A DNA stretch of 64,000 bases, taken from positions 66,772-130,771 of the forward strand of contig CAZHIA010000005.1 in NCBI GenBank assembly GCA_964532425.1, given 5' to 3'. Shown one piece after another: positions 1 to 64,000 of this stretch. The position numbers and the translations under genes were made by a program. Within the stretch, counting starts at the first letter, position 1. The number at the start of each line of letters is the position of its first letter. Origin of the DNA: an uncultured Candidatus Saccharibacteria bacterium (GTDB lineage Bacteria; Patescibacteriota; Doudnabacteria; UBA920). The notes beneath the pieces are model-generated. The model was given only the letters and a program-made list of their open reading frames with translations, made no database searches and was not told the origin of the DNA.

Positions 1-432
1 ATAGTGCTCGGAAGGGATCGGGAGCAAAGATTTAGCTAACAGCTTATAGCTTGCAGCTTGCAGGGTTTTTTCACCGGTCTTGGTCGTAAACAGCGTTCCT
101 GTGGCTTCGATAAAATCGCCTATGTCAAAATTATTGAGCAAAAACTTGAATTGTTCCTCGCCGATATTGTCGGATTTGAATAAAACTTGGATCTTGGCTG
201 TCCCGTCCTCAATATGAGAAAAGATCAGTTTGCCCATGGTGCGCCAGGAACGGATTCTCCCAACAAGCGTAACCGGAGTTTGCGCTTGGCTCAGCGTATC
301 AAACTGCTCCAAGACCTCCTGGTTAGCATGGGTTCGGTCCGTGGTCGAGGGGTACGGATCAACCCCAGCAGCTTTGAGCTGATCAAGGCGCTGCCTGCGG
401 AATTTGATGATGTCTTCTAATCTTTCTGACAT
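1..432 (-). CDS. lysS: lysyl-tRNA synthetase, N-terminal part. Partial: the gene continues beyond the left edge.
   Basis: Minus-strand translation from the ATG at 432 gives MSERLEDIIKFRRQRLDQLKAAGVDPYPSTTDRTHANQEVLEQF...VTLVGRIRSWRTMGKLIFSHIEDGTAKIQV. This is the class II LysRS N-terminal anticodon-binding (OB) domain. The frame stays open to position 1. Confidence 0.7.
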   Translation of the reverse strand, partial: MSERLEDIIKFRRQRLDQLKAAGVDPYPSTTDRTHANQEVLEQFDTLSQAQTPVTLVGRIRSWRTMGKLIFSHIEDGTAKIQVLFKSDNIGEEQFKFLLNNFDIGDFIEATGTLFTTKTGEKTLQAASYKLLAKSLLPIPSEHY

Positions 433-439
433 AGTAGTT

Positions 440-492
440 ACTGTAGCGTGCCCATTTATGGGCTTCTTATGGCCGATAAATCGGCACGCTAC
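440..492. promoter_or_regulatory. Imperfect hairpin (gtagcgtgcc...ggcacgctac) in the lysS 5' region.
   Basis: A 10-bp inverted repeat flanks a roughly 30-nt loop immediately upstream of the lysS start. Function unknown. Confidence 0.3.
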
Positions 493-564
493 ACTATAGC
501 TTATGAATAATCTTGTTCAAATTATACCAAAAAGTGCGAAAAACAACAAAAAAGTACCAGTTGT

Positions 565-598
565 TGACAAATTTGATAAAATATGACATTATACCAAG
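565..598 (+). promoter_or_regulatory. Candidate sigma70-type promoter for the ORF starting at 629.
   Basis: TTGACA at 565-570 followed by an A/T-rich -10 region. A strong SD (aggaggg) sits 9 nt before the ATG at 629. Confidence 0.35.
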
Positions 599-628
599 TT
601 CGTAACAAAGTTCAGGAGGGATTAAACG

Positions 629-967
629 ATGTTGTTTCCAGCTAATTTTCGCCTTAAGGACGACTCCAGGAAGCTGGTCGAGGGACTGACTGGGCCAATC
701 TGTTATTATGAGGGCTTCCATATAGATGCCCTGGTCTCCATGTACATTGTGGCCAAGATCAGCTGGCTGCAAAAGGCCGGCGTATGGGACGCCTTCTTGA
801 GGGGCGAAAGCGTCGACATCGAGGAGTTTTGTCCCAAAGACTTCTTGGGTTCGTTGGACCTGGTGGGGATGGGTACGCATGGCGTGCTGTTTGCCGCCAT
901 CGATCGATTGGCCAACGAACGGCTGAAGGGCATTGTCCCAAAGCCTGCAACTCCGGCGGAAACCTAG
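629..967 (+). CDS. hypothetical protein (112 aa)
   Basis: ORF with a strong SD (aggaggg). No recognisable motifs. Confidence 0.5.
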   Translation: MLFPANFRLKDDSRKLVEGLTGPICYYEGFHIDALVSMYIVAKISWLQKAGVWDAFLRGESVDIEEFCPKDFLGSLDLVGMGTHGVLFAAIDRLANERLKGIVPKPATPAET

Positions 968-1066
968 ACAATCAAATCACGAACGCGAGCCTGTGGGCTC
1001 GCGTTCTTCTTATTGACTGGGGTAATCAAAAAACATATAATGAGCCCACTCAAAGGAGGTGCTACC

Positions 1067-1267
1067 ATGAATATTGGCGAACCGACATTGCCTGATGTTT
1101 GGAGACTTTTTAAAATTACGTGGCCGATACTGCTCGGCACCTTGCTCTGCATACTGATGCTTTGCAGCCCGAACATACCAGTTAGCGATGCATGGATCAG
1201 TCTCTGTGCCCAGCTCGCCTTGTACGCCTGGGGCATTCGGCGGATGTTCAAGCTCACTCACCGCTGA
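1067..1267 (+). CDS. small hydrophobic hypothetical protein (66 aa)
   Basis: ATG at 1067 is preceded by the SD aaaggagg. The product is hydrophobic (WPILLGTLLCILMLC). The track ORF starts earlier, at 1013, without an SD. Confidence 0.4.
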   Translation: MNIGEPTLPDVWRLFKITWPILLGTLLCILMLCSPNIPVSDAWISLCAQLALYAWGIRRMFKLTHR

Positions 1268-1293
1268 TAACTCGCCGATTATCCCTATCGCAT

Positions 1294-1321
1294 AAAAGCG
1301 GACCTTGTTAGGTCCGCTTTT
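1294..1321. terminator. Bidirectional rho-independent terminator between the 1067 ORF (+) and greA (-).
   Basis: Stem aaaagcggacc, loop ttgtta, stem ggtccgctttt, with A-run and T-run flanks. Confidence 0.6.
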
Positions 1322-1346
1322 CTATCAGTGATACAGTATCAATACC

Positions 1347-1808
1347 TTATTCAATCGAAACTATCTCGTACTCCATTTCCCCTGCCGGTGTGGCTACGGA
1401 GAATTTCTCATTGACTTTGCGGCCGAGCAGGGCTTTACCGACCAGTGACTCGTTTGAAATTTTGCCTTCCTTGGGGTTGGCTTCATTGCTGCCAACGATG
1501 GTGTAGGTCTTTTCTTGGCCTGCAACGCGGACATGGGCGGTCGAACCGATCATAATGGTGTTGCGATGCGCAGTAGTCTGGATAATCTCCGCGTTCTTGA
1601 TGATGTCTTCGATTTCCTGGATGCGGCCTTCAATGAAGCTTTGCTCCTCGCGGGCCTGGGCGTAATCAGCATTCTCGGAAAGGTCGCCATGGGCAGCCGC
1701 TTCGCGAATGCGCTCGATCACTTCCGGGCGCTTTTTTGCGATGAGTTCCTTTAATTCTTCATTAAGCTTGGTTAAGCCTTCAGCTGTTAGTAAATACTTT
1801 TTAGACAT
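1347..1808 (-). CDS. greA: transcription elongation factor GreA
   Basis: MSKKYLLTAEGLTKLNEELKELIAKKRPEV...GDLSENADYAQAREEQSFIEGRI...STAHVRVAGQEK is a typical GreA coiled-coil plus FKBP-like domain. Start chosen at the internal ATG at 1808 (154 aa) rather than the track start at 1868. Confidence 0.85.
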   Translation of the reverse strand: MSKKYLLTAEGLTKLNEELKELIAKKRPEVIERIREAAAHGDLSENADYAQAREEQSFIEGRIQEIEDIIKNAEIIQTTAHRNTIMIGSTAHVRVAGQEKTYTIVGSNEANPKEGKISNESLVGKALLGRKVNEKFSVATPAGEMEYEIVSIE

Positions 1809-1943
1809 GTGAGTATGGAAGCTATATTGCTGCGAATTGTATGACGCGGAATATGCTTGAATGTTCAATATTAATTAATATATCCGCCCCGTAGGCGGAA
1901 TAATGTTCCTGACTGCGTATATTGTAAAGAAATGTCGTAATCT

Positions 1944-1971
1944 TGTCAATTTATTGGCAGTGTGGTATGAT
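1944..1971 (+). promoter_or_regulatory. Candidate promoter: TTGTCA-16-TATGAT with an extended-10 TG.
   Basis: ttgtca at 1944-1949 and tatgat at 1966-1971 with a TG two nt upstream. SD aaggagga at 1988-1995 precedes the ATG at 2003. Confidence 0.45.
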
Positions 1972-2002
1972 GTTTCGTTTTATTCAGATAAGGAGGATAG
2001 AT

Positions 2003-2362
2003 ATGGAATCATCAGATTCTCTCGGTAGACTGGACATCCCATATAACTGCAAATTGGAATCCAGCATGTATTGCCTCATTCAGGATGTTGCGAGCAAATG
2101 GGGCATCAGCTTTGATTCGGCAGTTCAGGGCATTCTCCACTTGGGAGCCAGAATTTACGAAGGCGCAGCACCTGGGCAATCGGTGTTTGTAGCAAATTCC
2201 GACGGAAGCGGTCCATTGCTTGAGGCAGGTAACTTTCCAGCAACTAAAGGACGGGCTACGGTTTACCGGGTCGATACTGAATGGAAAAAGCGTCGACGCA
2301 TTCAGAAAGGTGGACTCAATGGAGGAACGAGTATCGGAGAATCTCAAGGCGTGGCAGAATAA
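2003..2362 (+). CDS. hypothetical protein. Its 3' end overlaps a second frame, so a frameshift is possible.
   Basis: The SD-supported ATG at 2003 gives MESSDSLGRLDIPYNCKLESSMYCLIQDVASKWGISF.... The tail (RRRIQKGGLNGGTSIGESQGVAE) is low-complexity. Confidence 0.4.
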   Translation: MESSDSLGRLDIPYNCKLESSMYCLIQDVASKWGISFDSAVQGILHLGARIYEGAAPGQSVFVANSDGSGPLLEAGNFPATKGRATVYRVDTEWKKRRRIQKGGLNGGTSIGESQGVAE

Positions 2363-2543
2363 ACGGGTCCGGATACTGTTCAAAGAAGAACATCCGAGAT
2401 ACCATACGCGTTTGTTCGAAGGAACCTTGAACTACTTTGACGAAAAACCTCTTGAACCCGGCCAATACTGGGGCATCCTCGATTTCGGCATGAGCATTAC
2501 ATTCGAAGCTGAAAATGTGGCTGAGGCCTGGCTCGTACCGTAA
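2220..2543 (+). CDS. hypothetical protein. It may be the C-terminal continuation of the 2003 ORF after a frameshift near the A5 run at 2285-2289.
   Basis: Frame 0 is open from 2193. The track start at 2220 is a TTG, and the first ATG is at 2319. Translation ...KAWQNKRVRILFKEEHPRYHTRLFEGTLNYFDEKPLEPGQYWGILDFGMSITFEAENVAEAWLVP looks like a folded domain. Confidence 0.35.
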   Translation: MRQVTFQQLKDGLRFTGSILNGKSVDAFRKVDSMEERVSENLKAWQNKRVRILFKEEHPRYHTRLFEGTLNYFDEKPLEPGQYWGILDFGMSITFEAENVAEAWLVP

Positions 2544-2545
2544 CA

Positions 2546-2578
2546 AAACGGCTACCAACAATGGTAGCCGTTGTTTTA
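2546..2578. terminator. Bidirectional rho-independent terminator.
   Basis: aaaacggctacc, loop aacaatg, gtagccgttgtttt. Lies between the 2543 ORF end (+) and the gyrB end (-). Confidence 0.6.
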
Positions 2579-2624
2579 TATTTGCAGGTTTTAATCCTTC
2601 AACGGGCTCAGGGTCAAGTCTAAA

Positions 2625-4691
<2,067 letters not shown>

Positions 4692-4862
4692 TTAAAATAA
4701 ATACAAAAATCAATCAAAAAATACTCAATCTTTCCTATTGAATCCCTACAAGAATTATAGCATAAAATTCGCAAAAAATCCATGAAAATTATGAAAATTT
4801 CCATCTTATATAAGAGGAATATTGGCAGTGTGGATTATCAGGTTTCTTAAGTAAACCACGGT

Positions 4863-4901
4863 AAAACAAAAAGGAGTCTTTAGCTTCAATAAAAGACTCC
4901 T
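4863..4901 (-). terminator. rho-independent terminator downstream of pheS
   Basis: Minus-strand hairpin aggagtcttt / aaagactcct followed by a T-run (ttttgtttt). Confidence 0.55.
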
Positions 4902-4929
4902 GAACAGGCCCCTTTTTGTTAAATTTTTA

Positions 4930-6108
4930 CTACCTTAACTCCGCTTGATAGGTTTCCGCAGTCTGTTTGTACAGCTCATTTTGCAATGGCTCAACTTCTT
5001 CTGCCGTGAGAGTTCGTTCCGGGCTGCGGTAAATGACCCGGTAGGTGTAGCTCATACGGTCAGGTCCGAATTTGCCATCGTTTTCGTATTTATCAAGAAG
5101 CTCTACCTGTTCGACCAGGTCACCGCCTATGTGGCGGATGAGGTCAAAATAGTTATTGGGCACGAAGTCCTTTTTTACGATGAACGAAATGTCGCGAATT
5201 ACTGGCGGGAATTTGCTGACCTCGACGAATTTCTTGCCCATGTGCAGCTGTTTGGTCACCCGAGGGTCCTCACTCCAGAGCAGGCGGATATCCGGCAGAC
5301 TCATGCTGACTATGGCCAGGCGCTCCAGGCCAAAACCGAATGCCCACCCCGTGTAATTGGAAGAATCGACGCCAAGTTTTTCCAAGACTGATCCCTTGAC
5401 CACGCCGCAGCCGACGACTTCGACCCAATTGCCTTCTATTTCTACTTCCATTTCCAGGGAAGGGTCTGTATACGGGAACGTGTCGGGATTGAGACGGTAT
5501 TTTACCTCAGGCCCGAAAACAGCTTTGGCAATGGCTCCCAGAGCCTCTTCCAGGTCCTGTTGGCCCATGGTCTTCATGGCTTTCGGCACTAGGTACCAGC
5601 CATCAATTTGATGGAAGACATTCATGTGCTTGCGGTCTATTTCATCCTTGCGATAGACTTTGCCGAAACTGAACGAACCGACGGGTTGATTGTCCGCCAT
5701 GCGCTGTTTGACTGCTTCGTTCTGCAGATAGTAATACCACATAACGGTCGTGTGCGTCCGCAGGATATTGCTGTCGTCGACATAGTAGGTATCGGATTTG
5801 CTGCGTGCCGGATGGTCGGCAGGAAAATCGAACAGGTCAAAGCTGATATCAGCCGGAACAATCTCCGGAGTTTTGATAATATCGAGATCCTTAAAGTAGT
5901 CGCTTGCAAGAATCTTTTCGACGATTTCGGCGATAGGGCTGCCCGGGGTGCGCGAAAGATCGGGCATAGCAAGATACCGCCGGATGCGCTGAGCTTCGAA
6001 ATCCGTGCGCTTTTCGAGTTCTATTCTTAAACGCTGTTCCTCTTCCGTTGAAATGATGATTTCTGTTCTCATAAAGTATTCAAATTTACTTAATACATCC
6101 GGCGTCAT
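4930..6108 (-). CDS. pheS: phenylalanine--tRNA ligase alpha subunit
   Basis: Class II aaRS motifs: FPYTDPSLEMEVEI (motif 2 region) and GWAFGFGLERLAIV (motif 3). 392 aa. The alternative internal start MRTEII is at 6072. Confidence 0.9.
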   Translation of the reverse strand: MTPDVLSKFEYFMRTEIIISTEEEQRLRIELEKRTDFEAQRIRRYLAMPDLSRTPGSPIAEIVEKILASDYFKDLDIIKTPEIVPADISFDLFDFPADHPARSKSDTYYVDDSNILRTHTTVMWYYYLQNEAVKQRMADNQPVGSFSFGKVYRKDEIDRKHMNVFHQIDGWYLVPKAMKTMGQQDLEEALGAIAKAVFGPEVKYRLNPDTFPYTDPSLEMEVEIEGNWVEVVGCGVVKGSVLEKLGVDSSNYTGWAFGFGLERLAIVSMSLPDIRLLWSEDPRVTKQLHMGKKFVEVSKFPPVIRDISFIVKKDFVPNNYFDLIRHIGGDLVEQVELLDKYENDGKFGPDRMSYTYRVIYRSPERTLTAEEVEPLQNELYKQTAETYQAELR

Positions 6109-6212
6109 CCTGAACCCGACTGCAGCGGAGAGTGAAGCATCTCTTAAACTACTGGTTTAAGGGATTCTTCGTCACTCGGATGCACTCGCTCCTCAGAATG
6201 ACGCCGGATATG
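6098..6212. mobile_element. Roughly 110-nt palindromic element with terminal inverted repeats (atccggcgtcatcctga ... tcagaatgacgccggat), copy A.
   Basis: Near-perfect 17-bp TIRs. The right half matches the copy at 11217-11330 (40 of 43 nt). Its left TIR overlaps the annotated pheS start codon (ATGACGCCGGAT). Confidence 0.55.
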
Positions 6213-6243
6213 GTAGTATTTTACTTAACTTCACTTATCGCTG

Positions 6244-6699
6244 TCAATTTTGTTCAATCATCCCCGGCTCAAACTGGTTCCCCGGCTTGGTATCTGGTTT
6301 GAGTATCATTATCCCCTTCCCTGGCTCGCTGGAGAGTCCAAGCTCGAAGGCCGCGCAGATCATACCTTGGCTTTCCACACCGCGGATCTTGGCTTTCTCA
6401 AGGACAAACGGCTCATGGGCCTCGCTATGGATGTTCTGCGGGATCTGGGCACCGGGCAGGGCCAGGGCCACCATGTCTCCGACTTCAAAGTTAAAGGCGC
6501 CACAGACAACCGGGTATATTTCTTTTTCACCATCCGTCAATTGAACGACCTGCAGCCGGTCGGCATTGGGATGCTTTTCTATAGCTAAAACTCGGGCTGT
6601 AATAATGCCAGAGTAGTTATTTGTTGGGTTTTTAGCCGGTGTGTTTTTGAATAGTCTTTGAAAAAATGAAAATAATTCCATAAAATTGATAATTAACAA
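6244..6699 (-). CDS. stand-alone tRNA-binding (Myf / EMAP / PheT N-terminal-like) domain protein
   Basis: GIITARVLAIEKHPNADRLQVVQLTDGEKEIYPVVCGAFNFEVGDMVALALPGAQIP...KIRGVESQGMICAAFELGL matches the N-terminal tRNA-binding domain of PheT and CsaA/Trbp111. The rest of pheT is not at this locus. Confidence 0.75.
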   Translation of the reverse strand: MLIINFMELFSFFQRLFKNTPAKNPTNNYSGIITARVLAIEKHPNADRLQVVQLTDGEKEIYPVVCGAFNFEVGDMVALALPGAQIPQNIHSEAHEPFVLEKAKIRGVESQGMICAAFELGLSSEPGKGIMILKPDTKPGNQFEPGMIEQN

Positions 6700-6833
6700 A
6701 TTTACAAATTAAATACTCTGTATTTGCTCCTCGGCTCGGATGTTGATTGTATTCAACATCTCTCGCCTTACGTCGCAAATAAAACTTACTGCGGCCCAAT
6801 TTGTTAATTTGTAAATTATTAAATTTGTTAATA
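6689..6833. repeat. Nested inverted repeats in the intergenic region.
   Basis: Outer arms ttaacaaatttacaaattaa (6692-6711) and ttaatttgtaaatt (6808-6821). Inner hairpin gatgttga-ttgtat-tcaacatc at about 6737-6760. Confidence 0.4.
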
Positions 6834-8396
6834 GTACCTGCATTCTTCCTGGTTGCACAGGTAGCCGGTGTAGCCGGTCGGGGCAGCGCTCAGCAAGGTC
6901 TTGAGGGTAAACGTATCAAAAGTGGCAGAAACTTTGTACTCATAATCGACACCGGAAAGAGGATCTTTCGGTATGGCAGAAATGTACTGAGGCACTAAGT
7001 CAGTCTTATACTTTTGTTCCGTAGGAAATACATATTCCTGATCGCCGGCAATATTATTGTTGCTGTACAGCAGAAGTGCCGTACGAATGCTCTCCATGTC
7101 AGATTTGCGCTGGTCGTCGTACATAGCAGCCTCAGTCTCTGTCTTATACCGTATGCCGTCCGAAGCTTTGAGCTTGATCAGCTGGTTTTGAGTCTCGCTG
7201 TAGAAAGTGAGGACATAATCCGTACCGTCATCGTTCGGCGTGTAGGTATACACGAATTCATTCTTGTTTATCGGGTCAACGGGATTCATAGCTACCCTCA
7301 GATATGGTTTTATAGACGAGACCATTTCGCTAAAATTCGTCGTCTTTGGGTATGTATCAAGGTCCTTCTTGTAATTCGTAAGGGCAATTGCAATGTTTTT
7401 CATGGTGGTCGTACGCTGTGCGTCACGATCTTGTTTTGCTTCCGGAGAACCGTCTGCAGCAGCTGATGAAGCGGAGTTTGTCGTCTCCGGGGTCGTGGAA
7501 GGAACAGCAGGAACTGTTGTACTGGTGGAAGTCGCTGGAGTGGCAGGGGTGAATTTATAGGTGGTTATTAAGACCTCACCCAGCGCGGTTATGGTCGGCT
7601 GGTGAAGATTAAACTGCTTCATCTTGGCCGTTATGGTATCAATCTCGGCCTGGGTCATGGCATTGCCCGTTTGCAAGCTATAACCGCCCTTGATAAAGTC
7701 GGAATCGGAATATTTTGGGTCTCCGGCAGAGTGACTATTGAGCGGATCGCTCATAAAGACATGAAATTCGTCGCCATCAGCAAGGCCATCCTGGTCTGAG
7801 TCCGGATTATTTGGATCGGTCTTCATTTTAAATTCTTCCTGATTGCTCAACCCGTCACGGTCCGCATCGGCATCCGGCCCGCACTGGTTCGGGCTTTGGC
7901 AGTTGTCTGTGTTGAAATATTTCACCAGCCAGTCTTTCCATTCCTGGGTATTTTCCACGGAAGAAGGTTCAGTTGAGCTGGCCTGGCCCTGGTCGTTCCC
8001 TGGTTGCTCCTTATTTGGTTTGGGTGCATTCTCATTCAAAACAATATCGCTTTTTGAAAGCGATACTACAAATTTTTCATAGATAAAATAGCCGGCAGCA
8101 CCTGCAACCGCCAAAATGACAATTATGATAATCCCCCATTTCATGTATTTATTCATTGGTCCGCGTGGTGCCTGCGCCGCCGGCGGTTCTTGCTCGATTT
8201 TTACCACCGGACTGACAACATCCCCGGTCTTTTTTTGGCGAGGCATGACATTATAAAACAAATACTCCGGTTCGGCGGATGCTTGAATTTTCTGTTCCTG
8301 ATCAGGCTGTGTCGGCTGTTGATCCGGTTTATCTGCGGGTTTGACGGGTTGAAGGTTAGGATTCTGGGTATCCATATGAATAAGCGAACTCGGCAC
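6828..8396 (-). CDS. membrane-anchored extracellular protein with thrombospondin type-3-like Ca-binding repeats and two GspG-like pseudopilin globular domains
   Basis: One N-terminal TM (WGIIIIVILAVAGAAGYFIY). DxDxDG repeats (DADADRDGLSNQEEF, DPNNPDSDQDGLADGDEF). Two copies of the RxxD[IM]xxIxxALxxY...Y[PF] motif (RDAQRTTTMKNIAIALTNYKKDLDTYP, RKSDMESIRTALLLYSNNN) typical of GspG/pseudopilin cores. T/P/S-rich linker. Confidence 0.65.
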   Translation of the reverse strand: MPSSLIHMDTQNPNLQPVKPADKPDQQPTQPDQEQKIQASAEPEYLFYNVMPRQKKTGDVVSPVVKIEQEPPAAQAPRGPMNKYMKWGIIIIVILAVAGAAGYFIYEKFVVSLSKSDIVLNENAPKPNKEQPGNDQGQASSTEPSSVENTQEWKDWLVKYFNTDNCQSPNQCGPDADADRDGLSNQEEFKMKTDPNNPDSDQDGLADGDEFHVFMSDPLNSHSAGDPKYSDSDFIKGGYSLQTGNAMTQAEIDTITAKMKQFNLHQPTITALGEVLITTYKFTPATPATSTSTTVPAVPSTTPETTNSASSAAADGSPEAKQDRDAQRTTTMKNIAIALTNYKKDLDTYPKTTNFSEMVSSIKPYLRVAMNPVDPINKNEFVYTYTPNDDGTDYVLTFYSETQNQLIKLKASDGIRYKTETEAAMYDDQRKSDMESIRTALLLYSNNNIAGDQEYVFPTEQKYKTDLVPQYISAIPKDPLSGVDYEYKVSATFDTFTLKTLLSAAPTGYTGYLCNQEECRYY

Positions 8397-8417
8397 GCTT
8401 TTAAACTTTTTGTTTCT

Positions 8418-8813
8418 TTAAATTTTGAGATTAAAGAAGGCTTCGAGGCAGACGAGGAACATTATCAGTGTGGCTTCCACCCACCAGTACAAAAGACCTT
8501 GGGAAGATAAGATGATCGATGCTGTCAGCAATACAGCCAGGAGCAGGGCTTGGCGGAAACTGATACCGAAATTCAGGAGGAAGGCCGTGCGCGCTAAAGC
8601 TTGTCTGAATCCCAGTCCTACCAGCGTGGCCAGGCTGGTTACGAAGATGAAGACACTTGCATATAGAAATACGAAAGTAAGCGTGCTTGCTGTTTGCGGC
8701 TCTGTGTACGTCATAATTGCCCCTGTCGAGAAAGCCGCCAGGAACATACTCAGGAACAGATAGAACGTACTTTGTTTTGAAGATCTCAACATTTTGATTA
8801 TACCATAGATCAC
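8418..8813 (-). CDS. hypothetical multi-pass membrane protein
   Basis: Four hydrophobic segments. SD ggagtg upstream of the ATG at 8813. The overlapping ORF 8431-8823 in another frame is not protein-like. Confidence 0.5.
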   Translation of the reverse strand: MIYGIIKMLRSSKQSTFYLFLSMFLAAFSTGAIMTYTEPQTASTLTFVFLYASVFIFVTSLATLVGLGFRQALARTAFLLNFGISFRQALLLAVLLTASIILSSQGLLYWWVEATLIMFLVCLEAFFNLKI

Positions 8814-8859
8814 TGATTAACACTAATCACTCCCCTTACTGTCAGTGTGTATCAGTGCA

Positions 8860-11800
8860 TCATTCCAGATACTCAAATTCGCACCGGTGGTCCCTGGCTT
8901 TCTTATGCTCTTCCTTGAACAGGTCGTACTTTGTCGTATATGCGATCCGTTCAACAAGCTCCAAGAGCCGCTGTTTGAGATCGGTAATCTCTTTTTCCGG
9001 CGCGATCTCCTCTTCAATGAACGTATTATCTTGCAAGTACCAGTACTTCAAGCCGACGACGGTTTCTTTCAAGTATTCCTCGGCCGCCCATTGGTAAATA
9101 TAGAGCTGGTCTAAGTCCTTGCTCTTTTTCGGCGTCTGTCCGGTCTTGTAATCCAGGAGAATAATACCGTTTTGCACGCTGTCGGCACGGTCGATTTTAC
9201 CGGTAAATAGATACTCTCCCAGCTTCAGCTGGAAGAACTTCTCGATATATTTTGGCACGAATTTCGCCTGCAGGCTGGTCTCATAGAATGTGCCGAGCAT
9301 TTTCCTACCAAGCACGCGATATTCCTCTTTTTGTTCTTTTGTATCGTACCAGTCATCCACCCAATGCTTTTCATATAGTTCTTCCAGGAATTTCGCCGGG
9401 GGCAGCACCACCTCCGGTTTGCCGCCGAACAAGTCCTGCTGCGGCAGGTCGAGATTGGTTTTGTATAGTTTTAAATACTCTTCGAAAACTTTATGGATGG
9501 TCTGGCCGAAGCTTAAATGGCAGCTGCCGGCTACCGGTAGTTTGAGGTAATGATGATATTTGTATTTGAGCGGACAAGTTTCAAAATCGTTCAGCTGGGA
9601 ATAAGAATACTTGAGCGACGGCACATATATCTGCTTCCCCGGTTGCGCTGCGGGGCGGAACATGACTTTGCCGGTAGCCTGATTTACCCGGTCGCTGGGC
9701 ACCAAGCCGGTCTCGACCAAAAAGCTTGACGGCTTCTTGGCCCGGCTGCCGCCATAGTCCTTGGCCCAGGTCAAATAGAGATAGGTCTTGGCCCGCGTCA
9801 TGGCAACATAAAACAGCCGGCGTTCTTCCTGCAAATGGAAATCCCCTTCCGGAAGGATATCTTTGATCAGGGCTTCCGGAATCTCGATCGGATCGCTTTT
9901 TTCCCGCGTCGGAAACCGCTGGTCTACCATGCTGATGACAAAGACATAGTTGAATTCCAGGCCTTTGGAGCTGTGAACAGTCATGACTTTAACGCTTTCA
10001 GGACCAGCATTCGGATCGAATTTTATTTCACCTTCATTGCCGGCTTCCAGCTCCAAGTCCAGGGTGGCCAAAAAATTATGCATGCTTCGGTCAGTTTCTT
10101 CCTGCCCGAATTCTTCGATCTTTTTGTAGAATTGGTCTACCAGCTCGCGGTTTTCGGCGTTTTCCAGCGTGTCTTCGGAAATAACCTCTTCGATACCAAT
10201 ATCCTTCACAATACTCACGAACAGCTCAGCTGCATGTATGCGCCGGGCAGCATCGCTATGGGCATGGAGGCAATTAATAAGCCGTTCGATGCTTTTTCGC
10301 GACTCATCGCTGGTTTCCGGGAAGCTTTTCGCGTCTTTTAACGCTTCATAGAGCGTTAAGGCCTTTTTATGCCCGTGGGCTAGAATATGAGCGCGCTCGT
10401 CATGGGGAATGAAAAACTTCGGCAGCGTTAGAACGCGGTAAAGGCTGTGCGAATCATGAAAATTATCGAGCAAGCGGAGATAGGACAGTATATCAACAAT
10501 GATCTGTTTTTTGTATAAACCGCGATTAGCCACGAACGTGTACGGTATATTGCGGCTGCCCAGGACGGGCAGCAGCTCGTCAGCTGATGCGTTTCGCCTG
10601 AGCAGAATAGCAAAATCATTCCAGCTGCAGGAGGGTTCTGAATTCTTCAACTCCATAATCTTATTGGCTACGCAATTCAGTTCCGAACTTAAATCTTGCG
10701 CCTCCAGGACCTCGATAACTCCTTCCTGGGGGATGTTTGCGTGGAGTTTTTTTGACAAGTCTAACTTGGTCTCCAGCCGGTCCGGATTGTTTTTTTGGAT
10801 GAAATCATACGCCAGATCAAGGATATTTTGGCTGCTGCGATAATTTTCGACCAGCGTGATCTCAGACAGTTCCGGGAAATCCTCTTTCAGCTTCAAGATA
10901 TTGGAAACGCTCGCGCCGCGGAATTTGTAAATGGACTGGTCATCGTCGCCAACTACGGTCAAGTTTTGGCGCACCCCAGCCAGCAACTTCACCAATTCGT
11001 ACTGGGCATAGTTCGTATCTTGAAATTCATCGACAAGGATATATTTGAACTTATCCTGATAATATTTGAGAATCTTCGGCCGCTTTTTGAATAATGCCAG
11101 CGTGTAGTTGATAAGGTCGGCAAAATCCAAATAATTGTGGTCGATGAGTAATTTTTGGTAGGTGTGGTACGCACCAGCCAGCTCTTCAATGCGGGCGATC
11201 TCCACAGGATCAACGTCAACCGGCGTCATCCTGACGTTGAGTGCATCCGAAACGGAAGGATCTTTTTTGCTGACCCGAGATTCTTCGCCACTCGGATGCA
11301 CTCGCGACTCAGAATGACGCCTTTTGGAAGGAGGATTGATTTTTGTCTGAGCAGGCTGATCTGTTTGCAATCTAAGACCTTCGGCAAAACTCAAATAGTC
11401 TTCTGGCCCTATAAGTTCGTCCTTGCAGCGGCTGAAGTGAGAGAGCATCGCGTCGATGAACTTGGCAGGATTGCCCAGCGGCCGGTAATAGCTCAATTTA
11501 AATTTAGACAGGTTTTTGTAAACCAGGATCCATTGTCTGGTTGAGTCGAGGAGCGTGAAATCGTTGGGAATGCCGATGTCGAGGGCATGCATTTTTAAAA
11601 TACGCTCGCAAAAACCGTGGAAGGTCGCGATCCATGTGTCGTACGCCCCGATGGGCAACAGCAAGTCCACGCGCTCCTGCATCTCACCGGCCGCTTTTTC
11701 GGTAAACGTTAGGGCGGCTATTTCATCCGGCCGGGCAGCGCCGGTTTCCAGCAAATAGGCTATGCGCCGCGTAATAACGGTTGTTTTTCCGGTGCCTGCT

Positions 11801-11940
11801 CCTGCAACGATAAGTAACGGACCTTCGGCATGTTTAACCGCCGTAAGTTGCTGCTGGTTCAATCCTTCAAATAACCGGTTGTCCGTTGGCAGAGCCTGCT
11901 GTTCGGCAATATTGGGAGTTTTTGTTGCTTGTTTGACCAT
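8860..11940 (-). CDS. UvrD/PcrA-family SF1 helicase with a C-terminal PD-(D/E)xK (AddB/Cas4-like) nuclease domain
   Basis: Motif I LIVAGAGTGKTTVITRR and motif II ILVDEFQDTNYAQYEL. The C-terminal domain has YSYSQLNDFETCPLKYKYHHYLK ... GKIDRADSVQNGIILLDYKTGQ. 1026 aa, including an in-frame roughly 37-aa insertion encoded by repeat copy B. Confidence 0.85.
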   Translation of the reverse strand: MVKQATKTPNIAEQQALPTDNRLFEGLNQQQLTAVKHAEGPLLIVAGAGTGKTTVITRRIAYLLETGAARPDEIAALTFTEKAAGEMQERVDLLLPIGAYDTWIATFHGFCERILKMHALDIGIPNDFTLLDSTRQWILVYKNLSKFKLSYYRPLGNPAKFIDAMLSHFSRCKDELIGPEDYLSFAEGLRLQTDQPAQTKINPPSKRRHSESRVHPSGEESRVSKKDPSVSDALNVRMTPVDVDPVEIARIEELAGAYHTYQKLLIDHNYLDFADLINYTLALFKKRPKILKYYQDKFKYILVDEFQDTNYAQYELVKLLAGVRQNLTVVGDDDQSIYKFRGASVSNILKLKEDFPELSEITLVENYRSSQNILDLAYDFIQKNNPDRLETKLDLSKKLHANIPQEGVIEVLEAQDLSSELNCVANKIMELKNSEPSCSWNDFAILLRRNASADELLPVLGSRNIPYTFVANRGLYKKQIIVDILSYLRLLDNFHDSHSLYRVLTLPKFFIPHDERAHILAHGHKKALTLYEALKDAKSFPETSDESRKSIERLINCLHAHSDAARRIHAAELFVSIVKDIGIEEVISEDTLENAENRELVDQFYKKIEEFGQEETDRSMHNFLATLDLELEAGNEGEIKFDPNAGPESVKVMTVHSSKGLEFNYVFVISMVDQRFPTREKSDPIEIPEALIKDILPEGDFHLQEERRLFYVAMTRAKTYLYLTWAKDYGGSRAKKPSSFLVETGLVPSDRVNQATGKVMFRPAAQPGKQIYVPSLKYSYSQLNDFETCPLKYKYHHYLKLPVAGSCHLSFGQTIHKVFEEYLKLYKTNLDLPQQDLFGGKPEVVLPPAKFLEELYEKHWVDDWYDTKEQKEEYRVLGRKMLGTFYETSLQAKFVPKYIEKFFQLKLGEYLFTGKIDRADSVQNGIILLDYKTGQTPKKSKDLDQLYIYQWAAEEYLKETVVGLKYWYLQDNTFIEEEIAPEKEITDLKQRLLELVERIAYTTKYDLFKEEHKKARDHRCEFEYLE
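11217..11330. mobile_element. Roughly 110-nt TIR palindromic element, copy B, inserted in frame inside the helicase CDS.
   Basis: TIRs ggcgtcatcctga / tcagaatgacgcc, with an internal inverted repeat gagtgcatccga / tcggatgcactc. On the coding strand it encodes KRRHSESRVHPSGEESRVSKKDPSVSDALNVRMTP with no stop. Confidence 0.55.
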
Positions 11941-11975
11941 GAATGCGCAATTGATTTATTTCGATTTGCAGAATT

Positions 11976-12437
11976 TCAGTGCTTCCCGTTACTGATAAAA
12001 CTCGTCCACTGCTTCCAGAGGTCCTCGCCTTCATCTTTAAAGGAGGACCAGAAAGCCGAAGGGTTGACTATCTTGACCCCTTGAAATTCTTCCAGTTTTA
12101 GCAGGGCATTATCGCTGCTCACCAGAAAGTCCGCCCGTGCTTCCACCGCGCTTTCGAGGATCTTATTGTCTTCGGGATCCTCGACAATGCGAATCTGGCG
12201 GCGATTGACCACCCAGTGGATCTTGGCAAACAGATCATCCAGCTGGTGGCGGTAATCATCATTGTCGATGAGCTGGGAAGCTATAAGTTTATTCTCCTGC
12301 AGGGTCTGGCGATTCGCGTAGGCCTCTATCTCTCCTGCCAGCACCGCATCGATGATCTTCTTTTCGTATGAGTAGTCGTCTTTAAAGCCGTTAATGAGAA
12401 CGTTGGTATCCAGGACTATCTTGGTAACATTTGACAT
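11976..12437 (-). CDS. PIN-domain protein (VapC-like putative ribonuclease)
   Basis: IVLDTNVLINGF ... DPEDNKILESAVEARADFLVSSD gives the PIN acidic residue pattern. The start codon lies inside a heptamer repeat block (MSNV = atg tca aat gtt). Confidence 0.8.
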   Translation of the reverse strand: MSNVTKIVLDTNVLINGFKDDYSYEKKIIDAVLAGEIEAYANRQTLQENKLIASQLIDNDDYRHQLDDLFAKIHWVVNRRQIRIVEDPEDNKILESAVEARADFLVSSDNALLKLEEFQGVKIVNPSAFWSSFKDEGEDLWKQWTSFISNGKH

Positions 12438-12457
12438 GTGACATTTGACCTTTGACC
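12426..12457. repeat. Heptamer repeat block (tttgaca, tgtgaca, tttgacc, tttgacc), left flank of the 4HB gene.
   Basis: 7-nt periodic TTTGAC units between the 4HB stop and the PIN start. Confidence 0.6.
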
Positions 12458-12465
12458 GCTTCCGA

Positions 12466-12852
12466 TTACTTCGTAGGGTTTTTTAATAGTACATCTCTAA
12501 ACGCAGTGAGTTGATCAGCAAGGTTTGCTCCTCTACTTAAAAATTCCTTGTGTTCTTCTTCATTAATATAATGATTATCTAAAGCGATATCTAAACAAGC
12601 AATAACTTCATTCAAAGAGGTATGCGATCTATTAAGAAATAGGGCGAAATCCTTATCGGTCCCTCTGTCGGATCCTTCTGCTATGTTAAGCAAAATCGAA
12701 TCCGCTGCGCGATACAGTTGGTTTGTTAAACTAAACAGTTCATATTGAGGAAAGTGGATCCTTGCTAGCTGTTTGACATCTATGACATATTTTCGGGCAT
12801 CCTGATAAACCGGAAAATTTCTAAATCGGAATTTTTTATCAGTGTTTCCCAT
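12466..12852 (-). CDS. four-helix-bundle protein (TIGR02436 / formerly 23S rRNA intervening-sequence protein family)
   Basis: FPVYQDARKYVIDV ... LTNQLYRAADSILLNIAEGS ... SLNEVIACLDIAL are family hallmarks. Confidence 0.8.
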   Translation of the reverse strand: MGNTDKKFRFRNFPVYQDARKYVIDVKQLARIHFPQYELFSLTNQLYRAADSILLNIAEGSDRGTDKDFALFLNRSHTSLNEVIACLDIALDNHYINEEEHKEFLSRGANLADQLTAFRDVLLKNPTK

Positions 12853-12885
12853 GTCAAATGTTAAAGGTTAATGGTCAAATGTTAT
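12853..12885. repeat. Heptamer repeat block in the opposite orientation (gtcaaat, gttaaag, gttaatg, gtcaaat), right flank of the 4HB gene.
   Basis: It abuts the 4HB ATG (aacatttgacATG on the coding strand). There is no SD. Confidence 0.6.
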
Positions 12886-13400
12886 CTTCTATTATTCTTT
12901 ATCGGCATTAAAAATTTTCGGGGATTATCGTCCAGGTCAATGAAGAAGTCCGTGAGTTCCTTGATTTTGCCGCTGCAGGACTTACCGAAAGCCACGGTTT
13001 CCGTAAGCTGGCCGGTCATCTGGAGGTATTCGAGCAGCGGGATAAAGTCCCCGTCGCCACTGCAGAGCACCACGACATCTAATTTGTTCATAAGCTTGAT
13101 GATGTCCATGGCAATGCCGACATCCCAGTCCCCTTTTTGGTGCCCGCCGGCGAAGGTTTGCAACTCCTTCATCTTTACTTCAAAACCAGCTTTCTCCAAG
13201 GCTTCAAAGAATGTATGTTCTTCGGGCATGTCGGCTTTGACCACATACGCGATGGCGCGGATCAGTCTGCGCCCGCCCACGGCCGAATCCAAAATCTCGT
13301 TAAATTTGACTCGTGCGTTATAAATATTACGCGCGCTGTAATAGAGGTTCTGAACATCCACGAATACGCCAACGCGCTGGTCGGGGTTTCTCATAGACAT
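12882..13400 (-). CDS. NYN-domain protein (LabA/YacP-like putative RNase)
   Basis: RVGVFVDVQNLYY ... DVGIAMDIIKL ... VVVLCSGDGDFIPLLEYL matches PF01936. Confidence 0.8.
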   Translation of the reverse strand: MSMRNPDQRVGVFVDVQNLYYSARNIYNARVKFNEILDSAVGGRRLIRAIAYVVKADMPEEHTFFEALEKAGFEVKMKELQTFAGGHQKGDWDVGIAMDIIKLMNKLDVVVLCSGDGDFIPLLEYLQMTGQLTETVAFGKSCSGKIKELTDFFIDLDDNPRKFLMPIKNNRR

Positions 13401-13428
13401 GAATTTATAAAATAATGATTATGTTTAA

Positions 13429-13929
13429 TTATTGACACAGGAATGGCTTAATGTAAGTCGAAATATCGTCACCACTTCCTACTTCGTCAATGCCATTCGG
13501 ACCGGCACTAAAAACCTGGTCGTTTCTGCAATCCGAAACTCCTGATTCGCGCTCATTCTCATCAATAAGGTACGGGGTTCCCCAGGGATCTTTGGGTGAT
13601 TGGGAGAATCCCAGCCTTTGCCAGGATGTTGCCAAGGCAGCCAAGCCAGCGGCATTGGCATTGACGAGCCCTGTGCCCCGGAAGACACAGTCAGAGCAAC
13701 CGCTTCCAGTAATTTGCAGCACGGTATTGTTATTGGTGGTTCTGGATAACTCGATCTGGGTAGCTATTTGGTGGAAATCAGCGTCAACTCTCGCGTACTT
13801 CGCCTTCTGCCGGGTATTATTCATAGCTACCAGCACAATGCTGGACAGTAACCCAATGACAGAAATAACGACCAACAACTCTATTAAGGTGAATCCGCGG
13901 CTATTTAGTTGAAACCGTACAATATCCAT
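13429..13929 (-). CDS. type IV pilin / pseudopilin (prepilin-type N-terminal cleavage/methylation domain)
   Basis: N-terminus MDIVRFQLNSRGFTLIELLVVISVIGLL is a class III signal peptide with G^FTLIE. Cys pair near the C-terminus. Confidence 0.8.
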   Translation of the reverse strand: MDIVRFQLNSRGFTLIELLVVISVIGLLSSIVLVAMNNTRQKAKYARVDADFHQIATQIELSRTTNNNTVLQITGSGCSDCVFRGTGLVNANAAGLAALATSWQRLGFSQSPKDPWGTPYLIDENERESGVSDCRNDQVFSAGPNGIDEVGSGDDISTYIKPFLCQ

Positions 13930-13946
13930 CTTCCATGCTTAGTAAG

Positions 13947-14972
13947 TTACTCCAAAAGTTGTTGCGGCTCCTTCACATGCGCATCCTCAGCCTCTAGCTC
14001 CAGATTCGCGGCATTTTGGATGCTGCCCCGCAATCGAGTGAAATCATTGGTAACAGTGCCCATGGTGTTGCCGGCGTTTTTGATATGCGTACCGAGCACA
14101 TCAAGATTTTTAGCAAATTTGTCGCTTTCGGTCTTAATGCCGGAGATCATCTTTAATATTTCCTGGGCTTTCTTGTTGATCTCCTGGCCGCGCAGGGACA
14201 ACATGATGTTCCGGAGGTAAATGTACATAGTATTCGGACTGACCGGAATGACCGCCTTACCGCGGCAGTAGTCGATAATATCCTCGGCTTCGATAACTTC
14301 CTGGTAAATGCCTTCGCTCGGAACGTACATTAAAGCAAAATCAAACGTTCCTTCCTGCGGGAGGATATATTTCTTATGAATCTCGTCCACGCGTTTTTTG
14401 ACGTCTTTTAAGAATGCCTTCTTCAGCGCGTCCGAAGCTTCATCAGTCTGGGCTTCCTTATAGAGACGGAAATTTTCCAGGGAAAACTTGCTATCGATGG
14501 ACAAGATGGTATTCCCGACGAATATGCAGGCATCCACGGTCTCCCCATTCTTGAAGCGGTACTGAATGCGGTAGCTGTTCTTGGGCAGGATCTGGGAAAG
14601 CATGTTTTCCAGCATCTCTTCCCCGAAATTGCCGCGCATTTTTGGACTAGCCAGCGTCTCACTGAGTCTTCGAATATCGGGGCCAATTTGGGACACGCCG
14701 CCCAGCTCTTTTGACAAGGCGCCAATGACCCGGGCTGCGTTATCCAGGCGCTCGTTGATGGTTTTTTGCGTTTCTTGGATACGTTCATCCATATTCTCAC
14801 GGGTTTTTTCCGTCGACTGCTTGATCTCCTTCATCCATTCCATCATAACCTTGAGAGTGGTATCGTCTTGTGGAGCCTGCTGCGTTTTGCGCATTTGCGT
14901 GATCATGTAGACAGTCACACCCAGTCCCACAGCCAGGATCGCCAGCCCGATGATCAAAATTGTGTTTTCCAT
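13947..14972 (-). CDS. rmuC: DNA recombination protein RmuC
   Basis: N-terminal TM, coiled-coil, KMRGNFGEEMLENMLSQILP and C-terminal nuclease-like core, typical of RmuC. Confidence 0.8.
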   Translation of the reverse strand: MENTILIIGLAILAVGLGVTVYMITQMRKTQQAPQDDTTLKVMMEWMKEIKQSTEKTRENMDERIQETQKTINERLDNAARVIGALSKELGGVSQIGPDIRRLSETLASPKMRGNFGEEMLENMLSQILPKNSYRIQYRFKNGETVDACIFVGNTILSIDSKFSLENFRLYKEAQTDEASDALKKAFLKDVKKRVDEIHKKYILPQEGTFDFALMYVPSEGIYQEVIEAEDIIDYCRGKAVIPVSPNTMYIYLRNIMLSLRGQEINKKAQEILKMISGIKTESDKFAKNLDVLGTHIKNAGNTMGTVTNDFTRLRGSIQNAANLELEAEDAHVKEPQQLLE

Positions 14973-15106
14973 ACAGTTTTGTTACTTGTTTCGTCCGTAT
15001 CGTATGTTCAAAGTATACCAAAAATGGCCTGTATTGCCAAAAAACGGCAGGCTGAGGACTGCCGGGCATCGAATCAGGCCCCTGATGGTCAAAACAGGAT
15101 CCTGAC

Positions 15107-15135
15107 TTGACAAATTAGCACTCTCGGGTATAGAC
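15107..15135 (+). promoter_or_regulatory. sigma70-like promoter (TTGACA-16-TATAGA) for hsp20
   Basis: ttgaca at 15107-15112. It overlaps the CIRCE element. Confidence 0.5.
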
Positions 15136-15141
15136 TGCTAA
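15115..15141 (+). promoter_or_regulatory. CIRCE operator (HrcA binding site)
   Basis: TTAGCACTC-N9-GACTGCTAA versus consensus TTAGCACTC-N9-GAGTGCTAA (1 mismatch). It sits between the promoter and the sHSP gene. Confidence 0.6.
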
Positions 15142-15239
15142 TACGTGAGGCAATAACGATAATTATAACGATAACTTAAAGACTTATAATCGTAATTGTT
15201 ATATTTATAGTTATGGTTATAAGTCAAGGAGAATAAAGC

Positions 15240-15650
15240 ATGCCATTTGATTTGATTCCCCGTTCTTTTTTCGGCCAATCCCGTCTGGGTAATTTTTTTG
15301 AGGACGAGGATTGGACCTCTTTTCTGCCCTCTTCCGGACTGACTGTTTCGGAAGATGATTTACATGTTTATGTAGAAGCCGCTGTCCCCGGTCTTGATCC
15401 GGACAAGGTGGAAGTCACATTCGATAAAGGTATTCTCTGGATCCGGGGCAGCCAGGAAGCCGAAGACACGCATGAGCCCAAAAAATATTACCGCAAAGCT
15501 TCGTCTTCCTTCTCCTACCGCGTAGCCATTCCCGGCGAAGTTGATGAATCCCAAGACCCGGAAGCGACGTGCAAGAACGGCATCATGAAAGTCTCGTTTG
15601 CAAAAAAGCCGGAAGTCCAGCCGAAGAAGATTAATGTAAGAAAAGAGTAA
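15240..15650 (+). CDS. Hsp20/alpha-crystallin family small heat-shock protein
   Basis: Alpha-crystallin domain: DLHVYVEAAVPGLDPDKVEVTFDKGILWIRG ... YRKASSSFSYRVAIPGEVD ... ATCKNGIMKVSFAKK. Confidence 0.85.
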   Translation: MPFDLIPRSFFGQSRLGNFFEDEDWTSFLPSSGLTVSEDDLHVYVEAAVPGLDPDKVEVTFDKGILWIRGSQEAEDTHEPKKYYRKASSSFSYRVAIPGEVDESQDPEATCKNGIMKVSFAKKPEVQPKKINVRKE

Positions 15651-15700
15651 AGACGCTGATAGAACACGGAACGCACGGCACCGCGGAAAAACGCGGAAAC

Positions 15701-15731
15701 AAAATTCCCTGGAAAATTTCCAGGGAATTTT
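15701..15731 (+). terminator. rho-independent terminator of hsp20
   Basis: Perfect hairpin aaaattccctgg-aaaattt-ccagggaatttt. Confidence 0.7.
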
Positions 15732-15809
15732 GATATAACAAAAAAATAAAAATCTGTTTTGTTGATGACGGAATCTTAAGAGTGAACCAGATATGCACAG
15801 CCTAAGCTC

Positions 15810-15838
15810 TTGTAGACAAAAAATTATTTTACTACAAT
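15810..15838 (+). promoter_or_regulatory. Candidate promoter TTGTAG-17-TACAAT for the PBP gene
   Basis: ttgtag at 15810-15815 and tacaat at 15833-15838. Confidence 0.4.
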
Positions 15839-15967
15839 GGGCTCAGAAGAGTAGCAAAGAATTTTTGTAACAGTAATTTAATTTCTTTCTTTGCGTCTCT
15901 GTAGGAAGAACGTTGTCTGATTACGATGTAACATCTTTTGAGTTAAAATAAAATCAAATCCGCTCCT

Positions 15968-18064
15968 ATGAATTTCTCGGCGCCAAAATCCCTTTCGCGT
16001 GCCAGCCAGCCTCTGCGCTGGTTTAGCATGTGGAAGGGATTTTTTGTTGCCCTGATACTCATTGGCACAATGTGTGGCTGGCTGGCTATCCGTTTCTACC
16101 GGAGCCTCCCGTCGGTTTCCGAGATTGGCAGCAAGAGAGCCGTTTCGTCTAAAATCCTGGACCGTAACGGAAACCTGCTCTACGAGATACACGGAGAGGC
16201 CAAGCGAACCCCTGTTGCATTAGCGGATATCTCCCCTCATCTTAGAGAGGCTACCATCACTGTTGAGGACAGAAAATTCTATTCACACCCTGGAATTGAG
16301 CTTCCCGCACTCATTCGAGCCTTTTGGAAGAACACGCAGGCTCACACAACCGTCCAAGGCGGAAGTACTATCACCCAGCAATTGGTCAAAAATACGCTAC
16401 TTTCCAATGAAAAAACCTATCAAAGGAAGCTCAAGGAGGCAGCTTTGGCTTTGAAGGTTGAACGCGAATATTCCAAGGATCAAATTTTGGAGATGTATTT
16501 AAATCAGATCCCCTATGGCCGCAATGCGTACGGCGCGGAAGCTGCCAGCCAAACGTATTTTGGCAAAGCCGCCAAAGATCTCGATCTGGCAGAAAGCGCC
16601 TATCTGGCCGCCCTGCCAAAAGCCCCCTCACTGTTTAGCCCGTTCGGGCCGAACCGCGATTACCTTGACCAGCGTAAAAACTATATTCTCGGCGAGATGA
16701 AAAAACTCGGGTATGTGACCGACAGCGAACTCAATGCGGCACGACAGGAGGCAGTGACATTCCGGCCAGCCAAAACTAAAATAGCAGCCCCCCACTTTGT
16801 GGAATATGTGCTTCAGGATCTGGAACAGCAGTATGGACGCGAATTTTTAGAAGAAGCCGGATGGAATGTTTACACAACCCTCGACTTGCCACTCCAGCAA
16901 CAGGCAGAACAGATCGTAAAGGAAGGAGCTGACAAAAACCGTGTGCGGGGAGCCTACAATGCCGCACTGGTCGCCATCGAACCAGCCACGGGAGAGATTA
17001 TAACCATGGTTGGCAGCCGCGATTACTTCGGCGATCCCGAACCACCCGGGTGCCGGCCAGGCGTCAATTGCCTGTTCGACCCGCAAACCAATATCGCTCT
17101 GGCAGAACGCCAACCGGGATCCAGCTTTAAGCCGTATACATACCTCACTGCTTTTTCTCCCGAGCACAAATTTACCCCGTCCAGCATGATTCTAGACAGC
17201 ACGACGAACTTTGCCGCGCCTGGTACTCGCGCCTATATTCCCCACGATTACGACGGCAAAGAACGAGGCTGGCTAACAATGAGAAAGGCTCTTTCTGGAA
17301 GTTTGAATATCCCGGCAGTGAGGACTTTGTCCATGGTTGGGGTTCAGAATGTAGTCGATACTGCCCATCATTTAGGAATCAATAGTCCCCTTTCAGGCTG
17401 CGGTCTATCGTTAACACTCGGTGCTTGCGAAGTCCGCTTGCTGGATCACGTGTACGCATATGCGGTAGTTGCCAATGGGGGTAAAAAAGCGCAGCTTCGG
17501 TCGGTACTCAAGATCAGTTCGGTAGACGGAAAATCTATCACAACCATTCCGGATCCGCCTCAGCAAGCAGTGAATGAAGAAGCCGTATACCTGGTTACGA
17601 ACGTCCTTTCGGATCCGACTGCACGCAATTTCATCTTTGGGTCGCATTCCCCGCTCACGCTACCCGACCGACCGGTAGCGGCCAAGACCGGTACAACTCA
17701 AAATTTCAAGGACGGCTGGACTATGGGGTATACGCCACAGCTGGCGGTCGGAGTCTGGGCCGGTAATAATGATGGCACACCGCTCAAATGGAAATCGGAT
17801 GGCGTGTTCGTCGCAGCGCCTATATGGCAGAAATTTATGATCGCCGCGCACCAGAATGTGCCGGTTGCCCAGTTTACCCGACCTTCCGGTATTGTCGAGC
17901 GGCCAGTTGACCCAAACACCGGACGGGTGGTATCAGACGATACTCCGGGATCTACCCGGGAAGTTTTTGCCAGCTATTCCGCTCCTGCTGAACATCTTTC
18001 TGCCAATCCCCAGCCCTGGAAGGTCACCATCCAAAATTTCCCCGATTCTCCTGCTCGGAATTAA
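15968..18064 (+). CDS. class A penicillin-binding protein (bifunctional glycosyltransferase/transpeptidase, PBP1A-type)
   Basis: GT51 motifs (EDRKFYSHPGIELPALIRAFWKN, GGSTITQQLVKN). Transpeptidase SxxK (GSSFKPY), SxN (SLN) and KTG (KTGTT). Confidence 0.9.
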   Translation: MNFSAPKSLSRASQPLRWFSMWKGFFVALILIGTMCGWLAIRFYRSLPSVSEIGSKRAVSSKILDRNGNLLYEIHGEAKRTPVALADISPHLREATITVEDRKFYSHPGIELPALIRAFWKNTQAHTTVQGGSTITQQLVKNTLLSNEKTYQRKLKEAALALKVEREYSKDQILEMYLNQIPYGRNAYGAEAASQTYFGKAAKDLDLAESAYLAALPKAPSLFSPFGPNRDYLDQRKNYILGEMKKLGYVTDSELNAARQEAVTFRPAKTKIAAPHFVEYVLQDLEQQYGREFLEEAGWNVYTTLDLPLQQQAEQIVKEGADKNRVRGAYNAALVAIEPATGEIITMVGSRDYFGDPEPPGCRPGVNCLFDPQTNIALAERQPGSSFKPYTYLTAFSPEHKFTPSSMILDSTTNFAAPGTRAYIPHDYDGKERGWLTMRKALSGSLNIPAVRTLSMVGVQNVVDTAHHLGINSPLSGCGLSLTLGACEVRLLDHVYAYAVVANGGKKAQLRSVLKISSVDGKSITTIPDPPQQAVNEEAVYLVTNVLSDPTARNFIFGSHSPLTLPDRPVAAKTGTTQNFKDGWTMGYTPQLAVGVWAGNNDGTPLKWKSDGVFVAAPIWQKFMIAAHQNVPVAQFTRPSGIVERPVDPNTGRVVSDDTPGSTREVFASYSAPAEHLSANPQPWKVTIQNFPDSPARN

Positions 18065-18092
18065 AACCCCTTGATGTTACATCAAGGGGTTT
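18064..18092. terminator. rho-independent terminator after the PBP gene
   Basis: aaaaccccttgatg-ttac-atcaaggggttt. Confidence 0.6.
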
Positions 18093-18108
18093 ATACTACT
18101 ACTCATTG

Positions 18109-18336
18109 TTACGTAATTTGAAGTTGCTGTTTAACTTTTTCCAGGTCGTTTTCTATTCTTCTTACCCATTCAATCGTAAATATCCGTTCCTGGTCAAGCC
18201 GCTTTAAGATAGCCATCGTTTCATCCTGATGTTTCAGATACTCCTCGCGAGTAATGAATCGTCCCATTTTTTCATCCAGACGGCCCATCTGTTCCTTAAT
18301 CTCGATAATGTGTTGAATTATTTTATCTTCGTTCAT
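18109..18336 (-). CDS. small coiled-coil hypothetical protein
   Basis: ATG at 18336 gives MNEDKIIQHIIEIKEQMGRLDEK.... The track start at 18387 is a TTG. No SD found. Confidence 0.35.
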   Translation of the reverse strand: MNEDKIIQHIIEIKEQMGRLDEKMGRFITREEYLKHQDETMAILKRLDQERIFTIEWVRRIENDLEKVKQQLQIT

Positions 18337-18451
18337 ATGCGTATATTTAGCTACCTCAATACTAGACGAAATAGGCAGGTGAGTCAAACAAAGGAATAAT
18401 ATTTATCTCGATAATTCCCATTAAAGAGATCCCCACCCCGCCTCACTATTG

Positions 18452-18478
18452 AAAAAAGCACCACCTAAAGGTGCTGCA
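18452..18478 (-). terminator. rho-independent terminator downstream of the tRNA cluster
   Basis: Minus-strand hairpin agcacc-tttagg-ggtgct followed by tttttt. Confidence 0.55.
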
Positions 18479-18486
18479 TTTTTCAA

Positions 18487-18563
18487 TGGCGGGGACGGCG
18501 GGGCTCGAACCCGTAACCTCTCGCGTGACAGGCGAGTGCTCTAACCAATTGAGCTACGCCCCC
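18487..18563 (-). tRNA. tRNA-Asp (GTC)
   Basis: GGGGGCGTAGCTCAATTGGTTAGAGCACTCGCCTGTCACGCGAGAGGTTACGGGTTCGAGCCCCGCCGTCCCCGCCA. Anticodon loop CTGTCAC, discriminator G73, encoded CCA. Confidence 0.9.
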
Positions 18564-18717
18564 GTATATTACGCTACTTTGGCCCTGAACCATTCCCCGC
18601 CTTCGGCAGATCAGGTACAAGGCATGAACCAGTCGCACAGCGTGCCGCCCACAAGAAACACTCACGAGCTTATGGCTGTGCCATGAACCGGAGCGAATCC
18701 GATGAGCGACTGGTTCA

Positions 18718-18794
18718 TGGTGCCGGAGAGAGGAATTGCACCTCTGACCTTGGGCTTATGAGTCCCACGCTCTAACTAACTGAGCTACTCCGGC
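18718..18794 (-). tRNA. tRNA-Met (CAT), elongator type. tRNA-Ile2 (lysidine) cannot be excluded.
   Basis: GCCGGAGTAGCTCAGTTAGTTAGAGCGTGGGACTCATAAGCCCAAGG...CTCCGGCACCA. Fully paired G1:C72. Anticodon loop CTCATAA. Confidence 0.85.
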
Positions 18795-18971
18795 CTGATT
18801 TTGCCAGTGTAGCCATTCATTTCTACGGCTGTTCAGCACAACGGTACAGCAGCCCGAATTTGCAGACTACATAAGCATTTTTTGATTTAAAAACCTGCTG
18901 GACAGCAGGAAAAGGCTGTCACGATAGGTATTTAATCAAGGCAGACTTCGATTTAAAATCAAAGGCTATCT

Positions 18972-19048
18972 TGGTTGCGGGACCCGGACTCGAACCGGGA
19001 ACCTCCAGGTTATGAGCCTGGCGAGCTGCCAAATTGCTCTATCCCGCG
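18972..19048 (-). tRNA. initiator tRNA-fMet (CAT)
   Basis: CGCGGGATAGAGCAATTTGGCAGCTCGCCAGGCTCATAACCTGGAGGTTCCCGGTTCGAGTCCGGGTCCCGCAACCA. C1xA72 mismatch. 5' and 3' ends are near-identical to E. coli tRNA-fMet. Confidence 0.9.
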
Positions 19049-19064
19049 ATAGTAGAACTCACTC

Positions 19065-19093
19065 ATTATAAAGCATATATATAAATAAAGCAA
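19065..19093 (-). promoter_or_regulatory. Candidate promoter (TTGCTT-17-TATAAT) for the tRNA cluster
   Basis: Minus-strand TATAAT is the reverse complement of attata at 19065-19070. TTGCTT is the reverse complement of 19088-19093. Confidence 0.4.
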
Positions 19094-19173
19094 GTGTTTG
19101 TTTTGATACTTAATATATAGACAAATCTACCAAACAGTGTTATTGTATGAGGTCAAATTTAAGGAGGACAGCG

Positions 19174-20268
19174 ATGAAAAAAGTACTTGTAACCGGCGGG
19201 CCGGTGCATGCGTATTTGGATGCGGTAAAGATTATTACCAATCGCTTCAAAGGCGGTCTTATCTGCGAGCTGGCGGAAAGTTTGTCCCAGATAGGGGCTG
19301 AAGTTACCTATCTCTGTGCGCCCAAAGTCGGGGCGCAGCTGCCACGAACCGATACGGGAATTAAAGTCATTACCCATAACGGGTTTTCTGACTACCACCA
19401 AAAAGTGCTCGAGCTGGCGCCCGGCATGAACAGTGTCATCTTGGGGGCTGCGGTGGCGAATCTGATTCCGGCAAACCCGTTGAAGGGCAAATTCCCAAGC
19501 CACAACTATAAACCCGGTGATCTCATTCCGATCGACTTCACGATCGCACCCCGGGTGATCGACGACATTAAGAAAGCCGCTCCGAACACCCATCTGTTCG
19601 GGTTCAAGCTTCTGTCAGGCGTCAGCCACGAAGAACTGATTCACGCCGCCTACGATATCGTGATCGACGCACACGCCACAGCGGTATTTGCCAACGATGC
19701 GATGCACTTGCAGCAGAAATATGCGGTAACCAAAGAACGCGGCGTGCATCCGCTCCAGCAACACGAACTCGCTTCATGGATATGGGAAGCGATCAATGAC
19801 ACGTACTACGCGACGGTCCTTGCGGGTGAAACCTCGGTTACCTATGGGGACGCAGGCCGCGTAAAAGCACTGATCAACCAGTACTCCGGGCGATTTACAG
19901 CCGTAGAAAACGGCCTCATCTTCGGCACGGTTGCAATGAGGAAAGGTTTCGGGTTTCTGACTACCGGGAGAGGAAAACGGGAGCTTGCTTCCGTTGTGTA
20001 TGTGGAGCAGGTAGACCACGCTACAAAGCAGGTACGCGTAGCCGGGACCGAGAAAGCATCACTCAACGCGCCTCTTCTCGCTACATTGTTCGAAAATCCG
20101 GCGGTGGACCGGATCGTCCATTATCATGAACAGGAACCTGACCTTCCCACGTACCCCTATGCCCCTCCGGGCACGGTTCGCGATAGCCGGCGGCCGAACA
20201 TCACCTCGTTCAATATTGCTGAGCATGGTTGCATGCTGCTGTTCGACAGGCAAGGGAGAAAACTGTAA
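19174..20268 (+). CDS. CoaB-like (phosphopantothenate--cysteine ligase / DFP-fold) protein fused to a roughly 150-aa C-terminal domain of unknown function
   Basis: SD aaggagga precedes the ATG at 19174. The N-terminal roughly 210 aa align with CoaB: VLVTGGPVHAYLDAVKIITNRFKGG..., GAAVANLIP, LFGFKLLSG, VFANDA. The C-terminal part (GFLTTGRGKRELASVVYVEQ...) is unrecognised. Confidence 0.65.
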   Translation: MKKVLVTGGPVHAYLDAVKIITNRFKGGLICELAESLSQIGAEVTYLCAPKVGAQLPRTDTGIKVITHNGFSDYHQKVLELAPGMNSVILGAAVANLIPANPLKGKFPSHNYKPGDLIPIDFTIAPRVIDDIKKAAPNTHLFGFKLLSGVSHEELIHAAYDIVIDAHATAVFANDAMHLQQKYAVTKERGVHPLQQHELASWIWEAINDTYYATVLAGETSVTYGDAGRVKALINQYSGRFTAVENGLIFGTVAMRKGFGFLTTGRGKRELASVVYVEQVDHATKQVRVAGTEKASLNAPLLATLFENPAVDRIVHYHEQEPDLPTYPYAPPGTVRDSRRPNITSFNIAEHGCMLLFDRQGRKL

Positions 20269-20924
20269 TGGCGCACTATCCTGATCACGAAACATACCGC
20301 GCCCTCTATCTTCGCTACATAAACGGACGCGATGTCGGCGAACTCCTATCGCTGTTACAGCCTCTGGAAGACACCCGCGTGCTCGATTTGTGCGGGGGCG
20401 GAGGCGGCTTGACCCTCGAAGCGATCAATTTAGGGGCTGGCACAGTCATACTTGCTGACGAAGAACCAAAAATGGTGCCGCATGGGTTTCTGGAACATCC
20501 CAAAGTGCATGTATACTTTGGTCCTGTTCGTATGACACTGGCGGACCTTATGGAAAAAGGCATTCAATTCGATCGTATTGCTTGCCGGCAGGCGGTCAAC
20601 TACTGGCTTAATGAATCCACGGCTGAAATGGTAGCCGAAGTCATGACACCAGGCGGTATTTTTGCCTTCAACACGTTCAATGTAAAGCCCTCTGAAATAC
20701 CCCGCGTATTGCAGTATGAATTGGAAAACCACACCTTCGTGGAAGTCAGCTGGCTCGTGGAAGATACGGTCCACCACCTGCAGGTGCGCGATGGATTAGA
20801 AGCCCATTCGACTTCGTTCCGATGGCTGTCACCGGAACGTTTCAGGGAGTTGCTCGATCCCTACTTTGCCGTTACCGAACACCGGCACGGAAAGACAAGT
20901 CTGTATCGCTGCATCAAGAAATAA
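20268..20924 (+). CDS. class I SAM-dependent methyltransferase
   Basis: Motif I VLDLCGGGGGLT. The start ATG overlaps the upstream stop (TAATG), indicating translational coupling. MTPGGIFAFN is motif IV-like. Confidence 0.8.
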   Translation: MAHYPDHETYRALYLRYINGRDVGELLSLLQPLEDTRVLDLCGGGGGLTLEAINLGAGTVILADEEPKMVPHGFLEHPKVHVYFGPVRMTLADLMEKGIQFDRIACRQAVNYWLNESTAEMVAEVMTPGGIFAFNTFNVKPSEIPRVLQYELENHTFVEVSWLVEDTVHHLQVRDGLEAHSTSFRWLSPERFRELLDPYFAVTEHRHGKTSLYRCIKK

Positions 20925-20930
20925 GATGCC

Positions 20931-20963
20931 CAGCGCGACTCAAAAAGTTGCGCTGTTTTATTT
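20931..20963 (+). terminator. rho-independent terminator (plus strand)
   Basis: cagcgc-gactcaaaaagtt-gcgctg followed by ttttatttt. Confidence 0.6.
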
Positions 20964-20964
20964 T

Positions 20965-20995
20965 AAAAAAGTAACCGGAAATTTGTTCCGGTTAC
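20965..20995 (-). terminator. rho-independent terminator (minus strand) for the exonuclease gene
   Basis: gtaaccggaa-atttgt-tccggttac with an A-run on the plus strand, which is a T-run on the minus strand. Confidence 0.55.
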
Positions 20996-21004
20996 AATGT
21001 TCTG

Positions 21005-21643
21005 TCACCCGATGCGGCGAAAGATAAGCTCCCTGCCGATCTTGGCGAGAAAAGCTGCATCGTAGTCAGCGCCGTGCGCGATGCGGCGGTCATCGAGGAT
21101 ACCAAGCCGTTTAAGACTGCTGTCCATACACTTGTCGTATCCACGGTACAGCGAATCCAGATCAATACCACCCCATCCGTATGGCAGCGGCGACCCGGCC
21201 AAGCAATTGCAATAATAACTGATCTGGCCGGCATCAAAGAAGACCGTGTCCGTCACGCCGATAACTTCCTCATACCCCATACACTGCGTGCCGACCCACT
21301 CGATGAATTGCTCCATACCAGCTTTAGGATCTTCCCCTACATCATTCAGAAGCTCCAGAATCCTGTACGGTTCGAACTCGGGACTGGTTGGATCATACCG
21401 CGAATCCCCAGTGAGGCCGTTTTTCGCGATGCAGTGCAGTCCCAGACAGCCAATGCGCATGGCCGACTCCGTGAACTCCCGGGAAATCGGCTTGAACTCA
21501 GCGTAAAATAACCGACCTCGTCGCACCAGTTCGTCAAATGGAAATTCGTGCGGCAGAATGACACAGGCTCCAAGCGAAAGCATGCTATGGACTCCGAGCA
21601 GCGGCCCGGCCGTTTCCACATCGTTAGCTATATACAGTTTCAT
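21005..21643 (-). CDS. DEDDh-family 3'-5' exonuclease (DnaQ/RNase T-like)
   Basis: SD aggagg precedes the ATG at 21643. Exo I is MKLYIANDVETAG. Exo III is HGADYDAAFLAKI. Confidence 0.7.
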   Translation of the reverse strand: MKLYIANDVETAGPLLGVHSMLSLGACVILPHEFPFDELVRRGRLFYAEFKPISREFTESAMRIGCLGLHCIAKNGLTGDSRYDPTSPEFEPYRILELLNDVGEDPKAGMEQFIEWVGTQCMGYEEVIGVTDTVFFDAGQISYYCNCLAGSPLPYGWGGIDLDSLYRGYDKCMDSSLKRLGILDDRRIAHGADYDAAFLAKIGRELIFRRIG

Positions 21644-21724
21644 TGTTCCTCCTAAGATCAAATTAGTATAAAAAAGCGGGGTTGCCTTGTCAAACACACC
21701 TCCCCCTATGATATACTGACCCAT

Positions 21725-22756
21725 ATGAAGATCTCACGGTTGCTTAAATCAAAAAAATATATTTATCCTTTAGGAACACTGCTGCTTATCGGGTCTTTTT
21801 TGGCCGGTCTTGCCGTACAATCAAGGCGTGATAGCCTGCGATTCAAGAACGAGATAAGGACCATTAAGCCAATTAGGGAAAATAATCTCAGCTACCAATT
21901 TATTTACCCCCTTCTGGCCTATGACTTAGGCAAGATTGGCGAATATTTTCGCAATGATGCTTTGGAACTGCAACTTCGCGCATATATTAATCAACAACTG
22001 ACATCCAAAAATGCGGACCAGGTTTCGATATATGCCAAGGATTTTATTGATAATACACAGGCTGGTGTTAACGAAAACACCCGCTTTGAACCAGGGAGTT
22101 TGCTTAAGGTGGCCATTTTGATTGCATATTATAAGCAAGCGGAAACCGAGCCTGCCATACTCGACAAGAATTTTACTTACACAAAGGAGAACGAGCGAGA
22201 AATTAATAGTGTGGGACAGCCTCTTCCTTCGTCACTCAACATTGGCAGTACCTACAGTGTTCCTGAATTGCTGAAAAAAATGATTACTGAATCCGATAAT
22301 GGAGCGGAAAGTATCCTTATAAACAATGTCAGCAGGGCCGTTTTGGATCAAACATTCATTGACCTAAAAATCCCCAACCCAGATACAGCTTCAGAGCCGT
22401 ATGCCATTTCCCCCCGGGAATATGCAGCATTGTTAAGAATCTTATATAATTCAACTTACCTTACTGAAGCTAGTTCAGAAAGCGCTCTGTCAATTATGAC
22501 CCAGTCAACATACACCGCCGGAATAAGGGCATCCGTGCCTCAAAATATACCTGTTGCCCAAAAGTATGGAGAGCGGTTGTCAAAAAATAGCGATGGTAGC
22601 CAAGCAGTTGAACTTCATGATTGCGGAATCGTTTACCATCCGCATCACCCCTATGTTATTTGTATAATGACTCGCGGACGAGACCCGGAAAAATTGGCTC
22701 ATGTCATTGCAGGCGCTTCGAAAATCGTCTACACTGCGTTTGATACGCGTCCTTAA
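21725..22756 (+). CDS. class A beta-lactamase-related serine hydrolase with an N-terminal membrane anchor
   Basis: SxxK (GSLLKV) and SDN (ITESDNGA) motifs. N-terminal TM LGTLLLIGSFLAGLAV. Confidence 0.7.
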   Translation: MKISRLLKSKKYIYPLGTLLLIGSFLAGLAVQSRRDSLRFKNEIRTIKPIRENNLSYQFIYPLLAYDLGKIGEYFRNDALELQLRAYINQQLTSKNADQVSIYAKDFIDNTQAGVNENTRFEPGSLLKVAILIAYYKQAETEPAILDKNFTYTKENEREINSVGQPLPSSLNIGSTYSVPELLKKMITESDNGAESILINNVSRAVLDQTFIDLKIPNPDTASEPYAISPREYAALLRILYNSTYLTEASSESALSIMTQSTYTAGIRASVPQNIPVAQKYGERLSKNSDGSQAVELHDCGIVYHPHHPYVICIMTRGRDPEKLAHVIAGASKIVYTAFDTRP

Positions 22757-22760
22757 GGTT

Positions 22761-22824
22761 AAACAAAAACAAAACCATCCTTCATTTTGAGGATGGTTTC
22801 GTCATGTTTCGCTTGAGGCGAAAC
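22761..22824. terminator. Two adjacent hairpins (aaaccatcct...aggatggttt and gtttcgc-ttgag-gcgaaac) terminating convergent transcripts.
   Basis: The first hairpin has A-run and T-run flanks, so it is bidirectional. The second abuts the stop of the mini-ORF. Confidence 0.5.
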
Positions 22825-22895
22825 TAGATGCGCTTTTTGGAAGACTTCTTCTTAGGAGCAGCCTTCTTTTTTGCGACCTTCTTTTTGGTAGCCAT
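22824..22895 (-). CDS. 23-aa lysine-rich mini-protein MATKKKVAKKKAAPKKKSSKKRI. Candidate only, found by eye.
   Basis: ATG is preceded by the SD gggaga at 5-nt spacing. A hairpin terminator lies immediately after the TAG. It is too short for the ORF track. Confidence 0.35.
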   Translation of the reverse strand: MATKKKVAKKKAAPKKKSSKKRI

Positions 22896-23059
22896 ACTAG
22901 TCTCCCTGAAGCACTGCTAATTTTGGCAGCGCTTCTTAATTTTCTACTTTTGGGCTTTATGCCCAACTAAGTAGCAATAAAAATTCTTTCTGTGTTTTCC
23001 CCCGAGAGTTTGAGTTTCCGAAAATCTATTTTTAAATTTCTGTCATCATTTTAAGATTT

Positions 23060-23767
23060 CTAAAAAAATTTGTCAAGCGTTTCCGGGTTGTTGATAACTT
23101 GTTCGATGCAATTCAAAATTTTTTTATCAGAAATTTTTTTTAATTCCGATTCGATTCTGCCTCGAGATATTTTTTTTATCAAATGAAAATTATTTTTGAG
23201 TGCTCTCGAAGTTTCATGTTCGAAGTCAAAACCGAGCGTCATTGAGAAGCGCAAAGCCCGGATAATACGCAATGGATCTTCGTACAATCTCGTTTCCGGC
23301 TGTCCGATAAAACGCAAAAGTTTTTGTGCAAGATCATTCAACCCATTATGAAAGTCTTCAATCTGCCCGCTATTTGCCTGTAAATATAGGGCATTTACGG
23401 TAAAATCTCGCCTATCGCTGTCGTGCTGTATATCTTGAATGAACGTTACCTTGGGATACCGATTTCCATTGTAGGTTTCATTTCTGAATGTAGTGATTTC
23501 CGCTTGCAGACTCCCCTGCTGTGCAATAACAACGCCAAAATTTTTATGCTTGCTGTCAGCGAAAATACCTGCGGTTCGCAATGCTGAAGCAACCTGTTCA
23601 GGACGTGCGGCCGTTGCCAAGTCAATATCGGATACGGTATGCATGAGCAAAAGGTCGCGAACCAAGCCACCGACAAAATACGCAGAGGAAAAGTTTTCCA
23701 CAAGCAAATTGTAAACCGTTTGCCCGAAGCGTTCCAAGTCTGTCTGAGGTTGAAATTCAATTTTCAT
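23060..23767 (-). CDS. cca: tRNA nucleotidyltransferase (CCA-adding enzyme family), head domain only
   Basis: GGLVRDLLL ... DIDLAT is the class II nucleotidyltransferase signature. 235 aa from the ATG at 23767. The track start at 23782 is a GTG. Confidence 0.75.
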   Translation of the reverse strand: MKIEFQPQTDLERFGQTVYNLLVENFSSAYFVGGLVRDLLLMHTVSDIDLATAARPEQVASALRTAGIFADSKHKNFGVVIAQQGSLQAEITTFRNETYNGNRYPKVTFIQDIQHDSDRRDFTVNALYLQANSGQIEDFHNGLNDLAQKLLRFIGQPETRLYEDPLRIIRALRFSMTLGFDFEHETSRALKNNFHLIKKISRGRIESELKKISDKKILNCIEQVINNPETLDKFF

Positions 23768-23798
23768 GTTTCTATTATACACTTATCACGAATGGACA

Positions 23799-23851
23799 CA
23801 AATAGAAAACGAATGGACACAAATTTGTGTCCATTCGTTTGTCAGTATTCG
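23799..23851. promoter_or_regulatory. Direct repeat plus a perfect 30-nt palindrome (acgaatggacacaaatttgtgtccattcgt) between atpC and cca.
   Basis: It probably serves as the atpC terminator and/or an operator for cca. A TGTATAAT extended -10 lies 6 nt upstream of the cca ATG, which would make the mRNA leaderless. Confidence 0.45.
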
Positions 23852-23853
23852 TG

Positions 23854-24306
23854 TTATTCGGAGAGTACGCCTTCGCCCGTAATTGGCGTTCTGCGGTGAG
23901 CATGTTTGCGAGCTACATTGAGACGCATCAGGCTGTGTTCCAGACTGGCAGCAACCTTGGCGTACTCTTCAGCAGTTAAGGTTTCCTCTGCCATTGCCTT
24001 GCGTGCCCGCTCACGAGCAGCTTCGGCAGCATTGAGGTCTATCTCGAAATGATGTTCAGCCGCGTCTGCGAGAACAACAACTTCGCCGCCTTCGCGAATC
24101 TCGACAAAACCGCCGGCCACATAAATATAATAATCATCTTGCTCCGACTTGGCGTGAAGCTCTCCAGGGATGAGGTTCGCCACGAGCGGGATGTGACCGG
24201 GAAGAACGGTAATCTGACCCAGAGATGTCGGGCAGCTTAAACTGCTCAGCTCCTGGGAAAGTACCGTCCGCTCGGGAGTTACTAATTGGAAATGGAATGT
24301 TTTCAT
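23854..24306 (-). CDS. atpC: ATP synthase F1 epsilon subunit
   Basis: MKTFHFQLVTPERTVLSQELSSLSCPTSLGQITVLPGHIPLVANLIPGEL. Start chosen at the ATG at 24306. The track start at 24345 is a TTG lying inside a heptamer repeat block. Confidence 0.8.
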   Translation of the reverse strand: MKTFHFQLVTPERTVLSQELSSLSCPTSLGQITVLPGHIPLVANLIPGELHAKSEQDDYYIYVAGGFVEIREGGEVVVLADAAEHHFEIDLNAAEAARERARKAMAEETLTAEEYAKVAASLEHSLMRLNVARKHAHRRTPITGEGVLSE

Positions 24307-24312
24307 ATTCTG

Positions 24313-24400
24313 GACATTTAACATTTGACCATTGACCTTTGACAAATCATTGTCATTTTTGATTCTAAAATGGTCACATGTTACCTGTTAAAGGTCAAAT
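24313..24400. repeat. Heptamer (TTTGAC / TTTAAC / ATTGAC) repeat blocks in inverted arrangement in the atpD-atpC spacer.
   Basis: Left half in one orientation and right half in the other, giving a composite imperfect palindrome. Confidence 0.6.
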
Positions 24401-24401
24401 G

Positions 24402-25799
<1,398 letters not shown>

Positions 25800-25935
25800 T
25801 TATAAAATTATCCTATTAATCAAGTTAATTAATGTGATACTGATATACGGATGCATGCTGATGATACTGATGAATACGGATAAAGAAATCAGTATTATCC
25901 GTATCATCCGTACTCATTCGTAAATCAGTATCTTA

Positions 25936-26862
25936 TTATTCCAATGCTATTTTACCTGCCGTGATCTCGGCTAGTTCCGTCGTGATCTTGTTCTGGCGCA
26001 GCTGGTTGTAGGTCAAGGTGTAGTCTGCTATCAAATCCCCTGCCGCTTCAGTGGCGTTCTTCATCATGACCATGCGAGCAGAATGTTCGGAAGCATCGCT
26101 TTCCAATATGGCTTGGTAGATCTGGCTCTCGATGATCCGCGGCAACAGGTGATCCAGCACTTCAGCCGGAGTCGGCTCAAACAAATAGTCGGATTCCGCT
26201 ATCGTCTCGGCATGCTCCTGGTGCCAAAGGTCTTCATCTTCCTGCACGTCCTCATATTCCATATCCAGATGCATCGGAGAGGTGCGGACACCTTCCTGGA
26301 TGAACGGCAACAGTTGCCTCACGGTCGGTTTTTGGACAAGGGTAGAAACGAAATGGTTGTAAACCAAAACGATCTTGGCATATTCTCCGGATGCATACGC
26401 ATCGGTAATGTACTTCGCAAGCGGATAAATATCTTGCGTGGTCACGCTTCGGTCCTGCTTTTCGAAGTCAGCGACAATCTGTGCTTTGTTGATCCGGGCC
26501 TGGTCTTTGGCTTTCTTGCCATATACCACAACCTCACTGATCAGCTCATGACTACCTAACTCTTTGAGTTTGGCCGCCAAATTGACATTCAGGCTTCCGA
26601 CAAACCCGCCGTTCGTACCCATAAGGACAACACCTATTTTCTTGGAACGCGGGAATGTTTTGAGCAGCGGGTTGTTGCTGGCGATCTTCTCGGACAGGTT
26701 GAGAATCAGCTCCCAAGCGAGCGTCGAGTAGGTGCGGCTGGCTAATACGGCAGTCTGTGACTTCCGCATCTTAGCAGCCGAAACCATCTGCATCGCGCGC
26801 GTAATCTTGCGGGTGCTTTGGACGCTCTTTATTCTTCGTTTAATATCGCGTAATCCGGCCAT
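25936..26862 (-). CDS. atpG: ATP synthase F1 gamma subunit
   Basis: N-terminus MAGLRDIKRRIKSVQSTRKITRAMQMVSAAKMRKSQ. Confidence 0.9.
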   Translation of the reverse strand: MAGLRDIKRRIKSVQSTRKITRAMQMVSAAKMRKSQTAVLASRTYSTLAWELILNLSEKIASNNPLLKTFPRSKKIGVVLMGTNGGFVGSLNVNLAAKLKELGSHELISEVVVYGKKAKDQARINKAQIVADFEKQDRSVTTQDIYPLAKYITDAYASGEYAKIVLVYNHFVSTLVQKPTVRQLLPFIQEGVRTSPMHLDMEYEDVQEDEDLWHQEHAETIAESDYLFEPTPAEVLDHLLPRIIESQIYQAILESDASEHSARMVMMKNATEAAGDLIADYTLTYNQLRQNKITTELAEITAGKIALE

Positions 26863-26932
26863 AAATTAATTGGGCAAAATTAAGTAAAATTGACAAAATT
26901 GACTAAAATTTTGAACCAGCTAGTTTCGTCAA

Positions 26933-28435
26933 TTATTTTACTGTCTGTAAGAACTGATCGATCGCGGTCTTGAGCTTCGCTTCCGTACTTTCGGATAATT
27001 CCTTCGTTTCGCGAATTTCCTTTAAGACATCCTTGGCGTTAGTCTCCATAAAGGAATGGAATTTCGCTTCGGCTTCAGCGATCTTATCAACCGGGATGAC
27101 ATTAAAATGCCCATTACCCACGGCGTACAGGATGGTGACTTCTTTTTCGAGAGAGTACGGAGTATACTGGGGCTGTTTCAAGACTTCGGTCATGCGGCGT
27201 CCGAGATCCAGCTGGCGCTGTGTCTCAGGGTCCAGGTCAGAACCAAACTGGGCAAAGGCTTCGAGCTCGCGGAATTGGGCCAGGGACAGTTTGAGCTTAC
27301 CAGCCACCTTTTTCATAGCCTTAGTCTGTGCGGAAGATCCGACACGGGAGACGGAAATACCGATGTTCAAAGCCGGGCGCACCCCTTTGTAGAACAGATC
27401 GGATTCCAGGAAGATCTGTCCGTCGGTAATGGAAATCACATTGGTTGGGATGTATGCAGAAACATCACCGGCCTGGGTTTCGATAATCGGAAGTGCAGTC
27501 AGGGAACCTCCGCCGAAATCAGGATTCAACTTGGCGGCGCGCTCAAGCAAGCGCGAGTGGAGATAAAACACGTCACCAGGGTAGGCTTCGCGTCCCGGCG
27601 GGCGGCGGAGCAACAAAGAAATTTCACGGTAAGCAACGGCCTGCTTGGAAAGGTCATCGTAAACGATCAAGGCGTCCTTGCCCTGGTCCATGAAATATTC
27701 CCCGATTGCGCAACCAGCATACGGAGCAATGTAGGAAAGAGCGGCCGGTTCGGAAGCGGAAGCGGATACAACAACGGTGTATTCCATGGCGCCGTGCTTT
27801 TCCAATTCGGTCACGATCTTTGCAATCTTGCTTTCCTTTTGACCAATGGCTACATAAATACAGATCATGTTCTGGCCTTTTTGGTTGATGATCGTATCGA
27901 TAGCTACGGCAGTCTTGCCGGTTTGGCGGTCACCGATAATGAGTTCGCGCTGGCCGCGGCCAATGGGAATCAAAGCGTCAATCGCTTTAATACCGGTCTG
28001 CACCGGCTGGCGCACGCCAAGACGCGTAATAACGCCAGGAGCGATTTTTTCTACGGGATAAAACAGGCTGGAGGCAATCGCGCCCTTGCCGTCTTTGGGT
28101 TCACCAAGTGCGGACACGGTTCGACCAATAAGGGCATCTCCGACCGGAACGGACAGAATCTTGCCGGTACTGCGAACCGTATCACCAACTTTAATCTCGT
28201 GGAAATCACCGAGCACGACCGCACCCACCATATCCTCTTCCAGGTTCAAAGCCACTCCGACGATATTATGGCCGAAATCGAGCATTTCCATAGATGCGAC
28301 TTCGGTCAAGCCCGATACCCGAGCCACACCGTCGCCGACTTCGACCACGGTTCCAACCTTCTCGACTTTGACGTCCGGGCTGAACCCGGCGATCTTATCT
28401 TTAAGCTGTTTGACTAATGTGTCTTGTGTTGCCAT
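26933..28435 (-). CDS. atpA: ATP synthase F1 alpha subunit
   Basis: [18 protein letters not shown]. 500 aa. Confidence 0.95.
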
Positions 28436-28551
28436 ATATTTCTTTCCGATCCGGATTTACAGATGATATCCGGATCAACGGATGACTACGGATCCAGATA
28501 TCCGCAGATATCTGTAGATCTGGATGTATCCGTATATCAGGATCGGGTTAA

Positions 28552-28944
28552 TTATTCCTTTAACGATTGATTAAGATTATGCAACTGAGTCTTCACACTG
28601 GCATCAATGAGCGTATCATCAACTTTCACCACCACGCCACCCACTATACCTTCATCGATCTTAGTCTTGAATTCCGCTTTCCCCTGTACCACCTTGTTCA
28701 ATTCGTGGATAATGTTCGGATTAATCTCGCGCGCGAAGGTTACCTCCGCCTCCTTGATTCCTTGCCGCTTCAGCTGCAAAGACCGGTACGCAGCTTCAAT
28801 CTTGTCATGCAAACCGAGGTCACCGTTGGCTGCCAGGATGCGGACAAAGTTATCGAGAACCTTGCCATGGTCTTTCGGTGCCGTTTCGGAGATGGCATCC
28901 AGCAGGGCTTCGGCGTATTGGGTGGGAGTGAATTTGTTAGACAC
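28552..28944 (-). CDS. atpH: ATP synthase delta subunit (OSCP), short form (130 aa)
   Basis: Operon position plus an OSCP-like helical N-terminal domain. Confidence 0.7.
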   Translation of the reverse strand: MSNKFTPTQYAEALLDAISETAPKDHGKVLDNFVRILAANGDLGLHDKIEAAYRSLQLKRQGIKEAEVTFAREINPNIIHELNKVVQGKAEFKTKIDEGIVGGVVVKVDDTLIDASVKTQLHNLNQSLKE

Positions 28945-29031
28945 AATCGTATTTCCATTGTATTTCTATTTATTTCCATTGTATTTCGAAATATGGCTGA
29001 AATACATTGAAATAAAATTGAAATACTGTTG

Positions 29032-29592
29032 TTAAATGCTCTTAAGAGACTCTTTGATCAGTGCCTCGTCCTTCTTGGCGTCCAGTTTCTGCCTCAGAAT
29101 TTTTTCCGCGGCCTGCGTCACCATGTCGGCAATTTCGGCTTTTGCGCTGGACAAGGCTTTGTCCTTTTCCTGTTTGATCTGCGTCGAAGCTTGCTCAACC
29201 ACCTTCTGTTGTTCTTCCTTGGTCTGGGCAATGGCCCGGTCTTTGGCGGCTCCCGCCTCTGATTGGGCTTTCGTGACGATCTCAGACGCCTGCAGACGCG
29301 CCTTACTCATTTCTTCTTCACGCCACTTGGAGAATTCCTGCTTTTCTTTCTCCACGCGTTCCGCGTCTTGCAGGGATTTTTCTATCCGCTGGGTGCGGGA
29401 TTGAAGGCCCTTCACCAGGCCGGGAAGGATGAGTTTCCAAAAAAGCAGCAATAAAACCGCAAAGTTGACCAACTGAGCAATGAACAACTTGCCGTTCAAG
29501 CCGAGCGTGGCAATGCCGCCCGAAGAAGCACTTTCTGCTGCCACCGCTTCGGATGCTGCATGGGCAACTGGAATAAGAAATTGTATATCCAT
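29032..29592 (-). CDS. atpF: ATP synthase Fo subunit b
   Basis: N-terminal TM followed by a long charged coiled-coil. Confidence 0.85.
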   Translation of the reverse strand: MDIQFLIPVAHAASEAVAAESASSGGIATLGLNGKLFIAQLVNFAVLLLLFWKLILPGLVKGLQSRTQRIEKSLQDAERVEKEKQEFSKWREEEMSKARLQASEIVTKAQSEAGAAKDRAIAQTKEEQQKVVEQASTQIKQEKDKALSSAKAEIADMVTQAAEKILRQKLDAKKDEALIKESLKSI

Positions 29593-29747
29593 AAGTGTGT
29601 TTGAAATACAATGGAAATATATTGAAATAAATGGAAATACAATTGTATATCTACCGTATTTCTACTTTATTTCTATTGTATTTCTGTCGTTAATCTTAAG
29701 TTGTAAATCCCGATAATCGTCACAATGACCATTATCGGTTCTAAAAC

Positions 29748-29993
<246 letters not shown>

Positions 29994-30046
29994 CTATTTG
30001 TGAGGGAGTTTAAAGTCCCGTTGAGCGAAAAAATAATTATTATGAT

Positions 30047-30117
30047 GTCAACATTTGACACCTGACTTTTGACATTTGACCGAAAGGCCACATGTCAATG
30101 GTCAAAGGTTAAATGTT
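30047..30117. repeat. Heptamer TTTGAC-family composite palindrome in the atpB-atpE spacer.
   Basis: catttgac, ttttgac, atttgac on the left. gtcaatg, gtcaaag, ttaaatg on the right. Confidence 0.6.
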
Positions 30118-30126
30118 TGCAATTTG

Positions 30127-31032
30127 TCACACCGTGGGTGTTTCGTCAGTATCCGCGCGTAAGCCGGCAGTTTCCGCTTCCAGCCCGTGTTCGGTGGAAG
30201 CTTCGTGCCCGGCATCATGACCGTGCACTGGTTCGGTAGCCACACTCAAGTACACCAGGGTCAACATGGAAAAAACGGTGGCTTGAATGAAACCCACAAG
30301 CAACTCAAGAAGCATGAACGGGATGGGAATAAAGAAGGCTCCGTATCCGGCAATCAGGGAACCAAGCACGGTGAGCAGTACTTCCCCGGCAAATATATTC
30401 CCGAATAACCGCAAACTGAGGGAAACCATTTTGGCAATTTCAGAAAAAACTTCAATCAACCCGACAAAAAACTCAATAAAGGCTATCATCATATTCATCG
30501 GCTTCAGGCTGGCCACTGCATGCCAGAGATCGCCAACCTTAATGAACTTGTTGGCGTACTTAAAGAACCCGATAGTAACTATTCCTAAAATATGAGAGGC
30601 AATGACCGCAAATACCGCTATAGCTAGGGTCAGATTCAGGTCAGTGTTGGCAGGCCTCAGGAGCGGGATCAATTCGGCGTGTTCGCGAAGGCCGATAGAG
30701 CCCGTACCAGGCAGCAACCCCATCCAGTTGGAAATAAGAATGAAAAAGAAGATACTGCCCACAATAGGCAAGAACTTCAAGCTCTTTTTACGATCGCGGG
30801 TCACGCCGTCAATGTACCCGAGCACAAATTCCAAAAGTGATTCGGCAAAATTGACGATGCCGCGCGGAGCATTGTGTTCCGGCTTCTGTTTATTCAAGGC
30901 GGCTCGCAGAACCAAAGCAAAAACCGCGAAGATCACCAATCCTATCCAGGCATTGATCATGGAGTTGGTGACCGGAAGCGGTCCGAGCGTGAAAATATGT
31001 TCTGCAGCGAGTGGTGGTAAAGCGAGGAGCAT
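30127..31032 (-). CDS. atpB: ATP synthase Fo subunit a
   Basis: LSLRLFGNIFAGE (conserved Arg). Acidic/His-rich C-terminal extension. Confidence 0.9.
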   Translation of the reverse strand: MLLALPPLAAEHIFTLGPLPVTNSMINAWIGLVIFAVFALVLRAALNKQKPEHNAPRGIVNFAESLLEFVLGYIDGVTRDRKKSLKFLPIVGSIFFFILISNWMGLLPGTGSIGLREHAELIPLLRPANTDLNLTLAIAVFAVIASHILGIVTIGFFKYANKFIKVGDLWHAVASLKPMNMMIAFIEFFVGLIEVFSEIAKMVSLSLRLFGNIFAGEVLLTVLGSLIAGYGAFFIPIPFMLLELLVGFIQATVFSMLTLVYLSVATEPVHGHDAGHEASTEHGLEAETAGLRADTDETPTV

Positions 31033-31063
31033 GTGAAGTGTTTGTCTATAAAAGCATTAATTT

Positions 31064-31354
31064 TTATGGCTGCTGAGAGGGCTTTTGACTGCGATCCTGC
31101 CTGTTTTTGACCAGCGCCTGGATCTCCAGGATTTTGCGATACACCCCCAGCGAACTGACGAACAATGCGACTAAAATTCCGATCAAAACAAAAAAGTGGT
31201 GGTTGTATTTCTGATCGAGCCACTTTCCTACGTAAATAAAGGCGACAAGCGGAAGCGCGATAATAACAGCAAATGAGATGCCTGCATCCACCAAGGCATA
31301 CTTCATCAGATGTTCCGCCGAATTTTTTACTTCGGGCTTTTCGTCTTTTTGCAT
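31064..31354 (-). CDS. AtpZ/AtpI-family small membrane protein (ATP synthase operon gene 1)
   Basis: 96 aa with two TM helices. First gene of the atp operon. Confidence 0.6.
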   Translation of the reverse strand: MQKDEKPEVKNSAEHLMKYALVDAGISFAVIIALPLVAFIYVGKWLDQKYNHHFFVLIGILVALFVSSLGVYRKILEIQALVKNRQDRSQKPSQQP

Positions 31355-31369
31355 TTTAACGCGTTAAAT

Positions 31370-31398
31370 TTATAAAATTTTAGAGCTTTTGTCAAGAC
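31370..31398 (-). promoter_or_regulatory. Candidate atp operon promoter (TTGACA-15/17-TATAAAT)
   Basis: Minus-strand TTGACA is the reverse complement of tgtcaa at 31393-31398. An A/T-rich -10 lies downstream. Confidence 0.4.
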
Positions 31399-31448
31399 TC
31401 GTCGAATTGACTCCCCTTGACAAATTGCCGTATCTGCATTCGCTTCGG

Positions 31449-32012
31449 CTACACTGAGCCAAAAATTGCGGCTTTTAACTGACGTTTGCGTTCTGGGTGT
31501 ATCCTGGCCATCAAAACCTCCGCTAAAAATGGCCCGAAATAGCAGTGTGGACTGTCTGAGACCTTTAAAAAATCTTCATACTCAAGATATAAGACGGAAA
31601 TCTTCTCCCCCGCATCCAACTGCTGGGCAGAGACTTGCGTACAGTCGCTGGCCACAAAAAAATAGACCTTTTGAATAACCTTGCCGCTCGGGGAATACGT
31701 TTTCCAGAGTTTAATGCGCTTCGGCTTCAGCCCAGTTTCTTCCCGTAGCTCACGCAGGGCGGCTTTTTTTGGTGTTTCCCCTGCTTTATCCATCCGACCG
31801 CTCGGCAGATCGTAATACCACTCTTTGCGATCAGGCTGCTGCTGTTTCAGTAAAACGATTCTGTCACCGACCGTCGCAACAATAACCACGGTATCCTGCC
31901 GCTTGAGTTTTTCGAAGGTTTTAAAACTGCCGTCGTACATTTTTTGCTGCCAGTGGTAGACATCAAAAATAATACCTTTAAAGACCTTCTGTGCCGATTT
32001 TGGTATAGACAT
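31449..32012 (-). CDS. NUDIX hydrolase
   Basis: Nudix box GRMDKAGETPKKAALRELREETGL. Start at the ATG at 32012 (MSIPKS). Confidence 0.8.
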   Translation of the reverse strand: MSIPKSAQKVFKGIIFDVYHWQQKMYDGSFKTFEKLKRQDTVVIVATVGDRIVLLKQQQPDRKEWYYDLPSGRMDKAGETPKKAALRELREETGLKPKRIKLWKTYSPSGKVIQKVYFFVASDCTQVSAQQLDAGEKISVLYLEYEDFLKVSDSPHCYFGPFLAEVLMARIHPERKRQLKAAIFGSV

Positions 32013-32140
32013 AAAAAAATTCCCCTCTGGGCTGAAGTTTAGCAAAACTCCTACCTTAGTATACACATAATTCTGATGTTTGTATATTATCCTGTATACC
32101 AAATGAGCCGCCCATTACGGGCGGCATCTAAGTTTGAATA

Positions 32141-32216
32141 TGGAGCCGGCTGTCGGACTTGAACCGACCACCTGCGGTTTACGATACCGCTGCTCTACCA
32201 GATGAGCTAAGCCGGC
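32141..32216 (-). tRNA. tRNA-Thr (CGT)
   Basis: GCCGGCTTAGCTCATCTGGTAGAGCAGCGGTATCGTAAACCGCAGGTGGTCGGTTCAAGTCCGACAGCCGGCTCCA. Anticodon loop ATCGTAA. Confidence 0.85.
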
Positions 32217-32247
32217 ACAAACACCTTTAGGGCACTGATGTATTTTA

Positions 32248-33369
32248 TCAAATAAAATACTTTTTGATAAGGGGGTTGAGCCGGGTCACTATTTCGTAAT
32301 GGCTCGTGCCTGCAATATCAGCCAATTCAGAGGCGGTCACCGATTCTTTTCCCTGGGAACCGATCAATACCGTTTCGTCTCCTACTTTTACTTTCGGGAT
32401 GCCTGTCACGTCTACGACTGTCATATCCATAGCCACGCGCCCCAGTACTCTTGCCCGCTGGCCCCGAATGAGCACATGGGCCTTGCTCGAAAACGCACGC
32501 CAATAGCCGTGCCAATACCCAATAGGCAGAATTGCAATGGTAGTATCCCGCTGCAAGGTTTCCGTATAATCGTACCCAATGCGCTGTCCTTTTTTGACTT
32601 GCTTAATCTCTGACACTATGGTTTTCCAGGACAGAATCGGTTTGAGCGGATGCAAAACCTGCCAGGCAGCCTGCGTTTCTTCAGCCGGCCAAAGACCGTA
32701 CAGCGCAATACCGGCTCTGACCAAATCATAATGAGCACCGGGAAAATTGAATGTCCCCCCGCTGGCTCCGGCGTGAACGAGAGGACTAAATCCCGCCTGC
32801 CTGATTACAGCTATCGCCTGCTGTAACTGCTGTATCTGATCGAGCGTGTCAGCAGTATCCCGGGGGTCTTTTGCTACCGCAAAATGCGTAAAAATGCCCT
32901 CTACGCGGGTTTTTTTTGATTTTTTGAGCAATGATACGACTTTGACTAACTGGTCCGGATAAAAGCCTTGCCTATGCATGCCGCTATCGATCTTTACGTG
33001 GATTTTGAGCGCTTTTGTAATCCTCTCCAATGCTTTTAAATTTTCAAAACCGGATATGGTCAAACTGATATCAAACCGGGAAGCGAGCGAAAAATTTTCC
33101 GGTAGCGTATACCCCATGACCAAGATCGGTTTTTTGACACCATTGCTCCGGAGTGCGAGCGCCTCAGTGATCGAATCCACCCCAAGCCAATCAATGCCAA
33201 GGATGGACAATGCCTTGCCCATGCCAACCAGCTCATGTCCATATGCATTGGATTTGATAACCCCCAGCATTTTCGTGCCAGGGGCTAACAGGCTGCGAAT
33301 AGTTTTGTAATTGAAGGAAAGATTGGATTTAGAAATCTCGATCCAAGTTCTGAAGTGCTTGGTTTTCAT
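32248..33369 (-). CDS. alr: alanine racemase
   Basis: PLP-lysine region VIKSNAYGHELVGMG. 373 aa fold-type III. Confidence 0.85.
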   Translation of the reverse strand: MKTKHFRTWIEISKSNLSFNYKTIRSLLAPGTKMLGVIKSNAYGHELVGMGKALSILGIDWLGVDSITEALALRSNGVKKPILVMGYTLPENFSLASRFDISLTISGFENLKALERITKALKIHVKIDSGMHRQGFYPDQLVKVVSLLKKSKKTRVEGIFTHFAVAKDPRDTADTLDQIQQLQQAIAVIRQAGFSPLVHAGASGGTFNFPGAHYDLVRAGIALYGLWPAEETQAAWQVLHPLKPILSWKTIVSEIKQVKKGQRIGYDYTETLQRDTTIAILPIGYWHGYWRAFSSKAHVLIRGQRARVLGRVAMDMTVVDVTGIPKVKVGDETVLIGSQGKESVTASELADIAGTSHYEIVTRLNPLIKKYFI

Positions 33370-33385
33370 GGAGCGTGCATTTGTC

Positions 33386-33416
33386 TGTAGGGGCGGGTTT
33401 GGAACCCACCCCTACG
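33386..33416. promoter_or_regulatory. GC-rich hairpin (gtaggggcgggtt ... aacccacccctac) 17 nt upstream of the alr start.
   Basis: 13-bp stem between the envelope-protein gene end and the alr start. Confidence 0.4.
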
Positions 33417-33435
33417 TGTTTGTGAAAATATCTCT

Positions 33436-35520
33436 TTACTTAATCCCCTGCGGCGACAGCGTATGCAGTCCGGCCTGGTACCCACCAACCTCGCTACCCA
33501 GACAGAATGTCATGGCGTATTCCGACGTTTGCGAACGGGTGTATGTATACGTATTGTTATCGGCCGTACAACCTCCATCCGGCGGAGTGGGCGCTGTAGG
33601 AACCAAGCCTATATATGTCGGGGAAAGCTGCTGCAGATTTTCCGGGTATTGGCTCTTGTCGTTAAAGTACAGTTCAAGCGCGCTCGCCATTTGGCGCACA
33701 TCGGCCAACCGTTTGTAATCTCTGCTCTGCGACCTGCTTTCATTCATTTTTTTGAGTATATCGAGATACTCGGTCGGCGGTTTAAGCTCAACCTTGGTGC
33801 CGTAATTACTATAATCGGTATCAGCACGGAATTCCGCACTGAATTCCAATTTATCGATAAAATTCTGGATCTGCTGCCTCATCTCAGCATCAGCGTCCTG
33901 CTCCACGCCTCCTTGCCGCTCGCACTGTTCCGGCCTCCCCGGACACGGGACGGAAGACTGAATGCCGGCAGGCGTCAATTTTGCGATCCCTGCCCCATAC
34001 CCTCCAGTCGACGAACCGAGACAGAATGTCAGTTCATACGAGGAATAAACAGTTTTACCGTCAGTCGTCGTGGTTTTCTGACCATTTGGCACATACCAGT
34101 AGGAATTATAGTAATCCGTACACTTACCACTCGGCGCGGGAGACGTCGGAACTTTTCCAATATACATCGGCTCCAAGCCCACTGGCTTCCCCGAGCTGTC
34201 TACATCAGGATACCCGGAATGATCGTTAAAATACAGCTCAAGCGCGCTGGCCATTTGACGCACATCGGCCAACCGGGTCGCGTCAGCGGAGGATCCGAAG
34301 TTATCCAGTGAGTCGGCGTTCTTAACAAGCGAAACAACGGAAGGCGCATTTGTGACGAGATGCACTCGATACAATCGGAAGTCTTTTACGCCAACCCACG
34401 TATCGAACTCTTTCACTTCCACCTTATTGATCAGGCTGGCAAGGACGGCTTTCAGGGTGTTCATGTCCTGTTCGGTCACAGAGGAGTCCTTAGACCTGAC
34501 CTTCTCCGCAATCTTGTCGATATACTGGTCGGTTAATTTGGTCAAAGCCTGCTTATCGATCGTATTTTTAAAGTGCAGCGTGCTGGTCTGGTTTATTTTT
34601 TCTCTGCCGACATACTTGTCGACTTTTACAATGGTCGTGTCGTCCCACATTTTCTGCAGTTCCTGCTTAAAGGTGGGGTCAAACATTTCTTGCCAGGCCG
34701 CGGCATCGGATTTGGACTGCTCGTCCGCATTCTTGATGTCCTGCAGATTTATCTTGATCCAATCGTACTTTTTTCCGTCGCTGTCGCTTGAACTCGTCAA
34801 AGCCTGGAGCAACGGATTACTGCCGACATTGATGTATAGATTTTGATTGATCAGCTTAAACGACATGCCGGTTTTGAAACTGGTCATGCCACTGCCTTCA
34901 CCGCTGCTGAACTCATACTGAATATCAACGGATGATTCCGGATTGTTTTGGTCCGCAATGTTGGCATAGGCATCGCCGGTTACCCCGACTTTGATATTCT
35001 TGAAATTAAAGCCGAGTTCGTTCTTTTTATCATCCGGAAGCTGATTCGGATCGGTGTAGGAAACATTGAACTTGGTCTGGGTAATAGACTCTTTCGTCCC
35101 ATGGGCGAATTTGTCCCAAACTTTGGTCGGATTGTTGTAGGCGAATGTGTAATAGGCAAAAGCACCGCCACCGAGTATAACCAAAACAAGCACGGCTACA
35201 ATCGCCATAAGCAGCGTACTCCGCTTGCGCGGGACCTCTTCCTGGACCGGCTGCGCTGGCGTAGCTGCCGCTGCCGGTTGGACTTGCTGCACTGGGCTTA
35301 CAGCCTGAGCAGCGGCTGCGGGAGCAGGCTGGCTTGCTATCGGCTTTTGCTGGACACCACCTATTTTTGGCCACTTGCTCTCCACAAGCGAATCCTGCAG
35401 GAAACTCTCTTCCACGACCTTCGGATCCCAGCCTGCGGCGATCAGGTTCTTTTTAATTTCCGCATCCTGGAGGCCGTGCTCCTTGGCGGCCTTAATGTAA
35501 TTGATTATCTCAATTTCCAT
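33436..35520 (-). CDS. large membrane-anchored extracellular protein with two C-terminal GspG-like pseudopilin domains
   Basis: TM at about residues 100-125. ATRLADVRQMASALELYFNDHSGYP and KRLADVRQMASALELYFNDKSQYP repeats. Confidence 0.65.
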   Translation of the reverse strand: MEIEIINYIKAAKEHGLQDAEIKKNLIAAGWDPKVVEESFLQDSLVESKWPKIGGVQQKPIASQPAPAAAAQAVSPVQQVQPAAAATPAQPVQEEVPRKRSTLLMAIVAVLVLVILGGGAFAYYTFAYNNPTKVWDKFAHGTKESITQTKFNVSYTDPNQLPDDKKNELGFNFKNIKVGVTGDAYANIADQNNPESSVDIQYEFSSGEGSGMTSFKTGMSFKLINQNLYINVGSNPLLQALTSSSDSDGKKYDWIKINLQDIKNADEQSKSDAAAWQEMFDPTFKQELQKMWDDTTIVKVDKYVGREKINQTSTLHFKNTIDKQALTKLTDQYIDKIAEKVRSKDSSVTEQDMNTLKAVLASLINKVEVKEFDTWVGVKDFRLYRVHLVTNAPSVVSLVKNADSLDNFGSSADATRLADVRQMASALELYFNDHSGYPDVDSSGKPVGLEPMYIGKVPTSPAPSGKCTDYYNSYWYVPNGQKTTTTDGKTVYSSYELTFCLGSSTGGYGAGIAKLTPAGIQSSVPCPGRPEQCERQGGVEQDADAEMRQQIQNFIDKLEFSAEFRADTDYSNYGTKVELKPPTEYLDILKKMNESRSQSRDYKRLADVRQMASALELYFNDKSQYPENLQQLSPTYIGLVPTAPTPPDGGCTADNNTYTYTRSQTSEYAMTFCLGSEVGGYQAGLHTLSPQGIK

Positions 35521-35544
35521 ATACGTGCATAATTATTTTGTTTT

Positions 35545-36435
35545 TTAAATTTTTACGAAAATATGGGTTTTGTAATTTTGCCTCTGCTGTTCGAACCATT
35601 TGGAAAAATCGGAGGTTTTCACGAAGATTTGCTTTATGTGCAGGCGCGTGCCTCCGTCCATTCCCCCATTGTCATGGCCGGCTACTTTGACCAGATGCAG
35701 GCCGTACCGGCTGGAGATTAATTTCACTTCACCGTCGCTTGTTCCGTCAAGTTGTTCCTTGAATTCAGGGAGAAGTTCCTGGATATCCAAAAAACCTAAA
35801 TCCCCTTCCAGCTGCTTACTGGCGGTGTCTTCGCTCTGCTGGTTCGCTAGGGTTTCGAATGAAGTTCCTGCCTGGAGACTTTGCTGCAGGGATGCAACTT
35901 TTTTATATGCCTGATCATTGAGCATCTGCTGCCGATTGAACCATAAGTTTAAGTCCAGCCAGAGCTGCTGCGGTCTCATGATGTTATTCTTGAACTCGGC
36001 CTTCGTAAGACCGTTCTGATCCAGGAAAGACTGAAATCCGTTCGGCTCCCGGGCATTCATCTGCCTTTCGGCTTCCGCAGCTCCGGTTTCTATTTCACGG
36101 TTGGAGACCGATACTCCGTGCCTGGCCGCAACCAGTGAAACTTCCTGCTCGCGGACCAGTTGACGGAATATCTGTTCTTTGGCATTCGCCATATTAAAAT
36201 CGGCACGGCCGGAATACACACGTTCAGCTACGGTTAACCGCTGGTAAAAATCGCGTGTCTTAATGAACTTACCCCCAACTTCCGCGAGCGGATACGGGAT
36301 AGCGTGCAAGATCGATTCTTTTAGCTGGCCTGCTGGCGCATATCGAAGCCAGGCTACCCCCAGCAGCATGAGTACAAGCACAGTAAAAAGGCTGGCGAAA
36401 AAAATTTTTAATACTGCGCGGCGTTTCTTATGCAT
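35545..36435 (-). CDS. peptidyl-prolyl cis-trans isomerase (parvulin/PpiC-type, SurA/PrsA-like)
   Basis: N-terminal TM, SurA-N-like helical region, parvulin domain GDLGFLDIQELLPEFKEQL...LISSRYGLHLVKV. Confidence 0.75.
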   Translation of the reverse strand: MHKKRRAVLKIFFASLFTVLVLMLLGVAWLRYAPAGQLKESILHAIPYPLAEVGGKFIKTRDFYQRLTVAERVYSGRADFNMANAKEQIFRQLVREQEVSLVAARHGVSVSNREIETGAAEAERQMNAREPNGFQSFLDQNGLTKAEFKNNIMRPQQLWLDLNLWFNRQQMLNDQAYKKVASLQQSLQAGTSFETLANQQSEDTASKQLEGDLGFLDIQELLPEFKEQLDGTSDGEVKLISSRYGLHLVKVAGHDNGGMDGGTRLHIKQIFVKTSDFSKWFEQQRQNYKTHIFVKI

Positions 36436-36436
36436 G

Positions 36437-36811
36437 TTAATGTGAATTTAGAAAATAGTCCCACCATTTCCGGGCATTGTTCGGTTTGCCTGAGGTAGTT
36501 TGGGCCTGGACTGCCGGCTGGGAGACGCCACTGTCCGAAAAGCTGTATACCAACTCGCCATCCTTTTTTAAGTTTAATTGCTGACGTGCCACGCGTTCAC
36601 GAAAACTGTCGGAATTGAAGTATGAGATGGATTCGCTCAATTCCCGGTTCTTCTGTTCAAGCGCGGCGGCTTGTTGTGCTAGGGTATTTTTTTCCGCTTC
36701 GATTGCTTTTTGCTGGCGGTATTGCCTGAATTTAAGATTTCCAAAAAATACCAGAAGCCCCACCATGAGAATGACCGCTATTTTGGATGAAGCAAACCCC
36801 GCTATTTTCAT
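36437..36811 (-). CDS. ftsB: septum formation initiator (FtsB/DivIC-like)
   Basis: Single TM then coiled-coil QQKAIEAEKNTLAQQAAALEQKNRELSESISYF. Confidence 0.6.
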   Translation of the reverse strand: MKIAGFASSKIAVILMVGLLVFFGNLKFRQYRQQKAIEAEKNTLAQQAAALEQKNRELSESISYFNSDSFRERVARQQLNLKKDGELVYSFSDSGVSQPAVQAQTTSGKPNNARKWWDYFLNSH

Positions 36812-36821
36812 AATCTTTGAT

Positions 36822-37505
36822 TTACACTATTTTGCGTTTCTGCTGAAATTTGCCTGCCTGTTTTTCCGGTGGCCAAAGGTTGTCTGCCATTTTTTTGAGC
36901 GTATGCACATCGCGCGGACTGGCCTGCTTTTTTTCGGCATCCAGACGACCACCTGGGGCGTGCCGCCTGGGAACTTCCGTTTGTGTTGTGGGCTTTTGTT
37001 CCGATGAAGACTCGGGCGTTTCGCCGATTTGATGGCGGCCGACAAGTTGCTGTAGGAATCCGTTCAATTCTTCGGGATTACGGACGTCCTCCAAACTTAT
37101 GAATTGATGCACGCCTCTCACATACACATCCACACATCCATAATGCAGCAGGGATGATAACAAACCGCGTGTCCTATACTGTAAATGGCTGATATTCTCC
37201 AAAGGAATATCGCTTACTGTTTTTTGGAATATCGTTCGGTAATTTACCTTTATGATCCTGCGATCGGTAATCACAAGGGCGTTCAATAGCCATAAGACAT
37301 ATCGATTAATCCCATAGAGCAGCACTGCGACAGTCCAGGCTAAAAGCGCGAGCCGCCATTCATACAGCATGTCATTCGTCAGCAGCAGCCATACTGGCAC
37401 ATACAACGCTACACAAATGGCCAGGACTGGTTTTAATAGCATCCATTCGGTCGTACGCTGAAGCCGCAGGGGCTTTTCGTCCTGGTGGAGTGTAAACGTG
37501 AACAT
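36822..37505 (-). CDS. membrane protein with a bacterial PH (bPH_2/YdbT-like) domain
   Basis: Two TM helices then ITDRRIIKVNYRTIFQKTVSDIPLENISHLQY. Confidence 0.5.
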   Translation of the reverse strand: MFTFTLHQDEKPLRLQRTTEWMLLKPVLAICVALYVPVWLLLTNDMLYEWRLALLAWTVAVLLYGINRYVLWLLNALVITDRRIIKVNYRTIFQKTVSDIPLENISHLQYRTRGLLSSLLHYGCVDVYVRGVHQFISLEDVRNPEELNGFLQQLVGRHQIGETPESSSEQKPTTQTEVPRRHAPGGRLDAEKKQASPRDVHTLKKMADNLWPPEKQAGKFQQKRKIV

Positions 37506-37515
37506 GGCCCGATAG

Positions 37516-37620
37516 CTACCTTAAGAATGAGCCGCCGAATAAGGCGATTACCATAGACAAGACCACGACAACCATAACAACGACCATGATCTTTTCTAAA
37601 CGTTTGCGATTTCTAAACAT
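37516..37620 (-). CDS. possible 34-aa single-TM peptide (MFRNRKRLEKIMVVVMVVVVLSMVIALFGGSFLR)
   Basis: Found by eye, 12 nt upstream of the PH-domain gene. No SD. Confidence 0.2.
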   Translation of the reverse strand: MFRNRKRLEKIMVVVMVVVVLSMVIALFGGSFLR

Positions 37621-37680
37621 ATATATATATTGTACCATAAATAGAGCCCCGGCGTGAAAAACGCCAGGGCTGGGATGATT

Positions 37681-38280
37681 TCATGCGATCGTACGGGCCT
37701 TTGACTGCCGTTTATAGGCCCGGCTGAGCTGGTCCAATTCCGGCAGGATGCGCGGATCTTTAATCTGCTGGCGGGCAGCAAGTAGTATGTTTTCAAAGGA
37801 ACCGTCGAGTTCTCCTCGCTGGTAGTGGGTATATGCTTGGTAGCACAAATCAAGCTCGTGGAGCTGGCGCAACAGCAGCACCGCTTCATCCTTTCCTTTG
37901 GCATACTGACGCCATAACCGCCGGATAAACTTGCCGTCCTCGCCGGAGCGGTCCCGAATCATTTGAATAGAAAGCTTCTTGCGATGCTCGTATTCAGAAC
38001 GGAACAAGTTATTGGTAAGCGGCTGGCCTGAAACGGCCTTATGGTCGTCATGGACCAGGGCTAGCTGAATGAGCCTCAACTGGACCGATTCTTTGAGTTT
38101 GTGACGCTGGCCAAATAACATGGCCAGGTGCGACAGACTGAAACTGTGTTCAGCCACGCTCTGCATCGTCAGTTGCTTGGCATTACTTTCGCTATTAACC
38201 GGGATCCGACAGTGCCTCACCCGTTTCAGCGAATCAATAAAATGCATTGCTCCAACTGTGGGTGGAGTATTTGATCGCAC
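37681..38280 (-). CDS. HD-domain phosphohydrolase (YfbR-like)
   Basis: HSFSLSHLAMLF ... LALVHDDHKAVSG. Confidence 0.6.
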   Translation of the reverse strand: MRSNTPPTVGAMHFIDSLKRVRHCRIPVNSESNAKQLTMQSVAEHSFSLSHLAMLFGQRHKLKESVQLRLIQLALVHDDHKAVSGQPLTNNLFRSEYEHRKKLSIQMIRDRSGEDGKFIRRLWRQYAKGKDEAVLLLRQLHELDLCYQAYTHYQRGELDGSFENILLAARQQIKDPRILPELDQLSRAYKRQSKARTIA

Positions 38281-38371
38281 TCTTCCTCCTCAACTGTTCG
38301 TGCGGTACCTTTTAGTACGCCATAACACTATTGTAACTGCTTTAGCAGCACTCGGCAAACGCGCCTGATCA

Positions 38372-38896
38372 TCAGATCTTCCGTGAATCAATTGCCCAAT
38401 GCAGGAGCGCTTGCCGCTGTTTTCTGTGACATGTGAGATCTCTGGGATGGCAATGCTTCTTGAGCTGCACAATATGCCGGTTGATGTTTTTCCAGCGTTT
38501 GATCTGGCGCATATCGTCTTCTGTGCGCCTTCCCCGATAGTATCGGCAGTACCACTGGAACCAGCCGCGCGGATCCTGGGGATGAATCCAGCCTTTCTTC
38601 TGCCAGACCGAGAGCGGCTGCGAGGCGTTGAGCCGGAAGAAATTCTTTTGAGGATCATGATTAGCTTCCACTGTGACATCCTTATAGGTCAGCTTAGCTT
38701 TCTTGAACCACGTCTTTGGAAATTCGCTTTGACAATCAGCCAAATATAAACCCCCGAACACACCCAGCTCCAACATCTGCCTAGGCGTCAGTTCAGGCTT
38801 GAAATCGGGATAAAAATGTTTCCCTTCCGGTTCGGTCAAATAATAATGATAATCCGTCTGCAATTCGTCATGGACAGTGATTCTTTTTGGGTTCAT
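38372..38896 (-). CDS. hypothetical protein (174 aa, Trp/Arg-rich)
   Basis: No family recognised. Confidence 0.5.
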   Translation of the reverse strand: MNPKRITVHDELQTDYHYYLTEPEGKHFYPDFKPELTPRQMLELGVFGGLYLADCQSEFPKTWFKKAKLTYKDVTVEANHDPQKNFFRLNASQPLSVWQKKGWIHPQDPRGWFQWYCRYYRGRRTEDDMRQIKRWKNINRHIVQLKKHCHPRDLTCHRKQRQALLHWAIDSRKI

Positions 38897-38993
38897 TGTA
38901 AGAAAAATTAAGACACCTCCGTATTACGAATTGGGTACACTGAAACGTAATTCGCAATACGTAATGCGTAATTGTTCCTAATTGTCTAAGATT

Positions 38994-40382
38994 TTATGCC
39001 GCAATCTTCCTGGTCGGCCAGTGAGTCGGGCTTTCCTGAAACAACCATTCCGGACCGCTTGCTTTGATAAGGTCGAGAATCTTGTTACAGAAATAGTCTT
39101 CACGAAACCTCGGTGTAAGCAATTGTTCTACGGCAACGACCGCTTCATGATGCGTCAGCTGTACTCCGGTTTCCCGATGCCTTCTCCTCACCGCTGCTTC
39201 GTATTTATCCATGACCATCAAAAGCCTGGCCATGAACACCTGGCGGCACTCCGGCGTATCTGTAACACCCTCCTCTTTCACCGGCTTGAACCACCAGTCT
39301 TTGCGGTACGGACTGCTGTCGCGGTCGGCATGGTGTGCAGCCACGATCTCGATGGTCTGCTCATTAAAGACTTCCTGATGCTCTTTCAAGACTTCCACTG
39401 ACCATGCGCCGTGCTGGTCATATAATTTCCTTATAGGCTGGGCAAGATCCACGCCAGTCTGTTCGAGCGCTTTGAGCATCTTGATCTTGCCATCGCGGTT
39501 ATCCCATTCCATATAGGTTTCTATAACGGTCCGCACGGATGTATGTTCGGCATCCCGCACCCCCTCAACTGCGTAAAGTTTTGTCACGGCTTCCTGGGAC
39601 TGCAGCGATATATTCGACGGTCCGGTTTTGCCGATATCATGAACCAGGCTGGCCAGTCGCAAATTATGCATTTCCTGCACATCCAGATTCAATGCAGAAG
39701 AAGTGCGCCCCATAATAGCCTGCCAGAGGTGAACGACGCGCTCGCATCCCGCCATGATTTTTTTACAATCTTGGTTGAAATTGGTGAATTCTTCCAGTTG
39801 CTCCAACCGCTGCAATGGTCCGGCAGGGAATATTTCGGCGTCGAACCCCACTGCATGCAATTGTTCTTGCAGATTCAACTCCGCGATTGCCTTAAAATAC
39901 TTTTGGTGGACAATGGCACGAAAATCTTCATAGGTAGTTCCCGGACGCACTCGGGAAGCCGTAAGCAGCTGGATAATCATTGACCGAGCTTCGTTTATAC
40001 CATTTGGATCATGGGCAAATTTGGCAATTTCCGCTTTTTGGTCGAGCAGAAGAGCCGGAATCTCAGACATACGCTGATTGCCGAACATACTGCCATGTTG
40101 AACCGCCTTGTCGAGTAAGGTACAGGAGTTTTCCAATTCGCGCTTGAGCTGGTCCGCCGTGAGGTGAAATTCCTTGCAAAGTCCTGTCACATAGTTTCGG
40201 TCTTCAGACCCGGCTTCCCATGCGGCCCGAACCAATTCGTCTTCCTGCTCATGGGCGGCTTCCTCAGGAGACTGTCCCTGATCAACGGAAATTTCTGGAT
40301 GGCTCGTTTTCCACTCATTCCAACGATCCGCCATGCGACTTTCGAAGTCTTGCCGCCATTTGTCTTGTTCTGACGCACTCAT
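38994..40382 (-). CDS. HD-domain protein (462 aa)
   Basis: LASLVHDIGKTG and IVAAHHADRD. The N-terminal roughly 230 aa are unrecognised. Confidence 0.65.
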   Translation of the reverse strand: MSASEQDKWRQDFESRMADRWNEWKTSHPEISVDQGQSPEEAAHEQEDELVRAAWEAGSEDRNYVTGLCKEFHLTADQLKRELENSCTLLDKAVQHGSMFGNQRMSEIPALLLDQKAEIAKFAHDPNGINEARSMIIQLLTASRVRPGTTYEDFRAIVHQKYFKAIAELNLQEQLHAVGFDAEIFPAGPLQRLEQLEEFTNFNQDCKKIMAGCERVVHLWQAIMGRTSSALNLDVQEMHNLRLASLVHDIGKTGPSNISLQSQEAVTKLYAVEGVRDAEHTSVRTVIETYMEWDNRDGKIKMLKALEQTGVDLAQPIRKLYDQHGAWSVEVLKEHQEVFNEQTIEIVAAHHADRDSSPYRKDWWFKPVKEEGVTDTPECRQVFMARLLMVMDKYEAAVRRRHRETGVQLTHHEAVVAVEQLLTPRFREDYFCNKILDLIKASGPEWLFQESPTHWPTRKIAA

Positions 40383-40446
40383 TTTTTGTATCGTTAATGG
40401 ACCAATTTGGCTTTATTATAACAAAAAAAGGCTGATGATAAAAGTA

Positions 40447-40479
40447 AAGCAGCGTTCCACAGTTTAAGGAACGCTGCTT
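40447..40479 (-). terminator. rho-independent terminator
   Basis: aagcagcgttcc-loop-ggaacgctgctt, then a T-rich run on the minus strand. Confidence 0.55.
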
Positions 40480-40498
40480 CTAAGGCAAGGACTGCCGA

Positions 40499-40717
40499 TT
40501 AGTTTATGGTGCCGGGCTTGTCGAATTGAATCGGCTGGGAAAAAACCGCATCCCAGTTGTCCCGGTATGCATTGGTAGAACCCACGAACGCGCGGCCACC
40601 CGCACGAGTGCCGTGTACGGGACAATTTTGCGGAGAATAGCGGCTAAACGCGAGGGCCGCCCCCTCTTCCGTAATGATCCCATCGACAACTATGTGGTCC
40701 TTCTCATTACTGTCCAT
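40499..40717 (-). CDS. hypothetical protein (72 aa)
   Basis: Strong SD aggagg. Confidence 0.5.
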   Translation of the reverse strand: MDSNEKDHIVVDGIITEEGAALAFSRYSPQNCPVHGTRAGGRAFVGSTNAYRDNWDAVFSQPIQFDKPGTIN

Positions 40718-40831
40718 GCTTCCTCCTTTGAACGGACTTTCTATTATAAATAAGAGGGATTACCATGTCAACCACACTACAAACATACCTTCGATGCGCA
40801 ATGACATTGAAGGTATTGCATACCTAGCATG

Positions 40832-41425
40832 TTAACCCGGATCTATCGAAGAAATATCTGAATCGTTTTGGGACAATCTGGCTCTTTTCTGATAGGCTCT
40901 GAGGGAATAGATGCAGCCGCAATAATTTTGGATGTAAAGCTTCCTGTCCTGGGCCATGGACCTGCCTTTGTCCCATCTCCCCTGCTTTTTCCAATCTTCC
41001 TCATAAAATTGCACACCGTAAATTTGCCCGAGCATCCGACCGAGCGGATTGATGATCTTGGCTTCTTTGAACCTCCCCATGGACAATGTAGTGCTAAACA
41101 GCTCATACCCTTCCTGCTTTGCAAATTCCGCCGTCTTGTTCAGCCGCATTAAAATGCATTGGCTGCACCGTGGCCCGCCTTCTTTTTCCCGTTCCAGGCC
41201 CTTAATCGCTTGAGCCCACTTAGCCGGCTCATAGTCGCCGTCGATCATGGGAACCTGCCATTCATTGCAGACTTTAATCACTTGCTGCTTGCGTTTTTCG
41301 TATTCTGCTATGGGGTATATATTCGGATTATAAAAATAGGCCGTGAGATCGAACTTCGTCTTTAGTTCGTCAATGACCGCAATACTGCACGGGCCGCAAC
41401 AGATATGGAGGAGAAATTTCTTCAT
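40832..41425 (-). CDS. queH: epoxyqueuosine reductase QueH (DUF208)
   Basis: LLHICCGPCS ... YFYNPNIYP ... CSQC signature. Confidence 0.85.
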   Translation of the reverse strand: MKKFLLHICCGPCSIAVIDELKTKFDLTAYFYNPNIYPIAEYEKRKQQVIKVCNEWQVPMIDGDYEPAKWAQAIKGLEREKEGGPRCSQCILMRLNKTAEFAKQEGYELFSTTLSMGRFKEAKIINPLGRMLGQIYGVQFYEEDWKKQGRWDKGRSMAQDRKLYIQNYCGCIYSLRAYQKRARLSQNDSDISSIDPG

Positions 41426-41491
41426 ATTGACTCGGAACGGTTATGATAGTATTGTATAGAATCCCAAGAATTTGGACAAAAGGAGGAACCA

Positions 41492-41890
41492 ATGCCCACT
41501 AAGCAATGGGTAATCGCAAGGGCTTTACTCTATGCGGCCCTGGCAGCCGTTATTACAGCTGTACTTTCGGTACAGGATTCGCCCGGACAGAATGCCGGAC
41601 GTTTCACCTGCGATCAAATGAGGCCATTTCTTTCAGGCCTCGCAACCATGGCCGCATTCAGTGCCTGGAACTGGGTTTCAGGCGATGCGGTACAAACCTG
41701 GGCCTACACCAAGTACTGGGCCTTCTCATTTCTGTTTGTACAGCTCGCAGGACTCTGGTTGTTGGTCTGTCTCGGCAGCCTGTCCAACCAGCAAGGAAAG
41801 AGCGTTCTTATCGGGATCCTCGTGGGTACGATTATCGGCTCACTCCGAGTTCTGAACGCGCTTATAAAGAATGAGCGAATCGATTTCTGA
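41492..41890 (+). CDS. hypothetical membrane protein
   Basis: SD aaggagga. Four hydrophobic helices. Confidence 0.55.
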   Translation: MPTKQWVIARALLYAALAAVITAVLSVQDSPGQNAGRFTCDQMRPFLSGLATMAAFSAWNWVSGDAVQTWAYTKYWAFSFLFVQLAGLWLLVCLGSLSNQQGKSVLIGILVGTIIGSLRVLNALIKNERIDF

Positions 41891-42008
41891 ATCGACCGCA
41901 AGGGTCATCTTTGTTTACAAAGGTGGCCTTTTAAATTGGTAGGTCTTGACGTACCTGCAATATCTTATTACAAATACTATGCGAGGCACAAAGAGAAAGG
42001 ACGGGTCC

Positions 42009-42314
42009 ATGAAGTTAGGGGCATTCTTAACCCAGAATCGCGATACAGTTCAAAGTCTGAAAGGCAAGCGAATTAAGATCACGGGAAATTTCGGAGGGAA
42101 AGGCTTTTCAGAGTCTTCCACCATCGAAAGCATCCAGTCCAGGCGCGACGAGATTCGTATAACATTCCAGCCCGGGGTGAAGATCACCATTGCGGGGGAA
42201 TCTGCCCAAGTCGTAGGCGCCTACTGGCTCAAAGCGTTCGATGAGACGAATTTCCTGGTCGACCGAGAAGGATCGCCGGCCATCATCCCCCATGCGATCG
42301 TAGAAGTCCTCTAA
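42009..42314 (+). CDS. hypothetical protein
   Basis: ATG at 42009 with SD aaagga. The track start at 41946 lacks an SD. Confidence 0.45.
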   Translation: MKLGAFLTQNRDTVQSLKGKRIKITGNFGGKGFSESSTIESIQSRRDEIRITFQPGVKITIAGESAQVVGAYWLKAFDETNFLVDREGSPAIIPHAIVEVL

Positions 42315-42323
42315 ACGACAAAA

Positions 42324-42353
42324 TAAAGCGGTACCATGTACGGTACCGCTTTT
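42324..42353. terminator. Bidirectional rho-independent terminator
   Basis: aaagcggtacc-atgta-cggtaccgctttt. Confidence 0.65.
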
Positions 42354-42380
42354 AATTCAATTGAGGGAAAGGCTGTAATG

Positions 42381-44219
42381 TTATTTCTTTAAAACAGCCA
42401 AGAACGCTTCCTGCGGAATATCAACTTTACCGATTTTCTTCATTTTTTTCTTGCCGCGCTTCTGCTTGTTGAGAAGCTTCATCTTGCGGGTCACGTCGCC
42501 GCCGTAGAGGTAGCCGGTCACGTCCTTGCGCAGGGCAGAAATAGTCTCGCGCGCAATAACCTTGCCGCCGATAGCTGCCTGGATTGCGATCTCAAATTGG
42601 TGGCGCGGAATGAGCTGCTTGAGCTTTTCCACCAGTTCTTTACCATCAGTTTGGGCAACTGAGCGGTGCATGATGGCAGCGAGAGCCGGAACCGGCTCTC
42701 CTGCTACAAGGATGTCGACTTTGACCAAATCCCCTACCCGCTCTTCAATAAAATCATAATTCAGAGATGCATATCCGGAAGAAACCGACTTCAGTTTGTC
42801 GTAAAAATCCAGAATAATATTGGCCAGCGGCATCTCGAACATCATATCTACGCGCGTGTTGCCAATGTATTTGATATCTTTGGAAATAGCCCGGCGCTGG
42901 TTGGAAATTTCCATGATGGGACCGATATAATCCGTCGGCGTCAGGATATTGACTGACATCCACGGTTCATAGATCTCCTTGATGGTTGCGGGATCGGGAA
43001 ACTCCGCAGGGTTATGAATATAGAATTCCTCGCCGTTGGTTTTGACCACGCGGTAGGCTACGGAAGGTGCGGTCAGCACTAAATCCAGGTTATACTCGCG
43101 CATCAGGCGTTCCTGCACAATATCCATGTGCAAGAGGCCCAAAAACCCGGTCCGGAAACCGAAGCCAATGGACGGAATGTTGATCGGCTCGAATTCCAAA
43201 GCCGCATCGGATAGCTTGAGCTTTTCCATGGCATCGCGCAGCAGCGGGTAATCGTCTCCCGAGACTGGGAAAATGGTCGCATAGACCATGGGCTTAATTT
43301 GCTTGTACCCGGGCAGCTGGGTGACCTGCGATTTACCGGCGGAAAGCGTAACCGTATCTCCGACACGCGCCTTACTGACATCCCGCAAGCCGGTCACAAT
43401 GTACCCGACCTCACCCGTTTTAATCTCGTCCGACTTTTCCATTTTAGGATGGAAATAACCAACCTCAAGACTTTCCGCTTCGGTTTGAGAACCGATCATA
43501 AAGATCTTTTCGCGGTTTTTGAGGCTGCCATCCATGGCGCGGACAAACACAATAACTCCGCGATGAATGTCGTACATGGAATCGAAGATGAGGCCGCGGA
43601 ACGGTCTTTGCGGATCGCCTTTCGGCTGGGGTACGCGCTCGATAACTGCCTTTAAAATTTCCTCCACCCCTTCCCCGGTCTTGCCGGATGCATACAAAAT
43701 TTCGTCATCAGTAAACCCGAACGCGCTCTTTAACTCCTCAGCTGTCTTTTTGCGATCGGAGTTTGGCAGGTCAATCTTGTTTACGACCGGAATCAGTACA
43801 AGGTCATGTTCGAGCGCCAGGTAGACGTTAGCCAGGGTCTGGGCTTCTATGCCTTGGGTAGAGTCCACAACCAAAATCGCCCCCTCGCAGCACGCCAGCG
43901 AACGGGAAACTTCATAGGTAAAGTCCACATGACCCGGGGTATCAATTAAGTTCAAAGTGAAAAGTTCAAAGTTAGAAGTTTCTTCTCCGTCAATTTTTAA
44001 CTTTTCACTTTGAACTTTGAATGTATATTCCATCCTCACCGGCTGCAGTTTGATGGTAATGCCGCGTTCGCGTTCCAGATCCATTTGGTCCAGCAGCTGG
44101 TCTTTCATCTCCCGCTTGCTCACCGTATGTGTCACTTCCAAAAGCCGGTCAGCCAGTGTGGACTTGCCGTGATCGATATGCGCGATGATGCAGAAATTTC
44201 GTATGTGTGACTGGTCCAT
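42381..44219 (-). CDS. lepA: elongation factor 4 (LepA)
   Basis: NFCIIAHIDHGKSTLADRLL, DTPGHVDF and the LepA C-terminal domain. Contains an in-frame roughly 20-aa insertion encoded by a palindromic repeat. Confidence 0.95.
   Translation of the reverse strand: MDQSHIRNFCIIAHIDHGKSTLADRLLEVTHTVSKREMKDQLLDQMDLERERGITIKLQPVRMEYTFKVQSEKLKIDGEETSNFELFTLNLIDTPGHVDFTYEVSRSLACCEGAILVVDSTQGIEAQTLANVYLALEHDLVLIPVVNKIDLPNSDRKKTAEELKSAFGFTDDEILYASGKTGEGVEEILKAVIERVPQPKGDPQRPFRGLIFDSMYDIHRGVIVFVRAMDGSLKNREKIFMIGSQTEAESLEVGYFHPKMEKSDEIKTGEVGYIVTGLRDVSKARVGDTVTLSAGKSQVTQLPGYKQIKPMVYATIFPVSGDDYPLLRDAMEKLKLSDAALEFEPINIPSIGFGFRTGFLGLLHMDIVQERLMREYNLDLVLTAPSVAYRVVKTNGEEFYIHNPAEFPDPATIKEIYEPWMSVNILTPTDYIGPIMEISNQRRAISKDIKYIGNTRVDMMFEMPLANIILDFYDKLKSVSSGYASLNYDFIEERVGDLVKVDILVAGEPVPALAAIMHRSVAQTDGKELVEKLKQLIPRHQFEIAIQAAIGGKVIARETISALRKDVTGYLYGGDVTRKMKLLNKQKRGKKKMKKIGKVDIPQEAFLAVLKK
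43971..44041. repeat. 71-nt imperfect palindrome (ttcaaagtgaaaagttcaaagtt ... aacttttcactttgaactttgaa) inside lepA.
   Basis: Arms are reverse-complementary. In frame, it encodes FKVQSEKLKIDGEETSNFELFTL just before the G3 motif DTPGH. Confidence 0.55.
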
Positions 44220-44319
44220 AGATGCAGATATACAGATTAATGCAGATTTACAAATAACTACAGATAATCAGCCTCTATCTGTAGTTATCTGTAAATTTGT
44301 TATTATTTGTAGATTGGCA

Positions 44320-45918
44320 TTATTGGTTTTTATTATACAGAATCCGCTTGAAAAAATCCAGGGTCTTTTGGGCTTGTTCGAGCCTGGTTACCATCGTCAG
44401 GATTACAAAGACAGCTAAACCGGCACCAATCGACAATCCTGATTGAACGAAGATCCCGAACGTTGTCCGGGTGTTGACCAGCGGAGCGAACAGGCGGATA
44501 CAACCGTAGCTGACCAGCCCCATTCCCAGGCTTGCTATAGAAATTTTGTAGACGAAAATGGAGAGCTTGCGGTCGAACTCCTGGATGACATCGCGACTCC
44601 CAAGCTTACTGTGCAGGATAAGGAACAACAGAAGCGCATCCAGGGTCGTCGAAAGGGCAAAAGCCGACGCTATGCCGGTGAGCCCATAAGCCCTGCCCCA
44701 GAAGTACGCCAGTACTGCGTTAAGAATGATCGAGGACAGATTGGTGCAAACCGGTATGATCGTGTTATGGCGGGCATAAAAAGACTTGGCAAACAATGGA
44801 GACAAGCTCTGGCCAATCAACGAGAACGTAAAGATGCCCAGAGTGTTCAGTGTCGCCACGGTCTCAGGCCATCCGAATTTTCCATGGCCAAGCACCAGAC
44901 GAACGATATATGCACGGAATACCATCATCAGCACAGAGATCGGGACAATGAAGAACAGAATTTGCATCGCAGTACTGGCCAATGTATCGGCAAATTTTTC
45001 GAGCCGACCTTCCGCGTAATATTCCGACAACACCGGAAATGAAGCGGTGGCTACAGAAATGGCGAATATACCGAGCGGTACCGCTTGGAGATTGTTGGCA
45101 AAATTGAAGACACTCACCGACCCGGCAACCAGTATCGAGCCGACCGAAGTTCCAATGAGCAGGCTTATTTGAGAATTATCCATGCCCAAAATGCGCGGCA
45201 AAAAAAGCCGGCCAACTTGCCGCAACACCGGCTCCTTCCAGTCCACGCTTGCACTCCACCGATAGCCGAAACGTACTGCTTCCGGGATTTGCACCAGCAG
45301 ATGGCTAACAGCTCCAATTATTACCCCAAAACCGAGCCCCATGAGCCCTAACTTTGGATACAGGAAGAACAGCCCGAATATAATCCCGAGATTGTACATG
45401 ATCGGAGCCAGGCTCACGACCAGGAACTTTTTTTGGGAATTTAAAATGCTGGTAAAGACGTTGGAAATGGTAAAGATGATTGGCGACAGCAGGAACAACC
45501 TCGTTAGCCTGACCGTGTCCTCGAATTTCCCGTCCGTAAACCCCGGTACAAGCCCGTGGGCAATCTGCCGCGAGCCGGCGTACAGAATGGCACATATCAG
45601 AATAATGCTCAACGCCGAAATATTCAGCACTGAATTGGCGATCCGGTATGCCCGGTCTTTATCTTTCATCAACCACTCGGTGAATACCGGAATGAACGCC
45701 ACGGAGAGCGTGCCCAAAACAAGCAGGTTAAACGTAAAGTCAGGAATGCGGAATGCCGCGTAGTACGTGTCGAGCGTGTCTCCCGGGCCGATCTTGCCGG
45801 CCAGCAGCGAATCGCGCAGCAAAGCCACGAGTTTTGCCACAAGCGTAAACACCCCGACAATAATCGCGGCTTTAGTGATAGAAAAATTGGTTTCCAGGCT
45901 TTGAAGTTTTCGTATCAT
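44320..45918 (-). CDS. murJ: lipid II flippase MurJ
   Basis: 532 aa, 14-TM MviN/MurJ pattern. Confidence 0.85.
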   Translation of the reverse strand: MIRKLQSLETNFSITKAAIIVGVFTLVAKLVALLRDSLLAGKIGPGDTLDTYYAAFRIPDFTFNLLVLGTLSVAFIPVFTEWLMKDKDRAYRIANSVLNISALSIILICAILYAGSRQIAHGLVPGFTDGKFEDTVRLTRLFLLSPIIFTISNVFTSILNSQKKFLVVSLAPIMYNLGIIFGLFFLYPKLGLMGLGFGVIIGAVSHLLVQIPEAVRFGYRWSASVDWKEPVLRQVGRLFLPRILGMDNSQISLLIGTSVGSILVAGSVSVFNFANNLQAVPLGIFAISVATASFPVLSEYYAEGRLEKFADTLASTAMQILFFIVPISVLMMVFRAYIVRLVLGHGKFGWPETVATLNTLGIFTFSLIGQSLSPLFAKSFYARHNTIIPVCTNLSSIILNAVLAYFWGRAYGLTGIASAFALSTTLDALLLFLILHSKLGSRDVIQEFDRKLSIFVYKISIASLGMGLVSYGCIRLFAPLVNTRTTFGIFVQSGLSIGAGLAVFVILTMVTRLEQAQKTLDFFKRILYNKNQ

Positions 45919-48062
45919 TGGCGGGAGGTCAGGACAAAACCGTAAAAATGATTACCGGCGATTTCCCCTGTAACACTGATCGAATCCGAACTAACTTGCG
46001 CATCAGCTGCATTAGTCCATTCTAGCCGTTTTCCGGGGAAATGGAAAGCGTAAGAAAATGGATAATTGACCGCGCCGATCTGTTTTTCGACAAGCAAACT
46101 CGCATGGTCCACACTACCGAGCGTGTATGGCAACAGGTACGTTAACTGGATAGTCCGGCTTTGTCCGCCTTCAAGGGTCAGCCAGTTTCCGAAAAATGTT
46201 TTGCCGGATTCCTTACCAATCAAGGTGCCGGTAGTTACGTCGCGTACGGCATTCTTTTCCCAGGCTTGGACGTCTGGATCCGTCATGTAGTCGCCGGGCG
46301 GCTGCACCAGGTCCTTCCGGTCAAAACCGCTATTGTCCACCAACACAGAACCAGCAGGCACATAAATCCGAACAAAACTGGTGTTTTCCGTGTCTTTCAT
46401 TTGGGGTAGCCGGTTCGTGCGCGTAATCGTCACATGGTTCTGAATCTGCCCGTTCGGCAAGAGCGTGGAGTCCAGTGACACCTGCTGACTGATGAACAGG
46501 TCTGTTTTCGTCCCACCCAAATTACTTGAAACGATCGACAAAAAATCCCGATCAGTATCTTTCATGCTTCCAGACCAATTAAACGCTTCAAGTAAGCTTT
46601 CCGCTTGCGGGTCACGGGAATACACGACCGCCTGTTTTTCGTTTAGACTCAGTTGGAGGTTTTCAACGAACAGTGCGAATTGGTCAGGGGGCAAGGCCGT
46701 AATTTTTTGAATGAGTACGGGGAAGAAATCGGCAAGCAGTTGCTTGGGAGTGTTCAGGGGCTGAGTGCTGCTCATCGTAGTCAGCGCTTGCACCTGTTCG
46801 ACAAAATTGTCTGAATCCAGCGTTACATTGTAGCTGGGCATCTCGATGGGGCCGGTCACTTTGAGGGTATTAACTACCACGGTCGGTGTCATGGCAATAA
46901 CCACATCAGGCGTCTCCCCTCCTTCTTTTTCGTAAAATGAAGAAATCTTGCGGGCCGTTTTCGGAAAATCGGCAAACCAGTTGCTGTCGCGCAAGTACCA
47001 GCGGTCATTGACATTGAGCACCGGTTCCGGCGGGGCAATTTTTTCTTCAAGCTGGCCGTCCAGGTCATAAATGCTGCTGATGTGCATGCGTTCGATCTGT
47101 CCATTCTGCAAATTGACAGCACCGAACGTACCGATAAAACCCCCGCCCGCGCGAAGTTCATTATTATTCTCAAAAACGAACAGGATGTTTTTGTTCCCGC
47201 GGATCAACCCGGTCCCCAAAGTAAAAAGCTGGGAAAAATTATCGGCCGTTTTAGAAAGCACAGCTAACTTGCCTTTGAGATCTGAAAATTCTGTCCGCCG
47301 CTGTTCTGGCAGAACTGATTCCTGGATCGAGGAAACTTTCTCATTTGCCGCATCGATATTTTTTACTACAAGTGACAGGGTTACTGTCAAAGAGTCTAAT
47401 ATCTGCCCACTATCCCCCGAAAAAGCCAGGCCTTGCGGGGTGAATTTTACCTGTTCAGCGGTGTGGTAAAATTCAATAATCTCCGTACCGGCCAAAGCCA
47501 TATGTTGCCCTGCTTCAATAAGATTCTCCCCTCCCTTTTTTTGAGGAAGGACACTGAATAAAGCATTAGCCAGGCTGCCTGCTGAATCCAGTTCTTGTTT
47601 ACTTTCTTTAAAATTTTTCAAAGCCGCAGTGAACTCGTTTCTCGCTCCGGTTATATCTTTATCAGACATTGACTGCTTCGCTTCGAACAAGTGCTCACTG
47701 CCCCGGGTGGCGAACTGCATGACGCGATCTTTTAACTGCAATCCTGCGGCAGCAAGATATGCAGACTGCAGAGCCAAAACCGATAAAGCCACAAGCAGCA
47801 AGAAACAACCCAAAGCAAATTTAAAATTCGCGCTGGCAGCCAGACGGCGGCGAATGCGAAGATGCAGCTTAGTTTCTACCCATTGGGCATACGCCGATCT
47901 CAAAAGCATGCCTGCCGCAAGAATGATGGCGTTCCCAATGTAGTAATTGAGCATGAATAAAGCTTTGAAAGGAGCAAAAAACGCCCGAGCGATCCACGCG
48001 CGTCGTTTGTATCCTTTCGGCTTTGGAACCGGGAGATTGTATGAAGAATGAATATGGGGCAT
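45915..48062 (-). CDS. DUF4012 domain-containing envelope protein
   Basis: N-terminal TM. FENNNELRAGGGFIGTFG is the DUF4012 hallmark. Overlaps the murJ start by 4 nt. Confidence 0.75.
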   Translation of the reverse strand: MPHIHSSYNLPVPKPKGYKRRAWIARAFFAPFKALFMLNYYIGNAIILAAGMLLRSAYAQWVETKLHLRIRRRLAASANFKFALGCFLLLVALSVLALQSAYLAAAGLQLKDRVMQFATRGSEHLFEAKQSMSDKDITGARNEFTAALKNFKESKQELDSAGSLANALFSVLPQKKGGENLIEAGQHMALAGTEIIEFYHTAEQVKFTPQGLAFSGDSGQILDSLTVTLSLVVKNIDAANEKVSSIQESVLPEQRRTEFSDLKGKLAVLSKTADNFSQLFTLGTGLIRGNKNILFVFENNNELRAGGGFIGTFGAVNLQNGQIERMHISSIYDLDGQLEEKIAPPEPVLNVNDRWYLRDSNWFADFPKTARKISSFYEKEGGETPDVVIAMTPTVVVNTLKVTGPIEMPSYNVTLDSDNFVEQVQALTTMSSTQPLNTPKQLLADFFPVLIQKITALPPDQFALFVENLQLSLNEKQAVVYSRDPQAESLLEAFNWSGSMKDTDRDFLSIVSSNLGGTKTDLFISQQVSLDSTLLPNGQIQNHVTITRTNRLPQMKDTENTSFVRIYVPAGSVLVDNSGFDRKDLVQPPGDYMTDPDVQAWEKNAVRDVTTGTLIGKESGKTFFGNWLTLEGGQSRTIQLTYLLPYTLGSVDHASLLVEKQIGAVNYPFSYAFHFPGKRLEWTNAADAQVSSDSISVTGEIAGNHFYGFVLTSRQ

Positions 48063-48068
48063 AGGGAC

Positions 48069-48150
48069 ACATTTAACCTTTAACCATTAACATGTAACAA
48101 ATCCGCATTGTCCGAGTGTCTAGGTCAAATGTCAAATGTCACATGTCAAA
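48069..48150. repeat. Heptamer TTTAAC/TTTGAC-family composite palindrome between the DUF4012 gene and ftsW.
   Basis: catttaac, ctttaac, cattaac on the left. gtcaaat, gtcaaat, gtcacat, gtcaaat on the right. Confidence 0.6.
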
Positions 48151-48155
48151 TGTTT

Positions 48156-49295
48156 CTATAAGTTTGACTGCCGTGAAATATTCAGCAGAATACCTACGCC
48201 GGCCATGGATGCAATGAGGGCTGTGCTCCCGTAGCTGAAAAATGGCAGCGGAATACCGGTGAGCGGCAGCAGATTTACCATAGCGCCTATGTTGATGACA
48301 GCCTGGAATCCGATGTACGCGACAATACCAACTGCAATCATTTTGCCGAAACCATCCGGCGCGTTTTTGGCAATTTTGATTCCCCGCAGGACAAACGCGA
48401 CAAATAATAGGATCAGTATGGTCACTCGGAAGAAACCCAATTCCTCGGCCATAATGGCAAAAATAGAATCCGTGGTCGTTTCGGGGAGATAGTTATATTT
48501 TTGGCGAGAGAGGCCGTAGCCATACCCCCATAAACCGCCGGAACCGATAGCTAAAAGCGCCTGGTTTATCTGGTAGCTGATCCCTTTGGGATCGATAGCC
48601 GGGTTTAAAAATGTCGTAATCCGGCGCGCTCGGTAGGGCTCAAATTTAATAAATGCCGCGAGCGCCAGCACCCCGGTGACAATAGTCCAAAAAAAATACC
48701 GCAAATTAATGCCACCGACGAACAACATGACCATGGAAGTAACGATAAGCACGATCATGGTACCCAAGTCCGGCTGCCATAAAATGAAAGCCGCAAAGAG
48801 CCCAATAATCAACAGCGATGGCAGAACGCCGAAATAAAAGTCATTCATGGCATGTTTTTTCCGGTCCGCCCAGGCTGCCAGGTATAAGATAATGACAAGT
48901 TTTGCGAATTCGCCCGGCTGCACCGAAATAAAACCCAGGTCGAGCCAGCGGACAGCACCCCCGGCCGAATATCCCATGCCTGGCATTTTGACGAGCACCA
49001 GACTGACCAGGGAAACAATAATCAGTCCCGGAAGCAGCTTGAGCCAAATGTGATAATCCAAACGGCTGCAAATATACAAAGCCACAGCTCCAACGAGTCC
49101 ACCATAGACTGCCTGATGGATGATATAATACGTAATCGTGCCGTGATCCTTATATGACTGGACCGTAGATGCGGAGAAGAGCACCATAAACCCGTACACC
49201 AGCAGCGCCAGGGTAATAAGCAGCACCGGTAAATCAATTTTTCCGTTTTTTGCTTTTTTCATTTCAGGAAGATTATGTAACCTCGAATATACCAA
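48156..49295 (-). CDS. ftsW: SEDS-family peptidoglycan glycosyltransferase FtsW/RodA
   Basis: 10-TM SEDS topology. Alternative start MKKAKNGKIDLP at 49262. Confidence 0.85.
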   Translation of the reverse strand: MVYSRLHNLPEMKKAKNGKIDLPVLLITLALLVYGFMVLFSASTVQSYKDHGTITYYIIHQAVYGGLVGAVALYICSRLDYHIWLKLLPGLIIVSLVSLVLVKMPGMGYSAGGAVRWLDLGFISVQPGEFAKLVIILYLAAWADRKKHAMNDFYFGVLPSLLIIGLFAAFILWQPDLGTMIVLIVTSMVMLFVGGINLRYFFWTIVTGVLALAAFIKFEPYRARRITTFLNPAIDPKGISYQINQALLAIGSGGLWGYGYGLSRQKYNYLPETTTDSIFAIMAEELGFFRVTILILLFVAFVLRGIKIAKNAPDGFGKMIAVGIVAYIGFQAVINIGAMVNLLPLTGIPLPFFSYGSTALIASMAGVGILLNISRQSNL

Positions 49296-49317
49296 ATCCC
49301 TAAATGGGGAAAACTAG

Positions 49318-50727
49318 TCAGGAACGCGATAAATTCTTTACTAGTTCTTTAAAGCGTTCTCCCCTGTCTTTGTAATTTTTAAACATGCCGAAACTTGCGC
49401 ATGCGGGCGACAGCAGTACAACATCACCTGCTGTAGCAACAGAACGGGCTTGCCCGAGAATTTCTTCCATGGATGCAGCACCGGTCAGTACTTGCCCGTT
49501 AAATCCTCTTCCTTGTCCAAGCACTTCCCTGATCCGTTCAGCTTCCTGCCCTATGAGAATAACAGCTTTGATATTATGCGCCGAACGAATGACCTGTCCG
49601 AGCTCGGTAAAGTCGCTATGTTTGGTTGACCCCCCTAAAATAATAATCTCTGGTTCAGTAAAAGCTTTTATAGCGGCAATGGCTGTCTCAGGAACTGTAG
49701 AAAAAGAATCATTGTAGTATGCAACGCCTTCGTGGGCGCCAACCGGCTCAAGCCGATGTTCCAGCCCGGCAAAACTCTTAAGGACATCAGCCACCGCTTC
49801 CGGTTCGATGTCTAAGGCACCCGCTGCCGCGACCGCTGCGCAGACGTTCTCAAGATTATGACGCCCCTTCAGCTTAAGTTCATTGCATGGAAAGGAAAAA
49901 ATCCGTGGGAAGATTCCGACTGCGACCATTTGGTCCTGTTCGATAAAGCATCCCTCCCGCAGCTGTTCATGCGTGCTCACAGAAAGTTTCTTGTGAGCCT
50001 GCCCCATTTCACCAATGAGCCTGGTGGCGGGGTAGTCGATATTATAAATGGAAACATCTTCTCGCTTTTGATAGACCGTAAGCGAGCTTTTGGCAGCATG
50101 GTATTCGCGAATATGCCTATGTTGATCAAGATGCTCCTGGGTGACCATGAGACAAACCGCGATGTGAGGGCTTTTGTGCAGATCCTGAAGCTGGAAACTA
50201 GAAAGCTCGAATACCACTATATCGCGCTCCGTCATGTCATCCAAAAATTCGAACGGCTGGATCTTGCCGATGTTGCCGGTCAGGAACATTTGACCTTTGA
50301 CATTTGACCATTGACCATTCAACTTCAACATTTCATAAATAAGAGTGCTGGTGGTTCCCTTGCCTTTCGTGCCGGTCACTCCGACAATCTTACCCGGGCA
50401 GTGGTCAAAGAACCATTTGGTCTGGCTCGTGATTTTCAACCCCTTGTGTTCGGCCGCTAACAGATCAGGGTGCAGCCGCCATAGTCCCGGACTACGGAAG
50501 GCCGCGTGAAAGCCGGTAAGTTCTTTCAGACAGTCCGGACCGAAGATAAAATTGAGGTTGAGCGCTTTTATTTTTTCTTGTTCTTCCGGCGCCCATTGTT
50601 CCCACGGGCGCTGGTCAAAAAGCACGGGGGTAATGCCGTGCTTGAGCAAATATTCGGTAACAGCCTGCCCTTCGCGTCCAAAACCCAATACCGCGGTGAG
50701 TTTTTGATCCAAATCTTTGAGTTCCAT
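49318..50727 (-). CDS. murD: UDP-N-acetylmuramoyl-L-alanine--D-glutamate ligase
   Basis: Start at the ATG at 50727 (MELKDLDQKLTAVLGFGREGQAV). GVTGTKGKGTT is the Mur ligase P-loop. The track ORF extends further upstream through an overlap. Confidence 0.85.
   Translation of the reverse strand: MELKDLDQKLTAVLGFGREGQAVTEYLLKHGITPVLFDQRPWEQWAPEEQEKIKALNLNFIFGPDCLKELTGFHAAFRSPGLWRLHPDLLAAEHKGLKITSQTKWFFDHCPGKIVGVTGTKGKGTTSTLIYEMLKLNGQWSNVKGQMFLTGNIGKIQPFEFLDDMTERDIVVFELSSFQLQDLHKSPHIAVCLMVTQEHLDQHRHIREYHAAKSSLTVYQKREDVSIYNIDYPATRLIGEMGQAHKKLSVSTHEQLREGCFIEQDQMVAVGIFPRIFSFPCNELKLKGRHNLENVCAAVAAAGALDIEPEAVADVLKSFAGLEHRLEPVGAHEGVAYYNDSFSTVPETAIAAIKAFTEPEIIILGGSTKHSDFTELGQVIRSAHNIKAVILIGQEAERIREVLGQGRGFNGQVLTGAASMEEILGQARSVATAGDVVLLSPACASFGMFKNYKDRGERFKELVKNLSRS
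50286..50325. repeat. Heptamer TTTGAC block inside murD.
   Basis: On the coding strand tggtcaa atgtcaa aggtcaa is 21 nt. It adds WSNVKGQ between the conserved EMLK..G and GNIG. Confidence 0.6.
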
Positions 50728-50806
50728 TGTAATTAATTTTACCACTTTTTCAAGGATTCTCAAAATTAAAAGGGAGCCGCTTAAGCGACCCCTTGCCAGC
50801 CGGCTG

Positions 50807-51613
50807 CTAGGCCGGCGTAATTTCGTACCGCGGTCCATGGCTGCCAATGCACCGCTCGCCGCCAAGACCTTCAAAAAGCAAGGCCCAGCCTCCGCACTGC
50901 GGATCAAAGGCGAATGTCTCCCGGGCACCGGTCGGTTTTCCTGCTTCGTCTGTTCTTTCGATCGTAAGCTCGGACCGCAAATCGGATACAACCTGGACCG
51001 TATCGATGACAAGACCGCCTTCCTTGATCTGAACTTTTGCCCCTGGTTCAAACAACACCCGGCCTGACCGATCACGTTTAGCCACGTATCCTGCGGTTGC
51101 GGTGCCAGTTTCGTTGCTGGCACAATCGAACTCGCACTTGCCAAACGGAATAGTAGGCGGGATGTTCAATTTGCACACAGCAGTCGCGAGCGCACTTAAG
51201 GCAATAAAACCGATCTTCGGCTGTTTTGACGCTTGGTCAGCAAGAGCCATAGGCAACCGGAAGACTTCTTTCAGATCAGCGGTGTTCTCCAAGGCTGACC
51301 CAAGCCCACAACTTTCTTCCAGCCAGTCCCCCTCGGGGCCATCGATCACCACCGGATACACGTATGTGAGTACGTCTTCATGGTCTATATGACCTTTGTG
51401 AAAAACGTGCCAGGGCGTGAAGTATGAAAAGTCCGTCCCGCGGCAGATTTGGGACAGAATGACATCCCAATCCCACTGCTTCGGATCCGTGTCCAAGCCT
51501 TCCGGCCAAAAGACACTTTCTCCGTCTTGATGATTGTCCAGCACGACGACTCTCGAGAGTTCCGCCCCTTGTTCAGTTACTTTGCGTACGACTCCAACTG
51601 GTACGATGAACAT
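50807..51613 (-). CDS. hypothetical protein (268 aa, acidic)
   Basis: Strong SD gaggagga. No family recognised. Confidence 0.55.
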   Translation of the reverse strand: MFIVPVGVVRKVTEQGAELSRVVVLDNHQDGESVFWPEGLDTDPKQWDWDVILSQICRGTDFSYFTPWHVFHKGHIDHEDVLTYVYPVVIDGPEGDWLEESCGLGSALENTADLKEVFRLPMALADQASKQPKIGFIALSALATAVCKLNIPPTIPFGKCEFDCASNETGTATAGYVAKRDRSGRVLFEPGAKVQIKEGGLVIDTVQVVSDLRSELTIERTDEAGKPTGARETFAFDPQCGGWALLFEGLGGERCIGSHGPRYEITPA

Positions 51614-51737
51614 GATTCCTCCTCATGAACGAATCTGAGCAGTATATAACTAAAAAAGCTTATTGGCAATACCGCCAAAAGCCTAAAAGGAATCAGCACC
51701 AAAACCCTCAGAACGATGGCTTCTAAGGTTGCATGAA

Positions 51738-53303
51738 TTACGATCTCCGCAGCGCGTAGCCGGGCAAATTCCCGGTTAGCTTACCATCCGCTACGACTGG
51801 CCTGCCGTTTACGAATACGTAGGCAATGCCCCGGGCATATTGGTAGGGATTTTGATAGGTTGCCGCGTCACTCATCGTTCTTGTATCAAACAATACAAGG
51901 TCAGCGAAATTACCTACCTTAATAGTCCCGCGGCGCTTGAGTCCGAGTTTTGCCGCCGGACCTCCGGTAAGTTTAAATACTGCGTCTTCGAGCGGCAATG
52001 AATTCGTAGCAATGGTATCCTTGAGAAATTTTGGAGCTGTGCCGAAACAGCGAGGGTGAACCAGGCGATCCTGGGTATTGATACTAAACCCCCCACCGTC
52101 GGTCGTAATAAACGACAGCGGGTGACAAGATAGGTCTTTAACCTGCTCCTCGCTGAGGTTACGTTCAAAAACCATCACTTCGCTGCCGCCGTTTTGAATA
52201 ATATTCAAAGCAGCCTCTTCGCTTGAAGTTTCCATATTCGCGGCAATCTGCCCAATGGTCTTCCCTGAAAAGTTCAGCTTATTGGCAGTTGAGGCCACGA
52301 TAAGGTCAGCAAATTTGACTCCGCTGTTGCTTAAAAATGACAAGATCTTCCTGCGCTGGATCGGATCGTTGAAATGTTTAAACATTAACGATCTGCCTCC
52401 CTCATAAGCCCATTTGGGCAAGTACGAGTACAAGACCTGCCAGATCGTATCATACGGGTACAGGTCAAAATGCACATTTAGTCCGCGGTGAAAGGCGGTG
52501 TCTATGTGCTGCATCAATCCTTCGTATTTGTTCCAGTTCTGCTTGCCGCGTATCTTGAAATGCGAGATCTTCAAATTAATCTCCGATGCGCGGGCAATAT
52601 CTAACGCCTCGTCTACAGCCTCCAAAACCTCCGCACCTTCGCTGCGCAAATGAACGGAAAGCAGGGCGCCTTTTTTGGCGACGATCTTTGCCAGTTCATA
52701 AAGTTCAAATTCGGAAATTATAATCTCATGAGCATATGAGAGTCCGGTAGAAAGGCCAAATGCCCCGGCTTCCAAACTATCTTCAAGTGCGCGCTTGATG
52801 CTCGCCAGTTCGGATTTTTCCAAGCCCCTGATCTGGTCGCCGACGAGGCCGCGACGCAGTGTTGAATACCCGACCAGCGTGGCTATATTACAGGCAAAGC
52901 GCCGCCGGGACAGTTCTTCAATAAATTCGGAAAACGACTGCCAGTTAACATTCAGTCCTTCGAGCGGGTGCCATTTCTGGATAGAAGCCAGAGCCTCATG
53001 CGAAAGCAGCGGTGCCAAGCTCGCGCCGCAATTCCCGACCAAGATTGTGGTAAAACCCTGCGTAGTCAAACTGTCGAGCCCTGGGTTGTCGAAGATCTGC
53101 CAGTACCCATCGCTGTGATTCTGGACATCAATAAAGCCGGGGGCCAGCACCAGATCGGACCCGTCGATGACGGATTGTGCAGAGGTTTGGATATTGTCGG
53201 CAATCGCGACAATCTCATCTCCCTGGACAGCAACATCCTTATGCGATCCCTTCTTGCCGGTTCCATCAATAAGAAGAGCGTTTTTTATGAGTAAACTGTA
53301 CAT
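51738..53303 (-). CDS. amidohydrolase-family D-aminoacylase (N-acyl-D-amino-acid deacylase-like)
   Basis: N-terminus LLIKNALLIDGTG ... metal-binding HxD ... large-insert domain typical of D-aminoacylases. Confidence 0.7.
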   Translation of the reverse strand: MYSLLIKNALLIDGTGKKGSHKDVAVQGDEIVAIADNIQTSAQSVIDGSDLVLAPGFIDVQNHSDGYWQIFDNPGLDSLTTQGFTTILVGNCGASLAPLLSHEALASIQKWHPLEGLNVNWQSFSEFIEELSRRRFACNIATLVGYSTLRRGLVGDQIRGLEKSELASIKRALEDSLEAGAFGLSTGLSYAHEIIISEFELYELAKIVAKKGALLSVHLRSEGAEVLEAVDEALDIARASEINLKISHFKIRGKQNWNKYEGLMQHIDTAFHRGLNVHFDLYPYDTIWQVLYSYLPKWAYEGGRSLMFKHFNDPIQRRKILSFLSNSGVKFADLIVASTANKLNFSGKTIGQIAANMETSSEEAALNIIQNGGSEVMVFERNLSEEQVKDLSCHPLSFITTDGGGFSINTQDRLVHPRCFGTAPKFLKDTIATNSLPLEDAVFKLTGGPAAKLGLKRRGTIKVGNFADLVLFDTRTMSDAATYQNPYQYARGIAYVFVNGRPVVADGKLTGNLPGYALRRS

Positions 53304-53448
53304 GGTCTCGAGGTGTTTGTTTTTTAGTAGTAATCTCTAATATACGAATCAAGCATAAATATCCGAATACCGCACACCGTACTTTGTTACTTGGAACGGC
53401 CAATAGCCATTCGCATATTTTGCGCTGTATTCGTTATATTCGAGATTA

Positions 53449-54489
53449 CTATCCGACAAAGAATATGATTATTCCAATGATACTCGTCACCGCAGCAATA
53501 ATCCAAAACCGCATGGTCACTTTCGTTTCCGGCCATCCTTTGGCCTGCAGGTGCAAGTGAACGGGTGATGACAGAAACAGCTTGCGCTTGAAAACTTTCT
53601 TCCAGAACATCTGGACCAGGAACGAGGCTGCTTCCAGGATGAATACGAATCCGGTACAAATCAATACGCCGATCGAGTTGGTTAAAAACGCGACAATCGC
53701 GAGCAGTACCCCAAGGCCCATGGACCCCGTATCCCCCATGAAGAACCGCGCGGGATATACATTGAACCATAAAAAGGCCAACAAGGAACCACAAATCACT
53801 CCAATGAAGCTTGCCAGGTTGTCGCGCCCCTGGAGGTATGCAATCAACCCATATGAAAAGAATGAGATCAGCAGCGTACCGCCGGCGAGTCCGTCTAGGC
53901 CGTCGGTTTCATTAACTGCAAAACTGGTACCTATGACCACCAGCAGGAAAAACGGAATGAACCAGATACCGAGATTTATACTGCCCATGAACGGGATATG
54001 GACGGAAGTAAATCCGAGTTTGAAGTAAAACCACCAGGCCCCGATCAGCGCAACCGCTGCGTACAGGAAAAATTTAACTCTGAAGCGCAAACCTCTGCCT
54101 TTATGGCCGAGGCGGTTGATGTCCAGCCAGTCATCAAGGAGACCGACGAGCGAAGCTCCAAACAGCGCACCCAGCGGCAACAACGTTTCCTTGCGAGTGA
54201 GAAAATTAAGCCAATGGAACGCGGATACATGGAATAGCCGGTCCATAGCCCAAAACAGGGAAATTAGCACGCACAACGTACCCCAGACCAGCACACCACC
54301 CATAGTAGGCGTGCCTTCCTTGCTTGCATGGAGCTTGGTAAAAATCGGGGTCGTTCCGTCGTTACGAATCTGCTTGCCGAGCCGGTATTTGTAAAGGAAA
54401 TTCGTCAGCAGCGGTGTACTGAACAGCGCCACAAGGAACGACAGCGATGTCAGGGTGAATATTTTAGTCAGCGGCGAGTAATAATCCAT
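53449..54489 (-). CDS. mraY: phospho-N-acetylmuramoyl-pentapeptide transferase
   Basis: DDWLDINRLGHKGRGL ... GDTGSMGLG. Confidence 0.9.
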   Translation of the reverse strand: MDYYSPLTKIFTLTSLSFLVALFSTPLLTNFLYKYRLGKQIRNDGTTPIFTKLHASKEGTPTMGGVLVWGTLCVLISLFWAMDRLFHVSAFHWLNFLTRKETLLPLGALFGASLVGLLDDWLDINRLGHKGRGLRFRVKFFLYAAVALIGAWWFYFKLGFTSVHIPFMGSINLGIWFIPFFLLVVIGTSFAVNETDGLDGLAGGTLLISFFSYGLIAYLQGRDNLASFIGVICGSLLAFLWFNVYPARFFMGDTGSMGLGVLLAIVAFLTNSIGVLICTGFVFILEAASFLVQMFWKKVFKRKLFLSSPVHLHLQAKGWPETKVTMRFWIIAAVTSIIGIIIFFVG

Positions 54490-54631
54490 AATAGCAATAG
54501 TATTTTAGCATGAAACTACTGTCCAAGGAAAAGATTGCTTTATTCCCGGGCAGCAGCAATGGATTTGCATCACGAGTACGCAGCTGCAGCTAACCCCCAT
54601 GCTTGCACCTGCCAGTTTTAGTGACTGTTTC

Positions 54632-55585
54632 CTACTTCCACTCAATATGGCCAAAAATCTCGTCTTTCAGGTCCAAGATATCCCGTTCACGATCCGAACT
54701 CCCGACCACTATTAAAATTACCGTATGGCCGCCTTGTGTAGATTTCACAGCCATTGAGCCACCCGAACCCTCAGTAAAGCCTGTTTTAATTGCTGTTATA
54801 TCGGCATGATGACGGATTAGCTTATTGGTCGCCTGGGTGGCATAGCTGATACCCGTAGCACCCTGAAGCTCGTACCGGGACAGCTTCCCCACCTCCCGGA
54901 ATGGCAGCAGCTTCTGGGTTGTTTGGATCAACTTAGCCAAGTCATTCGCACTCGAATAATTGTATTGGCTATCAAATCCCGTTGGGTTGGAAAAGCGGGT
55001 ATTTGCCATGCCTAACCGGCTTGCTTCATCATTCATGAGTGAAACAAAAGTTGTCGAGGCTTTGCTTTCGATGAATTTTGCCAGGGCCTGAGCCGCGTCA
55101 TTGCATGACCCGACCAACATAGCTTTCATGACATCCTCAGTGCGCACCTGATCGCCTGTCCTAAGACCAAGAATCGGGCTGGTACCAGTCAATCCTCCTA
55201 ATACCGTAACTTCGTCAGACATACTGAGCTCACGATATGCAACCAGGCCCGTCATCAGCTTGGTTAGGCTCGCAATGGGAAGCCGCTGGTCGGCATTACG
55301 ACTGGCCAGCACAGCTCCGGTTGCCTCATCGTATACTACGTAGCTTTTAGCCGAAATACGGGAGTCGTCGAACCCAGCCCCAAGAACGGGCTTAGAAACA
55401 GGCGGAAGCGCTGCCCCGCGGATCTGTACCGTGCTCGCGCCAAGGACTTGAGGTGCTTCCGCAGATGCCGGGCTCGGTCCTATGGCATCGGTATCCGGCT
55501 GCCGCAACATCATGTACCCTAAGCTCCATGCGCCAGCAATGAAGACCGCAATTGCTACACCGAATAATATTTTTATTTTTACCAT
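54632..55585 (-). CDS. D-alanyl-D-alanine carboxypeptidase (S11, PBP5/6-like)
   Basis: Signal peptide. SxxK (ASLTKLMT), SxN (GSCNDAA) and KTG (KTGFT). Confidence 0.85.
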   Translation of the reverse strand: MVKIKILFGVAIAVFIAGAWSLGYMMLRQPDTDAIGPSPASAEAPQVLGASTVQIRGAALPPVSKPVLGAGFDDSRISAKSYVVYDEATGAVLASRNADQRLPIASLTKLMTGLVAYRELSMSDEVTVLGGLTGTSPILGLRTGDQVRTEDVMKAMLVGSCNDAAQALAKFIESKASTTFVSLMNDEASRLGMANTRFSNPTGFDSQYNYSSANDLAKLIQTTQKLLPFREVGKLSRYELQGATGISYATQATNKLIRHHADITAIKTGFTEGSGGSMAVKSTQGGHTVILIVVGSSDRERDILDLKDEIFGHIEWK

Positions 55586-55647
55586 TCCTTGTTTATTTCT
55601 AGATAAAGCCTCGAATAGCTACTAGTATTATACGATGGCTGGAGTAA

Positions 55648-55676
55648 TTGACAAAGGCAATGTATGTGGATAAAAT
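55648..55676 (+). promoter_or_regulatory. Near-consensus promoter TTGACA-17-TAAAAT about 180 nt upstream of trxA.
   Basis: ttgacaaaggcaatgtatgtggataaaat. Confidence 0.5.
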
Positions 55677-55855
55677 ACACCCATGCACCAAAATCCTTAG
55701 ATGCCGCATTGTAGACCGCACCGCAGCGATCTTACAGAGCGGTTTGTTTATTGTTTAAGGGCTTTGATGCCAGGCACATTAGCTAACCAATTTCCCTCAC
55801 CGTTTTAGCTTTCAAATAAAGCCAAAAGTGAGTGGACTAAAATCAAGGACACATT

Positions 55856-56179
55856 ATGAATCCGGTTACTATTAACGAGCAAAACTTCGAACAAGAAGTT
55901 ATCAAATCCGACACCCCGGTATTAGTAGACTTTTGGGCAGTATGGTGCGGGCCGTGCAAAGTTATCGCCCCGGTGGTCGAAGAGCTCTCACAGGAATACC
56001 ACGGCAAGCTCAAAGTCGCCAAGGTCAATGTAGATGAGAATAACATGCTCGCCGGTAAATATGGCATCATGAGCATTCCAACCCTTAAAATCTTCAAAAA
56101 CGGACAAATTGTCGGTGAAATTATAGGAGCAGCGCCAAAAACCGCGATTGAAGCCGAGATCAAGAAACACGTAGCGTAA
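55856..56179 (+). CDS. trxA: thioredoxin
   Basis: WCGPCK active site. 107 aa. Confidence 0.95.
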   Translation: MNPVTINEQNFEQEVIKSDTPVLVDFWAVWCGPCKVIAPVVEELSQEYHGKLKVAKVNVDENNMLAGKYGIMSIPTLKIFKNGQIVGEIIGAAPKTAIEAEIKKHVA

Positions 56180-56187
56180 GACTTACA

Positions 56188-56214
56188 AAGACCCTCTTCG
56201 AGGGTCTTTTTTTG
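56188..56214 (+). terminator. rho-independent terminator of trxA
   Basis: aaagaccctc-ttcg-agggtcttttttt. Confidence 0.7.
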
Positions 56215-56363
56215 ATACCGTGAGATAATTATTCATTTTTTTGAAAAGCCTCATTATTATCGTGGTTCTCATACGTCATACAGAATATATAAGATAGAAA
56301 AATGTAAAAGGCGTCCAGTCTAATCTTTTTATTTTATATTTTTCTATTTTTAACACTTACTCT

Positions 56364-56672
56364 ATGGCCATAAATGATTTTGAGAACTTTTTAAACACAG
56401 TCAGGTATATGGATTATGAAGATGCCATAACTACCGCCGATGCCATGGCAACGAAACTTGAGAAGTCCCCGGGCAGGATGGATCGCAAGGAATCCCAGAT
56501 CCAGCATAATAAGGTCAGAGGGTTTCTCTATTGGATCAAAACGGGCAAAAAACCTACCGGGCTGACCACCCAGGAATTTCTTGAATTGCGCCCGGTGTGC
56601 GAAAATCTCATATCAAAAAAACAGCTGCACCCCACAGCGAGGGATATCTTTAAAAAATTTGGTAAATCATAG
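56364..56672 (+). CDS. hypothetical protein (102 aa)
   Basis: ORF followed by a terminator. No SD. Confidence 0.4.
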   Translation: MAINDFENFLNTVRYMDYEDAITTADAMATKLEKSPGRMDRKESQIQHNKVRGFLYWIKTGKKPTGLTTQEFLELRPVCENLISKKQLHPTARDIFKKFGKS

Positions 56673-56689
56673 TCTCACTGCGACCTTAT

Positions 56690-56720
56690 AAAACGCCGCC
56701 CACGGTACGGGCGGCGTTTG
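56690..56720. terminator. Bidirectional rho-independent terminator
   Basis: aaaacgccgccc-acggtac-gggcggcgttt. Confidence 0.65.
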
Positions 56721-56763
56721 TATATCTACGGAGGCGCTTGCTGCGCATTGAGTATCCACTTTA

Positions 56764-58845
56764 CTAGAATTTCTGCGACTGTCCTGGCTTCAACACGGTC
56801 CGCTGTATTGGCTTTTCCGAAGAGGGTTGCGGTGCGGGAACCGTGTCTTCCTGCCTGTCGTGAGGAGCTTCCGGGAGCGGCCGCAATACCGGCTGTTGAG
56901 ACTTGGCCGGTTCGCTCATAAGACTGTTGACCACTTGCGTCAGACGCTCGTGCTCTTGCTTCTTCTTTTCTTGATGCAGGTTTGCGACAGTACTCCAAAT
57001 AGGATTCGTATTCTTCTTCGGTTCGCTGCGGTGACGGTGTTCATTCAGCTGCCGTTCCCGGCGAGTACCCTGGCCATCACGGCCGTCTCGCGGGCCGCCA
57101 TGACGGTCATCGCGTCCAAATTTCCGCACATGTCCATGGTCATTTTTATGCAATGACTGGTGCGCTGGCTGCTGCCGTTCAGGCCTTGGTACCTGGAGTG
57201 CCACCGGTTGTTCCTGCCGGACCGCAGGTTTTGGGACGATCACCGGCTTTTCAGGAATAATCGGCTGCGGAGCCTGCTGGATTACCGGCTGCGGAAGCGG
57301 CACCTGTTCCACTTCCTGGGTCAAAACAAGCAGAGGTTCGGGCTTTTTTTCTTCTGGCCGGACCTCGTCTTGCCGGGCCTCCCTGAATGATGCTACGGTT
57401 GGATGCTTCTCTTGTACCGGTTCTTCCTGGTGCTGTTCTCGCTCTTCCGAGGCTTGAGCCTCTTCCGCCTGAATAGTCAGCATTCTACCGCTCGGCAATG
57501 ATTCTACCGGAGCGCCTGCCATCTCAGCTGCGGCTTCCTGGTGGAACTCCGATCCCATCCAGCGCGTGATCTTGTCTTCCACCTCCGCTACAGGATTAGC
57601 ATACCGTTCTCGCGAGACTTTGATGACTTTGTCCGTATTACCACTGAACCAATCGGGGCTGGGAGGAATCGTGGTTGCGGAAAACGGCTCACTCGCCACG
57701 CCATTGATCATGAGTTTCAATACCACATTGAATTTCGGCAGGTTCACCAAATCATTGGGAGTAAAGGTTGGTTCGAACTCCGTCTCAAGAAACTCGGCAT
57801 CCGCCGCCCCGATGCGGAATACCACCATGGTGCCGACGTTGCCGAAAATAGCATCGCGGACTTTGGTGTTCTTATCCTGCTCGAGCTGGGCGATATATTG
57901 GTGTCCCACAATGAGATTCAAACGGTATTTTCTCGCTTCAGACAAGATGGTGGCAAAGCTCTCGGTGGCAAAATTCTGGAACTCGTCTACATACAGATAG
58001 AAATCCTTGCGCTCATGTTCCGGAATATCGGTTCTCGACATGGCTGCCAGCTGCAGCTTGGTCACCACCATGGCTCCAAGCAGCGCCGAATTGTCCTCAC
58101 CGACCTTGCCTTTGGACAGGTCCATGATCAGAATTTTGCGATTATCCATAATGTCGCGCATGTCGATAGTGCTCTTCGGCTGGCCGACGATATTGCGAAT
58201 AATGGCGCTCGACAAAAACTGCCCGACCTTATTCTGAATCGGCGCCACAGCCTCGGTGCGGTACTTTTCTGCGTAATTGGCGAATTCGTCCACCCAAAAC
58301 GCGCGGACCATAGGATCTTTAATATTGTCCACGATCTTCTTGCGGTATTTCTTATCCGCGTACATGCGGGTGATTCCGAGCAGCGTATTCCCCGGGCTGT
58401 CGAGCAAGGCCAAAATGGTGTTGTTCAGAATGTATTCCATTCTTGCCGACCACAAATTCGCCCAAATTTTGGTGAATACGCCCATGAGACCCGAAGCAAC
58501 CAAATGTTTGTATTTCGTATCCACCGCTTCGAGAATATTAAATGCCAAGGGATGATCCATGTCAGCCGGATTGAAGTAGACCACATCATTGATGCGACTA
58601 TTCGGGACGCAGTCCAAAATGCGTTGGACAGAATCCCCGTGCGGGTCAAGAAACGCCACACCATGACCGTTCCGTATATCCTGAATAACCATGGTTTCCA
58701 TTGCGGTCGTCTTACCCATACCGGTTTTACCGATAAGATACATATGCCGCCGTCGGTCGTCTGTCTTTATACCAAAAGGCACTTCCTTATTCCGGAAGTT
58801 GGTGCGGGCAAAAATCGTGATTAGATTCTTATCGTCAGTGGCCAT
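56764..58845 (-). CDS. VirD4/TraD/TrwB-type coupling-protein-like ATPase with a roughly 270-aa disordered P/Q/E/R-rich C-terminal tail
   Basis: Walker A LIGKTGMGKTT followed by VAFLDPHGD (TrwB/TraD signature). Walker B FYLYVDEFQNF. Start at the ATG at 58845 (MATDDKN). The track start at 58923 lies inside a heptamer repeat block. Confidence 0.7.
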   Translation of the reverse strand: MATDDKNLITIFARTNFRNKEVPFGIKTDDRRRHMYLIGKTGMGKTTAMETMVIQDIRNGHGVAFLDPHGDSVQRILDCVPNSRINDVVYFNPADMDHPLAFNILEAVDTKYKHLVASGLMGVFTKIWANLWSARMEYILNNTILALLDSPGNTLLGITRMYADKKYRKKIVDNIKDPMVRAFWVDEFANYAEKYRTEAVAPIQNKVGQFLSSAIIRNIVGQPKSTIDMRDIMDNRKILIMDLSKGKVGEDNSALLGAMVVTKLQLAAMSRTDIPEHERKDFYLYVDEFQNFATESFATILSEARKYRLNLIVGHQYIAQLEQDKNTKVRDAIFGNVGTMVVFRIGAADAEFLETEFEPTFTPNDLVNLPKFNVVLKLMINGVASEPFSATTIPPSPDWFSGNTDKVIKVSRERYANPVAEVEDKITRWMGSEFHQEAAAEMAGAPVESLPSGRMLTIQAEEAQASEEREQHQEEPVQEKHPTVASFREARQDEVRPEEKKPEPLLVLTQEVEQVPLPQPVIQQAPQPIIPEKPVIVPKPAVRQEQPVALQVPRPERQQPAHQSLHKNDHGHVRKFGRDDRHGGPRDGRDGQGTRRERQLNEHRHRSEPKKNTNPIWSTVANLHQEKKKQEHERLTQVVNSLMSEPAKSQQPVLRPLPEAPHDRQEDTVPAPQPSSEKPIQRTVLKPGQSQKF

Positions 58846-58892
58846 GGATATAGTATACGATATGTAATTGCAGTTAGATAGTACAAACTCAC

Positions 58893-58955
58893 AACATTTG
58901 ACATTTGACTTTCTGCGACCCAAGTCAAAGGTTAATGGTCAAACGTCAAATGTTG
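58893..58955. repeat. Heptamer TTTGAC-family composite palindrome between the TM protein and the ATPase gene.
   Basis: acatttgacatttgact ... gtcaaaggttaatggtcaaacgtcaaatgtt. Confidence 0.6.
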
Positions 58956-58959
58956 CCTT

Positions 58960-60288
58960 CTAAAAGTCTTCCGATACCGGCAAATTAATCGGCGCTGAGG
59001 CTTTCTTGCTCTCAGTCCGTTCGATAGGCACCGCAGCTGCGGTCGTCGAAATCGGGAAATGGTACAATGTAGCCAATTCCTCAACATTCATGACGAACAT
59101 GGGATTGCCAATATGCACATCACGGTTCTTATAGCCTTTAAACATCATAACCTTGCGGCGTTTTTCTTCCCATTCGATATACGGTTTTTCCAGCGTCGGG
59201 GAAATATGATATTCAAGGCTGGTCCAGGTCAGCTTAGTATCCGGCTTGAACGTGTTGGTATTGGCAGAGCCCAAAGGCCGGTACGAGCCGATGACCACGG
59301 ACTTCTTAGACCCGTCATATTTGTCCTTAGGCGCAATATATAAGTGGCGGATCTTAGTCCTGTATCCCGGTTTGCCAATTTTTCGCTGAATGAGATTGAC
59401 GCGCTCCTTCTCCATGTCAGTCATGCTTTGCCAGTTGTTCTTGGGGCCTTTTTCATCATGGCCATGACCATGACCGCCTCCTAAAAGGGCATCCTTAAAG
59501 CTAAAGTTCGCAAATGCGTTAAGCGGTGCAAGGAAAAAGTCACTCCAAGAAGCCTCATGCGCCACCGCTTCGCCAATCAACTCCTTCACCTTTGACTCCC
59601 CTTTCGGCTGCCATTCATTATCGCCAAGCGGTTGTATGATGATTTGCACCCCGTAAAATTCATGCGGACCGATCTTGGACAGTGCCTCAAAATGCGAGGC
59701 AAGAGGATCGATAACCTTTTCTTCCGCTACCGGATGCTCAAAATCTTTATATGTTTTGATAGGTATTACGTCGTCGGCCAATAGCTTATATTCGCAGCCC
59801 CAAATGTCAAAACTGCTGGTTTCTGGATCATAATTGATATTCTCCATGTAATCTTCAACCTGGGTAATTTCCGCCGTCGGATATTGCGCATAAAATGCTG
59901 CCTCGACCAGGTCCCTGGTCTTTTTTGGGCACATGATTAAAAACGAGATCTTGCCGCCCATGCTGATGATCTCCAGGCTGTACCAAAGTTGGTCCTTGCC
60001 TTCCACATATTTTTGAGCGAATGTTATCCCGGTATGGAGCGCGTGCATCTGGGCGAAAATCGATTCTACCGCGAGTGTACTGACCAAATTTTCTTTCGGA
60101 ACTTTGATGTTCAAGAAAATCCATTCCTGGCTATGAATGAACTGGTGCTGAATCTCTCCCATATACAGCCAGAACAGGATCCGAACAGTTACGAGAACGA
60201 CCAAAACCCAGCCTCCATACAAGAAAAAAGAGGCTGTCGTTCTCAGCAGATCCCCAACATTTGGGAAAATTCCCTGGAAAATATCCAT
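58960..60288 (-). CDS. hypothetical membrane protein (442 aa, N-terminal TM)
   Basis: TM FFLYGGWVLVVLVTVRILFWLYM. Its end is 114 nt upstream of the coupling-ATPase-like gene, co-oriented. Confidence 0.55.
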   Translation of the reverse strand: MDIFQGIFPNVGDLLRTTASFFLYGGWVLVVLVTVRILFWLYMGEIQHQFIHSQEWIFLNIKVPKENLVSTLAVESIFAQMHALHTGITFAQKYVEGKDQLWYSLEIISMGGKISFLIMCPKKTRDLVEAAFYAQYPTAEITQVEDYMENINYDPETSSFDIWGCEYKLLADDVIPIKTYKDFEHPVAEEKVIDPLASHFEALSKIGPHEFYGVQIIIQPLGDNEWQPKGESKVKELIGEAVAHEASWSDFFLAPLNAFANFSFKDALLGGGHGHGHDEKGPKNNWQSMTDMEKERVNLIQRKIGKPGYRTKIRHLYIAPKDKYDGSKKSVVIGSYRPLGSANTNTFKPDTKLTWTSLEYHISPTLEKPYIEWEEKRRKVMMFKGYKNRDVHIGNPMFVMNVEELATLYHFPISTTAAAVPIERTESKKASAPINLPVSEDF

Positions 60289-60400
60289 TTATTGATTTTC
60301 GGTGTTTTAATTTCAGTTACAATCACAGATTCACAGATGGCACAGATAACGCCGATAATCGGTTATCATCTGCGCCATCAGCGTTCATTCCATCTGCGAT

Positions 60401-61483
60401 CTATGCCAGGGCGTACAAGTTCCGGCCGACTTTTTTGAAAAGCTTCTTATTGGAAAGGCCAACCAGAATGGTATTCTTTTTGACCATGCGGCGCTTCATG
60501 ACTTCTTCGATGATCTTTTCGCGAGGCATCGGCTCCTTAGCCGCTTTCAGCACATCGACAATAACGTCAGCCACAACGCCAGGTTTGAAACCCCATTCAG
60601 AAAGCGCATAAATGCCGCGGCCAATAAGAATAAAGCGGTTGTCCTTAATAAGCTCGTTATGAACGGTTTCCTTGTAAGCCGTGCGGTTGTCAAATTTCGC
60701 CTTGTTGATCATGTCGGTAATGGCGGAATAGTGTTCCGGCTTGCCATGATATTTCATGACCAAGTAGGCCTTATCACCGACGTCTTTAGGGCTAATCTCT
60801 TTCCATTCCCCAAGCCCCCAATGATCGAAGACGTTCTTTTCAATCTGTTCAGCCAAGTCGAGGTAATTCAAAATGACGCGGTCCGACAAATCTTGCTGGT
60901 TTTGCTTGTAGAAATCAGTCTCTTTAAATTTCTTTAAAAAGTCCTCGGAGTGCACTGGCTTGGCCGACTCTTTCAAAATGGTGTGGCTCGTAGCGGTAAA
61001 ATCACCAAGCAATTGCTTGTTGAACAGGACCGTGATCCAGGTCTTCTTGTAATTGGCATGCAAATAATCTTCCAGTTCTTCCATGAGATGGAGCAGGAAA
61101 ATGATGGCATTACGGTCTTCTTCGCTCTTAATGCCCATGTAGCGAAGCAAGGTCTCTTCCGCCATGATCTTGCCATGTTCGGTAATCGTGTCGAGAAGCA
61201 AATTCTTGGTTTCCAGATACGTCTGCTTGTCGAGATTGGATTTGCGCAGATGCTTGATGAGATCCTTCTCAATCTGCCGCACGCGTTCGCGCGTCAAATT
61301 CTGACTCTCGCCAATGGCAGCCAAAGTTTTAATCTCATTGCCGCCCAATCCGTACCGATGGGTCAGAATCTGGCGGTCCCGCTCTTTCAGGGACTTCAAA
61401 ATATCGTTCACAATCTCAGCTGGCTTGAATTGCTGAAGTGAATCGTGCTGTTTTGTATGGATGATTGTGTCCAAAATTCCCAT
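60401..61483 (-). CDS. sigma-70 region-4 domain-containing DNA-binding protein
   Basis: LKSLKERDRQILTHRYGL ... TLAAIGESQNLTRERVRQIEKDLIKHLR is a region 4 helix-turn-helix. There are no regions 2 or 3. Confidence 0.6.
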   Translation of the reverse strand: MGILDTIIHTKQHDSLQQFKPAEIVNDILKSLKERDRQILTHRYGLGGNEIKTLAAIGESQNLTRERVRQIEKDLIKHLRKSNLDKQTYLETKNLLLDTITEHGKIMAEETLLRYMGIKSEEDRNAIIFLLHLMEELEDYLHANYKKTWITVLFNKQLLGDFTATSHTILKESAKPVHSEDFLKKFKETDFYKQNQQDLSDRVILNYLDLAEQIEKNVFDHWGLGEWKEISPKDVGDKAYLVMKYHGKPEHYSAITDMINKAKFDNRTAYKETVHNELIKDNRFILIGRGIYALSEWGFKPGVVADVIVDVLKAAKEPMPREKIIEEVMKRRMVKKNTILVGLSNKKLFKKVGRNLYALA

Positions 61484-61552
61484 ATCAGTCGAATTAGGTT
61501 ATTTGCTCATTTTCCCCTTTATTTACAGGGTGTTTATTGAGTTCGCCTATAG

Positions 61553-61581
61553 TATAGCATATATAACTTTTTCTGTCAACT
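61553..61581 (-). promoter_or_regulatory. Candidate promoter TTGACA-17-TATACT for the region-4 protein gene.
   Basis: Minus strand: ttgacagaaaaagttatatatgctatact. Confidence 0.45.
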
Positions 61582-61631
61582 GACTATAGGTAAACCGTAG
61601 AATTTTTACCGACAAACGGCTCAAACAGAAT

Positions 61632-61670
61632 AAAAAACATCCCGTCCCGACCAGCAGTCAGAACGGGATG
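61632..61670 (-). terminator. rho-independent terminator after secF
   Basis: catcccgt-loop-acgggatg then tttttt on the minus strand. Confidence 0.6.
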
Positions 61671-61677
61671 CAAGAGG

Positions 61678-62571
61678 TTATGCGTTGCGCATTTTCCATT
61701 TTTGCCATAAGACCAAAACAGGGCTGGCGATAAATATGGAGGAATACGTTCCCACAATGATACCAACGAACAAAGCGAGTACGAAATAACGGATAGTCTC
61801 GCCGCCAAACAAGAGCAAAGCCAGCAAGACAAACAACACGGTCAAGCTCGTATTCAACGATCTGACGATCGTTTGCGCAATACTGTGGTTTACCACAAAG
61901 TCGATGCTCTGTCCGGCGTAGACCTTGAGGTTCTCGCGGATCCGGTCAAAGACCACGATCGTGTCATGTACCGAAAATCCCAAAACCGTCAGCATGGCGG
62001 TTACGAACAAGCTGTCGACTTCCACGCCCTTGAAATGTCCGAGCACGGAGAAGAAGCCGAGAACAAACAAAAGGTCGTGTAGCAAAGCAATAACTGCTGA
62101 CCAGCCGAAGCGCCAGGAAGTAACCGGCTTGGACACGCGTCGAAACGCATACCCAATATAGAATACGATACCGAGGGAGACCAAAACGAGCTGGTAAATC
62201 GCATGCTTTTTCAATTCTTGGCCGATAACCGGTCCTATCGTATCGAGCTGGATCTCTTTAAAACTGCCTACGCCAGTCTCGAGTGCTTTTAAAACCTCGT
62301 CATGCTTAGCCTTGTCCAGACTTTCGGTCTTAATGATGAGCTGGTTATTTTCCGCGGTTTGCAGCTGATAATTACCGAGCTTTTGGGTATTGAGCGCTTC
62401 ACGAACCTTCCCCATATCAAACGGCTGGTTAAACTGGAGAATATCCTGGGTACCGCCTTTGAAATCAATCCCCAAGCGCAGACCGTACATGGAAAGGGAT
62501 ACAATGCCGAACAGCAGGATTATGCCGGAAACCGTAAACCAAAATTTTGCGTATTTTAATGTGTTGAACAT
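61678..62571 (-). CDS. secF: protein translocase subunit SecF
   Basis: MFNTLKYAKFWFTVSGIILLFGIVSLSMYGLRLGIDFKGGT and the 6-TM SecF fold. Confidence 0.9.
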   Translation of the reverse strand: MFNTLKYAKFWFTVSGIILLFGIVSLSMYGLRLGIDFKGGTQDILQFNQPFDMGKVREALNTQKLGNYQLQTAENNQLIIKTESLDKAKHDEVLKALETGVGSFKEIQLDTIGPVIGQELKKHAIYQLVLVSLGIVFYIGYAFRRVSKPVTSWRFGWSAVIALLHDLLFVLGFFSVLGHFKGVEVDSLFVTAMLTVLGFSVHDTIVVFDRIRENLKVYAGQSIDFVVNHSIAQTIVRSLNTSLTVLFVLLALLLFGGETIRYFVLALFVGIIVGTYSSIFIASPVLVLWQKWKMRNA

Positions 62572-62621
62572 ATATATTTCTAAATCGCTGATTAATCGCT
62601 GATAAGCACGCTGACCAGCGC

Positions 62622-64000
62622 CTATTCAGCGGTGGTATTAAGTTCGGCATTCTTTCGGCGGCTTACCCCGAAGAGCCACGGATGAGTCATGATGTTATTA
62701 CCGAGGAACAAGCGGAGCAGCGTGCGGGTCACGGTAATGGCCGTAAACATGGAAATGAGAATACCGATTCCCAGCGTCAGGGCGAATCCTTTAATGGATG
62801 GCGTACCGAAGGCGTACAAGATCACCGTGGTGATCAAGCTTGAGACGTTAGAATCGCGAATGGACAGCCAAGCGCGGGCGAAACCGTCATCAACAGCTTT
62901 ATGAATATCCTTCCCAGCGCGAATTTCTTCTTTCAGGCGCTCGAATATCAGGATGTTCGCGTCCACGGCCATACCAATGGACAGGATAAATCCGGTAATA
63001 CCAGCCAGTGTCAACGTTACCGGCGATAGGCCTTTCAGGAAAATAAGCAGAACATAACTTAAAAGTGCCAGCAGACCAAACCAAGAATTGACCGTAAGGC
63101 CGAGGAAAAAGAACAGCCCAACGAGGACGATCGCGGTAAATGAAATCCCGATCTTAAACACTGCAAAAGATACCAGAGCGTACATGAGCAACGCTCCAAA
63201 AGCCAGCAAGCCCGGGAAGCGGTAGTATGCGATCATGAACAAGGCAATCAGCAGTATGCCGATAAATCCCGCAATCACGGATTTTTGAATGGATTCCTGG
63301 CCCAGGGATGCGCCGACCGTTTGCTGGGTAACAAGATGGATCGGTACTGGCAAGGCTCCCGAATTCAGGCGGGTGGCCAGGGCTTTTGCCTCATCGGTCG
63401 TAAAATTGCCGGTAATGATAGCCGTGCCATCAGTAATGGCATTCTGAACGACCGGGGCGCTGATGATCTGGCCATCGAGCACGATCGCTACCGGCTTGCC
63501 CACATTGGCAGTGGTGATATCGGAGAATAATTTGGTTCCTTCGCCATTAAACTGAAGCCTGACCACAACCTGATTGGAGATTCCCCTGCCCTGCTGAAAA
63601 TCGACAGTCGCTTTTTGCAGCTGCTTGCCGGAGAGGCCGGTTGGCGACCAGGCGTCGAGCGGATTAATCTGGTTCGGCGTGGAAGTCGAGCCCAATAGCG
63701 CTGCGGCATTCGGGTTTTCTACGCGAAATTCCAGATACGGTGTCTGCCCGATCTGGTCAATTGCCTGATTGATATCTTTAATGCCGGGAAGCTCGACTAT
63801 AATACGGTCGGTGCCGGAGACCTGAACCACTGGCTCGGAAACTCCGAAGCTGTTCACGCGGCGCTCGATTGTGTCACGGATGGCATTTAAGGCATCCTGG
63901 CGGTCGCCCTGCTTAATGTCTTTGAAATCAGCCTGGTAGACCAAGTGCGAGCCTCCTTGCAGGTCTAACCCCAAACGGGTCTTGAATTGCTGAGAATACG
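62622..64000 (-). CDS. secD: protein translocase subunit SecD. Partial: the N-terminus lies beyond the right edge.
   Basis: LGLDLQGGSHLVYQAD periplasmic domain start plus the C-terminal RND-like TM bundle. The frame is open to position 64000. The track M at 63974 is a TTG. Confidence 0.85.
   Translation of the reverse strand, partial: YSQQFKTRLGLDLQGGSHLVYQADFKDIKQGDRQDALNAIRDTIERRVNSFGVSEPVVQVSGTDRIIVELPGIKDINQAIDQIGQTPYLEFRVENPNAAALLGSTSTPNQINPLDAWSPTGLSGKQLQKATVDFQQGRGISNQVVVRLQFNGEGTKLFSDITTANVGKPVAIVLDGQIISAPVVQNAITDGTAIITGNFTTDEAKALATRLNSGALPVPIHLVTQQTVGASLGQESIQKSVIAGFIGILLIALFMIAYYRFPGLLAFGALLMYALVSFAVFKIGISFTAIVLVGLFFFLGLTVNSWFGLLALLSYVLLIFLKGLSPVTLTLAGITGFILSIGMAVDANILIFERLKEEIRAGKDIHKAVDDGFARAWLSIRDSNVSSLITTVILYAFGTPSIKGFALTLGIGILISMFTAITVTRTLLRLFLGNNIMTHPWLFGVSRRKNAELNTTAE

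Follow-up and report, generated by a model that had tools for sequence, protein, structure and literature searches.

The CGTC-tagged REPs are a superfamily of repeats described by Di Nocera, De Gregorio and Rocco (BMC Genomics 2013, PMC3733652). According to that study, the unit consists of an unpaired CGTC tag (or TGTC or CCTC), an 8-9-bp stem that opens with an A-T and a T-A pair, a loop of 4-5 nt, and a CCA tail. The units are mostly found as head-to-head dimers, often heterodimers, which can be folded as one large stem-loop. They occur in several phyla, five of which were listed in 2013, and neither the Patescibacteria nor the Acidobacteriota are among these five. Two of the repeats known from Rickettsia belong here, RPE-4 being equivalent to CGTC-4 and RPE-6 to CGTC-1. 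No dedicated transposase is assigned to the superfamily in that study. Copies are reported within genes for UvrD/REP helicases and tRNA synthetases, and many copies at the N-termini of open reading frames are described as really extragenic, with translation starting downstream, as judged from shorter homologs. The effects that REP and ERIC hairpins have on the stability of flanking mRNA are also discussed there. Patescibacteria are not mentioned in the literature on palindromic and REP repeats that was searched, a 2025 survey of REPs among it.

The window considered here is the whole stretch of DNA that was analyzed, 64,000 nucleotides in length. It comes from a Patescibacteria genome; for both its PheS and its helicase, the best-named relatives belong to Candidatus Doudnabacteria. 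It contains two copies of a palindromic element, copy A beside pheS and copy B within a helicase gene. Our main reading, to which we give a probability of about 0.85, is that copy A is non-coding and a REPIN-like repeat, in which two REP-type hairpins are placed head to head in inverted orientation, that the ATG it offers to pheS is a by-product of its structure, and that pheS starts at position 6072. Copy A belongs to the CGTC-tagged REP superfamily, or is a close variant of it.

The repeat beside pheS and its second copy

Copy A is a palindromic element of 113 bp at positions 6097-6209, adjoining pheS. Its ends are ATCCGGCGTCATCCTGA at 6097-6113 and the inverted partner TCAGAATGACGCCGGAT at 6193-6209, with one C/T mismatch over 17 nt. 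The original prediction had recognized a real element here but had placed it at 6098-6212, 1-3 nt away from its true limits. It had also assigned the element terminal inverted repeats of 17 bp; the 17-nt inverted repeat is indeed present, but merely 13 nt of each arm (GGCGTCATYCTGA) are those of the repeat family. The family core thus spans 6101-6205, and the outer ATCC/GGAT is a stem extension specific to this copy; among 42 copies, the palindrome does not continue past GGCG...CGCC any further than in the control.

Within copy A, two CGTC-tagged, REP-like hairpins face outward. The beta half lies on the plus strand at 6103-6143, and consists of the CGTC tag (6103-6106), ATCCT (6107-6111), GA, a 20-nt interior, GA, AGCAT (6136-6140) and the tail CTC; AGCAT carries one mismatch to AGGAT, which falls in the half's own stem. 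It is followed at 6144-6160 by the spacer and apical loop, the self-complementary TTAAACTACTGGTTTAA. The alpha half occupies the minus strand at 6161-6203, and is composed of a CGTC tag (6203-6200), ATTCT, GA, a 22-nt interior with the box GAGTGCATCCGA, GA, AGAAT and the tail CCC. Both halves of copy B are likewise tagged with CGTC.

Copy B is found at 11218-11325 (family core 11222-11321), in frame within the minus-strand ORF 8860-11940, which encodes a helicase-nuclease of the UvrD/PcrA type. It contributes around 36 residues, ..KRRHSESRVHPSGEESRVSKKDPSVSDALNVRMTPV.., to a hypervariable linker of the helicase. These residues are absent from the closest helicase orthologs, and two more distant orthologs harbor other palindromic inserts at the same site, reading ILRFAQDDS and VIPTVREES...SVRNDK.

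Both copies stand out clearly from their surroundings. With up to three mismatches allowed, the end motif occurs four times in the window against an expectation of 0.36, a count that was reached in none of 100 shuffles. Either strand of either copy is predicted to fold into a long hairpin of -53 to -58 kcal/mol, with z scores of -6.8 to -8.9. A hidden Markov model trained on 40 copies from other genomes matches copies A and B and nothing else in the window, at E values of about 1e-19.

Hosts and architecture of the family

When one genome per species was scanned with the pattern GGCGTCATYCTGA-N65-95-TCAGRATGACGCC, at least 118 loci sharing the 13-nt ends were obtained, often with several copies per genome; the pattern demands perfect ends, which accounts in part for their conservation. 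The hosts, among the matches listed, are Sphingomonas, Acidobacteriota (Terriglobia), Patescibacteria, Hymenobacter, Bradyrhizobium, Caulobacteraceae and an Actinomycetota MAG, the Patescibacteria being represented by Doudnabacteria and by MAGs labelled Saccharibacteria. The collection pattern also selected for dimers and for CGTC, and the presence of CGTC in all 127 collected copies is therefore expected from the pattern.

The copies are built to a common plan, in which GG-CGTC-ATYCTGA-[interior]-GAAGRAT-tail is followed by a spacer and then by the inverse of a second such unit. The variable Y pairs with the R of the same half, the combination being T-A/C-G in 18 copies, the same on the other strand in 15, C-G/C-G in three and T-A/T-A in none; if the Y positions were paired across the halves, a wobble and a mismatch would result. 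There are also variable side stems of 3-5 bp, which are complementary within a half. Together, the match between Y and R and these side stems show that each half forms a hairpin by itself. A tRNA-like cloverleaf or a four-way-junction RNA gene was also considered, and was dropped because the within-half pairing is the stem of a REP monomer. The predicted minimum-energy fold of the Patescibacteria element is the long hairpin that joins the two halves.

Heterodimers of an alpha and a beta half account for 33 of the 36 scorable Patescibacteria copies, and are thus the near-exclusive form there. Among the matches listed, the complement of ATYCT is found within the same half in 75 of 84 halves from Patescibacteria, 45 of 52 from Sphingomonas and 84 of 112 from Acidobacteriota. 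The dinucleotide AT follows the tag in every copy. In Sphingomonas, the half takes the form CGTC, ATCCTGAA, a 5-nt loop, TTCAGGAT and CCA, with an 8-bp stem; 43 of 52 halves have 11 nt between ATCCT and AGGAT, comprising three more pairs and the 5-nt loop, and 35 of 45 carry the tail CCA. In Patescibacteria, the stem is made of five Watson-Crick pairs, then GA/GA, and one G-C. The 3' arm GAAGRAT places GA opposite GA at stem positions 6-7, which are not Watson-Crick pairs. Between the stem arms there are 18-33 nt, arranged around the conserved box GARTGCATCYGA, to which a further variable side stem is often added. The tails are CTC (61 of 75 halves) or CCC (8 of 75).

Around a quarter of the perfect-ended Patescibacteria copies among the matches listed (about 10 of 42) lie in frame within long ORFs, and Pfam-confirmed genes with such copies encode LeuRS, YchF, MnmA, Lgt, CarA, TatD and a GT4 glycosyltransferase. 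Certain spacers hold copies in more than one genome, and these copies vary in their orientation and interior; at these places the flanks are 84-86% identical, and the interiors around 65% identical over aligned columns. Such shared spacers may hold either orthologous old copies or the products of repeated insertion, and selection for a local function could have played a part.

The pheS start, its upstream spacer and competing readings

On the minus strand, a gene for a tRNA_bind-domain protein (6699-6244) is followed by a spacer of 171 nt, then by pheS and gyrB (4688-2625); the tRNA_bind-domain protein, encoded at 6244-6699, is fused to PheS in some relatives. The same gene order is found in the closest relative (loci L002 and L003, 86% PheS identity), where the spacer measures 59 nt and is without the element. 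When the 113 nt of the element are subtracted from the spacer of the window, 58 nt are left. Judged from this comparison of syntenic spacers, the element is an insertion and not part of pheS. In a further relative (L005, 78% PheS identity), the copy in the same spacer is longer, contains an additional nested hairpin, differs in its interior, and has the alpha and beta halves in the opposite orientation.

A promoter-like site, TTGACA-18-TAAAAT, is located at 6218-6247 on the minus strand and overlaps the tRNA_bind stop codon. It is defined solely by its 11 of 12 matches to the consensus, and it would direct transcription to start at around 6211, the 5' edge of the element. At the corresponding position, relatives have extended -10 sites that are weaker. 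The element probably forms the extreme 5' end of the pheS transcript. If the site is used, the pheS mRNA would begin with a hairpin of about -58 kcal/mol, continue with 24 AU-rich nucleotides, which is the distance between the end of the element and the start codon at 6072, and then reach that codon. On the predicted folding, the transcribed element would close into this hairpin, bury its own ATG, and leave the real start free. The unpaired probability of the upstream ATG, within the basal stem, is 0.00 in the predicted ensemble. The region of the start at 6072 has a predicted accessibility of 0.5-0.6, close to the value of 0.64 obtained when the element is deleted in silico. The concern that the hairpin might occlude the start of pheS finds no backing in these folds of the 5' UTR.

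The pheS reading frame with the start that we judge to be true runs from 6072 to 4930 on the minus strand; its ATG is at 6072-6070, and it encodes a protein of 380 aa (MRTEIIIS...) with the catalytic core and an FDX-ACB domain. A further minus-strand ATG, at 6108-6106 in the end of the repeat, is in frame with pheS and is followed by no stop before 6072, so that a mechanical reading gives an ORF at 4930-6108 of 392 aa. This longer product reads MTPDVLSKFEYF-MRTEIIIS..., an extension of 12 codons that begins 36 bases above the ATG at 6072. The upstream ATG corresponds to the junction CGTC|AT in reverse complement, is fully paired, and is judged not to be a start codon. Outward-facing ATG ACG CC is present at both ends of every copy because CGTC|AT is invariant and the heads of the dimer face outward. 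Read in reverse, CGTC|AT gives AT|GACG, and each end of the dimer would therefore offer ATG ACG to whatever lies beyond it; here, in frame with pheS and with no stop in between, it would produce a spurious extension of 12 codons. The codons ATG ACG CCG had correctly been noticed inside copy B as well, where they are read as ..VRMTPV.. in the helicase frame. A comparable reading, LRMTPGEN-MSFKIG..., lies upstream of YchF at another locus (L115). The by-product of CGTC|AT explains both the MTP of copy B and this last reading.

PheS orthologs were compared over the best 120, at 75-100% identity, with the number of residues before the conserved MPDLSR motif as the yardstick. In 108 of the 120, the start lies 33-36 residues before the motif, as compared with 35 residues for the 380-aa form and 47 for the long ORF; the common start is thus that of M13 in the longer reading. 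None of the 120 possesses the MTPDVLSKFEYF extension. The original prediction had called Met-Thr-Pro-Asp the annotated start of pheS. However, the 392-aa protein is absent from a collection of around 15 billion proteins, in which the 380-aa form (MRTEIIIS) is present from both NCBI and Logan, and the database PheS of 100% identity is 380 aa long, the sole form deposited. Of the two options that had been offered, a start at the ATG at 6072, with the element in the 5' UTR or spacer, is the one that agrees with the orthologs and the deposited protein. The comparison of protein N-termini supports initiation of pheS translation at 6072.

The other option was that the end of the element had been exapted as the initiation region of pheS, giving a PheS with a 12-residue N-terminal extension. 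The frame is open from 6108 to 6072, an obvious Shine-Dalgarno sequence is found at neither candidate start, and Rickettsia proteins with an N-terminal RPE-1 are expressed, according to Di Nocera et al. (PMC3733652). Against this stand the orthologs and deposited proteins described above, the predicted burial of the ATG, and the origin of that ATG as an invariant by-product of CGTC|AT, for which no exaptation, and no selective explanation, is needed. Gene calling was misled in a similar manner at L005, where the PheS call (P0044) extends through the element to 410 aa and reads ..TQNDAAFCKFMSQNIIIS. We consider an exapted start highly improbable. Hardly more credible is a dedicated cis-regulatory RNA of pheS, such as a leader, an attenuator or a T-box-like element that senses Phe or tRNA-Phe. 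Such a role would suit a highly structured element directly upstream of an aminoacyl-tRNA synthetase gene, in its probable 5' UTR, and a second genome does have a copy in the pheS spacer. That second copy, in L005, is nevertheless opposite in orientation and different inside, the closest relative has no element at all in its syntenic spacer, a terminator-like T run is absent, and the same element is found inside the helicase ORF as well as in numerous unrelated settings and phyla. Rfam release 15 yields no family at the gathering threshold for the element in the window or at 18 loci from four phyla; at permissive settings, the best match for the 500-nt region is a microRNA model, which scores 28.5 bits where the threshold is 50, a result to be expected of any long hairpin.

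The original prediction held that, under either option, the element is placed so as to influence pheS translation. It may do so, but the closest relative lacks it, the L005 copy is inverted, and the predicted accessibility of the start hardly depends on it. REP and ERIC hairpins can stabilize or insulate flanking mRNA. By analogy, any effect of copy A would most likely be of this generic kind, acting on mRNA stability or on the insulation of cistrons, rather than a form of control specific to pheS. It is conceivable, if rather unlikely, that the hairpin has been co-opted locally, either to stabilize the pheS mRNA at its 5' end or to act between the tRNA_bind gene and pheS as an insulator or partial terminator. 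The predicted promoter, from which transcription would set out at the hairpin's edge, speaks for this, as do the occupation of the pheS spacer in two genomes and the repeated occupation of other spacers across genomes; the closest relative, however, manages without the element, and the two occupied pheS spacers differ in both orientation and sequence. A broader version of the same idea is also doubtful, and supposes an active Patescibacteria lineage of CGTC-REP dimers, with an expanded box loop and with 13-nt ends common to at least four other phyla, which repeatedly occupies the same spacers and the coding regions of essential genes such as those of the helicase, LeuRS, YchF and MnmA, by means of an enzyme or host process that is not known, and which at pheS has been co-opted as a 5' hairpin that sets mRNA stability. 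As to how the element spreads, the label of TIR element attached to it originally is apt insofar as inverted ends are present. These ends are, however, the heads of two inverted REP hairpins, and their within-half pairing is typical of REP monomers. That makes it improbable that copy A is a MITE of the classical sort, derived by deletion from an insertion sequence whose DDE transposase would mobilize it through its terminal inverted repeats. Inverted repeats of 13-17 bp, a length of about 100 bp, multiple copies and variable presence at orthologous sites would all fit a MITE, and a 9-nt direct repeat, TTAAGTAAA, flanks copy A at distances of 10 and 3 nt. This repeat is not significant, and there is no target-site duplication across 42 copies, where direct repeats in the flanks average 4.83 nt as compared with 4.81 nt in controls. 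No long element bounded by GGCGTCATYCTGA ends was found in around 0.9 Mb of collected loci, no autonomous partner appeared among the half-sites in 8-kb pieces of host genomes, and the CGTC-tagged family is, as published (PMC3733652), without an associated transposase. The full pattern has no match among the IMG/VR viral contigs, which thus give no evidence of carriage by phage.

Relationship to described repeat systems

The reading of copy A as a non-coding REP-type dimer has a practical side for annotation, since genes downstream of a CGTC-type repeat are prone to a false N-terminal extension, of which pheS in the window and the 410-aa PheS call at L005 are two examples. It also extends the CGTC superfamily, transposase-less as far as is known, to the Patescibacteria and the Acidobacteriota. 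In the tiny genomes of Patescibacteria, the share of perfect-ended copies that lie in frame in housekeeping genes (about a quarter of the matches listed) recalls the situation in Rickettsia.

Among known systems, the REPINs (Bertels and Rainey 2011, PMC3116915) resemble the element in being made of two inverted REP hairpins and a spacer, which together form a hairpin of around 100 nt. They are also non-autonomous, exist in tens to hundreds of copies, are mostly intergenic, and lack target-site duplications. Classical REPINs differ in their GTAG tags, in having a cognate, single-copy RAYT flanked by REPs, and in being specific to a lineage, whereas the ends described here are common across phyla. 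The Rickettsia RPEs share with the element the survival of palindromic repeats in frame within housekeeping genes, where they add 30-40 residues to tolerant surface or linker regions. Their stem sequences are different, and their hosts are obligate intracellular Alphaproteobacteria in place of Patescibacteria. To our knowledge, no RAYT has been found for the CGTC REPs. The BIMEs of E. coli, with their pairs of Y and Z REPs, along with the enterobacterial ERIC and the Neisseria Correia elements, offer a likeness in their pairs of unlike inverted REPs and in their transcribed intergenic hairpins, which can alter the stability or processing of neighboring cistrons. In contrast, their sequences are unrelated, and the Correia elements come with TA duplications and promoters.

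The closest match is with the CGTC superfamily itself (PMC3733652), and above all with its family CGTC-2. The copies in the window have the CGTC tag on both halves, the head-to-head arrangement, the predicted fold into a long hairpin and the lack of a target-site duplication. A peptide that the same source gives for CGTC-2 from Sulfurovum, RHSELVSGS, back-translates to CGTCATTCTGAACTCGTTTCAGGATC, the half found here, and may be compared with WRHPELVSGS in the present set; the CGTC-2 ends, CGTCATYCTGA, are as in the Sphingomonas copies. Two of the defining features are nonetheless different in Patescibacteria. In place of the 4-5-nt loop, the GA dinucleotides of copy A enclose 20 and 22 nt, and in place of the CCA tail copy A has CCC and CTC, Patescibacteria copies carrying CTC or CCC. 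Because of these two differences, the Patescibacteria element is filed as a variant of the CGTC kind rather than as a member of CGTC-1 to CGTC-4. It is an unremarkable example, from a phylum outside those listed before, of a known superfamily whose capacity to create fake N-terminal extensions has already been documented.

Copies of the REP-like element and their surroundings

The CGTC-tagged REP-like element, a head-to-head dimer, is represented by copy A (window 6097-6209) in the spacer ahead of pheS, where it is bracketed by a 9-nt direct repeat (window 6228-6220 and 6093-6085; TTAAGTAAA in the minus-strand reading) whose two units are separated from copy A by 10 nt and 3 nt. As control comparisons returned direct repeats of at least 7 nt in 7% of unrelated flank pairs, this repeat is probably a chance occurrence in AT-rich spacer DNA. 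In one relative (L113), a type IV pilin-like gene (L113:1164-1730) with the N-terminal methylation motif GFTLIELLVV separates the tRNA_bind gene from pheS, and the element is found directly 3' of pheS (L113:2923-3013) instead of ahead of it.

Orthologous intergenic spacers are occupied by the element in three different Patescibacteria genomes (L038:5803-5903, L065:5115-5220 and L080:906-999; L065:2852-2952 and L080:3442-3536). These copies differ in their interiors and in the order of alpha and beta, the two unlike inverted halves, and in two of the genomes a partial end-like motif (TTGACGCC/TTGACGCT) is located 7 nt upstream of a copy. The shared occupation could reflect either a hot spot or old copies. 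Some copies, such as those at L005:2947-3075 and L005:6948-7066, harbor a nested perfect hairpin (GTCCCGCGGAGCGGGATCCCGCTCCGCGGGAC) within one half, suggesting the insertion of another small palindrome into the element's box, its conserved interior sequence.

A second repeat family and neighboring genes

The window also contains a second, unrelated repeat family, with arms of 32-42 nt that are rich in TTTGAC/ATTTGAC. One inverted arm pair (window 12417-12458 and 12853-12885) flanks a minus-strand ORF (12466-12852) encoding a 23S rRNA-intervening-sequence, or four-helix-bundle, protein (Pfam PF05635, E = 1e-26), and this arrangement looks like a small mobile cassette. The further sites are found at window 2907-2948, 24304-24405, 30041-30119, 48123-48157, 50276-50319 and 58894-58960. 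Other sites of the family consist of arm pairs standing back to back with no gene in between, and the gyrB ORF contains one arm, which reads there as a stretch of 11 residues.

Neighboring gene and tRNA regions, all on the minus strand, lie at window 11976-12437, 12882-13400, 13429-13929, 18490-19048 and 32144-32216. Among the products are a PIN_3-domain protein, an NYN-domain protein and a third protein that resembles pilins and carries a methylation motif at its N-terminus; the tRNA genes comprise one cluster of three and one more.

Architecture of the phenylalanyl-tRNA synthetase

The 380-aa PheRS (window 4930-6072, minus strand) consists of a class II core (PF01409) and a C-terminal FDX-ACB anticodon-binding domain (PF03147), and no separate beta subunit gene is located near pheS. 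A small tRNA_bind-domain gene (window 6244-6699, minus strand) directly precedes pheS, and some relatives (P0029, P0062 and P0083; around 505 aa) carry such a domain fused to PheS. Thousands of similar proteins are present in Patescibacteria; a literature search found no report of monomeric PheRS in this group. In its single-chain architecture, the enzyme resembles mitochondrial PheRS.

Follow-up and report, generated by a model that had tools for sequence, protein, structure and literature searches.

A probable CGTC-tagged REP dimer lying in frame within a UvrD-type helicase gene of a Doudnabacteria-type member of the Patescibacteria

The closest described relatives of the element reported here are the CGTC-tagged REPs, a superfamily for which Di Nocera, De Gregorio and Rocco described the families CGTC-1 to CGTC-4 (2013, BMC Genomics 14:522, PMC3733652). 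In the part of that article drawn on here, two repeats of Rickettsia conorii are assigned to the superfamily, RPE-4 to CGTC-4 and RPE-6 to CGTC-1, the Neisseria repeat dRS3 is placed in CGTC-1, and the CGTC REPs are presented as having no associated transposase (PMC3733652). Catalogues of GTAG and CGTC REPs include intragenic copies from many species; genes for DNA replication and repair account for many of these, and R. palustris and K. olearia are already listed, in the portion of this literature used here, with copies in their UvrD/REP helicases. A sequence-only reading of the present locus had held that a dispersed palindrome in frame within an essential gene is not commonly described outside the Rickettsia lineage; this view is out of date. 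No publication linking REP or RPE-type elements to Patescibacteria was found in the literature searched, and a search with the terminus sequences returned unrelated primer matches only.

The window, which is the whole 64-kb stretch of DNA that was analysed, contains two copies of a palindrome of 100–105 nt, one within a helicase ORF (copy B) and one in an intergenic spacer (copy A). The coordinates of the copies, their units and their surroundings are collected in Table 1. The palindrome is a real feature. Its terminal inverted repeats are exact (GGCGTCATCCTGA at 11222–11234 on the plus strand and GGCGTCATTCTGA at 11309–11321 on the minus strand), copy A carries the same terminal pair at 6101–6113 and 6193–6205, and the internal inverted repeat is present as had been described (gagtgcatccga at 11239–11250 and tcggatgcactc at 11292–11303). 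The right halves of the two copies, 6163–6205 and 11279–11321, are identical at 40 of 43 positions, which confirms the second copy. Both copies fold far more stably than shuffled sequence, at −52.9 to −57.4 kcal/mol (z −6.8 to −8.7), and none of 200 shuffles equalled them. Taken alone, the 13-mer (≤2 mismatches) matches the window five times against 2.5 expected, which is not significant; it is the paired arrangement, the second copy and the more than 116 loci elsewhere with both termini that argue against chance. One could suppose that the palindrome is coincidental within an ordinary ancestral linker, the linker being of low complexity and variable in all orthologs, or that it is an assembly artefact. 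This supposition deserves virtually no credence. It is refuted by the match of the DNA to the intergenic copy 5 kb away and to more than 120 copies in other genomes, by the folding z-scores down to −8.7, and by the independent Logan assembly SRR11567520, which encodes an identical 1026-aa helicase.

Table 1. Positions of the two dimers and of neighbouring features in the window
Feature	Position	Strand	Details
Helicase gene, 1026-aa UvrD-type helicase with fused PD-(D/E)XK nuclease domain, host of copy B	8860..11940	-	PF00580, PF13361, PF12705
Hypervariable helicase linker, predicted disordered, residues 199-241, holds the element	11218..11346	-	pLDDT and ortholog alignment
Copy B, CGTC-tagged REP-like units in head-to-head dimer	11222..11321		Inside helicase ORF
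Unit B1, 'C-type'	11222..11264	+	GG CGTC ATCCT GA CGTT GAGTGCATCCGA AACG GA AGGAT CTT
B1/B2 spacer, A/T-rich	11265..11276		TTTTGCTGACCC; spacers differ from copy to copy
Unit B2, 'T-type'	11277..11321	-	GG CGTC ATTCT GA GTCGC GAGTGCATCCGA GTGGC GA AGAAT CTC
Copy A, head-to-head dimer in tRNA_bind ORF/pheS spacer	6101..6205		Units 6101-6143 (+) and 6161-6205 (-)
tRNA_bind ORF, upstream of copy A	6244..6699	-	PF01588
pheS ORF	4930..6108	-	PF01409, PF03147
Promoter-like site TTGACA, 18 nt, TAAAAT (11/12)	6218..6247	-	Consensus match only; just upstream of copy A, gene strand

A covariance model of the unit found exactly four units in the window, all belonging to the two dimers; additional or degenerate copies were not detected. 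Unit B2 scored 70.8 bits in cmsearch (E 7.6e-13) and forms standard pairs at all modelled positions; unit B1, which is included as a row in alignment A3, scored 49.3 bits (E 2e-08). The plus-strand unit of copy A is partly decayed, with AGGAT replaced by AGCAT. At the Rfam gathering thresholds, the window yielded four tRNAs only and no family for the element.

Each unit folds as an independent hairpin, maintained through compensatory changes. Its consensus can be written 5'-GG CGTC | AT(C/T)CT GA N4-5 GA (G/A)TGCATC(C/T) GA N4-5' GA AG(G/A)AT | CTC, in which the CGTC tag is unpaired and is followed by an irregular hairpin that has two tandem G.A steps in its stem, the latter opening with A-T and T-A. 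All 36 distinct aligned units, and likewise the four units of the window, have GGCGTC without exception; the first two stem pairs, 7-42 (A-U) and 8-41 (U-A), are just as constant, in 21 of 21 units and again in 15 of 15 in A3. Standard pairs fill 95.7% and 99.3% of the cells of the unit structure in two alignments, against 25–55% in partner-slid controls; changes on both sides were seen at 6 of 11 and 6 of 10 pairs, respectively, with a covariation score that 0 of 500 shuffles reached. The arms match internally (ATCCT with AGGAT, ATTCT with AGAAT) in 85/85 left and 78/80 right arms, and the arms within one dimer are often of different types; pairing as one long rod would leave a C.A mismatch and a G.T wobble in 45 heterodimers. 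Both window copies, and most model matches in 53 loci, are facing plus/minus pairs, and since the two units are set facing one another on either side of a short A/T-rich spacer, the whole element resembles a long palindrome with 13-nt "TIRs". The 3-nt tail is CTC (102 units), CTG, CTT or similar in Patescibacteria and Terriglobia, and CCA in 41 units, mainly from Sphingomonas.

This architecture bears on what kind of element is present. If the element were a classical MITE, it would derive from an insertion sequence by deletion and would be moved by cut-and-paste through a DDE transposase recognising the 13-nt terminal inverted repeats. Its length of about 100 nt would suit this, and exact 13-nt inverted termini are found in many copies and lineages. 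However, what is conserved is the whole hairpin of an arm rather than just the terminus, different arm types combine freely, and target-site duplications were not above chance among 123 copies (four of 2 nt, 7.7 expected; two of 3 nt, 1.9 expected; none of 4 or 5 nt). No longer copy with GGCGTCATYCTGA termini was found in a scan of spans up to 600 nt, and no transposase gene in the loci. A MITE is therefore very improbable. The description of the element as a palindrome with terminal inverted repeats stands with regard to the exact inverted termini but fails in the sense of a TIR-bounded MITE, as the arms are separate hairpins and target sites are not duplicated. The element is very likely a member of the CGTC-tagged superfamily, namely, a non-autonomous, REPIN-like head-to-head dimer of REP-type units. 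It is placed outside the four described families because the stem and loop of the window units do not have the 8–9 bp and 4–5 nt of those families; as it falls in a described superfamily, the Patescibacteria would add a host lineage to a type of element that is already known.

The helicase orthologs are named Candidatus Doudnabacteria or Patescibacteria. The claim that the element leaves the reading frame intact holds, as the ORF continues through it as ...KRRHSESRVHPSGEESRVSKKDPSVSDALNVRMTP..., and its location was also given correctly: it follows motif Ia (TFTEKAA, residues 78–84) and precedes motif II (DEFQD, residues 304–308). Copy B is translated on the minus strand as residues ~207–240 (RRHSESRVHPSGEESRVSKKDPSVSDALNVRMTP), and the helicase peptides encoded across the copy include HSESRVHPSGEESR. 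The pLDDT is below 50 throughout the linker, which lies between helices at residues 179–192 and 245–267 whose 10-residue blocks average 88 and 92–94. In the ortholog alignment, the length of the linker at the element site ranges from almost nil to long; it is nearly absent in orthologs P0012 to P0014. The segment is missing from many helicase orthologs and many other copies of the element exist, so that neither of the two outcomes named in the sequence-only reading as refuting it was obtained. Removal at the RNA level by intron-like excision was rejected as unlikely, given that copies, intact or decayed, remain open and in phase.

Copy A lies in a different setting. The longest reading of pheS takes its ATG start from the element terminus (..TCAGGATGACGCC..), which makes a genuine start further downstream probable. 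If the predicted promoter upstream of the copy is real, copy A would lie within the pheS leader.

The search for the terminus revealed many copies elsewhere, beyond the two of the window. A scan for both 13-nt termini 55–85 nt apart, for which ~0.1 chance loci were estimated, retrieved the above-mentioned loci (>116) from Patescibacteria, Terriglobia, Sphingomonas, Bradyrhizobium and Hymenobacter. Within the Patescibacteria, members of the family are scattered through the Doudnabacteria and further lineages, and copy number differs among related genomes. In low-GC Patescibacteria loci, 14 of 56 copies (about a quarter) lie in frame, besides the window helicase, in a screen that counted ORFs with Pfam-confirmed domains on both sides of or around the copy and that is blind to copies that split a gene. 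The hosts are MnmA (two copies), LeuRS, TatD, CarA, Lgt, GT1 (two), Mur ligase (two), YchF, Wzy_C (two) and DUF6580. This fraction is far under the coding density of ~90% (binomial p 4e-30). Frames containing a terminal TGA are used by none of the intragenic copies, and lengths of 2 modulo 3 are enriched among them (8/14 vs 10/42, p 0.04), which is weak evidence consistent with frame filtering; the element length modulo 3 gives no single true boundary. Intragenic copies are not claimed for the high-GC genomes of Sphingomonas and Terriglobia, where the ORFs inspected (loci L044, L075, L085, L011 and L079) are mostly spurious or lie upstream of the real domain. Matches of the Hymenobacter copy to the plant miRNA families MIR1858, MIR1437 and MIR868 passed E-value thresholds, stayed below gathering scores and were rejected as homology; the MIR1437 alignment reflects long hairpins in general, its posterior probabilities being near 0.5.

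Several insertions are shared between genomes. The exact GGCGTCATTCTGA occurs at the helicase site, in the same frame and orientation, in orthologs P0063, P0044 and P0095, and ortholog P0002 carries a decayed copy there. Insertions in Mur ligase and MnmA also recur in different genomes, as does the copy in the tRNA_bind-pheS spacer. Synonymous sites are near saturation between genomes with shared copies. Third-position identity was 0.57–0.75 in the Mur ligase element and the helicase elements of P0063 and P0044, against 0.37–0.48 in the rest of the gene; the corresponding values were 0.48 and 0.35 for the P0095 helicase and 0.44 and 0.45 for MnmA. Such excess nucleotide conservation could reflect a cis function instead of a selfish element.

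It might thus be proposed that the element is mainly a functional cis-acting structure under host selection, such as a hairpin for RNA stability, processing or translation pausing or a DNA site for a host protein, and that the helicase copy modulates gene expression, which would be compatible with a mobile origin. The persistence of copies at the same positions in the helicase, Mur ligase, MnmA and the tRNA_bind-pheS spacer despite near-saturated synonymous sites supports this proposal, and so does the conservation of the element, which in Mur ligase and in two of the three helicase comparisons exceeds that of adjacent third positions. The strong promoter-like site (a consensus match) just upstream of copy A and a weak orientation bias among intragenic copies (T-type arm first in 11/14, p 0.06) point the same way. 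The compensatory changes that preserve the unit hairpin also agree with it, but they are expected equally of a single-stranded DNA transposase substrate. Moreover, the host genes are functionally unrelated, decayed copies stay in frame (P0002, P0044), many helicase orthologs have no copy, copy number varies among related genomes, and no Rfam family matches. Host selection as the main explanation is therefore improbable.

The shared helicase site raises a further sub-question, that is, whether the copies in different Doudnabacteria derive from a single ancient insertion with vertical inheritance, which our preferred explanation assumes, or from independent insertions into a hot spot. The distribution favours a hot spot, as the element is absent from the closest orthologs, P0003 to P0014 (64–67% identity), and present with an exact 13-nt terminus in the more distant P0044, P0063 and P0095 (57–61%), the inner module of the P0095 copy being different. 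Insertion flanks are also biased, the 5' side being pyrimidine-rich and G-poor and the 3' side purine-rich. Against this, no specific target motif was found in the flanks of the copies, codon phase and orientation are alike in all four, their states of decay are graded, and the shared-site pattern recurs at three other loci. Independent insertion is a minority reading that we consider rather unlikely.

The best within-genome copy pairs are 86–92% identical, so there is no sign of recent transposition. Neither empty sites nor polymorphic insertions were seen among the examined loci. It is conceivable, though doubtful, that the CGTC-REP dimers of Doudnabacteria-type Patescibacteria are long-lived residents of coding sequences and not transient junk. 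In favour of this, the codon positions occupied in helicase, Mur ligase and MnmA are the same in different genomes, and in the helicase and Mur ligase copies the termini and hairpins are better preserved than third codon positions around them. If this were true, long-lived residency would imply ongoing sequence-specific maintenance, either through concerted evolution or through re-copying by a CGTC-specific enzyme, and the 13-nt terminus shared by Terriglobia, Sphingomonas, Bradyrhizobium and Hymenobacter would imply one widespread enzyme or inter-phylum exchange. Genomes of ~1 Mb and ~1000 genes with dozens of copies would then offer the smallest search space yet for that enzyme.

Taken as a whole, the likely explanation is a REPIN-like CGTC-REP dimer that would have spread as single-stranded DNA and is tolerated in frame. 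The element would spread as single-stranded hairpin DNA, cut beside the CGTC tag in trans by an HUH/Y1 (RAYT-like) enzyme or by some other enzyme, and would integrate without target duplication. In a genome that is ~90% coding, most insertions would strike genes and disappear. The survivors would be those that avoid the terminal TGA frames, contain no internal stop, keep the downstream frame and sit in a tolerant loop. From such filtering, we infer that the helicase insert is a neutral or nearly neutral translated surface loop of 34 residues and not a functional module. The RAYT-like step is put forward tentatively, at a little under an even chance. Bertels and Rainey linked the Neisseria repeat ATTCCCGCGCAGGCGGGAATC, which by our own identification is dRS3, to a Group 2 RAYT. 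When the IS200/IS605 TnpA profile and E. coli TnpA-REP were compared with all stop-to-stop frames in 970 kb around 123 copies, covering the window and 121 loci, one partial Y1 match was obtained, 2.2 kb from a Terriglobales copy and not adjacent to it, and none in Patescibacteria; the 20 scanned ORFs of the 64-kb window also contained no Y1 transposase.

A repeat superfamily known mainly from Alphaproteobacteria, including RPE-4 and RPE-6 of Rickettsia, now reaches the Candidate Phyla Radiation. The reduced genomes of Patescibacteria, like those of Rickettsia, tolerate palindromes in essential genes (helicase, LeuRS, MnmA, Mur ligase, Lgt, YchF and others). In-frame copies give CPR proteins lineage-specific insertions and also lead to artefacts when those proteins are annotated and aligned. 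Tiny element-rich genomes also provide a practical comparative route to the enzyme that mobilises CGTC REPs.

The window element shares with the CGTC REPs the unpaired terminal CGTC, complementary A/T at stem positions 1 and 2, a 3-nt tail, an arrangement mainly as head-to-head dimers with spacers of 10–30 nt, and the lack of an adjoining transposase gene. Like them, it occurs in frame, often in DNA repair genes, giving peptides of the type VIx/RHx ... xMT/xxDA. The peptides of the copies studied here (RHS/RHP and GVIL at one end, RMT/GMT and QDDA at the other; VIP, RHP, GMT and RGND in the catalogue) share frames with the published intragenic CGTC peptides (RHSELVSGS, VIP...GMT, ...RGND). The differences lie mostly inside the unit. 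The families described in the part of the source used here have stems of 8–9 bp and loops of 4–5 nt, which the window units do not, whereas a window unit consists of a 5-bp stem, a tandem G.A, a variable stem of 4–5 bp, a second G.A, one covarying pair and a 6-nt loop (TGCATC), with 24–26 nt extra between ATYCT and AGRAT. In place of the published tail consensus CCA, the window units end in CTC or CTT, the intragenic share of ~25% looks high, and Patescibacteria are not among the hosts named in that part of the source (Proteobacteria, Cyanobacteria, Planctomycetes, Thermotogae, Verrucomicrobia and Acidobacteria). The Sphingomonas copies from the same terminus scan are canonical (CGTC ATCCTGAA CTCGT TTCAGGAT CCA) and satisfy the published stem and loop definition.

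REPINs, the repeats moved by RAYTs (Bertels and Rainey; Nunvar et al.), likewise join two inverted REP hairpins into one hairpin of ~100 nt, without target duplication; they turn over slowly, persist by vertical descent at orthologous sites and have diversified rather than identical copies. Classical REPINs differ in having a GTAG tag and a cognate single-copy RAYT flanked by REPs, whereas CGTC is the tag here and the window and loci searched yielded no RAYT. A REP is normally confined to one lineage, but the present 13-nt terminus recurs across several phyla. The dRS3 (NIME) repeats of Neisseria have the same plan, CGTC followed by ATTCCC...GGGAAT, but their units are 20 nt long and form mostly large intergenic clusters, and in-frame genic copies of them are not known. 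The RPEs are also dispersed palindromes that persist in frame in housekeeping genes of a reduced genome. The peptides of RPE-4 and RPE-6 (VIPAKAGI, ...AFTGMT, SRFRGND) match the same terminus, CGTCATYC; the phylum and the inner sequence differ, and RPE-1, the classical protein-coding RPE of ~100–150 nt, is a separate family. The Rickettsia elements are linked to it indirectly, by the assignment published for RPE-4 and RPE-6 and by comparison of peptides and termini. With the CGTC tag, the stem starting with AT, the head-to-head dimer plan and dispersed copies in frame in a housekeeping gene, the RPE-like character proposed by the sequence-only reading is supported, and the resemblance appears to go beyond mere analogy.

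The element is a pair of hairpin units in inverted orientation, and one of its two copies in the window (copy B) lies within a helicase gene. The sequence-only reading had proposed a palindromic element with inverted termini at this site, and this was borne out by the terminus pair GGCGTCATCCTGA / GGCGTCATTCTGA. The same pair bounds copy A, between the tRNA_bind ORF and pheS, and the 40 of 43 identities claimed for the right halves of the two copies were recovered. The 1026-aa helicase ORF (8860..11940, minus strand) is open through copy B, whose translation, KRRHSESRVHPSGEESRVSKKDPSVSDALNVRMTP, falls between motifs Ia and II of the helicase, in frame ahead of motif II as had been claimed. An identical protein is encoded by an independent Logan assembly. 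Predicted folding agreed as well, with −52.9 to −57.4 kcal/mol (z −6.8 to −8.7) for each strand of both copies. Run on the 64-kb window, a covariance model built for the unit found the four units of the two dimers and no further unit. A promoter-like site with 11 of 12 consensus matches is located directly upstream of copy A, and the longest pheS ORF begins at an ATG contributed by the element terminus. On sequence grounds, copy A may be part of the pheS leader, and the pheS start as annotated may be an artefact that the repeat has introduced.

Coordinates of repeat features (window positions unless a locus is named)
Feature	Position	Strand	Basis
Left terminus of copy B, GGCGTCATCCTGA	11222-11234	+	sequence match
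Right terminus of copy B, GGCGTCATTCTGA, near-complement of GGCGTCATCCTGA	11309-11321	-	sequence match
Terminus pair of copy A, same GGCGTCATCCTGA / GGCGTCATTCTGA	6101-6113 and 6193-6205		sequence match
Promoter-like site upstream of copy A	6247-6218	-	
ATG of longest pheS ORF	6108		
Second helicase dimer of ortholog P0095	L121 1190-1290		
tRNA_bind-pheS spacer dimer of L121	L121 5877-6005		
Terriglobia-type copy, Actinomycetota-labelled MAG	L046 1468-1578		
Dimer-bearing palindrome, Hymenobacter actinosclerus	L031 2465-2651		
TTTGAC-like hexamer arrays	2907-2952, 12417-12458, 12853-12885, 24304-24405, 30041-30119, 48069-48157, 50276-50331, 58894-58960		
Hexamer pair flanking the 23S_rRNA_IVP ORF	12425-12456 / 12853-12884		
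Repeat-like peptide site	L049 4637-5908		
Repeat-like peptide site; LeuRS hosting a CGTC dimer	L059 2187-5372	-	
Repeat-like peptide sites	helicase orthologs P0042 and P0045		

The arm structure was read from 123 copies among the matches listed. The conserved part is not the long palindrome but the arm GG-CGTC-AT(C/T)CT-GA-(variable stem and loop)-GA-AG(G/A)AT-CTC, and each element consists of two such arms, inverted, on either side of a variable spacer. All 85 left arms and 78 of the 80 right arms combine ATCCT with AGGAT (C-type) or ATTCT with AGAAT (T-type). Because the two arms of Patescibacteria elements are mostly of unlike type among the matches listed, pairing as a long rod would entail both a C.A mismatch and a G.T wobble. 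The arm hairpin was written as a structure and scored on two ungapped alignments of distinct units, A2 (n = 21) and A3 (n = 15). Standard pairs filled 95.7% and 99.3% of the cells, respectively, compared with 29–55% and 25–53% when the partner was slid as a control. Six of 11 and 6 of 10 pairs were changed on both sides, and the covariation score was reached by 0 of 500 shuffles in each alignment. From these pairing, control and covariation counts, each arm is therefore its own hairpin. It includes two tandem G.A steps, and the inner modules are of many interchangeable kinds. The 5′ flank of each unit is G-poor and pyrimidine-rich, and position −1 is a pyrimidine in 51 of 55 oriented copies. 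No target-site duplication was found around the 123 copies; because of this, and of the modular hairpin arms, a MITE of the DDE type is a very improbable account of the element.

The element is widely dispersed. When one genome per species was scanned for both termini 55–85 nt apart, at least 116 stretches were returned, compared with about 0.1 estimated by chance. The matches listed include MAGs labelled Candidatus Doudnabacteria, Saccharibacteria or Patescibacteria group, Terriglobia and other Acidobacteriota, at least eight Sphingomonas genomes, one Bradyrhizobium, one Hymenobacter and one MAG labelled Actinomycetota. The label of the latter (MFD06526.bin.1.61), which holds a Terriglobia-type copy, may be a binning error and not an extra phylum, since the same-sample Terriglobia bin MFD06526.bin.2.59 also has copies. 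In Hymenobacter actinosclerus, the CGTC dimer is nested in a ~190-nt palindrome. It matches the plant miRNA families MIR1858, MIR1437 and MIR868 at E-value thresholds, and its scores for MIR1858 and MIR1437 (100–108 bits) are under their gathering scores. Homology to miRNA was rejected, as the alignment to MIR1437 shows a match of the generic kind expected of long hairpins, and its posterior probability is low.

Within genes, copies survive in frame at tolerant sites. Helicase orthologs (55–69% identical to the window protein) were named Candidatus Doudnabacteria or Patescibacteria. In their alignment, the linker at the element site ranges from almost nothing (orthologs P0012 to P0014) to tens of residues, so the element segment is not common to all, in keeping with the earlier reading of an insertion. 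The element encodes residues 207–240; in an AlphaFold2 model with 42 orthologs, pLDDT is below 50 over residues 199–241, and the flanking helices 179–192 and 245–267 are confident (10-residue block means of 88 and 92–94). The exact GGCGTCATTCTGA recurs in P0063, P0044 and P0095 with the codon phase and orientation of the window copy, their right arms having decayed to differing degrees. The closest ortholog, P0002, has a plainly decayed copy with the reading frame kept. A second CGTC dimer is found in P0095 just before motif III (VVGDDDQ).

Among the matches listed, 14 of 56 copies in low-GC (Patescibacteria) loci lie inside Pfam-confirmed ORFs, the host genes being MnmA (two), LeuRS, TatD, CarA, Lgt, GT1 glycosyltransferase (two), Mur ligase (two), YchF, Wzy_C (two) and DUF6580. 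Because ORFs cover ~90% of the window, this 25% is a strong deficit (p = 4e-30), consistent with the removal by selection of most insertions into genes. The termini hold TGA in one frame at each end, and every one of these 14 copies is read in other frames. Copies whose length is 2 mod 3 leave two frames open on each strand and are, on weak evidence, enriched among the intragenic ones. Intragenic copies in high-GC genomes were rejected, their ORFs being mostly spurious or upstream of the real domain. The T-type arm (CGTCATTCTGA) comes first along translation in 11 of 14 intragenic heterodimers, namely 13 from related loci and copy B (p = 0.06; these are not independent, two pairs being orthologous). 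In the 1062-aa LeuRS of the MAG ‘Patescibacteria group bacterium AMAZON01’ (L059), which hosts a CGTC dimer, a Ser_hydrolase / alpha-beta hydrolase domain (PF06821, residues 434–616) is inserted after the editing domain, an architecture unusual for LeuRS.

Several sites are shared between genomes. The Mur ligase insertions occupy the same residue position in two genomes, as do those in MnmA (protein identity 71–72%). In L121, the locus encoding P0095, the tRNA_bind–pheS spacer holds a dimer as in the window but in opposite orientation, and both share the rare loop variant GACTGCAxCGGA; the orientation could be due to in-situ inversion of the palindromic element. Third-position identity in the element and in the rest of the gene was 0.75 and 0.48 for Mur ligase (L077 / L109) and 0.44 and 0.45 for MnmA (L022 / L049). 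For the window helicase, it was 0.57 and 0.37 against P0063, 0.62 and 0.38 against P0044, and 0.48 and 0.35 against P0095. That the shared helicase position is a hot spot of independent insertions, instead of one ancient insertion, is considered rather unlikely. Conservation at shared sites, together with the promoter-like site by copy A, hints at a host-selected cis function, but copies occur in unrelated genes, they are retained even when decayed, and many orthologs have none, which leaves such a function improbable. Within one genome, the most similar copies are 86–92% identical, and the median identity among copies is 76–87%. The picture given by these sequences is that of an old copy population with slow turnover, as also pictured for REPINs (inverted REP pairs), and not of a recent burst.

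Other repeats were also observed. Arrays of three to five tandem TTTGAC-like hexamers (e.g., AACATTTGACATGTGACATTTGACCTTTGACC) are located at gene junctions, often as inverted pairs, and may represent a second family of repeats or mark the boundary of a cassette. One pair flanks a 128-aa 23S_rRNA_IVP ORF, and at the loci L118, L119 and L120 this slot between NYN and PIN_3 genes is occupied by a small ORF that differs from locus to locus. The peptides TPSPSPKGGGG and PLPNPPLKKGGG recur at N-termini and linkers of Patescibacteria proteins, which suggests another intragenic repeat family.

The elements would move as single-stranded hairpin DNA, cut next to the CGTC tag by an HUH/Y1 (RAYT-like) enzyme. 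The Neisseria repeat ATTCCCGCGCAGGCGGGAATC is taken here to be dRS3. It was tied to a Group 2 RAYT by Bertels and Rainey, and by analogy with this repeat and with GTAG REPs, a RAYT-like mobilisation step is a serious, if tentative, possibility. No Y1 domain was found in the 20 window ORFs scanned, and profile and RAYT searches that covered every frame across 970 kb around copies returned a single partial match, not adjacent to a copy, on a Terriglobales contig, and no mobilising enzyme.

In Di Nocera et al. 2013 (PMC3733652), CGTC REPs are characterized by an unpaired CGTC tag, a stem beginning with A and T and a short tail; they mostly form head-to-head dimers with spacers of 20–100 nt and have no associated transposase gene. 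The window element resembles them in tag, stem start, tail and dimer plan, and the search for an enzyme agrees with the lack of a transposase gene. That study places R. conorii RPE-6 and Neisseria dRS3 in CGTC-1 and RPE-4 in CGTC-4, and the RPE-like reading of the element was right in that RPE-4 and RPE-6 belong to the same superfamily. The view that in-frame behaviour is not commonly described outside Rickettsia has to be given up, as in-frame REPs in repair helicases had been reported there: UvrD/REP helicases of R. palustris and K. olearia are among the tabulated host genes. The intragenic peptides of its supplementary table include RHSELVSGS (Sulfurovum), VIPAKAGI...IPAFAGMT and SRFRGND; in the present copies, the terminus is the same and is translated in the same frames, giving RRHSE or GVIL from one end of the element and LRMT or QDDA from the other. 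Sphingomonas copies, retrieved by the window termini, fit the canonical REP described there exactly (CGTC ATCCTGAA CTCGT TTCAGGAT CCA), whereas the window units differ in their tail (CTC or CTT) and by an expanded hairpin (5 bp, GA/GA, 4–5 bp, GA/GA, one covarying pair, 6-nt loop). A literature search found no paper linking REP/RPE-type elements to Patescibacteria, and very small genomes with many CGTC REPs could help to find the enzyme behind the superfamily. By the published description, the window units fall within the CGTC superfamily and outside the four families described; the element adds a new lineage and a structural variant to a superfamily known from earlier work.

Follow-up and report, generated by a model that had tools for sequence, protein, structure and literature searches.

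A Four-Helix-Bundle Gene between Inverted Heptamer Arrays as a Probable rRNA-IVS-Type Cassette in an mRNA Operon

Introduction

The four-helix-bundle (4HB) "IVS proteins" make up a very large family, and the conserved open reading frame (ORF) found in rRNA intervening sequences (IVSs) has been known since 1993; to our knowledge, the function of the family has remained unknown for three decades. Short arrays of tandem heptamers have also long been noted, without explanation, in several phyla. Both meet in the 64,000-nucleotide stretch of DNA analyzed here (the window), where a 4HB gene lies between genes for an NYN-domain and a PIN-domain protein and is flanked by blocks of TTTGAC-type heptamers. 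What kind of unit do this gene and its repeats form, and do they have anything to do with the two genes between which they lie? A reading of the window from its sequence only (hereafter the sequence-only reading) offered two answers: a discrete cassette inserted between two nuclease genes, or a toxin-antitoxin-like trio. We examined the locus, its relatives, and a wider sample of 4HB genes to decide between these and other explanations.

Results

The 4HB Gene and Its Arms Fill the Space between the NYN Stop Codon and the PIN Start Codon

The 4HB gene (12466–12852, minus strand) encodes a 128-residue protein of the TIGR02436/PF05635 (23S_rRNA_IVP) family. In transcript sense it is preceded by a 5′ arm at 12853–12885 (minus strand; GATAACA TTTGACC ATTAACC TTTAACA TTTGAC) and followed by a 3′ arm at 12423–12457 (minus strand; GGTCAAA GGTCAAA TGTCACA TGTCAAA TGTTACC), which reads GGTAACA TTTGACA TGTGACA TTTGACC TTTGACC on the plus strand. 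Each side of the gene carries about four TTTGACN heptamers, and the two arrays are mutually inverted. The sequence-only reading had described this bracketing correctly, and Tandem Repeats Finder agrees, reporting period-7 arrays at 12427–12456 (4.3 copies, 86% matches) and at 12856–12884 (4.1 copies, 72% matches). A repeat search of the window identified the arms as an inverted pair of 32 nt that are 78% complementary, with 396 nt between them. The whole cassette measures about 460 bp, and its termini are AACATTTGAC ... GTCAAATGTT.

Coding signals and arms are interlocked. On the minus strand the 4HB ATG lies directly 3′ of the right block (12853–12885) and is preceded by CCTTTAACATTTGAC, which has no purine-rich motif and hence no Shine-Dalgarno sequence. 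The first in-frame PIN ATG (12437–12435) lies inside the left block, and the N-terminal PIN codons (MSNV) come from the 3′ arm of the cassette. We could thus confirm two further points of the sequence-only reading, namely that the right block adjoins the 4HB ATG without a Shine-Dalgarno sequence and that PIN starts within the left block. At its outer end, the right block overlaps the NYN stop codon TAA (12884–12882; TAA-CATTTGAC), and the cassette extends exactly from this stop codon to the PIN start codon. The NYN gene upstream (12882–13400, minus strand; NYN E = 1.6e-30) and the PIN_3 gene downstream (11976–12437, minus strand; PIN_3 E = 2.4e-18) are regarded here as host genes outside the cassette. 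They belong to an operon of conserved order, RmuC-NYN-(variable)-PIN-UvrD/PDDEXK helicase.

The NYN-PIN Slot Is Variably Occupied in Related Loci

We surveyed the slot between NYN and PIN in 65 related loci, in which NYN is 75–91% identical whatever the slot contains. The slot was empty, with stop and start codons adjacent, or held an unrelated small ORF, a GxxExxY cassette, or a GIY-YIG cassette, and these last two cassette types bring inverted repeats of their own; none of the 65 loci held a 4HB gene. At six loci (L090, L103, L121, L122, L127, and L117) the NYN stop and PIN start are adjacent or overlapping and repeats are absent, which bears out the earlier claim of a discrete cassette. Three independent syntenic relatives (L001, L002(-5), and L006(-9)) keep the array-ATG...stop-array arrangement, the 5′ arm being kept in L001, L002, and L006; a 4HB gene at this position without flanking repeats, which the sequence-only reading had named as evidence against its claim, was not encountered among them. 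The arms are 68–88% identical in four syntenic relatives, although synonymous sites are saturated and four-fold degenerate 4HB sites in those relatives are only 11–33% identical. The closest 4HB homologues of known context are all syntenic, and in the PIN tree the 4HB-bearing loci are interspersed with empty and differently occupied slots.

Comparison of the NYN-stop/PIN-start junctions with empty slots revealed no evident duplication; the boundaries are blurred because the stop and start codons overlap the cassette termini. No transposase or recombinase was recognizable in the cassette, whose sole cargo is the 4HB protein. As neither a target-site duplication nor such an enzyme was found, we infer mobility from presence/absence patterns only. 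Polymorphism of this kind at orthologous sites was seen at the NYN-PIN slot and at a loop of lepA (see below). The 4HB gene and its arms probably constitute a self-contained, mobile cassette, and the patchy slot pattern could equally have arisen from a single ancient insertion with subsequent losses. The blocks may be recombination or target sites, as the sequence-only reading suggested.

Arrays without an ORF Are Dispersed through the Window

The motif TTTGACNTTTGAC with at most two mismatches occurs 34 times in the window, compared with 7.2 ± 2.9 times in shuffles (maximum 14). TTTGAC-type arrays are present at six further sites: four spacers without cargo and two coding sequences. The spacer arrays form ORF-less hairpins on the minus strand, from the atpD stop to the atpC start (24310–24406; −26.5 kcal/mol, z = −3.0), downstream of atpB, with a predicted hairpin loop of 4 nt (30054–30113; −27.8 kcal/mol, z = −5.5), between FtsW-like and DUF4012 genes (48072–48150; TTTGAC/TTTAAC-type, fold z = −2.8), and between the ORF at 58960–60288 and a TrwB-like ATPase gene (58890–58957; −28.2 kcal/mol, z = −5.4). 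These four short hairpins and the ORF-bearing cassette have the AACATTTGAC...GTCAAATGTT termini in common. A search of the hairpins against Rfam matched no known RNA family. Hairpins built of other units occupy about nine more of the 41 spacers of at least 40 nt, and about a third of the spacers of this length in the window contain an array of some type.

The two coding sequences are gyrB and murD, each of which contains a single in-frame array in the GTCAAA orientation. In gyrB (2913–2954, minus strand) the array encodes 14 residues (aa 579–592) of a variable linker, and only one homologue, P0122, shares the array-encoded peptide, with SNVKGQMSN at that position. Whether the gyrB array is an insertion is ambiguous, because homologues, too, have a variable linker of similar length, rich in Lys and Glu, at this site. 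In murD (50282–50323, minus strand) the array encodes KLNGQWSNVKGQMFL (aa 274–288), just after the P-loop. The lepA gene of the window contains an in-frame hairpin of AAGTTCA type, a unit that differs from TTTGAC; its closest homologues have no insert, and the relative L155 has a TTTGAC-type hairpin at the same loop. At another locus (L020), four successive pilin genes have arrays at their 5′ ends, and these arrays encode the leader peptides.

These placements invite the explanation that the hairpins are punctuation marks of the host, operon-internal RNA elements for processing, stability, or translation, and that the 4HB protein is an autoregulating, trans-acting RNA-binding regulator, with nothing in the system being selfish or mobile. 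The hairpins do span stop-to-start spacers in ATP synthase and cell-wall gene clusters, arrays begin the four pilin genes of L020, and the arms are strongly constrained; moreover, heptamer repeats that end before start codons have been proposed as translation regulators in Beggiatoaceae and cyanobacteria (PMC4679880). We nevertheless consider this explanation unlikely. Regulatory punctuation sits poorly with arrays and a full hairpin lying in frame in gyrB, murD, and lepA, with a lepA loop that is empty or differently filled in close relatives, and with an NYN-PIN slot that is empty in several relatives, where stop and start overlap. The same slot also accepts nuclease-type cassettes (GIY-YIG and GxxExxY), and identical cassettes are found inside rRNA genes.

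4HB Genes Are Associated with Inverted Arrays across Phyla

We compared 82 4HB loci with 210 other genes from those same loci. Arrays were scored by lag-match counts, and real neighboring genes served as controls; a +1/−2 Kadane score was discarded because it was too harsh for degenerate units, and random-placement controls because they could hit arrays. The loci come from Patescibacteria, Omnitrophota, Bacteroidota, Ignavibacteriota, Binatia, and others, and their repeat units are lineage specific. The median number of period-7/8 matches per 21 positions was 16 upstream and 15 downstream of 4HB genes and 10 for other genes, and an inverted complementarity score of at least 10 was reached by 73% of 4HB genes but by 2.9% of other genes (Mann-Whitney p between 1e-20 and 1e-27). 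In 47 of 49 cassettes the two arms agreed in period (7/7, n = 31; 8/8, n = 14; 6/6, n = 1; 9/9, n = 1), and the median number of units was 4.5 in one arm and 4.3 in the other, a typical arm having four to five. The arrays adjoin the 4HB ATG and stop codon precisely.

The repeat unit tracks the 4HB clade and not the host. When mapped on the 4HB tree, the repeat period required 3 steps, compared with 12.2 in shuffles (p ≤ 0.0005), and the 8-mer class corresponds to one 4HB clade with members in both CPR and Omnitrophota (an example is the protein of L036, whose unit is GAAGAACN). Single genomes contain paralogues with different units. Arrays of a cassette's own unit were also found outside the cassette at 7 of 44 other loci (20 versus 6.3 in 206 kb, a modest enrichment).

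In principle, the blocks could be a genome-specific, REP-like repeat, with the 4HB gene lying between two copies by chance, and their presence at six other window sites and the abundance of arrays in the longer spacers are what one would then expect. That idea is largely refuted, and we give it very little weight: the association recurs in 82 loci over several phyla with lineage-specific units, the units follow the 4HB clade and differ between paralogues of one genome, and the arrays abut the ATG and stop codon exactly. The sequence-only reading had itself stated that blocks at nearly every intergenic region, regardless of cargo, would refute its claim. In part this is the case: blocks without cargo do exist, in the four spacers and two coding sequences described above, and hairpins of other units fill about nine more spacers. 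They do not dissolve the finding, because the association of 4HB genes with arrays holds across phyla.

The contexts of these cassettes are diverse. Of the neighboring genes, 70 of 74 on the upstream side and 59 of 69 on the downstream side point in the same direction as the cassette. Among 80 cassettes, seven have a tRNA gene on either side and two are located within rRNA genes; one of these two, in the 23S gene of L083, has a TTGACA/TTAACA-type unit, as at the NYN-PIN cassette. The statement that the family is otherwise known from 23S rRNA intervening sequences is imprecise, as rRNA cases are a small minority of the cassettes sampled. We found no paper that generalizes the pairing of 4HB genes with inverted heptamer arrays; our coverage of the literature was incomplete, and an earlier description is possible.

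The Link to PIN and NYN Appears to Be Incidental

The second proposal of the sequence-only reading was a toxin-antitoxin-like trio of PIN, 4HB, and NYN. In this or any other three-gene module of joint function, 4HB might be an antitoxin or adaptor. The idea has some basis: the three genes lie side by side in one orientation, PIN has a match to TIGR00305 ("putative toxin-antitoxin system toxin component"), and the trio recurs in L001, L002, and L006. It fails on the behavior of the slot. A 4HB gene occupies the slot in none of the 65 loci with similar NYN proteins, in several of which NYN and PIN are directly adjacent, and the conserved unit is the operon with its variable position rather than the trio. 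Stable adjacency of a toxin and its partner, expected of a type II system, was not seen: upstream of PIN there is either no gene, another ORF, or a GxxExxY, GIY-YIG, or 4HB gene. The same kind of 4HB cassette is found with unrelated neighbors at 80 other loci. We regard such a module as highly improbable, and the link of the cassette to PIN and NYN is, as judged from these comparisons, incidental.

The 4HB Protein Is a Conserved Member of the IVS Protein Family

The protein belongs to PF05635 (E = 1.3e-26; 93.3 bits, curated cut-off 33.8) and to TIGR02436 (E = 5e-25; 87.8 bits, cut-off 24), and its sequence matches PDB entry 2GSC (E = 1.3e-8). An AlphaFold2 model of the monomer (pLDDT 95.6) has four long helices, arranged in an up-down bundle like those of XCC0516 and BT_0352; Foldseek aligned it with 2gsc (TM 0.81–0.94, rmsd 1.1–1.3) and 2rld (TM 0.72–0.86). 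Sequence identity to XCC0516 is 30–31%, and the 2gsc entry contains five chains. The helix-2 motif of the family, R-x3-S-x3-N-x2-E (PMC3936711), is represented by R48, S52, N56, and E59, which are invariant in 25 of 25 aligned 4HB sequences. Domain and structure searches found no match to an enzyme family, and a scan of viral contigs with the 4HB alignment found no relatives. With dN of 0.13–0.23 and dS saturated in comparisons with relatives, the gene is under strong purifying selection.

Diversity-generating retroelements (DGRs) are common in CPR bacteria, and the model resembles the fold of their accessory protein Avd (4dwl and 8ube, TM 0.6–0.74), but a DGR reading of the locus was rejected as extremely improbable: neither a reverse transcriptase gene (the neighbors are NYN, PIN, RmuC, and the helicase) nor a template/variable repeat pair (within 6000–20000) is linked to the 4HB gene, and identity to Avd is 9–11%, compared with the much closer match to XCC0516.

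Predicted Pairing of the Arms and Expression Signals

Fold predictions for the cassette RNA (z = −2.6) pair the outer 14 bp of the arms, in the MFE structure as well as in the centroid. The arm duplex energy is −21 kcal/mol at the NYN-PIN cassette and −34 to −46 kcal/mol in relatives. We looked for signs of selection on an RNA stem as such. Arm mismatches on the sense strand showed no G.U bias (66 G.U, 68 A.C), and pairing was no stronger between cognate arms (−30.4 kcal/mol) than between non-cognate arms with the same type of unit (−30.2 kcal/mol), so an RNA-specific covariation signal is absent. RNA-specific selection on the stem is thus unsupported by these two measures, neither of which speaks for or against an RNA stem.

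We also considered whether the 4HB gene has a promoter of its own. The TTGACA-like units resemble −35 boxes, yet immediately ahead of the 4HB start a promoter scan detected nothing promoter-like; in the same scan, the candidate best placed to serve the operon is upstream of RmuC. Because the genes are co-oriented, the spacers are filled by the arms, and no promoter-like site was found, we infer that the cassette is co-transcribed with its neighbors.

Discussion

Our analysis makes it reasonably probable, in our judgment, that the 4HB gene and its arms are an rRNA-IVS-type cassette that resides in an mRNA operon and whose arms pair in the transcript, with PIN and NYN being its hosts and not its partners. 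According to this proposal, the cassette would be transcribed within the host operon, and the two arms are predicted to pair into a stem of about 14–30 bp that closes off the ORF. By analogy with the Coxiella rRNA IVS, an RNase III-type enzyme would cut the stem, which would free the RNA of the cassette and part the cistrons on either side from each other; mRNA, tRNA, and rRNA transcripts could all tolerate the insertion for this reason. The repeat units themselves, and not merely their pairing, appear to be constrained, and they co-vary with the 4HB clade. A pentameric 4HB protein would most likely recognize the four to five units of each arm, and might in this way maintain, regulate, or propagate the cassette. 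The ORF-less arrays, dispersed as short hairpins and found even in frame in essential genes, behave like invasive palindromic elements, of which the cassette would be the ORF-bearing form.

The closest known counterparts of the cassette are the rRNA IVSs (S23p of Leptospira and Coxiella, and those of CPR bacteria). The Coxiella 23S IVS carries three to four GACAGAT heptamers in tandem immediately ahead of the S23p ATG; RNase III cuts its 28-bp terminal stem, and its protein is apparently not made (PMC4990558). In the rRNA genes of CPR bacteria, non-intron insertions encode 23S_rRNA_IVP and GIY-YIG proteins (PMC11270868). The NYN-PIN cassette has in common with the IVSs the ORF family, terminal inverted repeats that enclose the ORF (here the 32-nt arms), and heptamers directly upstream of the 4HB ATG (four units here). 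It differs in lying between protein-coding genes of an mRNA operon rather than in an rRNA helix (no rRNA was found in the 64-kb window), in having arms that touch or overlap stop and start codons, and in encoding a protein that purifying selection strongly maintains, in contrast to the decaying ORF of Coxiella. Excision by RNase III is a Coxiella result that we extrapolate to the NYN-PIN cassette.

Other repeat systems offer partial parallels. In RAYT/REPIN systems, a single-copy gene is flanked by the repeats that are dispersed through the genome. The 4HB gene likewise stands between inverted copies of a repeat that is also found as short hairpins in many spacers, and gene and repeat type co-vary; unlike RAYTs, however, the 4HB protein is no HUH/IS200-type transposase and is without known catalytic activity, and the repeats are tandem 7–8-nt arrays and not REP sequences. 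Rickettsia palindromic elements and the Correia elements of Neisseria are small, invasive, hairpin-forming palindromes that are co-transcribed with host genes; the former insert in frame into coding sequences, and the hairpins of the latter are RNase III substrates. The in-frame insertions of the former are matched by the lepA, gyrB, and murD cases of the window, but the arms described here consist of tandem heptamers, some loops contain an ORF, and there is no sequence relationship to either element. TAACTGA arrays in Beggiatoaceae, cyanobacteria, and Bacteroidetes consist of two to six heptamers, mostly forward, that end before start codons; they are direct arrays with a single inverted case, and the report does not connect them with 4HB genes (PMC4679880). 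Like our arrays, these and the cyanobacterial STRR arrays are patchy across phyla and without known mechanism; our arrays differ in coming as inverted pairs that bracket a 4HB gene. Finally, Avd has a four-helix-bundle fold of the same superfamily as the 4HB protein, at an identity of only about 10%, and is a ribonucleoprotein component in solved DGR complexes (8ube, 8ub8), which makes nucleic-acid binding by 4HB proteins plausible by analogy.

A broader and much more speculative interpretation, which we put forward tentatively and think rather less than even odds would favor, is that 4HB proteins are sequence-specific partners of tandem heptamer/octamer arrays, with one pentamer reading four to five units. 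Gene and arms would then propagate or process themselves as one unit, and this unit would also seed or service the ORF-less hairpins, in the manner of RAYTs and REPINs with a non-transposase protein.

For genome annotation, the arrays matter in that they can supply downstream start codons and N termini as well as short inserts in the essential genes lepA, gyrB, and murD. Functional inference from gene neighborhoods is misleading for cassette genes, as in "4HB associated with PIN/NYN" or with cas genes. For the family itself, the demonstration that 4HB genes and tandem arrays form one conserved cassette turns two questions into one testable hypothesis, namely that the 4HB pentamer would bind the repeats of its own cassette and that RNase III would excise the cassette from mRNA as from rRNA. 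If true, the idea that 4HB proteins are partners of the arrays would unify the conserved rRNA IVS ORF, the heptamer arrays in the spacers of cyanobacteria, Beggiatoaceae, and Bacteroidetes, and the 4HB, GxxExxY, and GIY-YIG mini-genes that frequently lie between unrelated genes.

An Operon-Embedded 4HB Gene Bracketed by Inverted Arrays

The NYN gene (13400–12882, with a 3' end that reads ...AGA TAA), the four-helix-bundle (4HB; TIGR02436/PF05635) gene (12852–12466, 128 amino acids from ATG to TAA), and the PIN ORF (12437–11976) all lie on the minus strand, in an operon with the order RmuC, pilin-like gene, NYN, 4HB, PIN, and UvrD/PD-(D/E)XK helicase. In transcript sense, a 5' arm (CA TTTGACC ATTAACC TTTAACA TTTGAC) directly precedes the 4HB ATG, and a 3' arm (tcggaagc GGTCAAA GGTCAAA TGTCACA TGTCAAA TGTT ACC...) follows its TAA; the PIN ATG lies within the penultimate unit of the 3' arm. 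We refer to the gene and its two arms as the cassette. Tandem Repeats Finder gave a period of 7 and 4.1–4.3 copies in each block, a repeat search identified the blocks as an inverted pair with 32-nt arms that are 78% complementary, and the heptamer motif was enriched in the window (34 matches versus 7.2 expected). RNA folding predicts that the outer arms of the cassette pair. As these repeat calls and the motif excess are accompanied by secure family assignments (profile matches), the description in the sequence-only reading of a 4HB gene bracketed by inverted heptamer blocks between PIN and NYN genes is correct in every detail.

A promoter scan placed the best-positioned promoter-like site for the operon upstream of RmuC on the same strand (15040–15012) and found none immediately ahead of the 4HB start. 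The 4HB protein has a sequence match to XCC0516 (PDB 2GSC), and its predicted structure (pLDDT 95.6) matches the folds of 2gsc and 2rld, with the DGR protein Avd more distant. Its homologues carry Patescibacteria annotation.

The Cassette Is Conserved in Syntenic Relatives

Three independent relatives (loci L001, L002-5, and L006-9) carry NYN-4HB-PIN-helicase at the same position, with 4HB proteins that are 71–72% identical. In each, AACA(TTTGACN)4 lies immediately 5' of the 4HB ATG, and (NGTCAAA)3-4TGTT runs from past the 4HB stop into the PIN start, so that the proposed bracketing recurs at the orthologous position in all three. Among these cassettes and that of the window, the 4HB genes are free of indels, with dN at 0.13–0.23 and dS saturated; four-fold degenerate sites are 11–33% identical, which is the random level, and the non-coding arms are 68–88% identical. 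The low dN, saturated dS, and conserved arms indicate that both protein and arms are under constraint. In the arms, the constraint falls on the sequence of the unit and not only on pairing ability. The cassette is old and constrained wherever it is present.

4HB Genes Are Generally Flanked by Inverted Arrays

We scanned species-representative genomes with a 4HB alignment and obtained 80 loci (39–66% identity) from Patescibacteria classes, Omnitrophota, Bacteroidota, Ignavibacteriota, Binatia, Thermodesulfobacteriota, and others. By eye, the gene in most loci follows a tandem array and precedes the reverse complement of that array; the units are lineage-specific, for example TTGACAN, GAGAAACT, GAAGAACN, ATGACNA, TAGCAGAT, GAGTAGTT, and GGCCATA. 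When 82 4HB genes were compared with 210 other genes from the same loci, the median number of period-7/8 matches per 21 positions was 16 versus 10 upstream and 15 versus 10 downstream, and an inverted complementarity score of at least 10 was reached by 73% versus 2.9% (Mann-Whitney p values, 1e-20 to 1e-27). The best period of the flanks was 7 (or 14) in about two-thirds and 8 in about one-fifth, and the arms had medians of 4.5 and 4.3 units. Among 49 well-defined cassettes, the period was equal in both arms in 47, and the array ended within 5 nt of the ATG in 23.

Repeat type and protein clade were directly observed to co-vary: the repeat period changed 3 times on the 4HB protein tree versus 12.2 times in shuffles (p ≤ 0.0005), and the A-rich 8-mer class forms a single 4HB protein clade across CPR and Omnitrophota. 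Paralogues in one genome can have different units (L063 and L069; L029 and L074). The shared periods, the fit of period to tree, and these paralogues indicate that arms and gene travel as one unit.

The Slot between NYN and PIN Is a Hot Spot

A metagenome scan with NYN as query yielded 65 loci (75–91% identity), and in none of them does a 4HB gene separate NYN from PIN. In L090, L103, L121, L122, L127, and L117, the stop codon of NYN adjoins or overlaps the start codon of PIN (e.g., TAATG), and there are no repeats. In many of the 65 loci a small, poorly conserved ORF fills this slot. Profile scans confirmed a GxxExxY protein (TIGR04256/PDDEXK_3) in the slot of L102 and L148 and a GIY-YIG protein in that of L147; L098 also appears to have GxxExxY, judged from the N-terminal sequence alone, the ORF being truncated at 48 amino acids. 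The L102 gene has inverted repeats of its own on either side, with internal periodicity; the layout in L098 is similar but less clear. Outside the slot, a GxxExxY gene in L002 (2260–2679) has such repeats on both flanks. The bracketed genes in L102 and L002 indicate that the architecture is probably not limited to 4HB cargo.

In a tree of PIN, the four loci with a 4HB gene are scattered among empty loci and those with GxxExxY or GIY-YIG, a presence/absence polymorphism at orthologous sites. The sequence-only reading had also envisaged a toxin-antitoxin-like PIN-4HB-NYN trio. This functional trio is not supported, given the slots that are empty or otherwise filled in the NYN-scan loci and the interspersed states on the PIN tree; the part of that reading that stands is an insert between NYN and PIN. 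This slot is a cassette hot spot, and PIN and NYN are bystanders.

Related Arrays Occur without an ORF and within Essential Genes

TTTGAC-type inverted pairs with an arm gap of 4–45 nt span four other spacers in the window from stop codon to start codon: between atpD and atpC (24310–24406), after atpB (30054–30113), between FtsW and DUF4012 (48072–48150), and between ORF 58960–60288 and a TrwB-like gene (58890–58957). These ORF-less hairpins share the outer termini AACATTTGAC...GTCAAATGTT and have fold z-scores of -2.8 to -5.5. Hairpins of other units (periods 6–11) occupy about 9 more of the 41 window spacers of at least 40 nt. The ATP synthase operon (23854–31032) has a tandem-array hairpin or array of one of several unit families in almost every spacer: besides its two TTTGAC-type arrays (24310–24406 and 30054–30113), there are a 9-mer array (25830–25938), arrays at 26876–26910 and 28449–28543, and 11-mer arrays on both sides of atpF (28943–29032 and 29600–29685). 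The MurJ-LepA spacer carries a hairpin of (ATGCAGATNTACAGAT)/(ATCTGTAG...) at 44222–44320 (-31.4 kcal/mol, z = -6.3), and the spacer between RmuC and an Hsp20-like gene carries an (ATAACG)n/(GTTATA)n array hairpin (15153–15221).

Arrays also lie in frame within genes. Single arrays in the GTCAAA orientation occur in gyrB (2913–2954, aa 579–592) and murD (50282–50323, aa 274–288, encoding NGQWSNVKGQM); the GyrB homologue P0122 has SNVKGQMSN in the same linker as the gyrB array. In lepA (42381–44219, minus strand), a complete AAGTTCA/TGAACTT hairpin (43948–44021, aa 67–91, GTPase domain) makes the beta-hairpin ahead of DTPGH about 15 aa longer. The closest LepA homologues (~80% identical) have no insert at this loop, whereas one homologue, P0241 (locus L155, about 800–900), has a DNA-confirmed TTTGAC-type hairpin there (ACC TTTGACA TTTGACA ATTTACA TGTGACC ... 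GTCAAAT GTCAAAG GTCAAAT GTCAAAG). By this comparison, array hairpins act as palindromic insertions that are invasive. The 4HB cassette, in turn, resembles such a hairpin whose loop is filled by the ORF.

The best GyrB and LepA fragment matches were nearly all short proteins (130–290 aa), some from contigs of more than 100 kb, which could reflect a word-based search bias, alternative genetic codes, or truly split CPR genes. In the Paceibacterota locus L020 (2860–5060), four pilin-like genes downstream of a 4HB cassette are each preceded by GTCAAA arrays that code for the prepilin leader (e.g., MSKVKSQTVKGQKSIVNCQKG before FTLVELL); downstream of three of these genes there are also TTTGAC arrays. 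A direct repeat of ~110 nt (74–93% identical) is found at the 5' end of ORF 4930–6108 (6096–6205) and in frame in the UvrD-like helicase (11217–11321, aa about 207–241, ...RRHSESRVHPSGEESRVSKKDPSVSDALNVRMTP...); it may represent a further class of palindromic insertion in coding sequence.

Relationship to rRNA Intervening Sequences

Cassettes belong to transcription units whose genes run in one direction, stable-RNA operons among them: neighbors were co-directional upstream in 70/74 cases and downstream in 59/69, and the arms fill spacers of ~58 nt (upstream) and ~41 nt (downstream). Seven of the 80 cassettes (~9%) lie exactly between two co-directional tRNA genes (L061, L068, L077, and L087, at about 2360–2990, and L030, L075, and L086); in four of the seven, the pair is tRNA-Thr(GGT/TGT) and tRNA-Tyr(GTA). 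Two of 80 lie within rRNA genes: L083 inside a 23S gene, with the same TTGACA/TTAACA-type unit as the window cassette, and L082 inside the 5' part of a 16S gene. [quoted passage not shown] In CPR, rRNA genes carry non-intron insertions that code for 23S_rRNA_IVP and GIY-YIG proteins (PMC11270868), and 4HB genes are found within cas operons too (PMC3936711). The cassettes in rRNA genes and this literature identify the window element as the same kind of object as the classical 4HB IVS, but it sits in an mRNA operon.

Discussion

4HB-encoding rRNA IVSs and the Coxiella heptamers were already known, and intergenic heptamer arrays had been described without a mechanism or a link to 4HB (PMC4679880). 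In the literature searched, we found no description of 4HB genes generally bracketed by inverted 7-/8-nt arrays, a repeat that co-varies with 4HB clade, an operon-embedded non-rRNA 4HB cassette, one slot common to 4HB, GxxExxY, and GIY-YIG cassettes, or in-frame spread of arrays into essential genes.

We found no transposase, recombinase, or target duplication; cassettes and hairpins might spread by gene conversion between cassette arms and the arms of ORF-less hairpins. We propose that a 4HB oligomer recognizes the repeat units, on the basis of the unit-level conservation, the co-variation, the presence of 4–5 units in each arm, the pentameric structure of XCC0516, and the complexes of Avd with RNA. 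The arms showed no RNA-specific signal (neither wobble bias nor an advantage of cognate arms), and so recognition could equally be at the DNA level. By analogy with the Coxiella rRNA IVS, RNase III would cut the arm stem and release the cassette RNA, which would make the insertion harmless to the host transcript.
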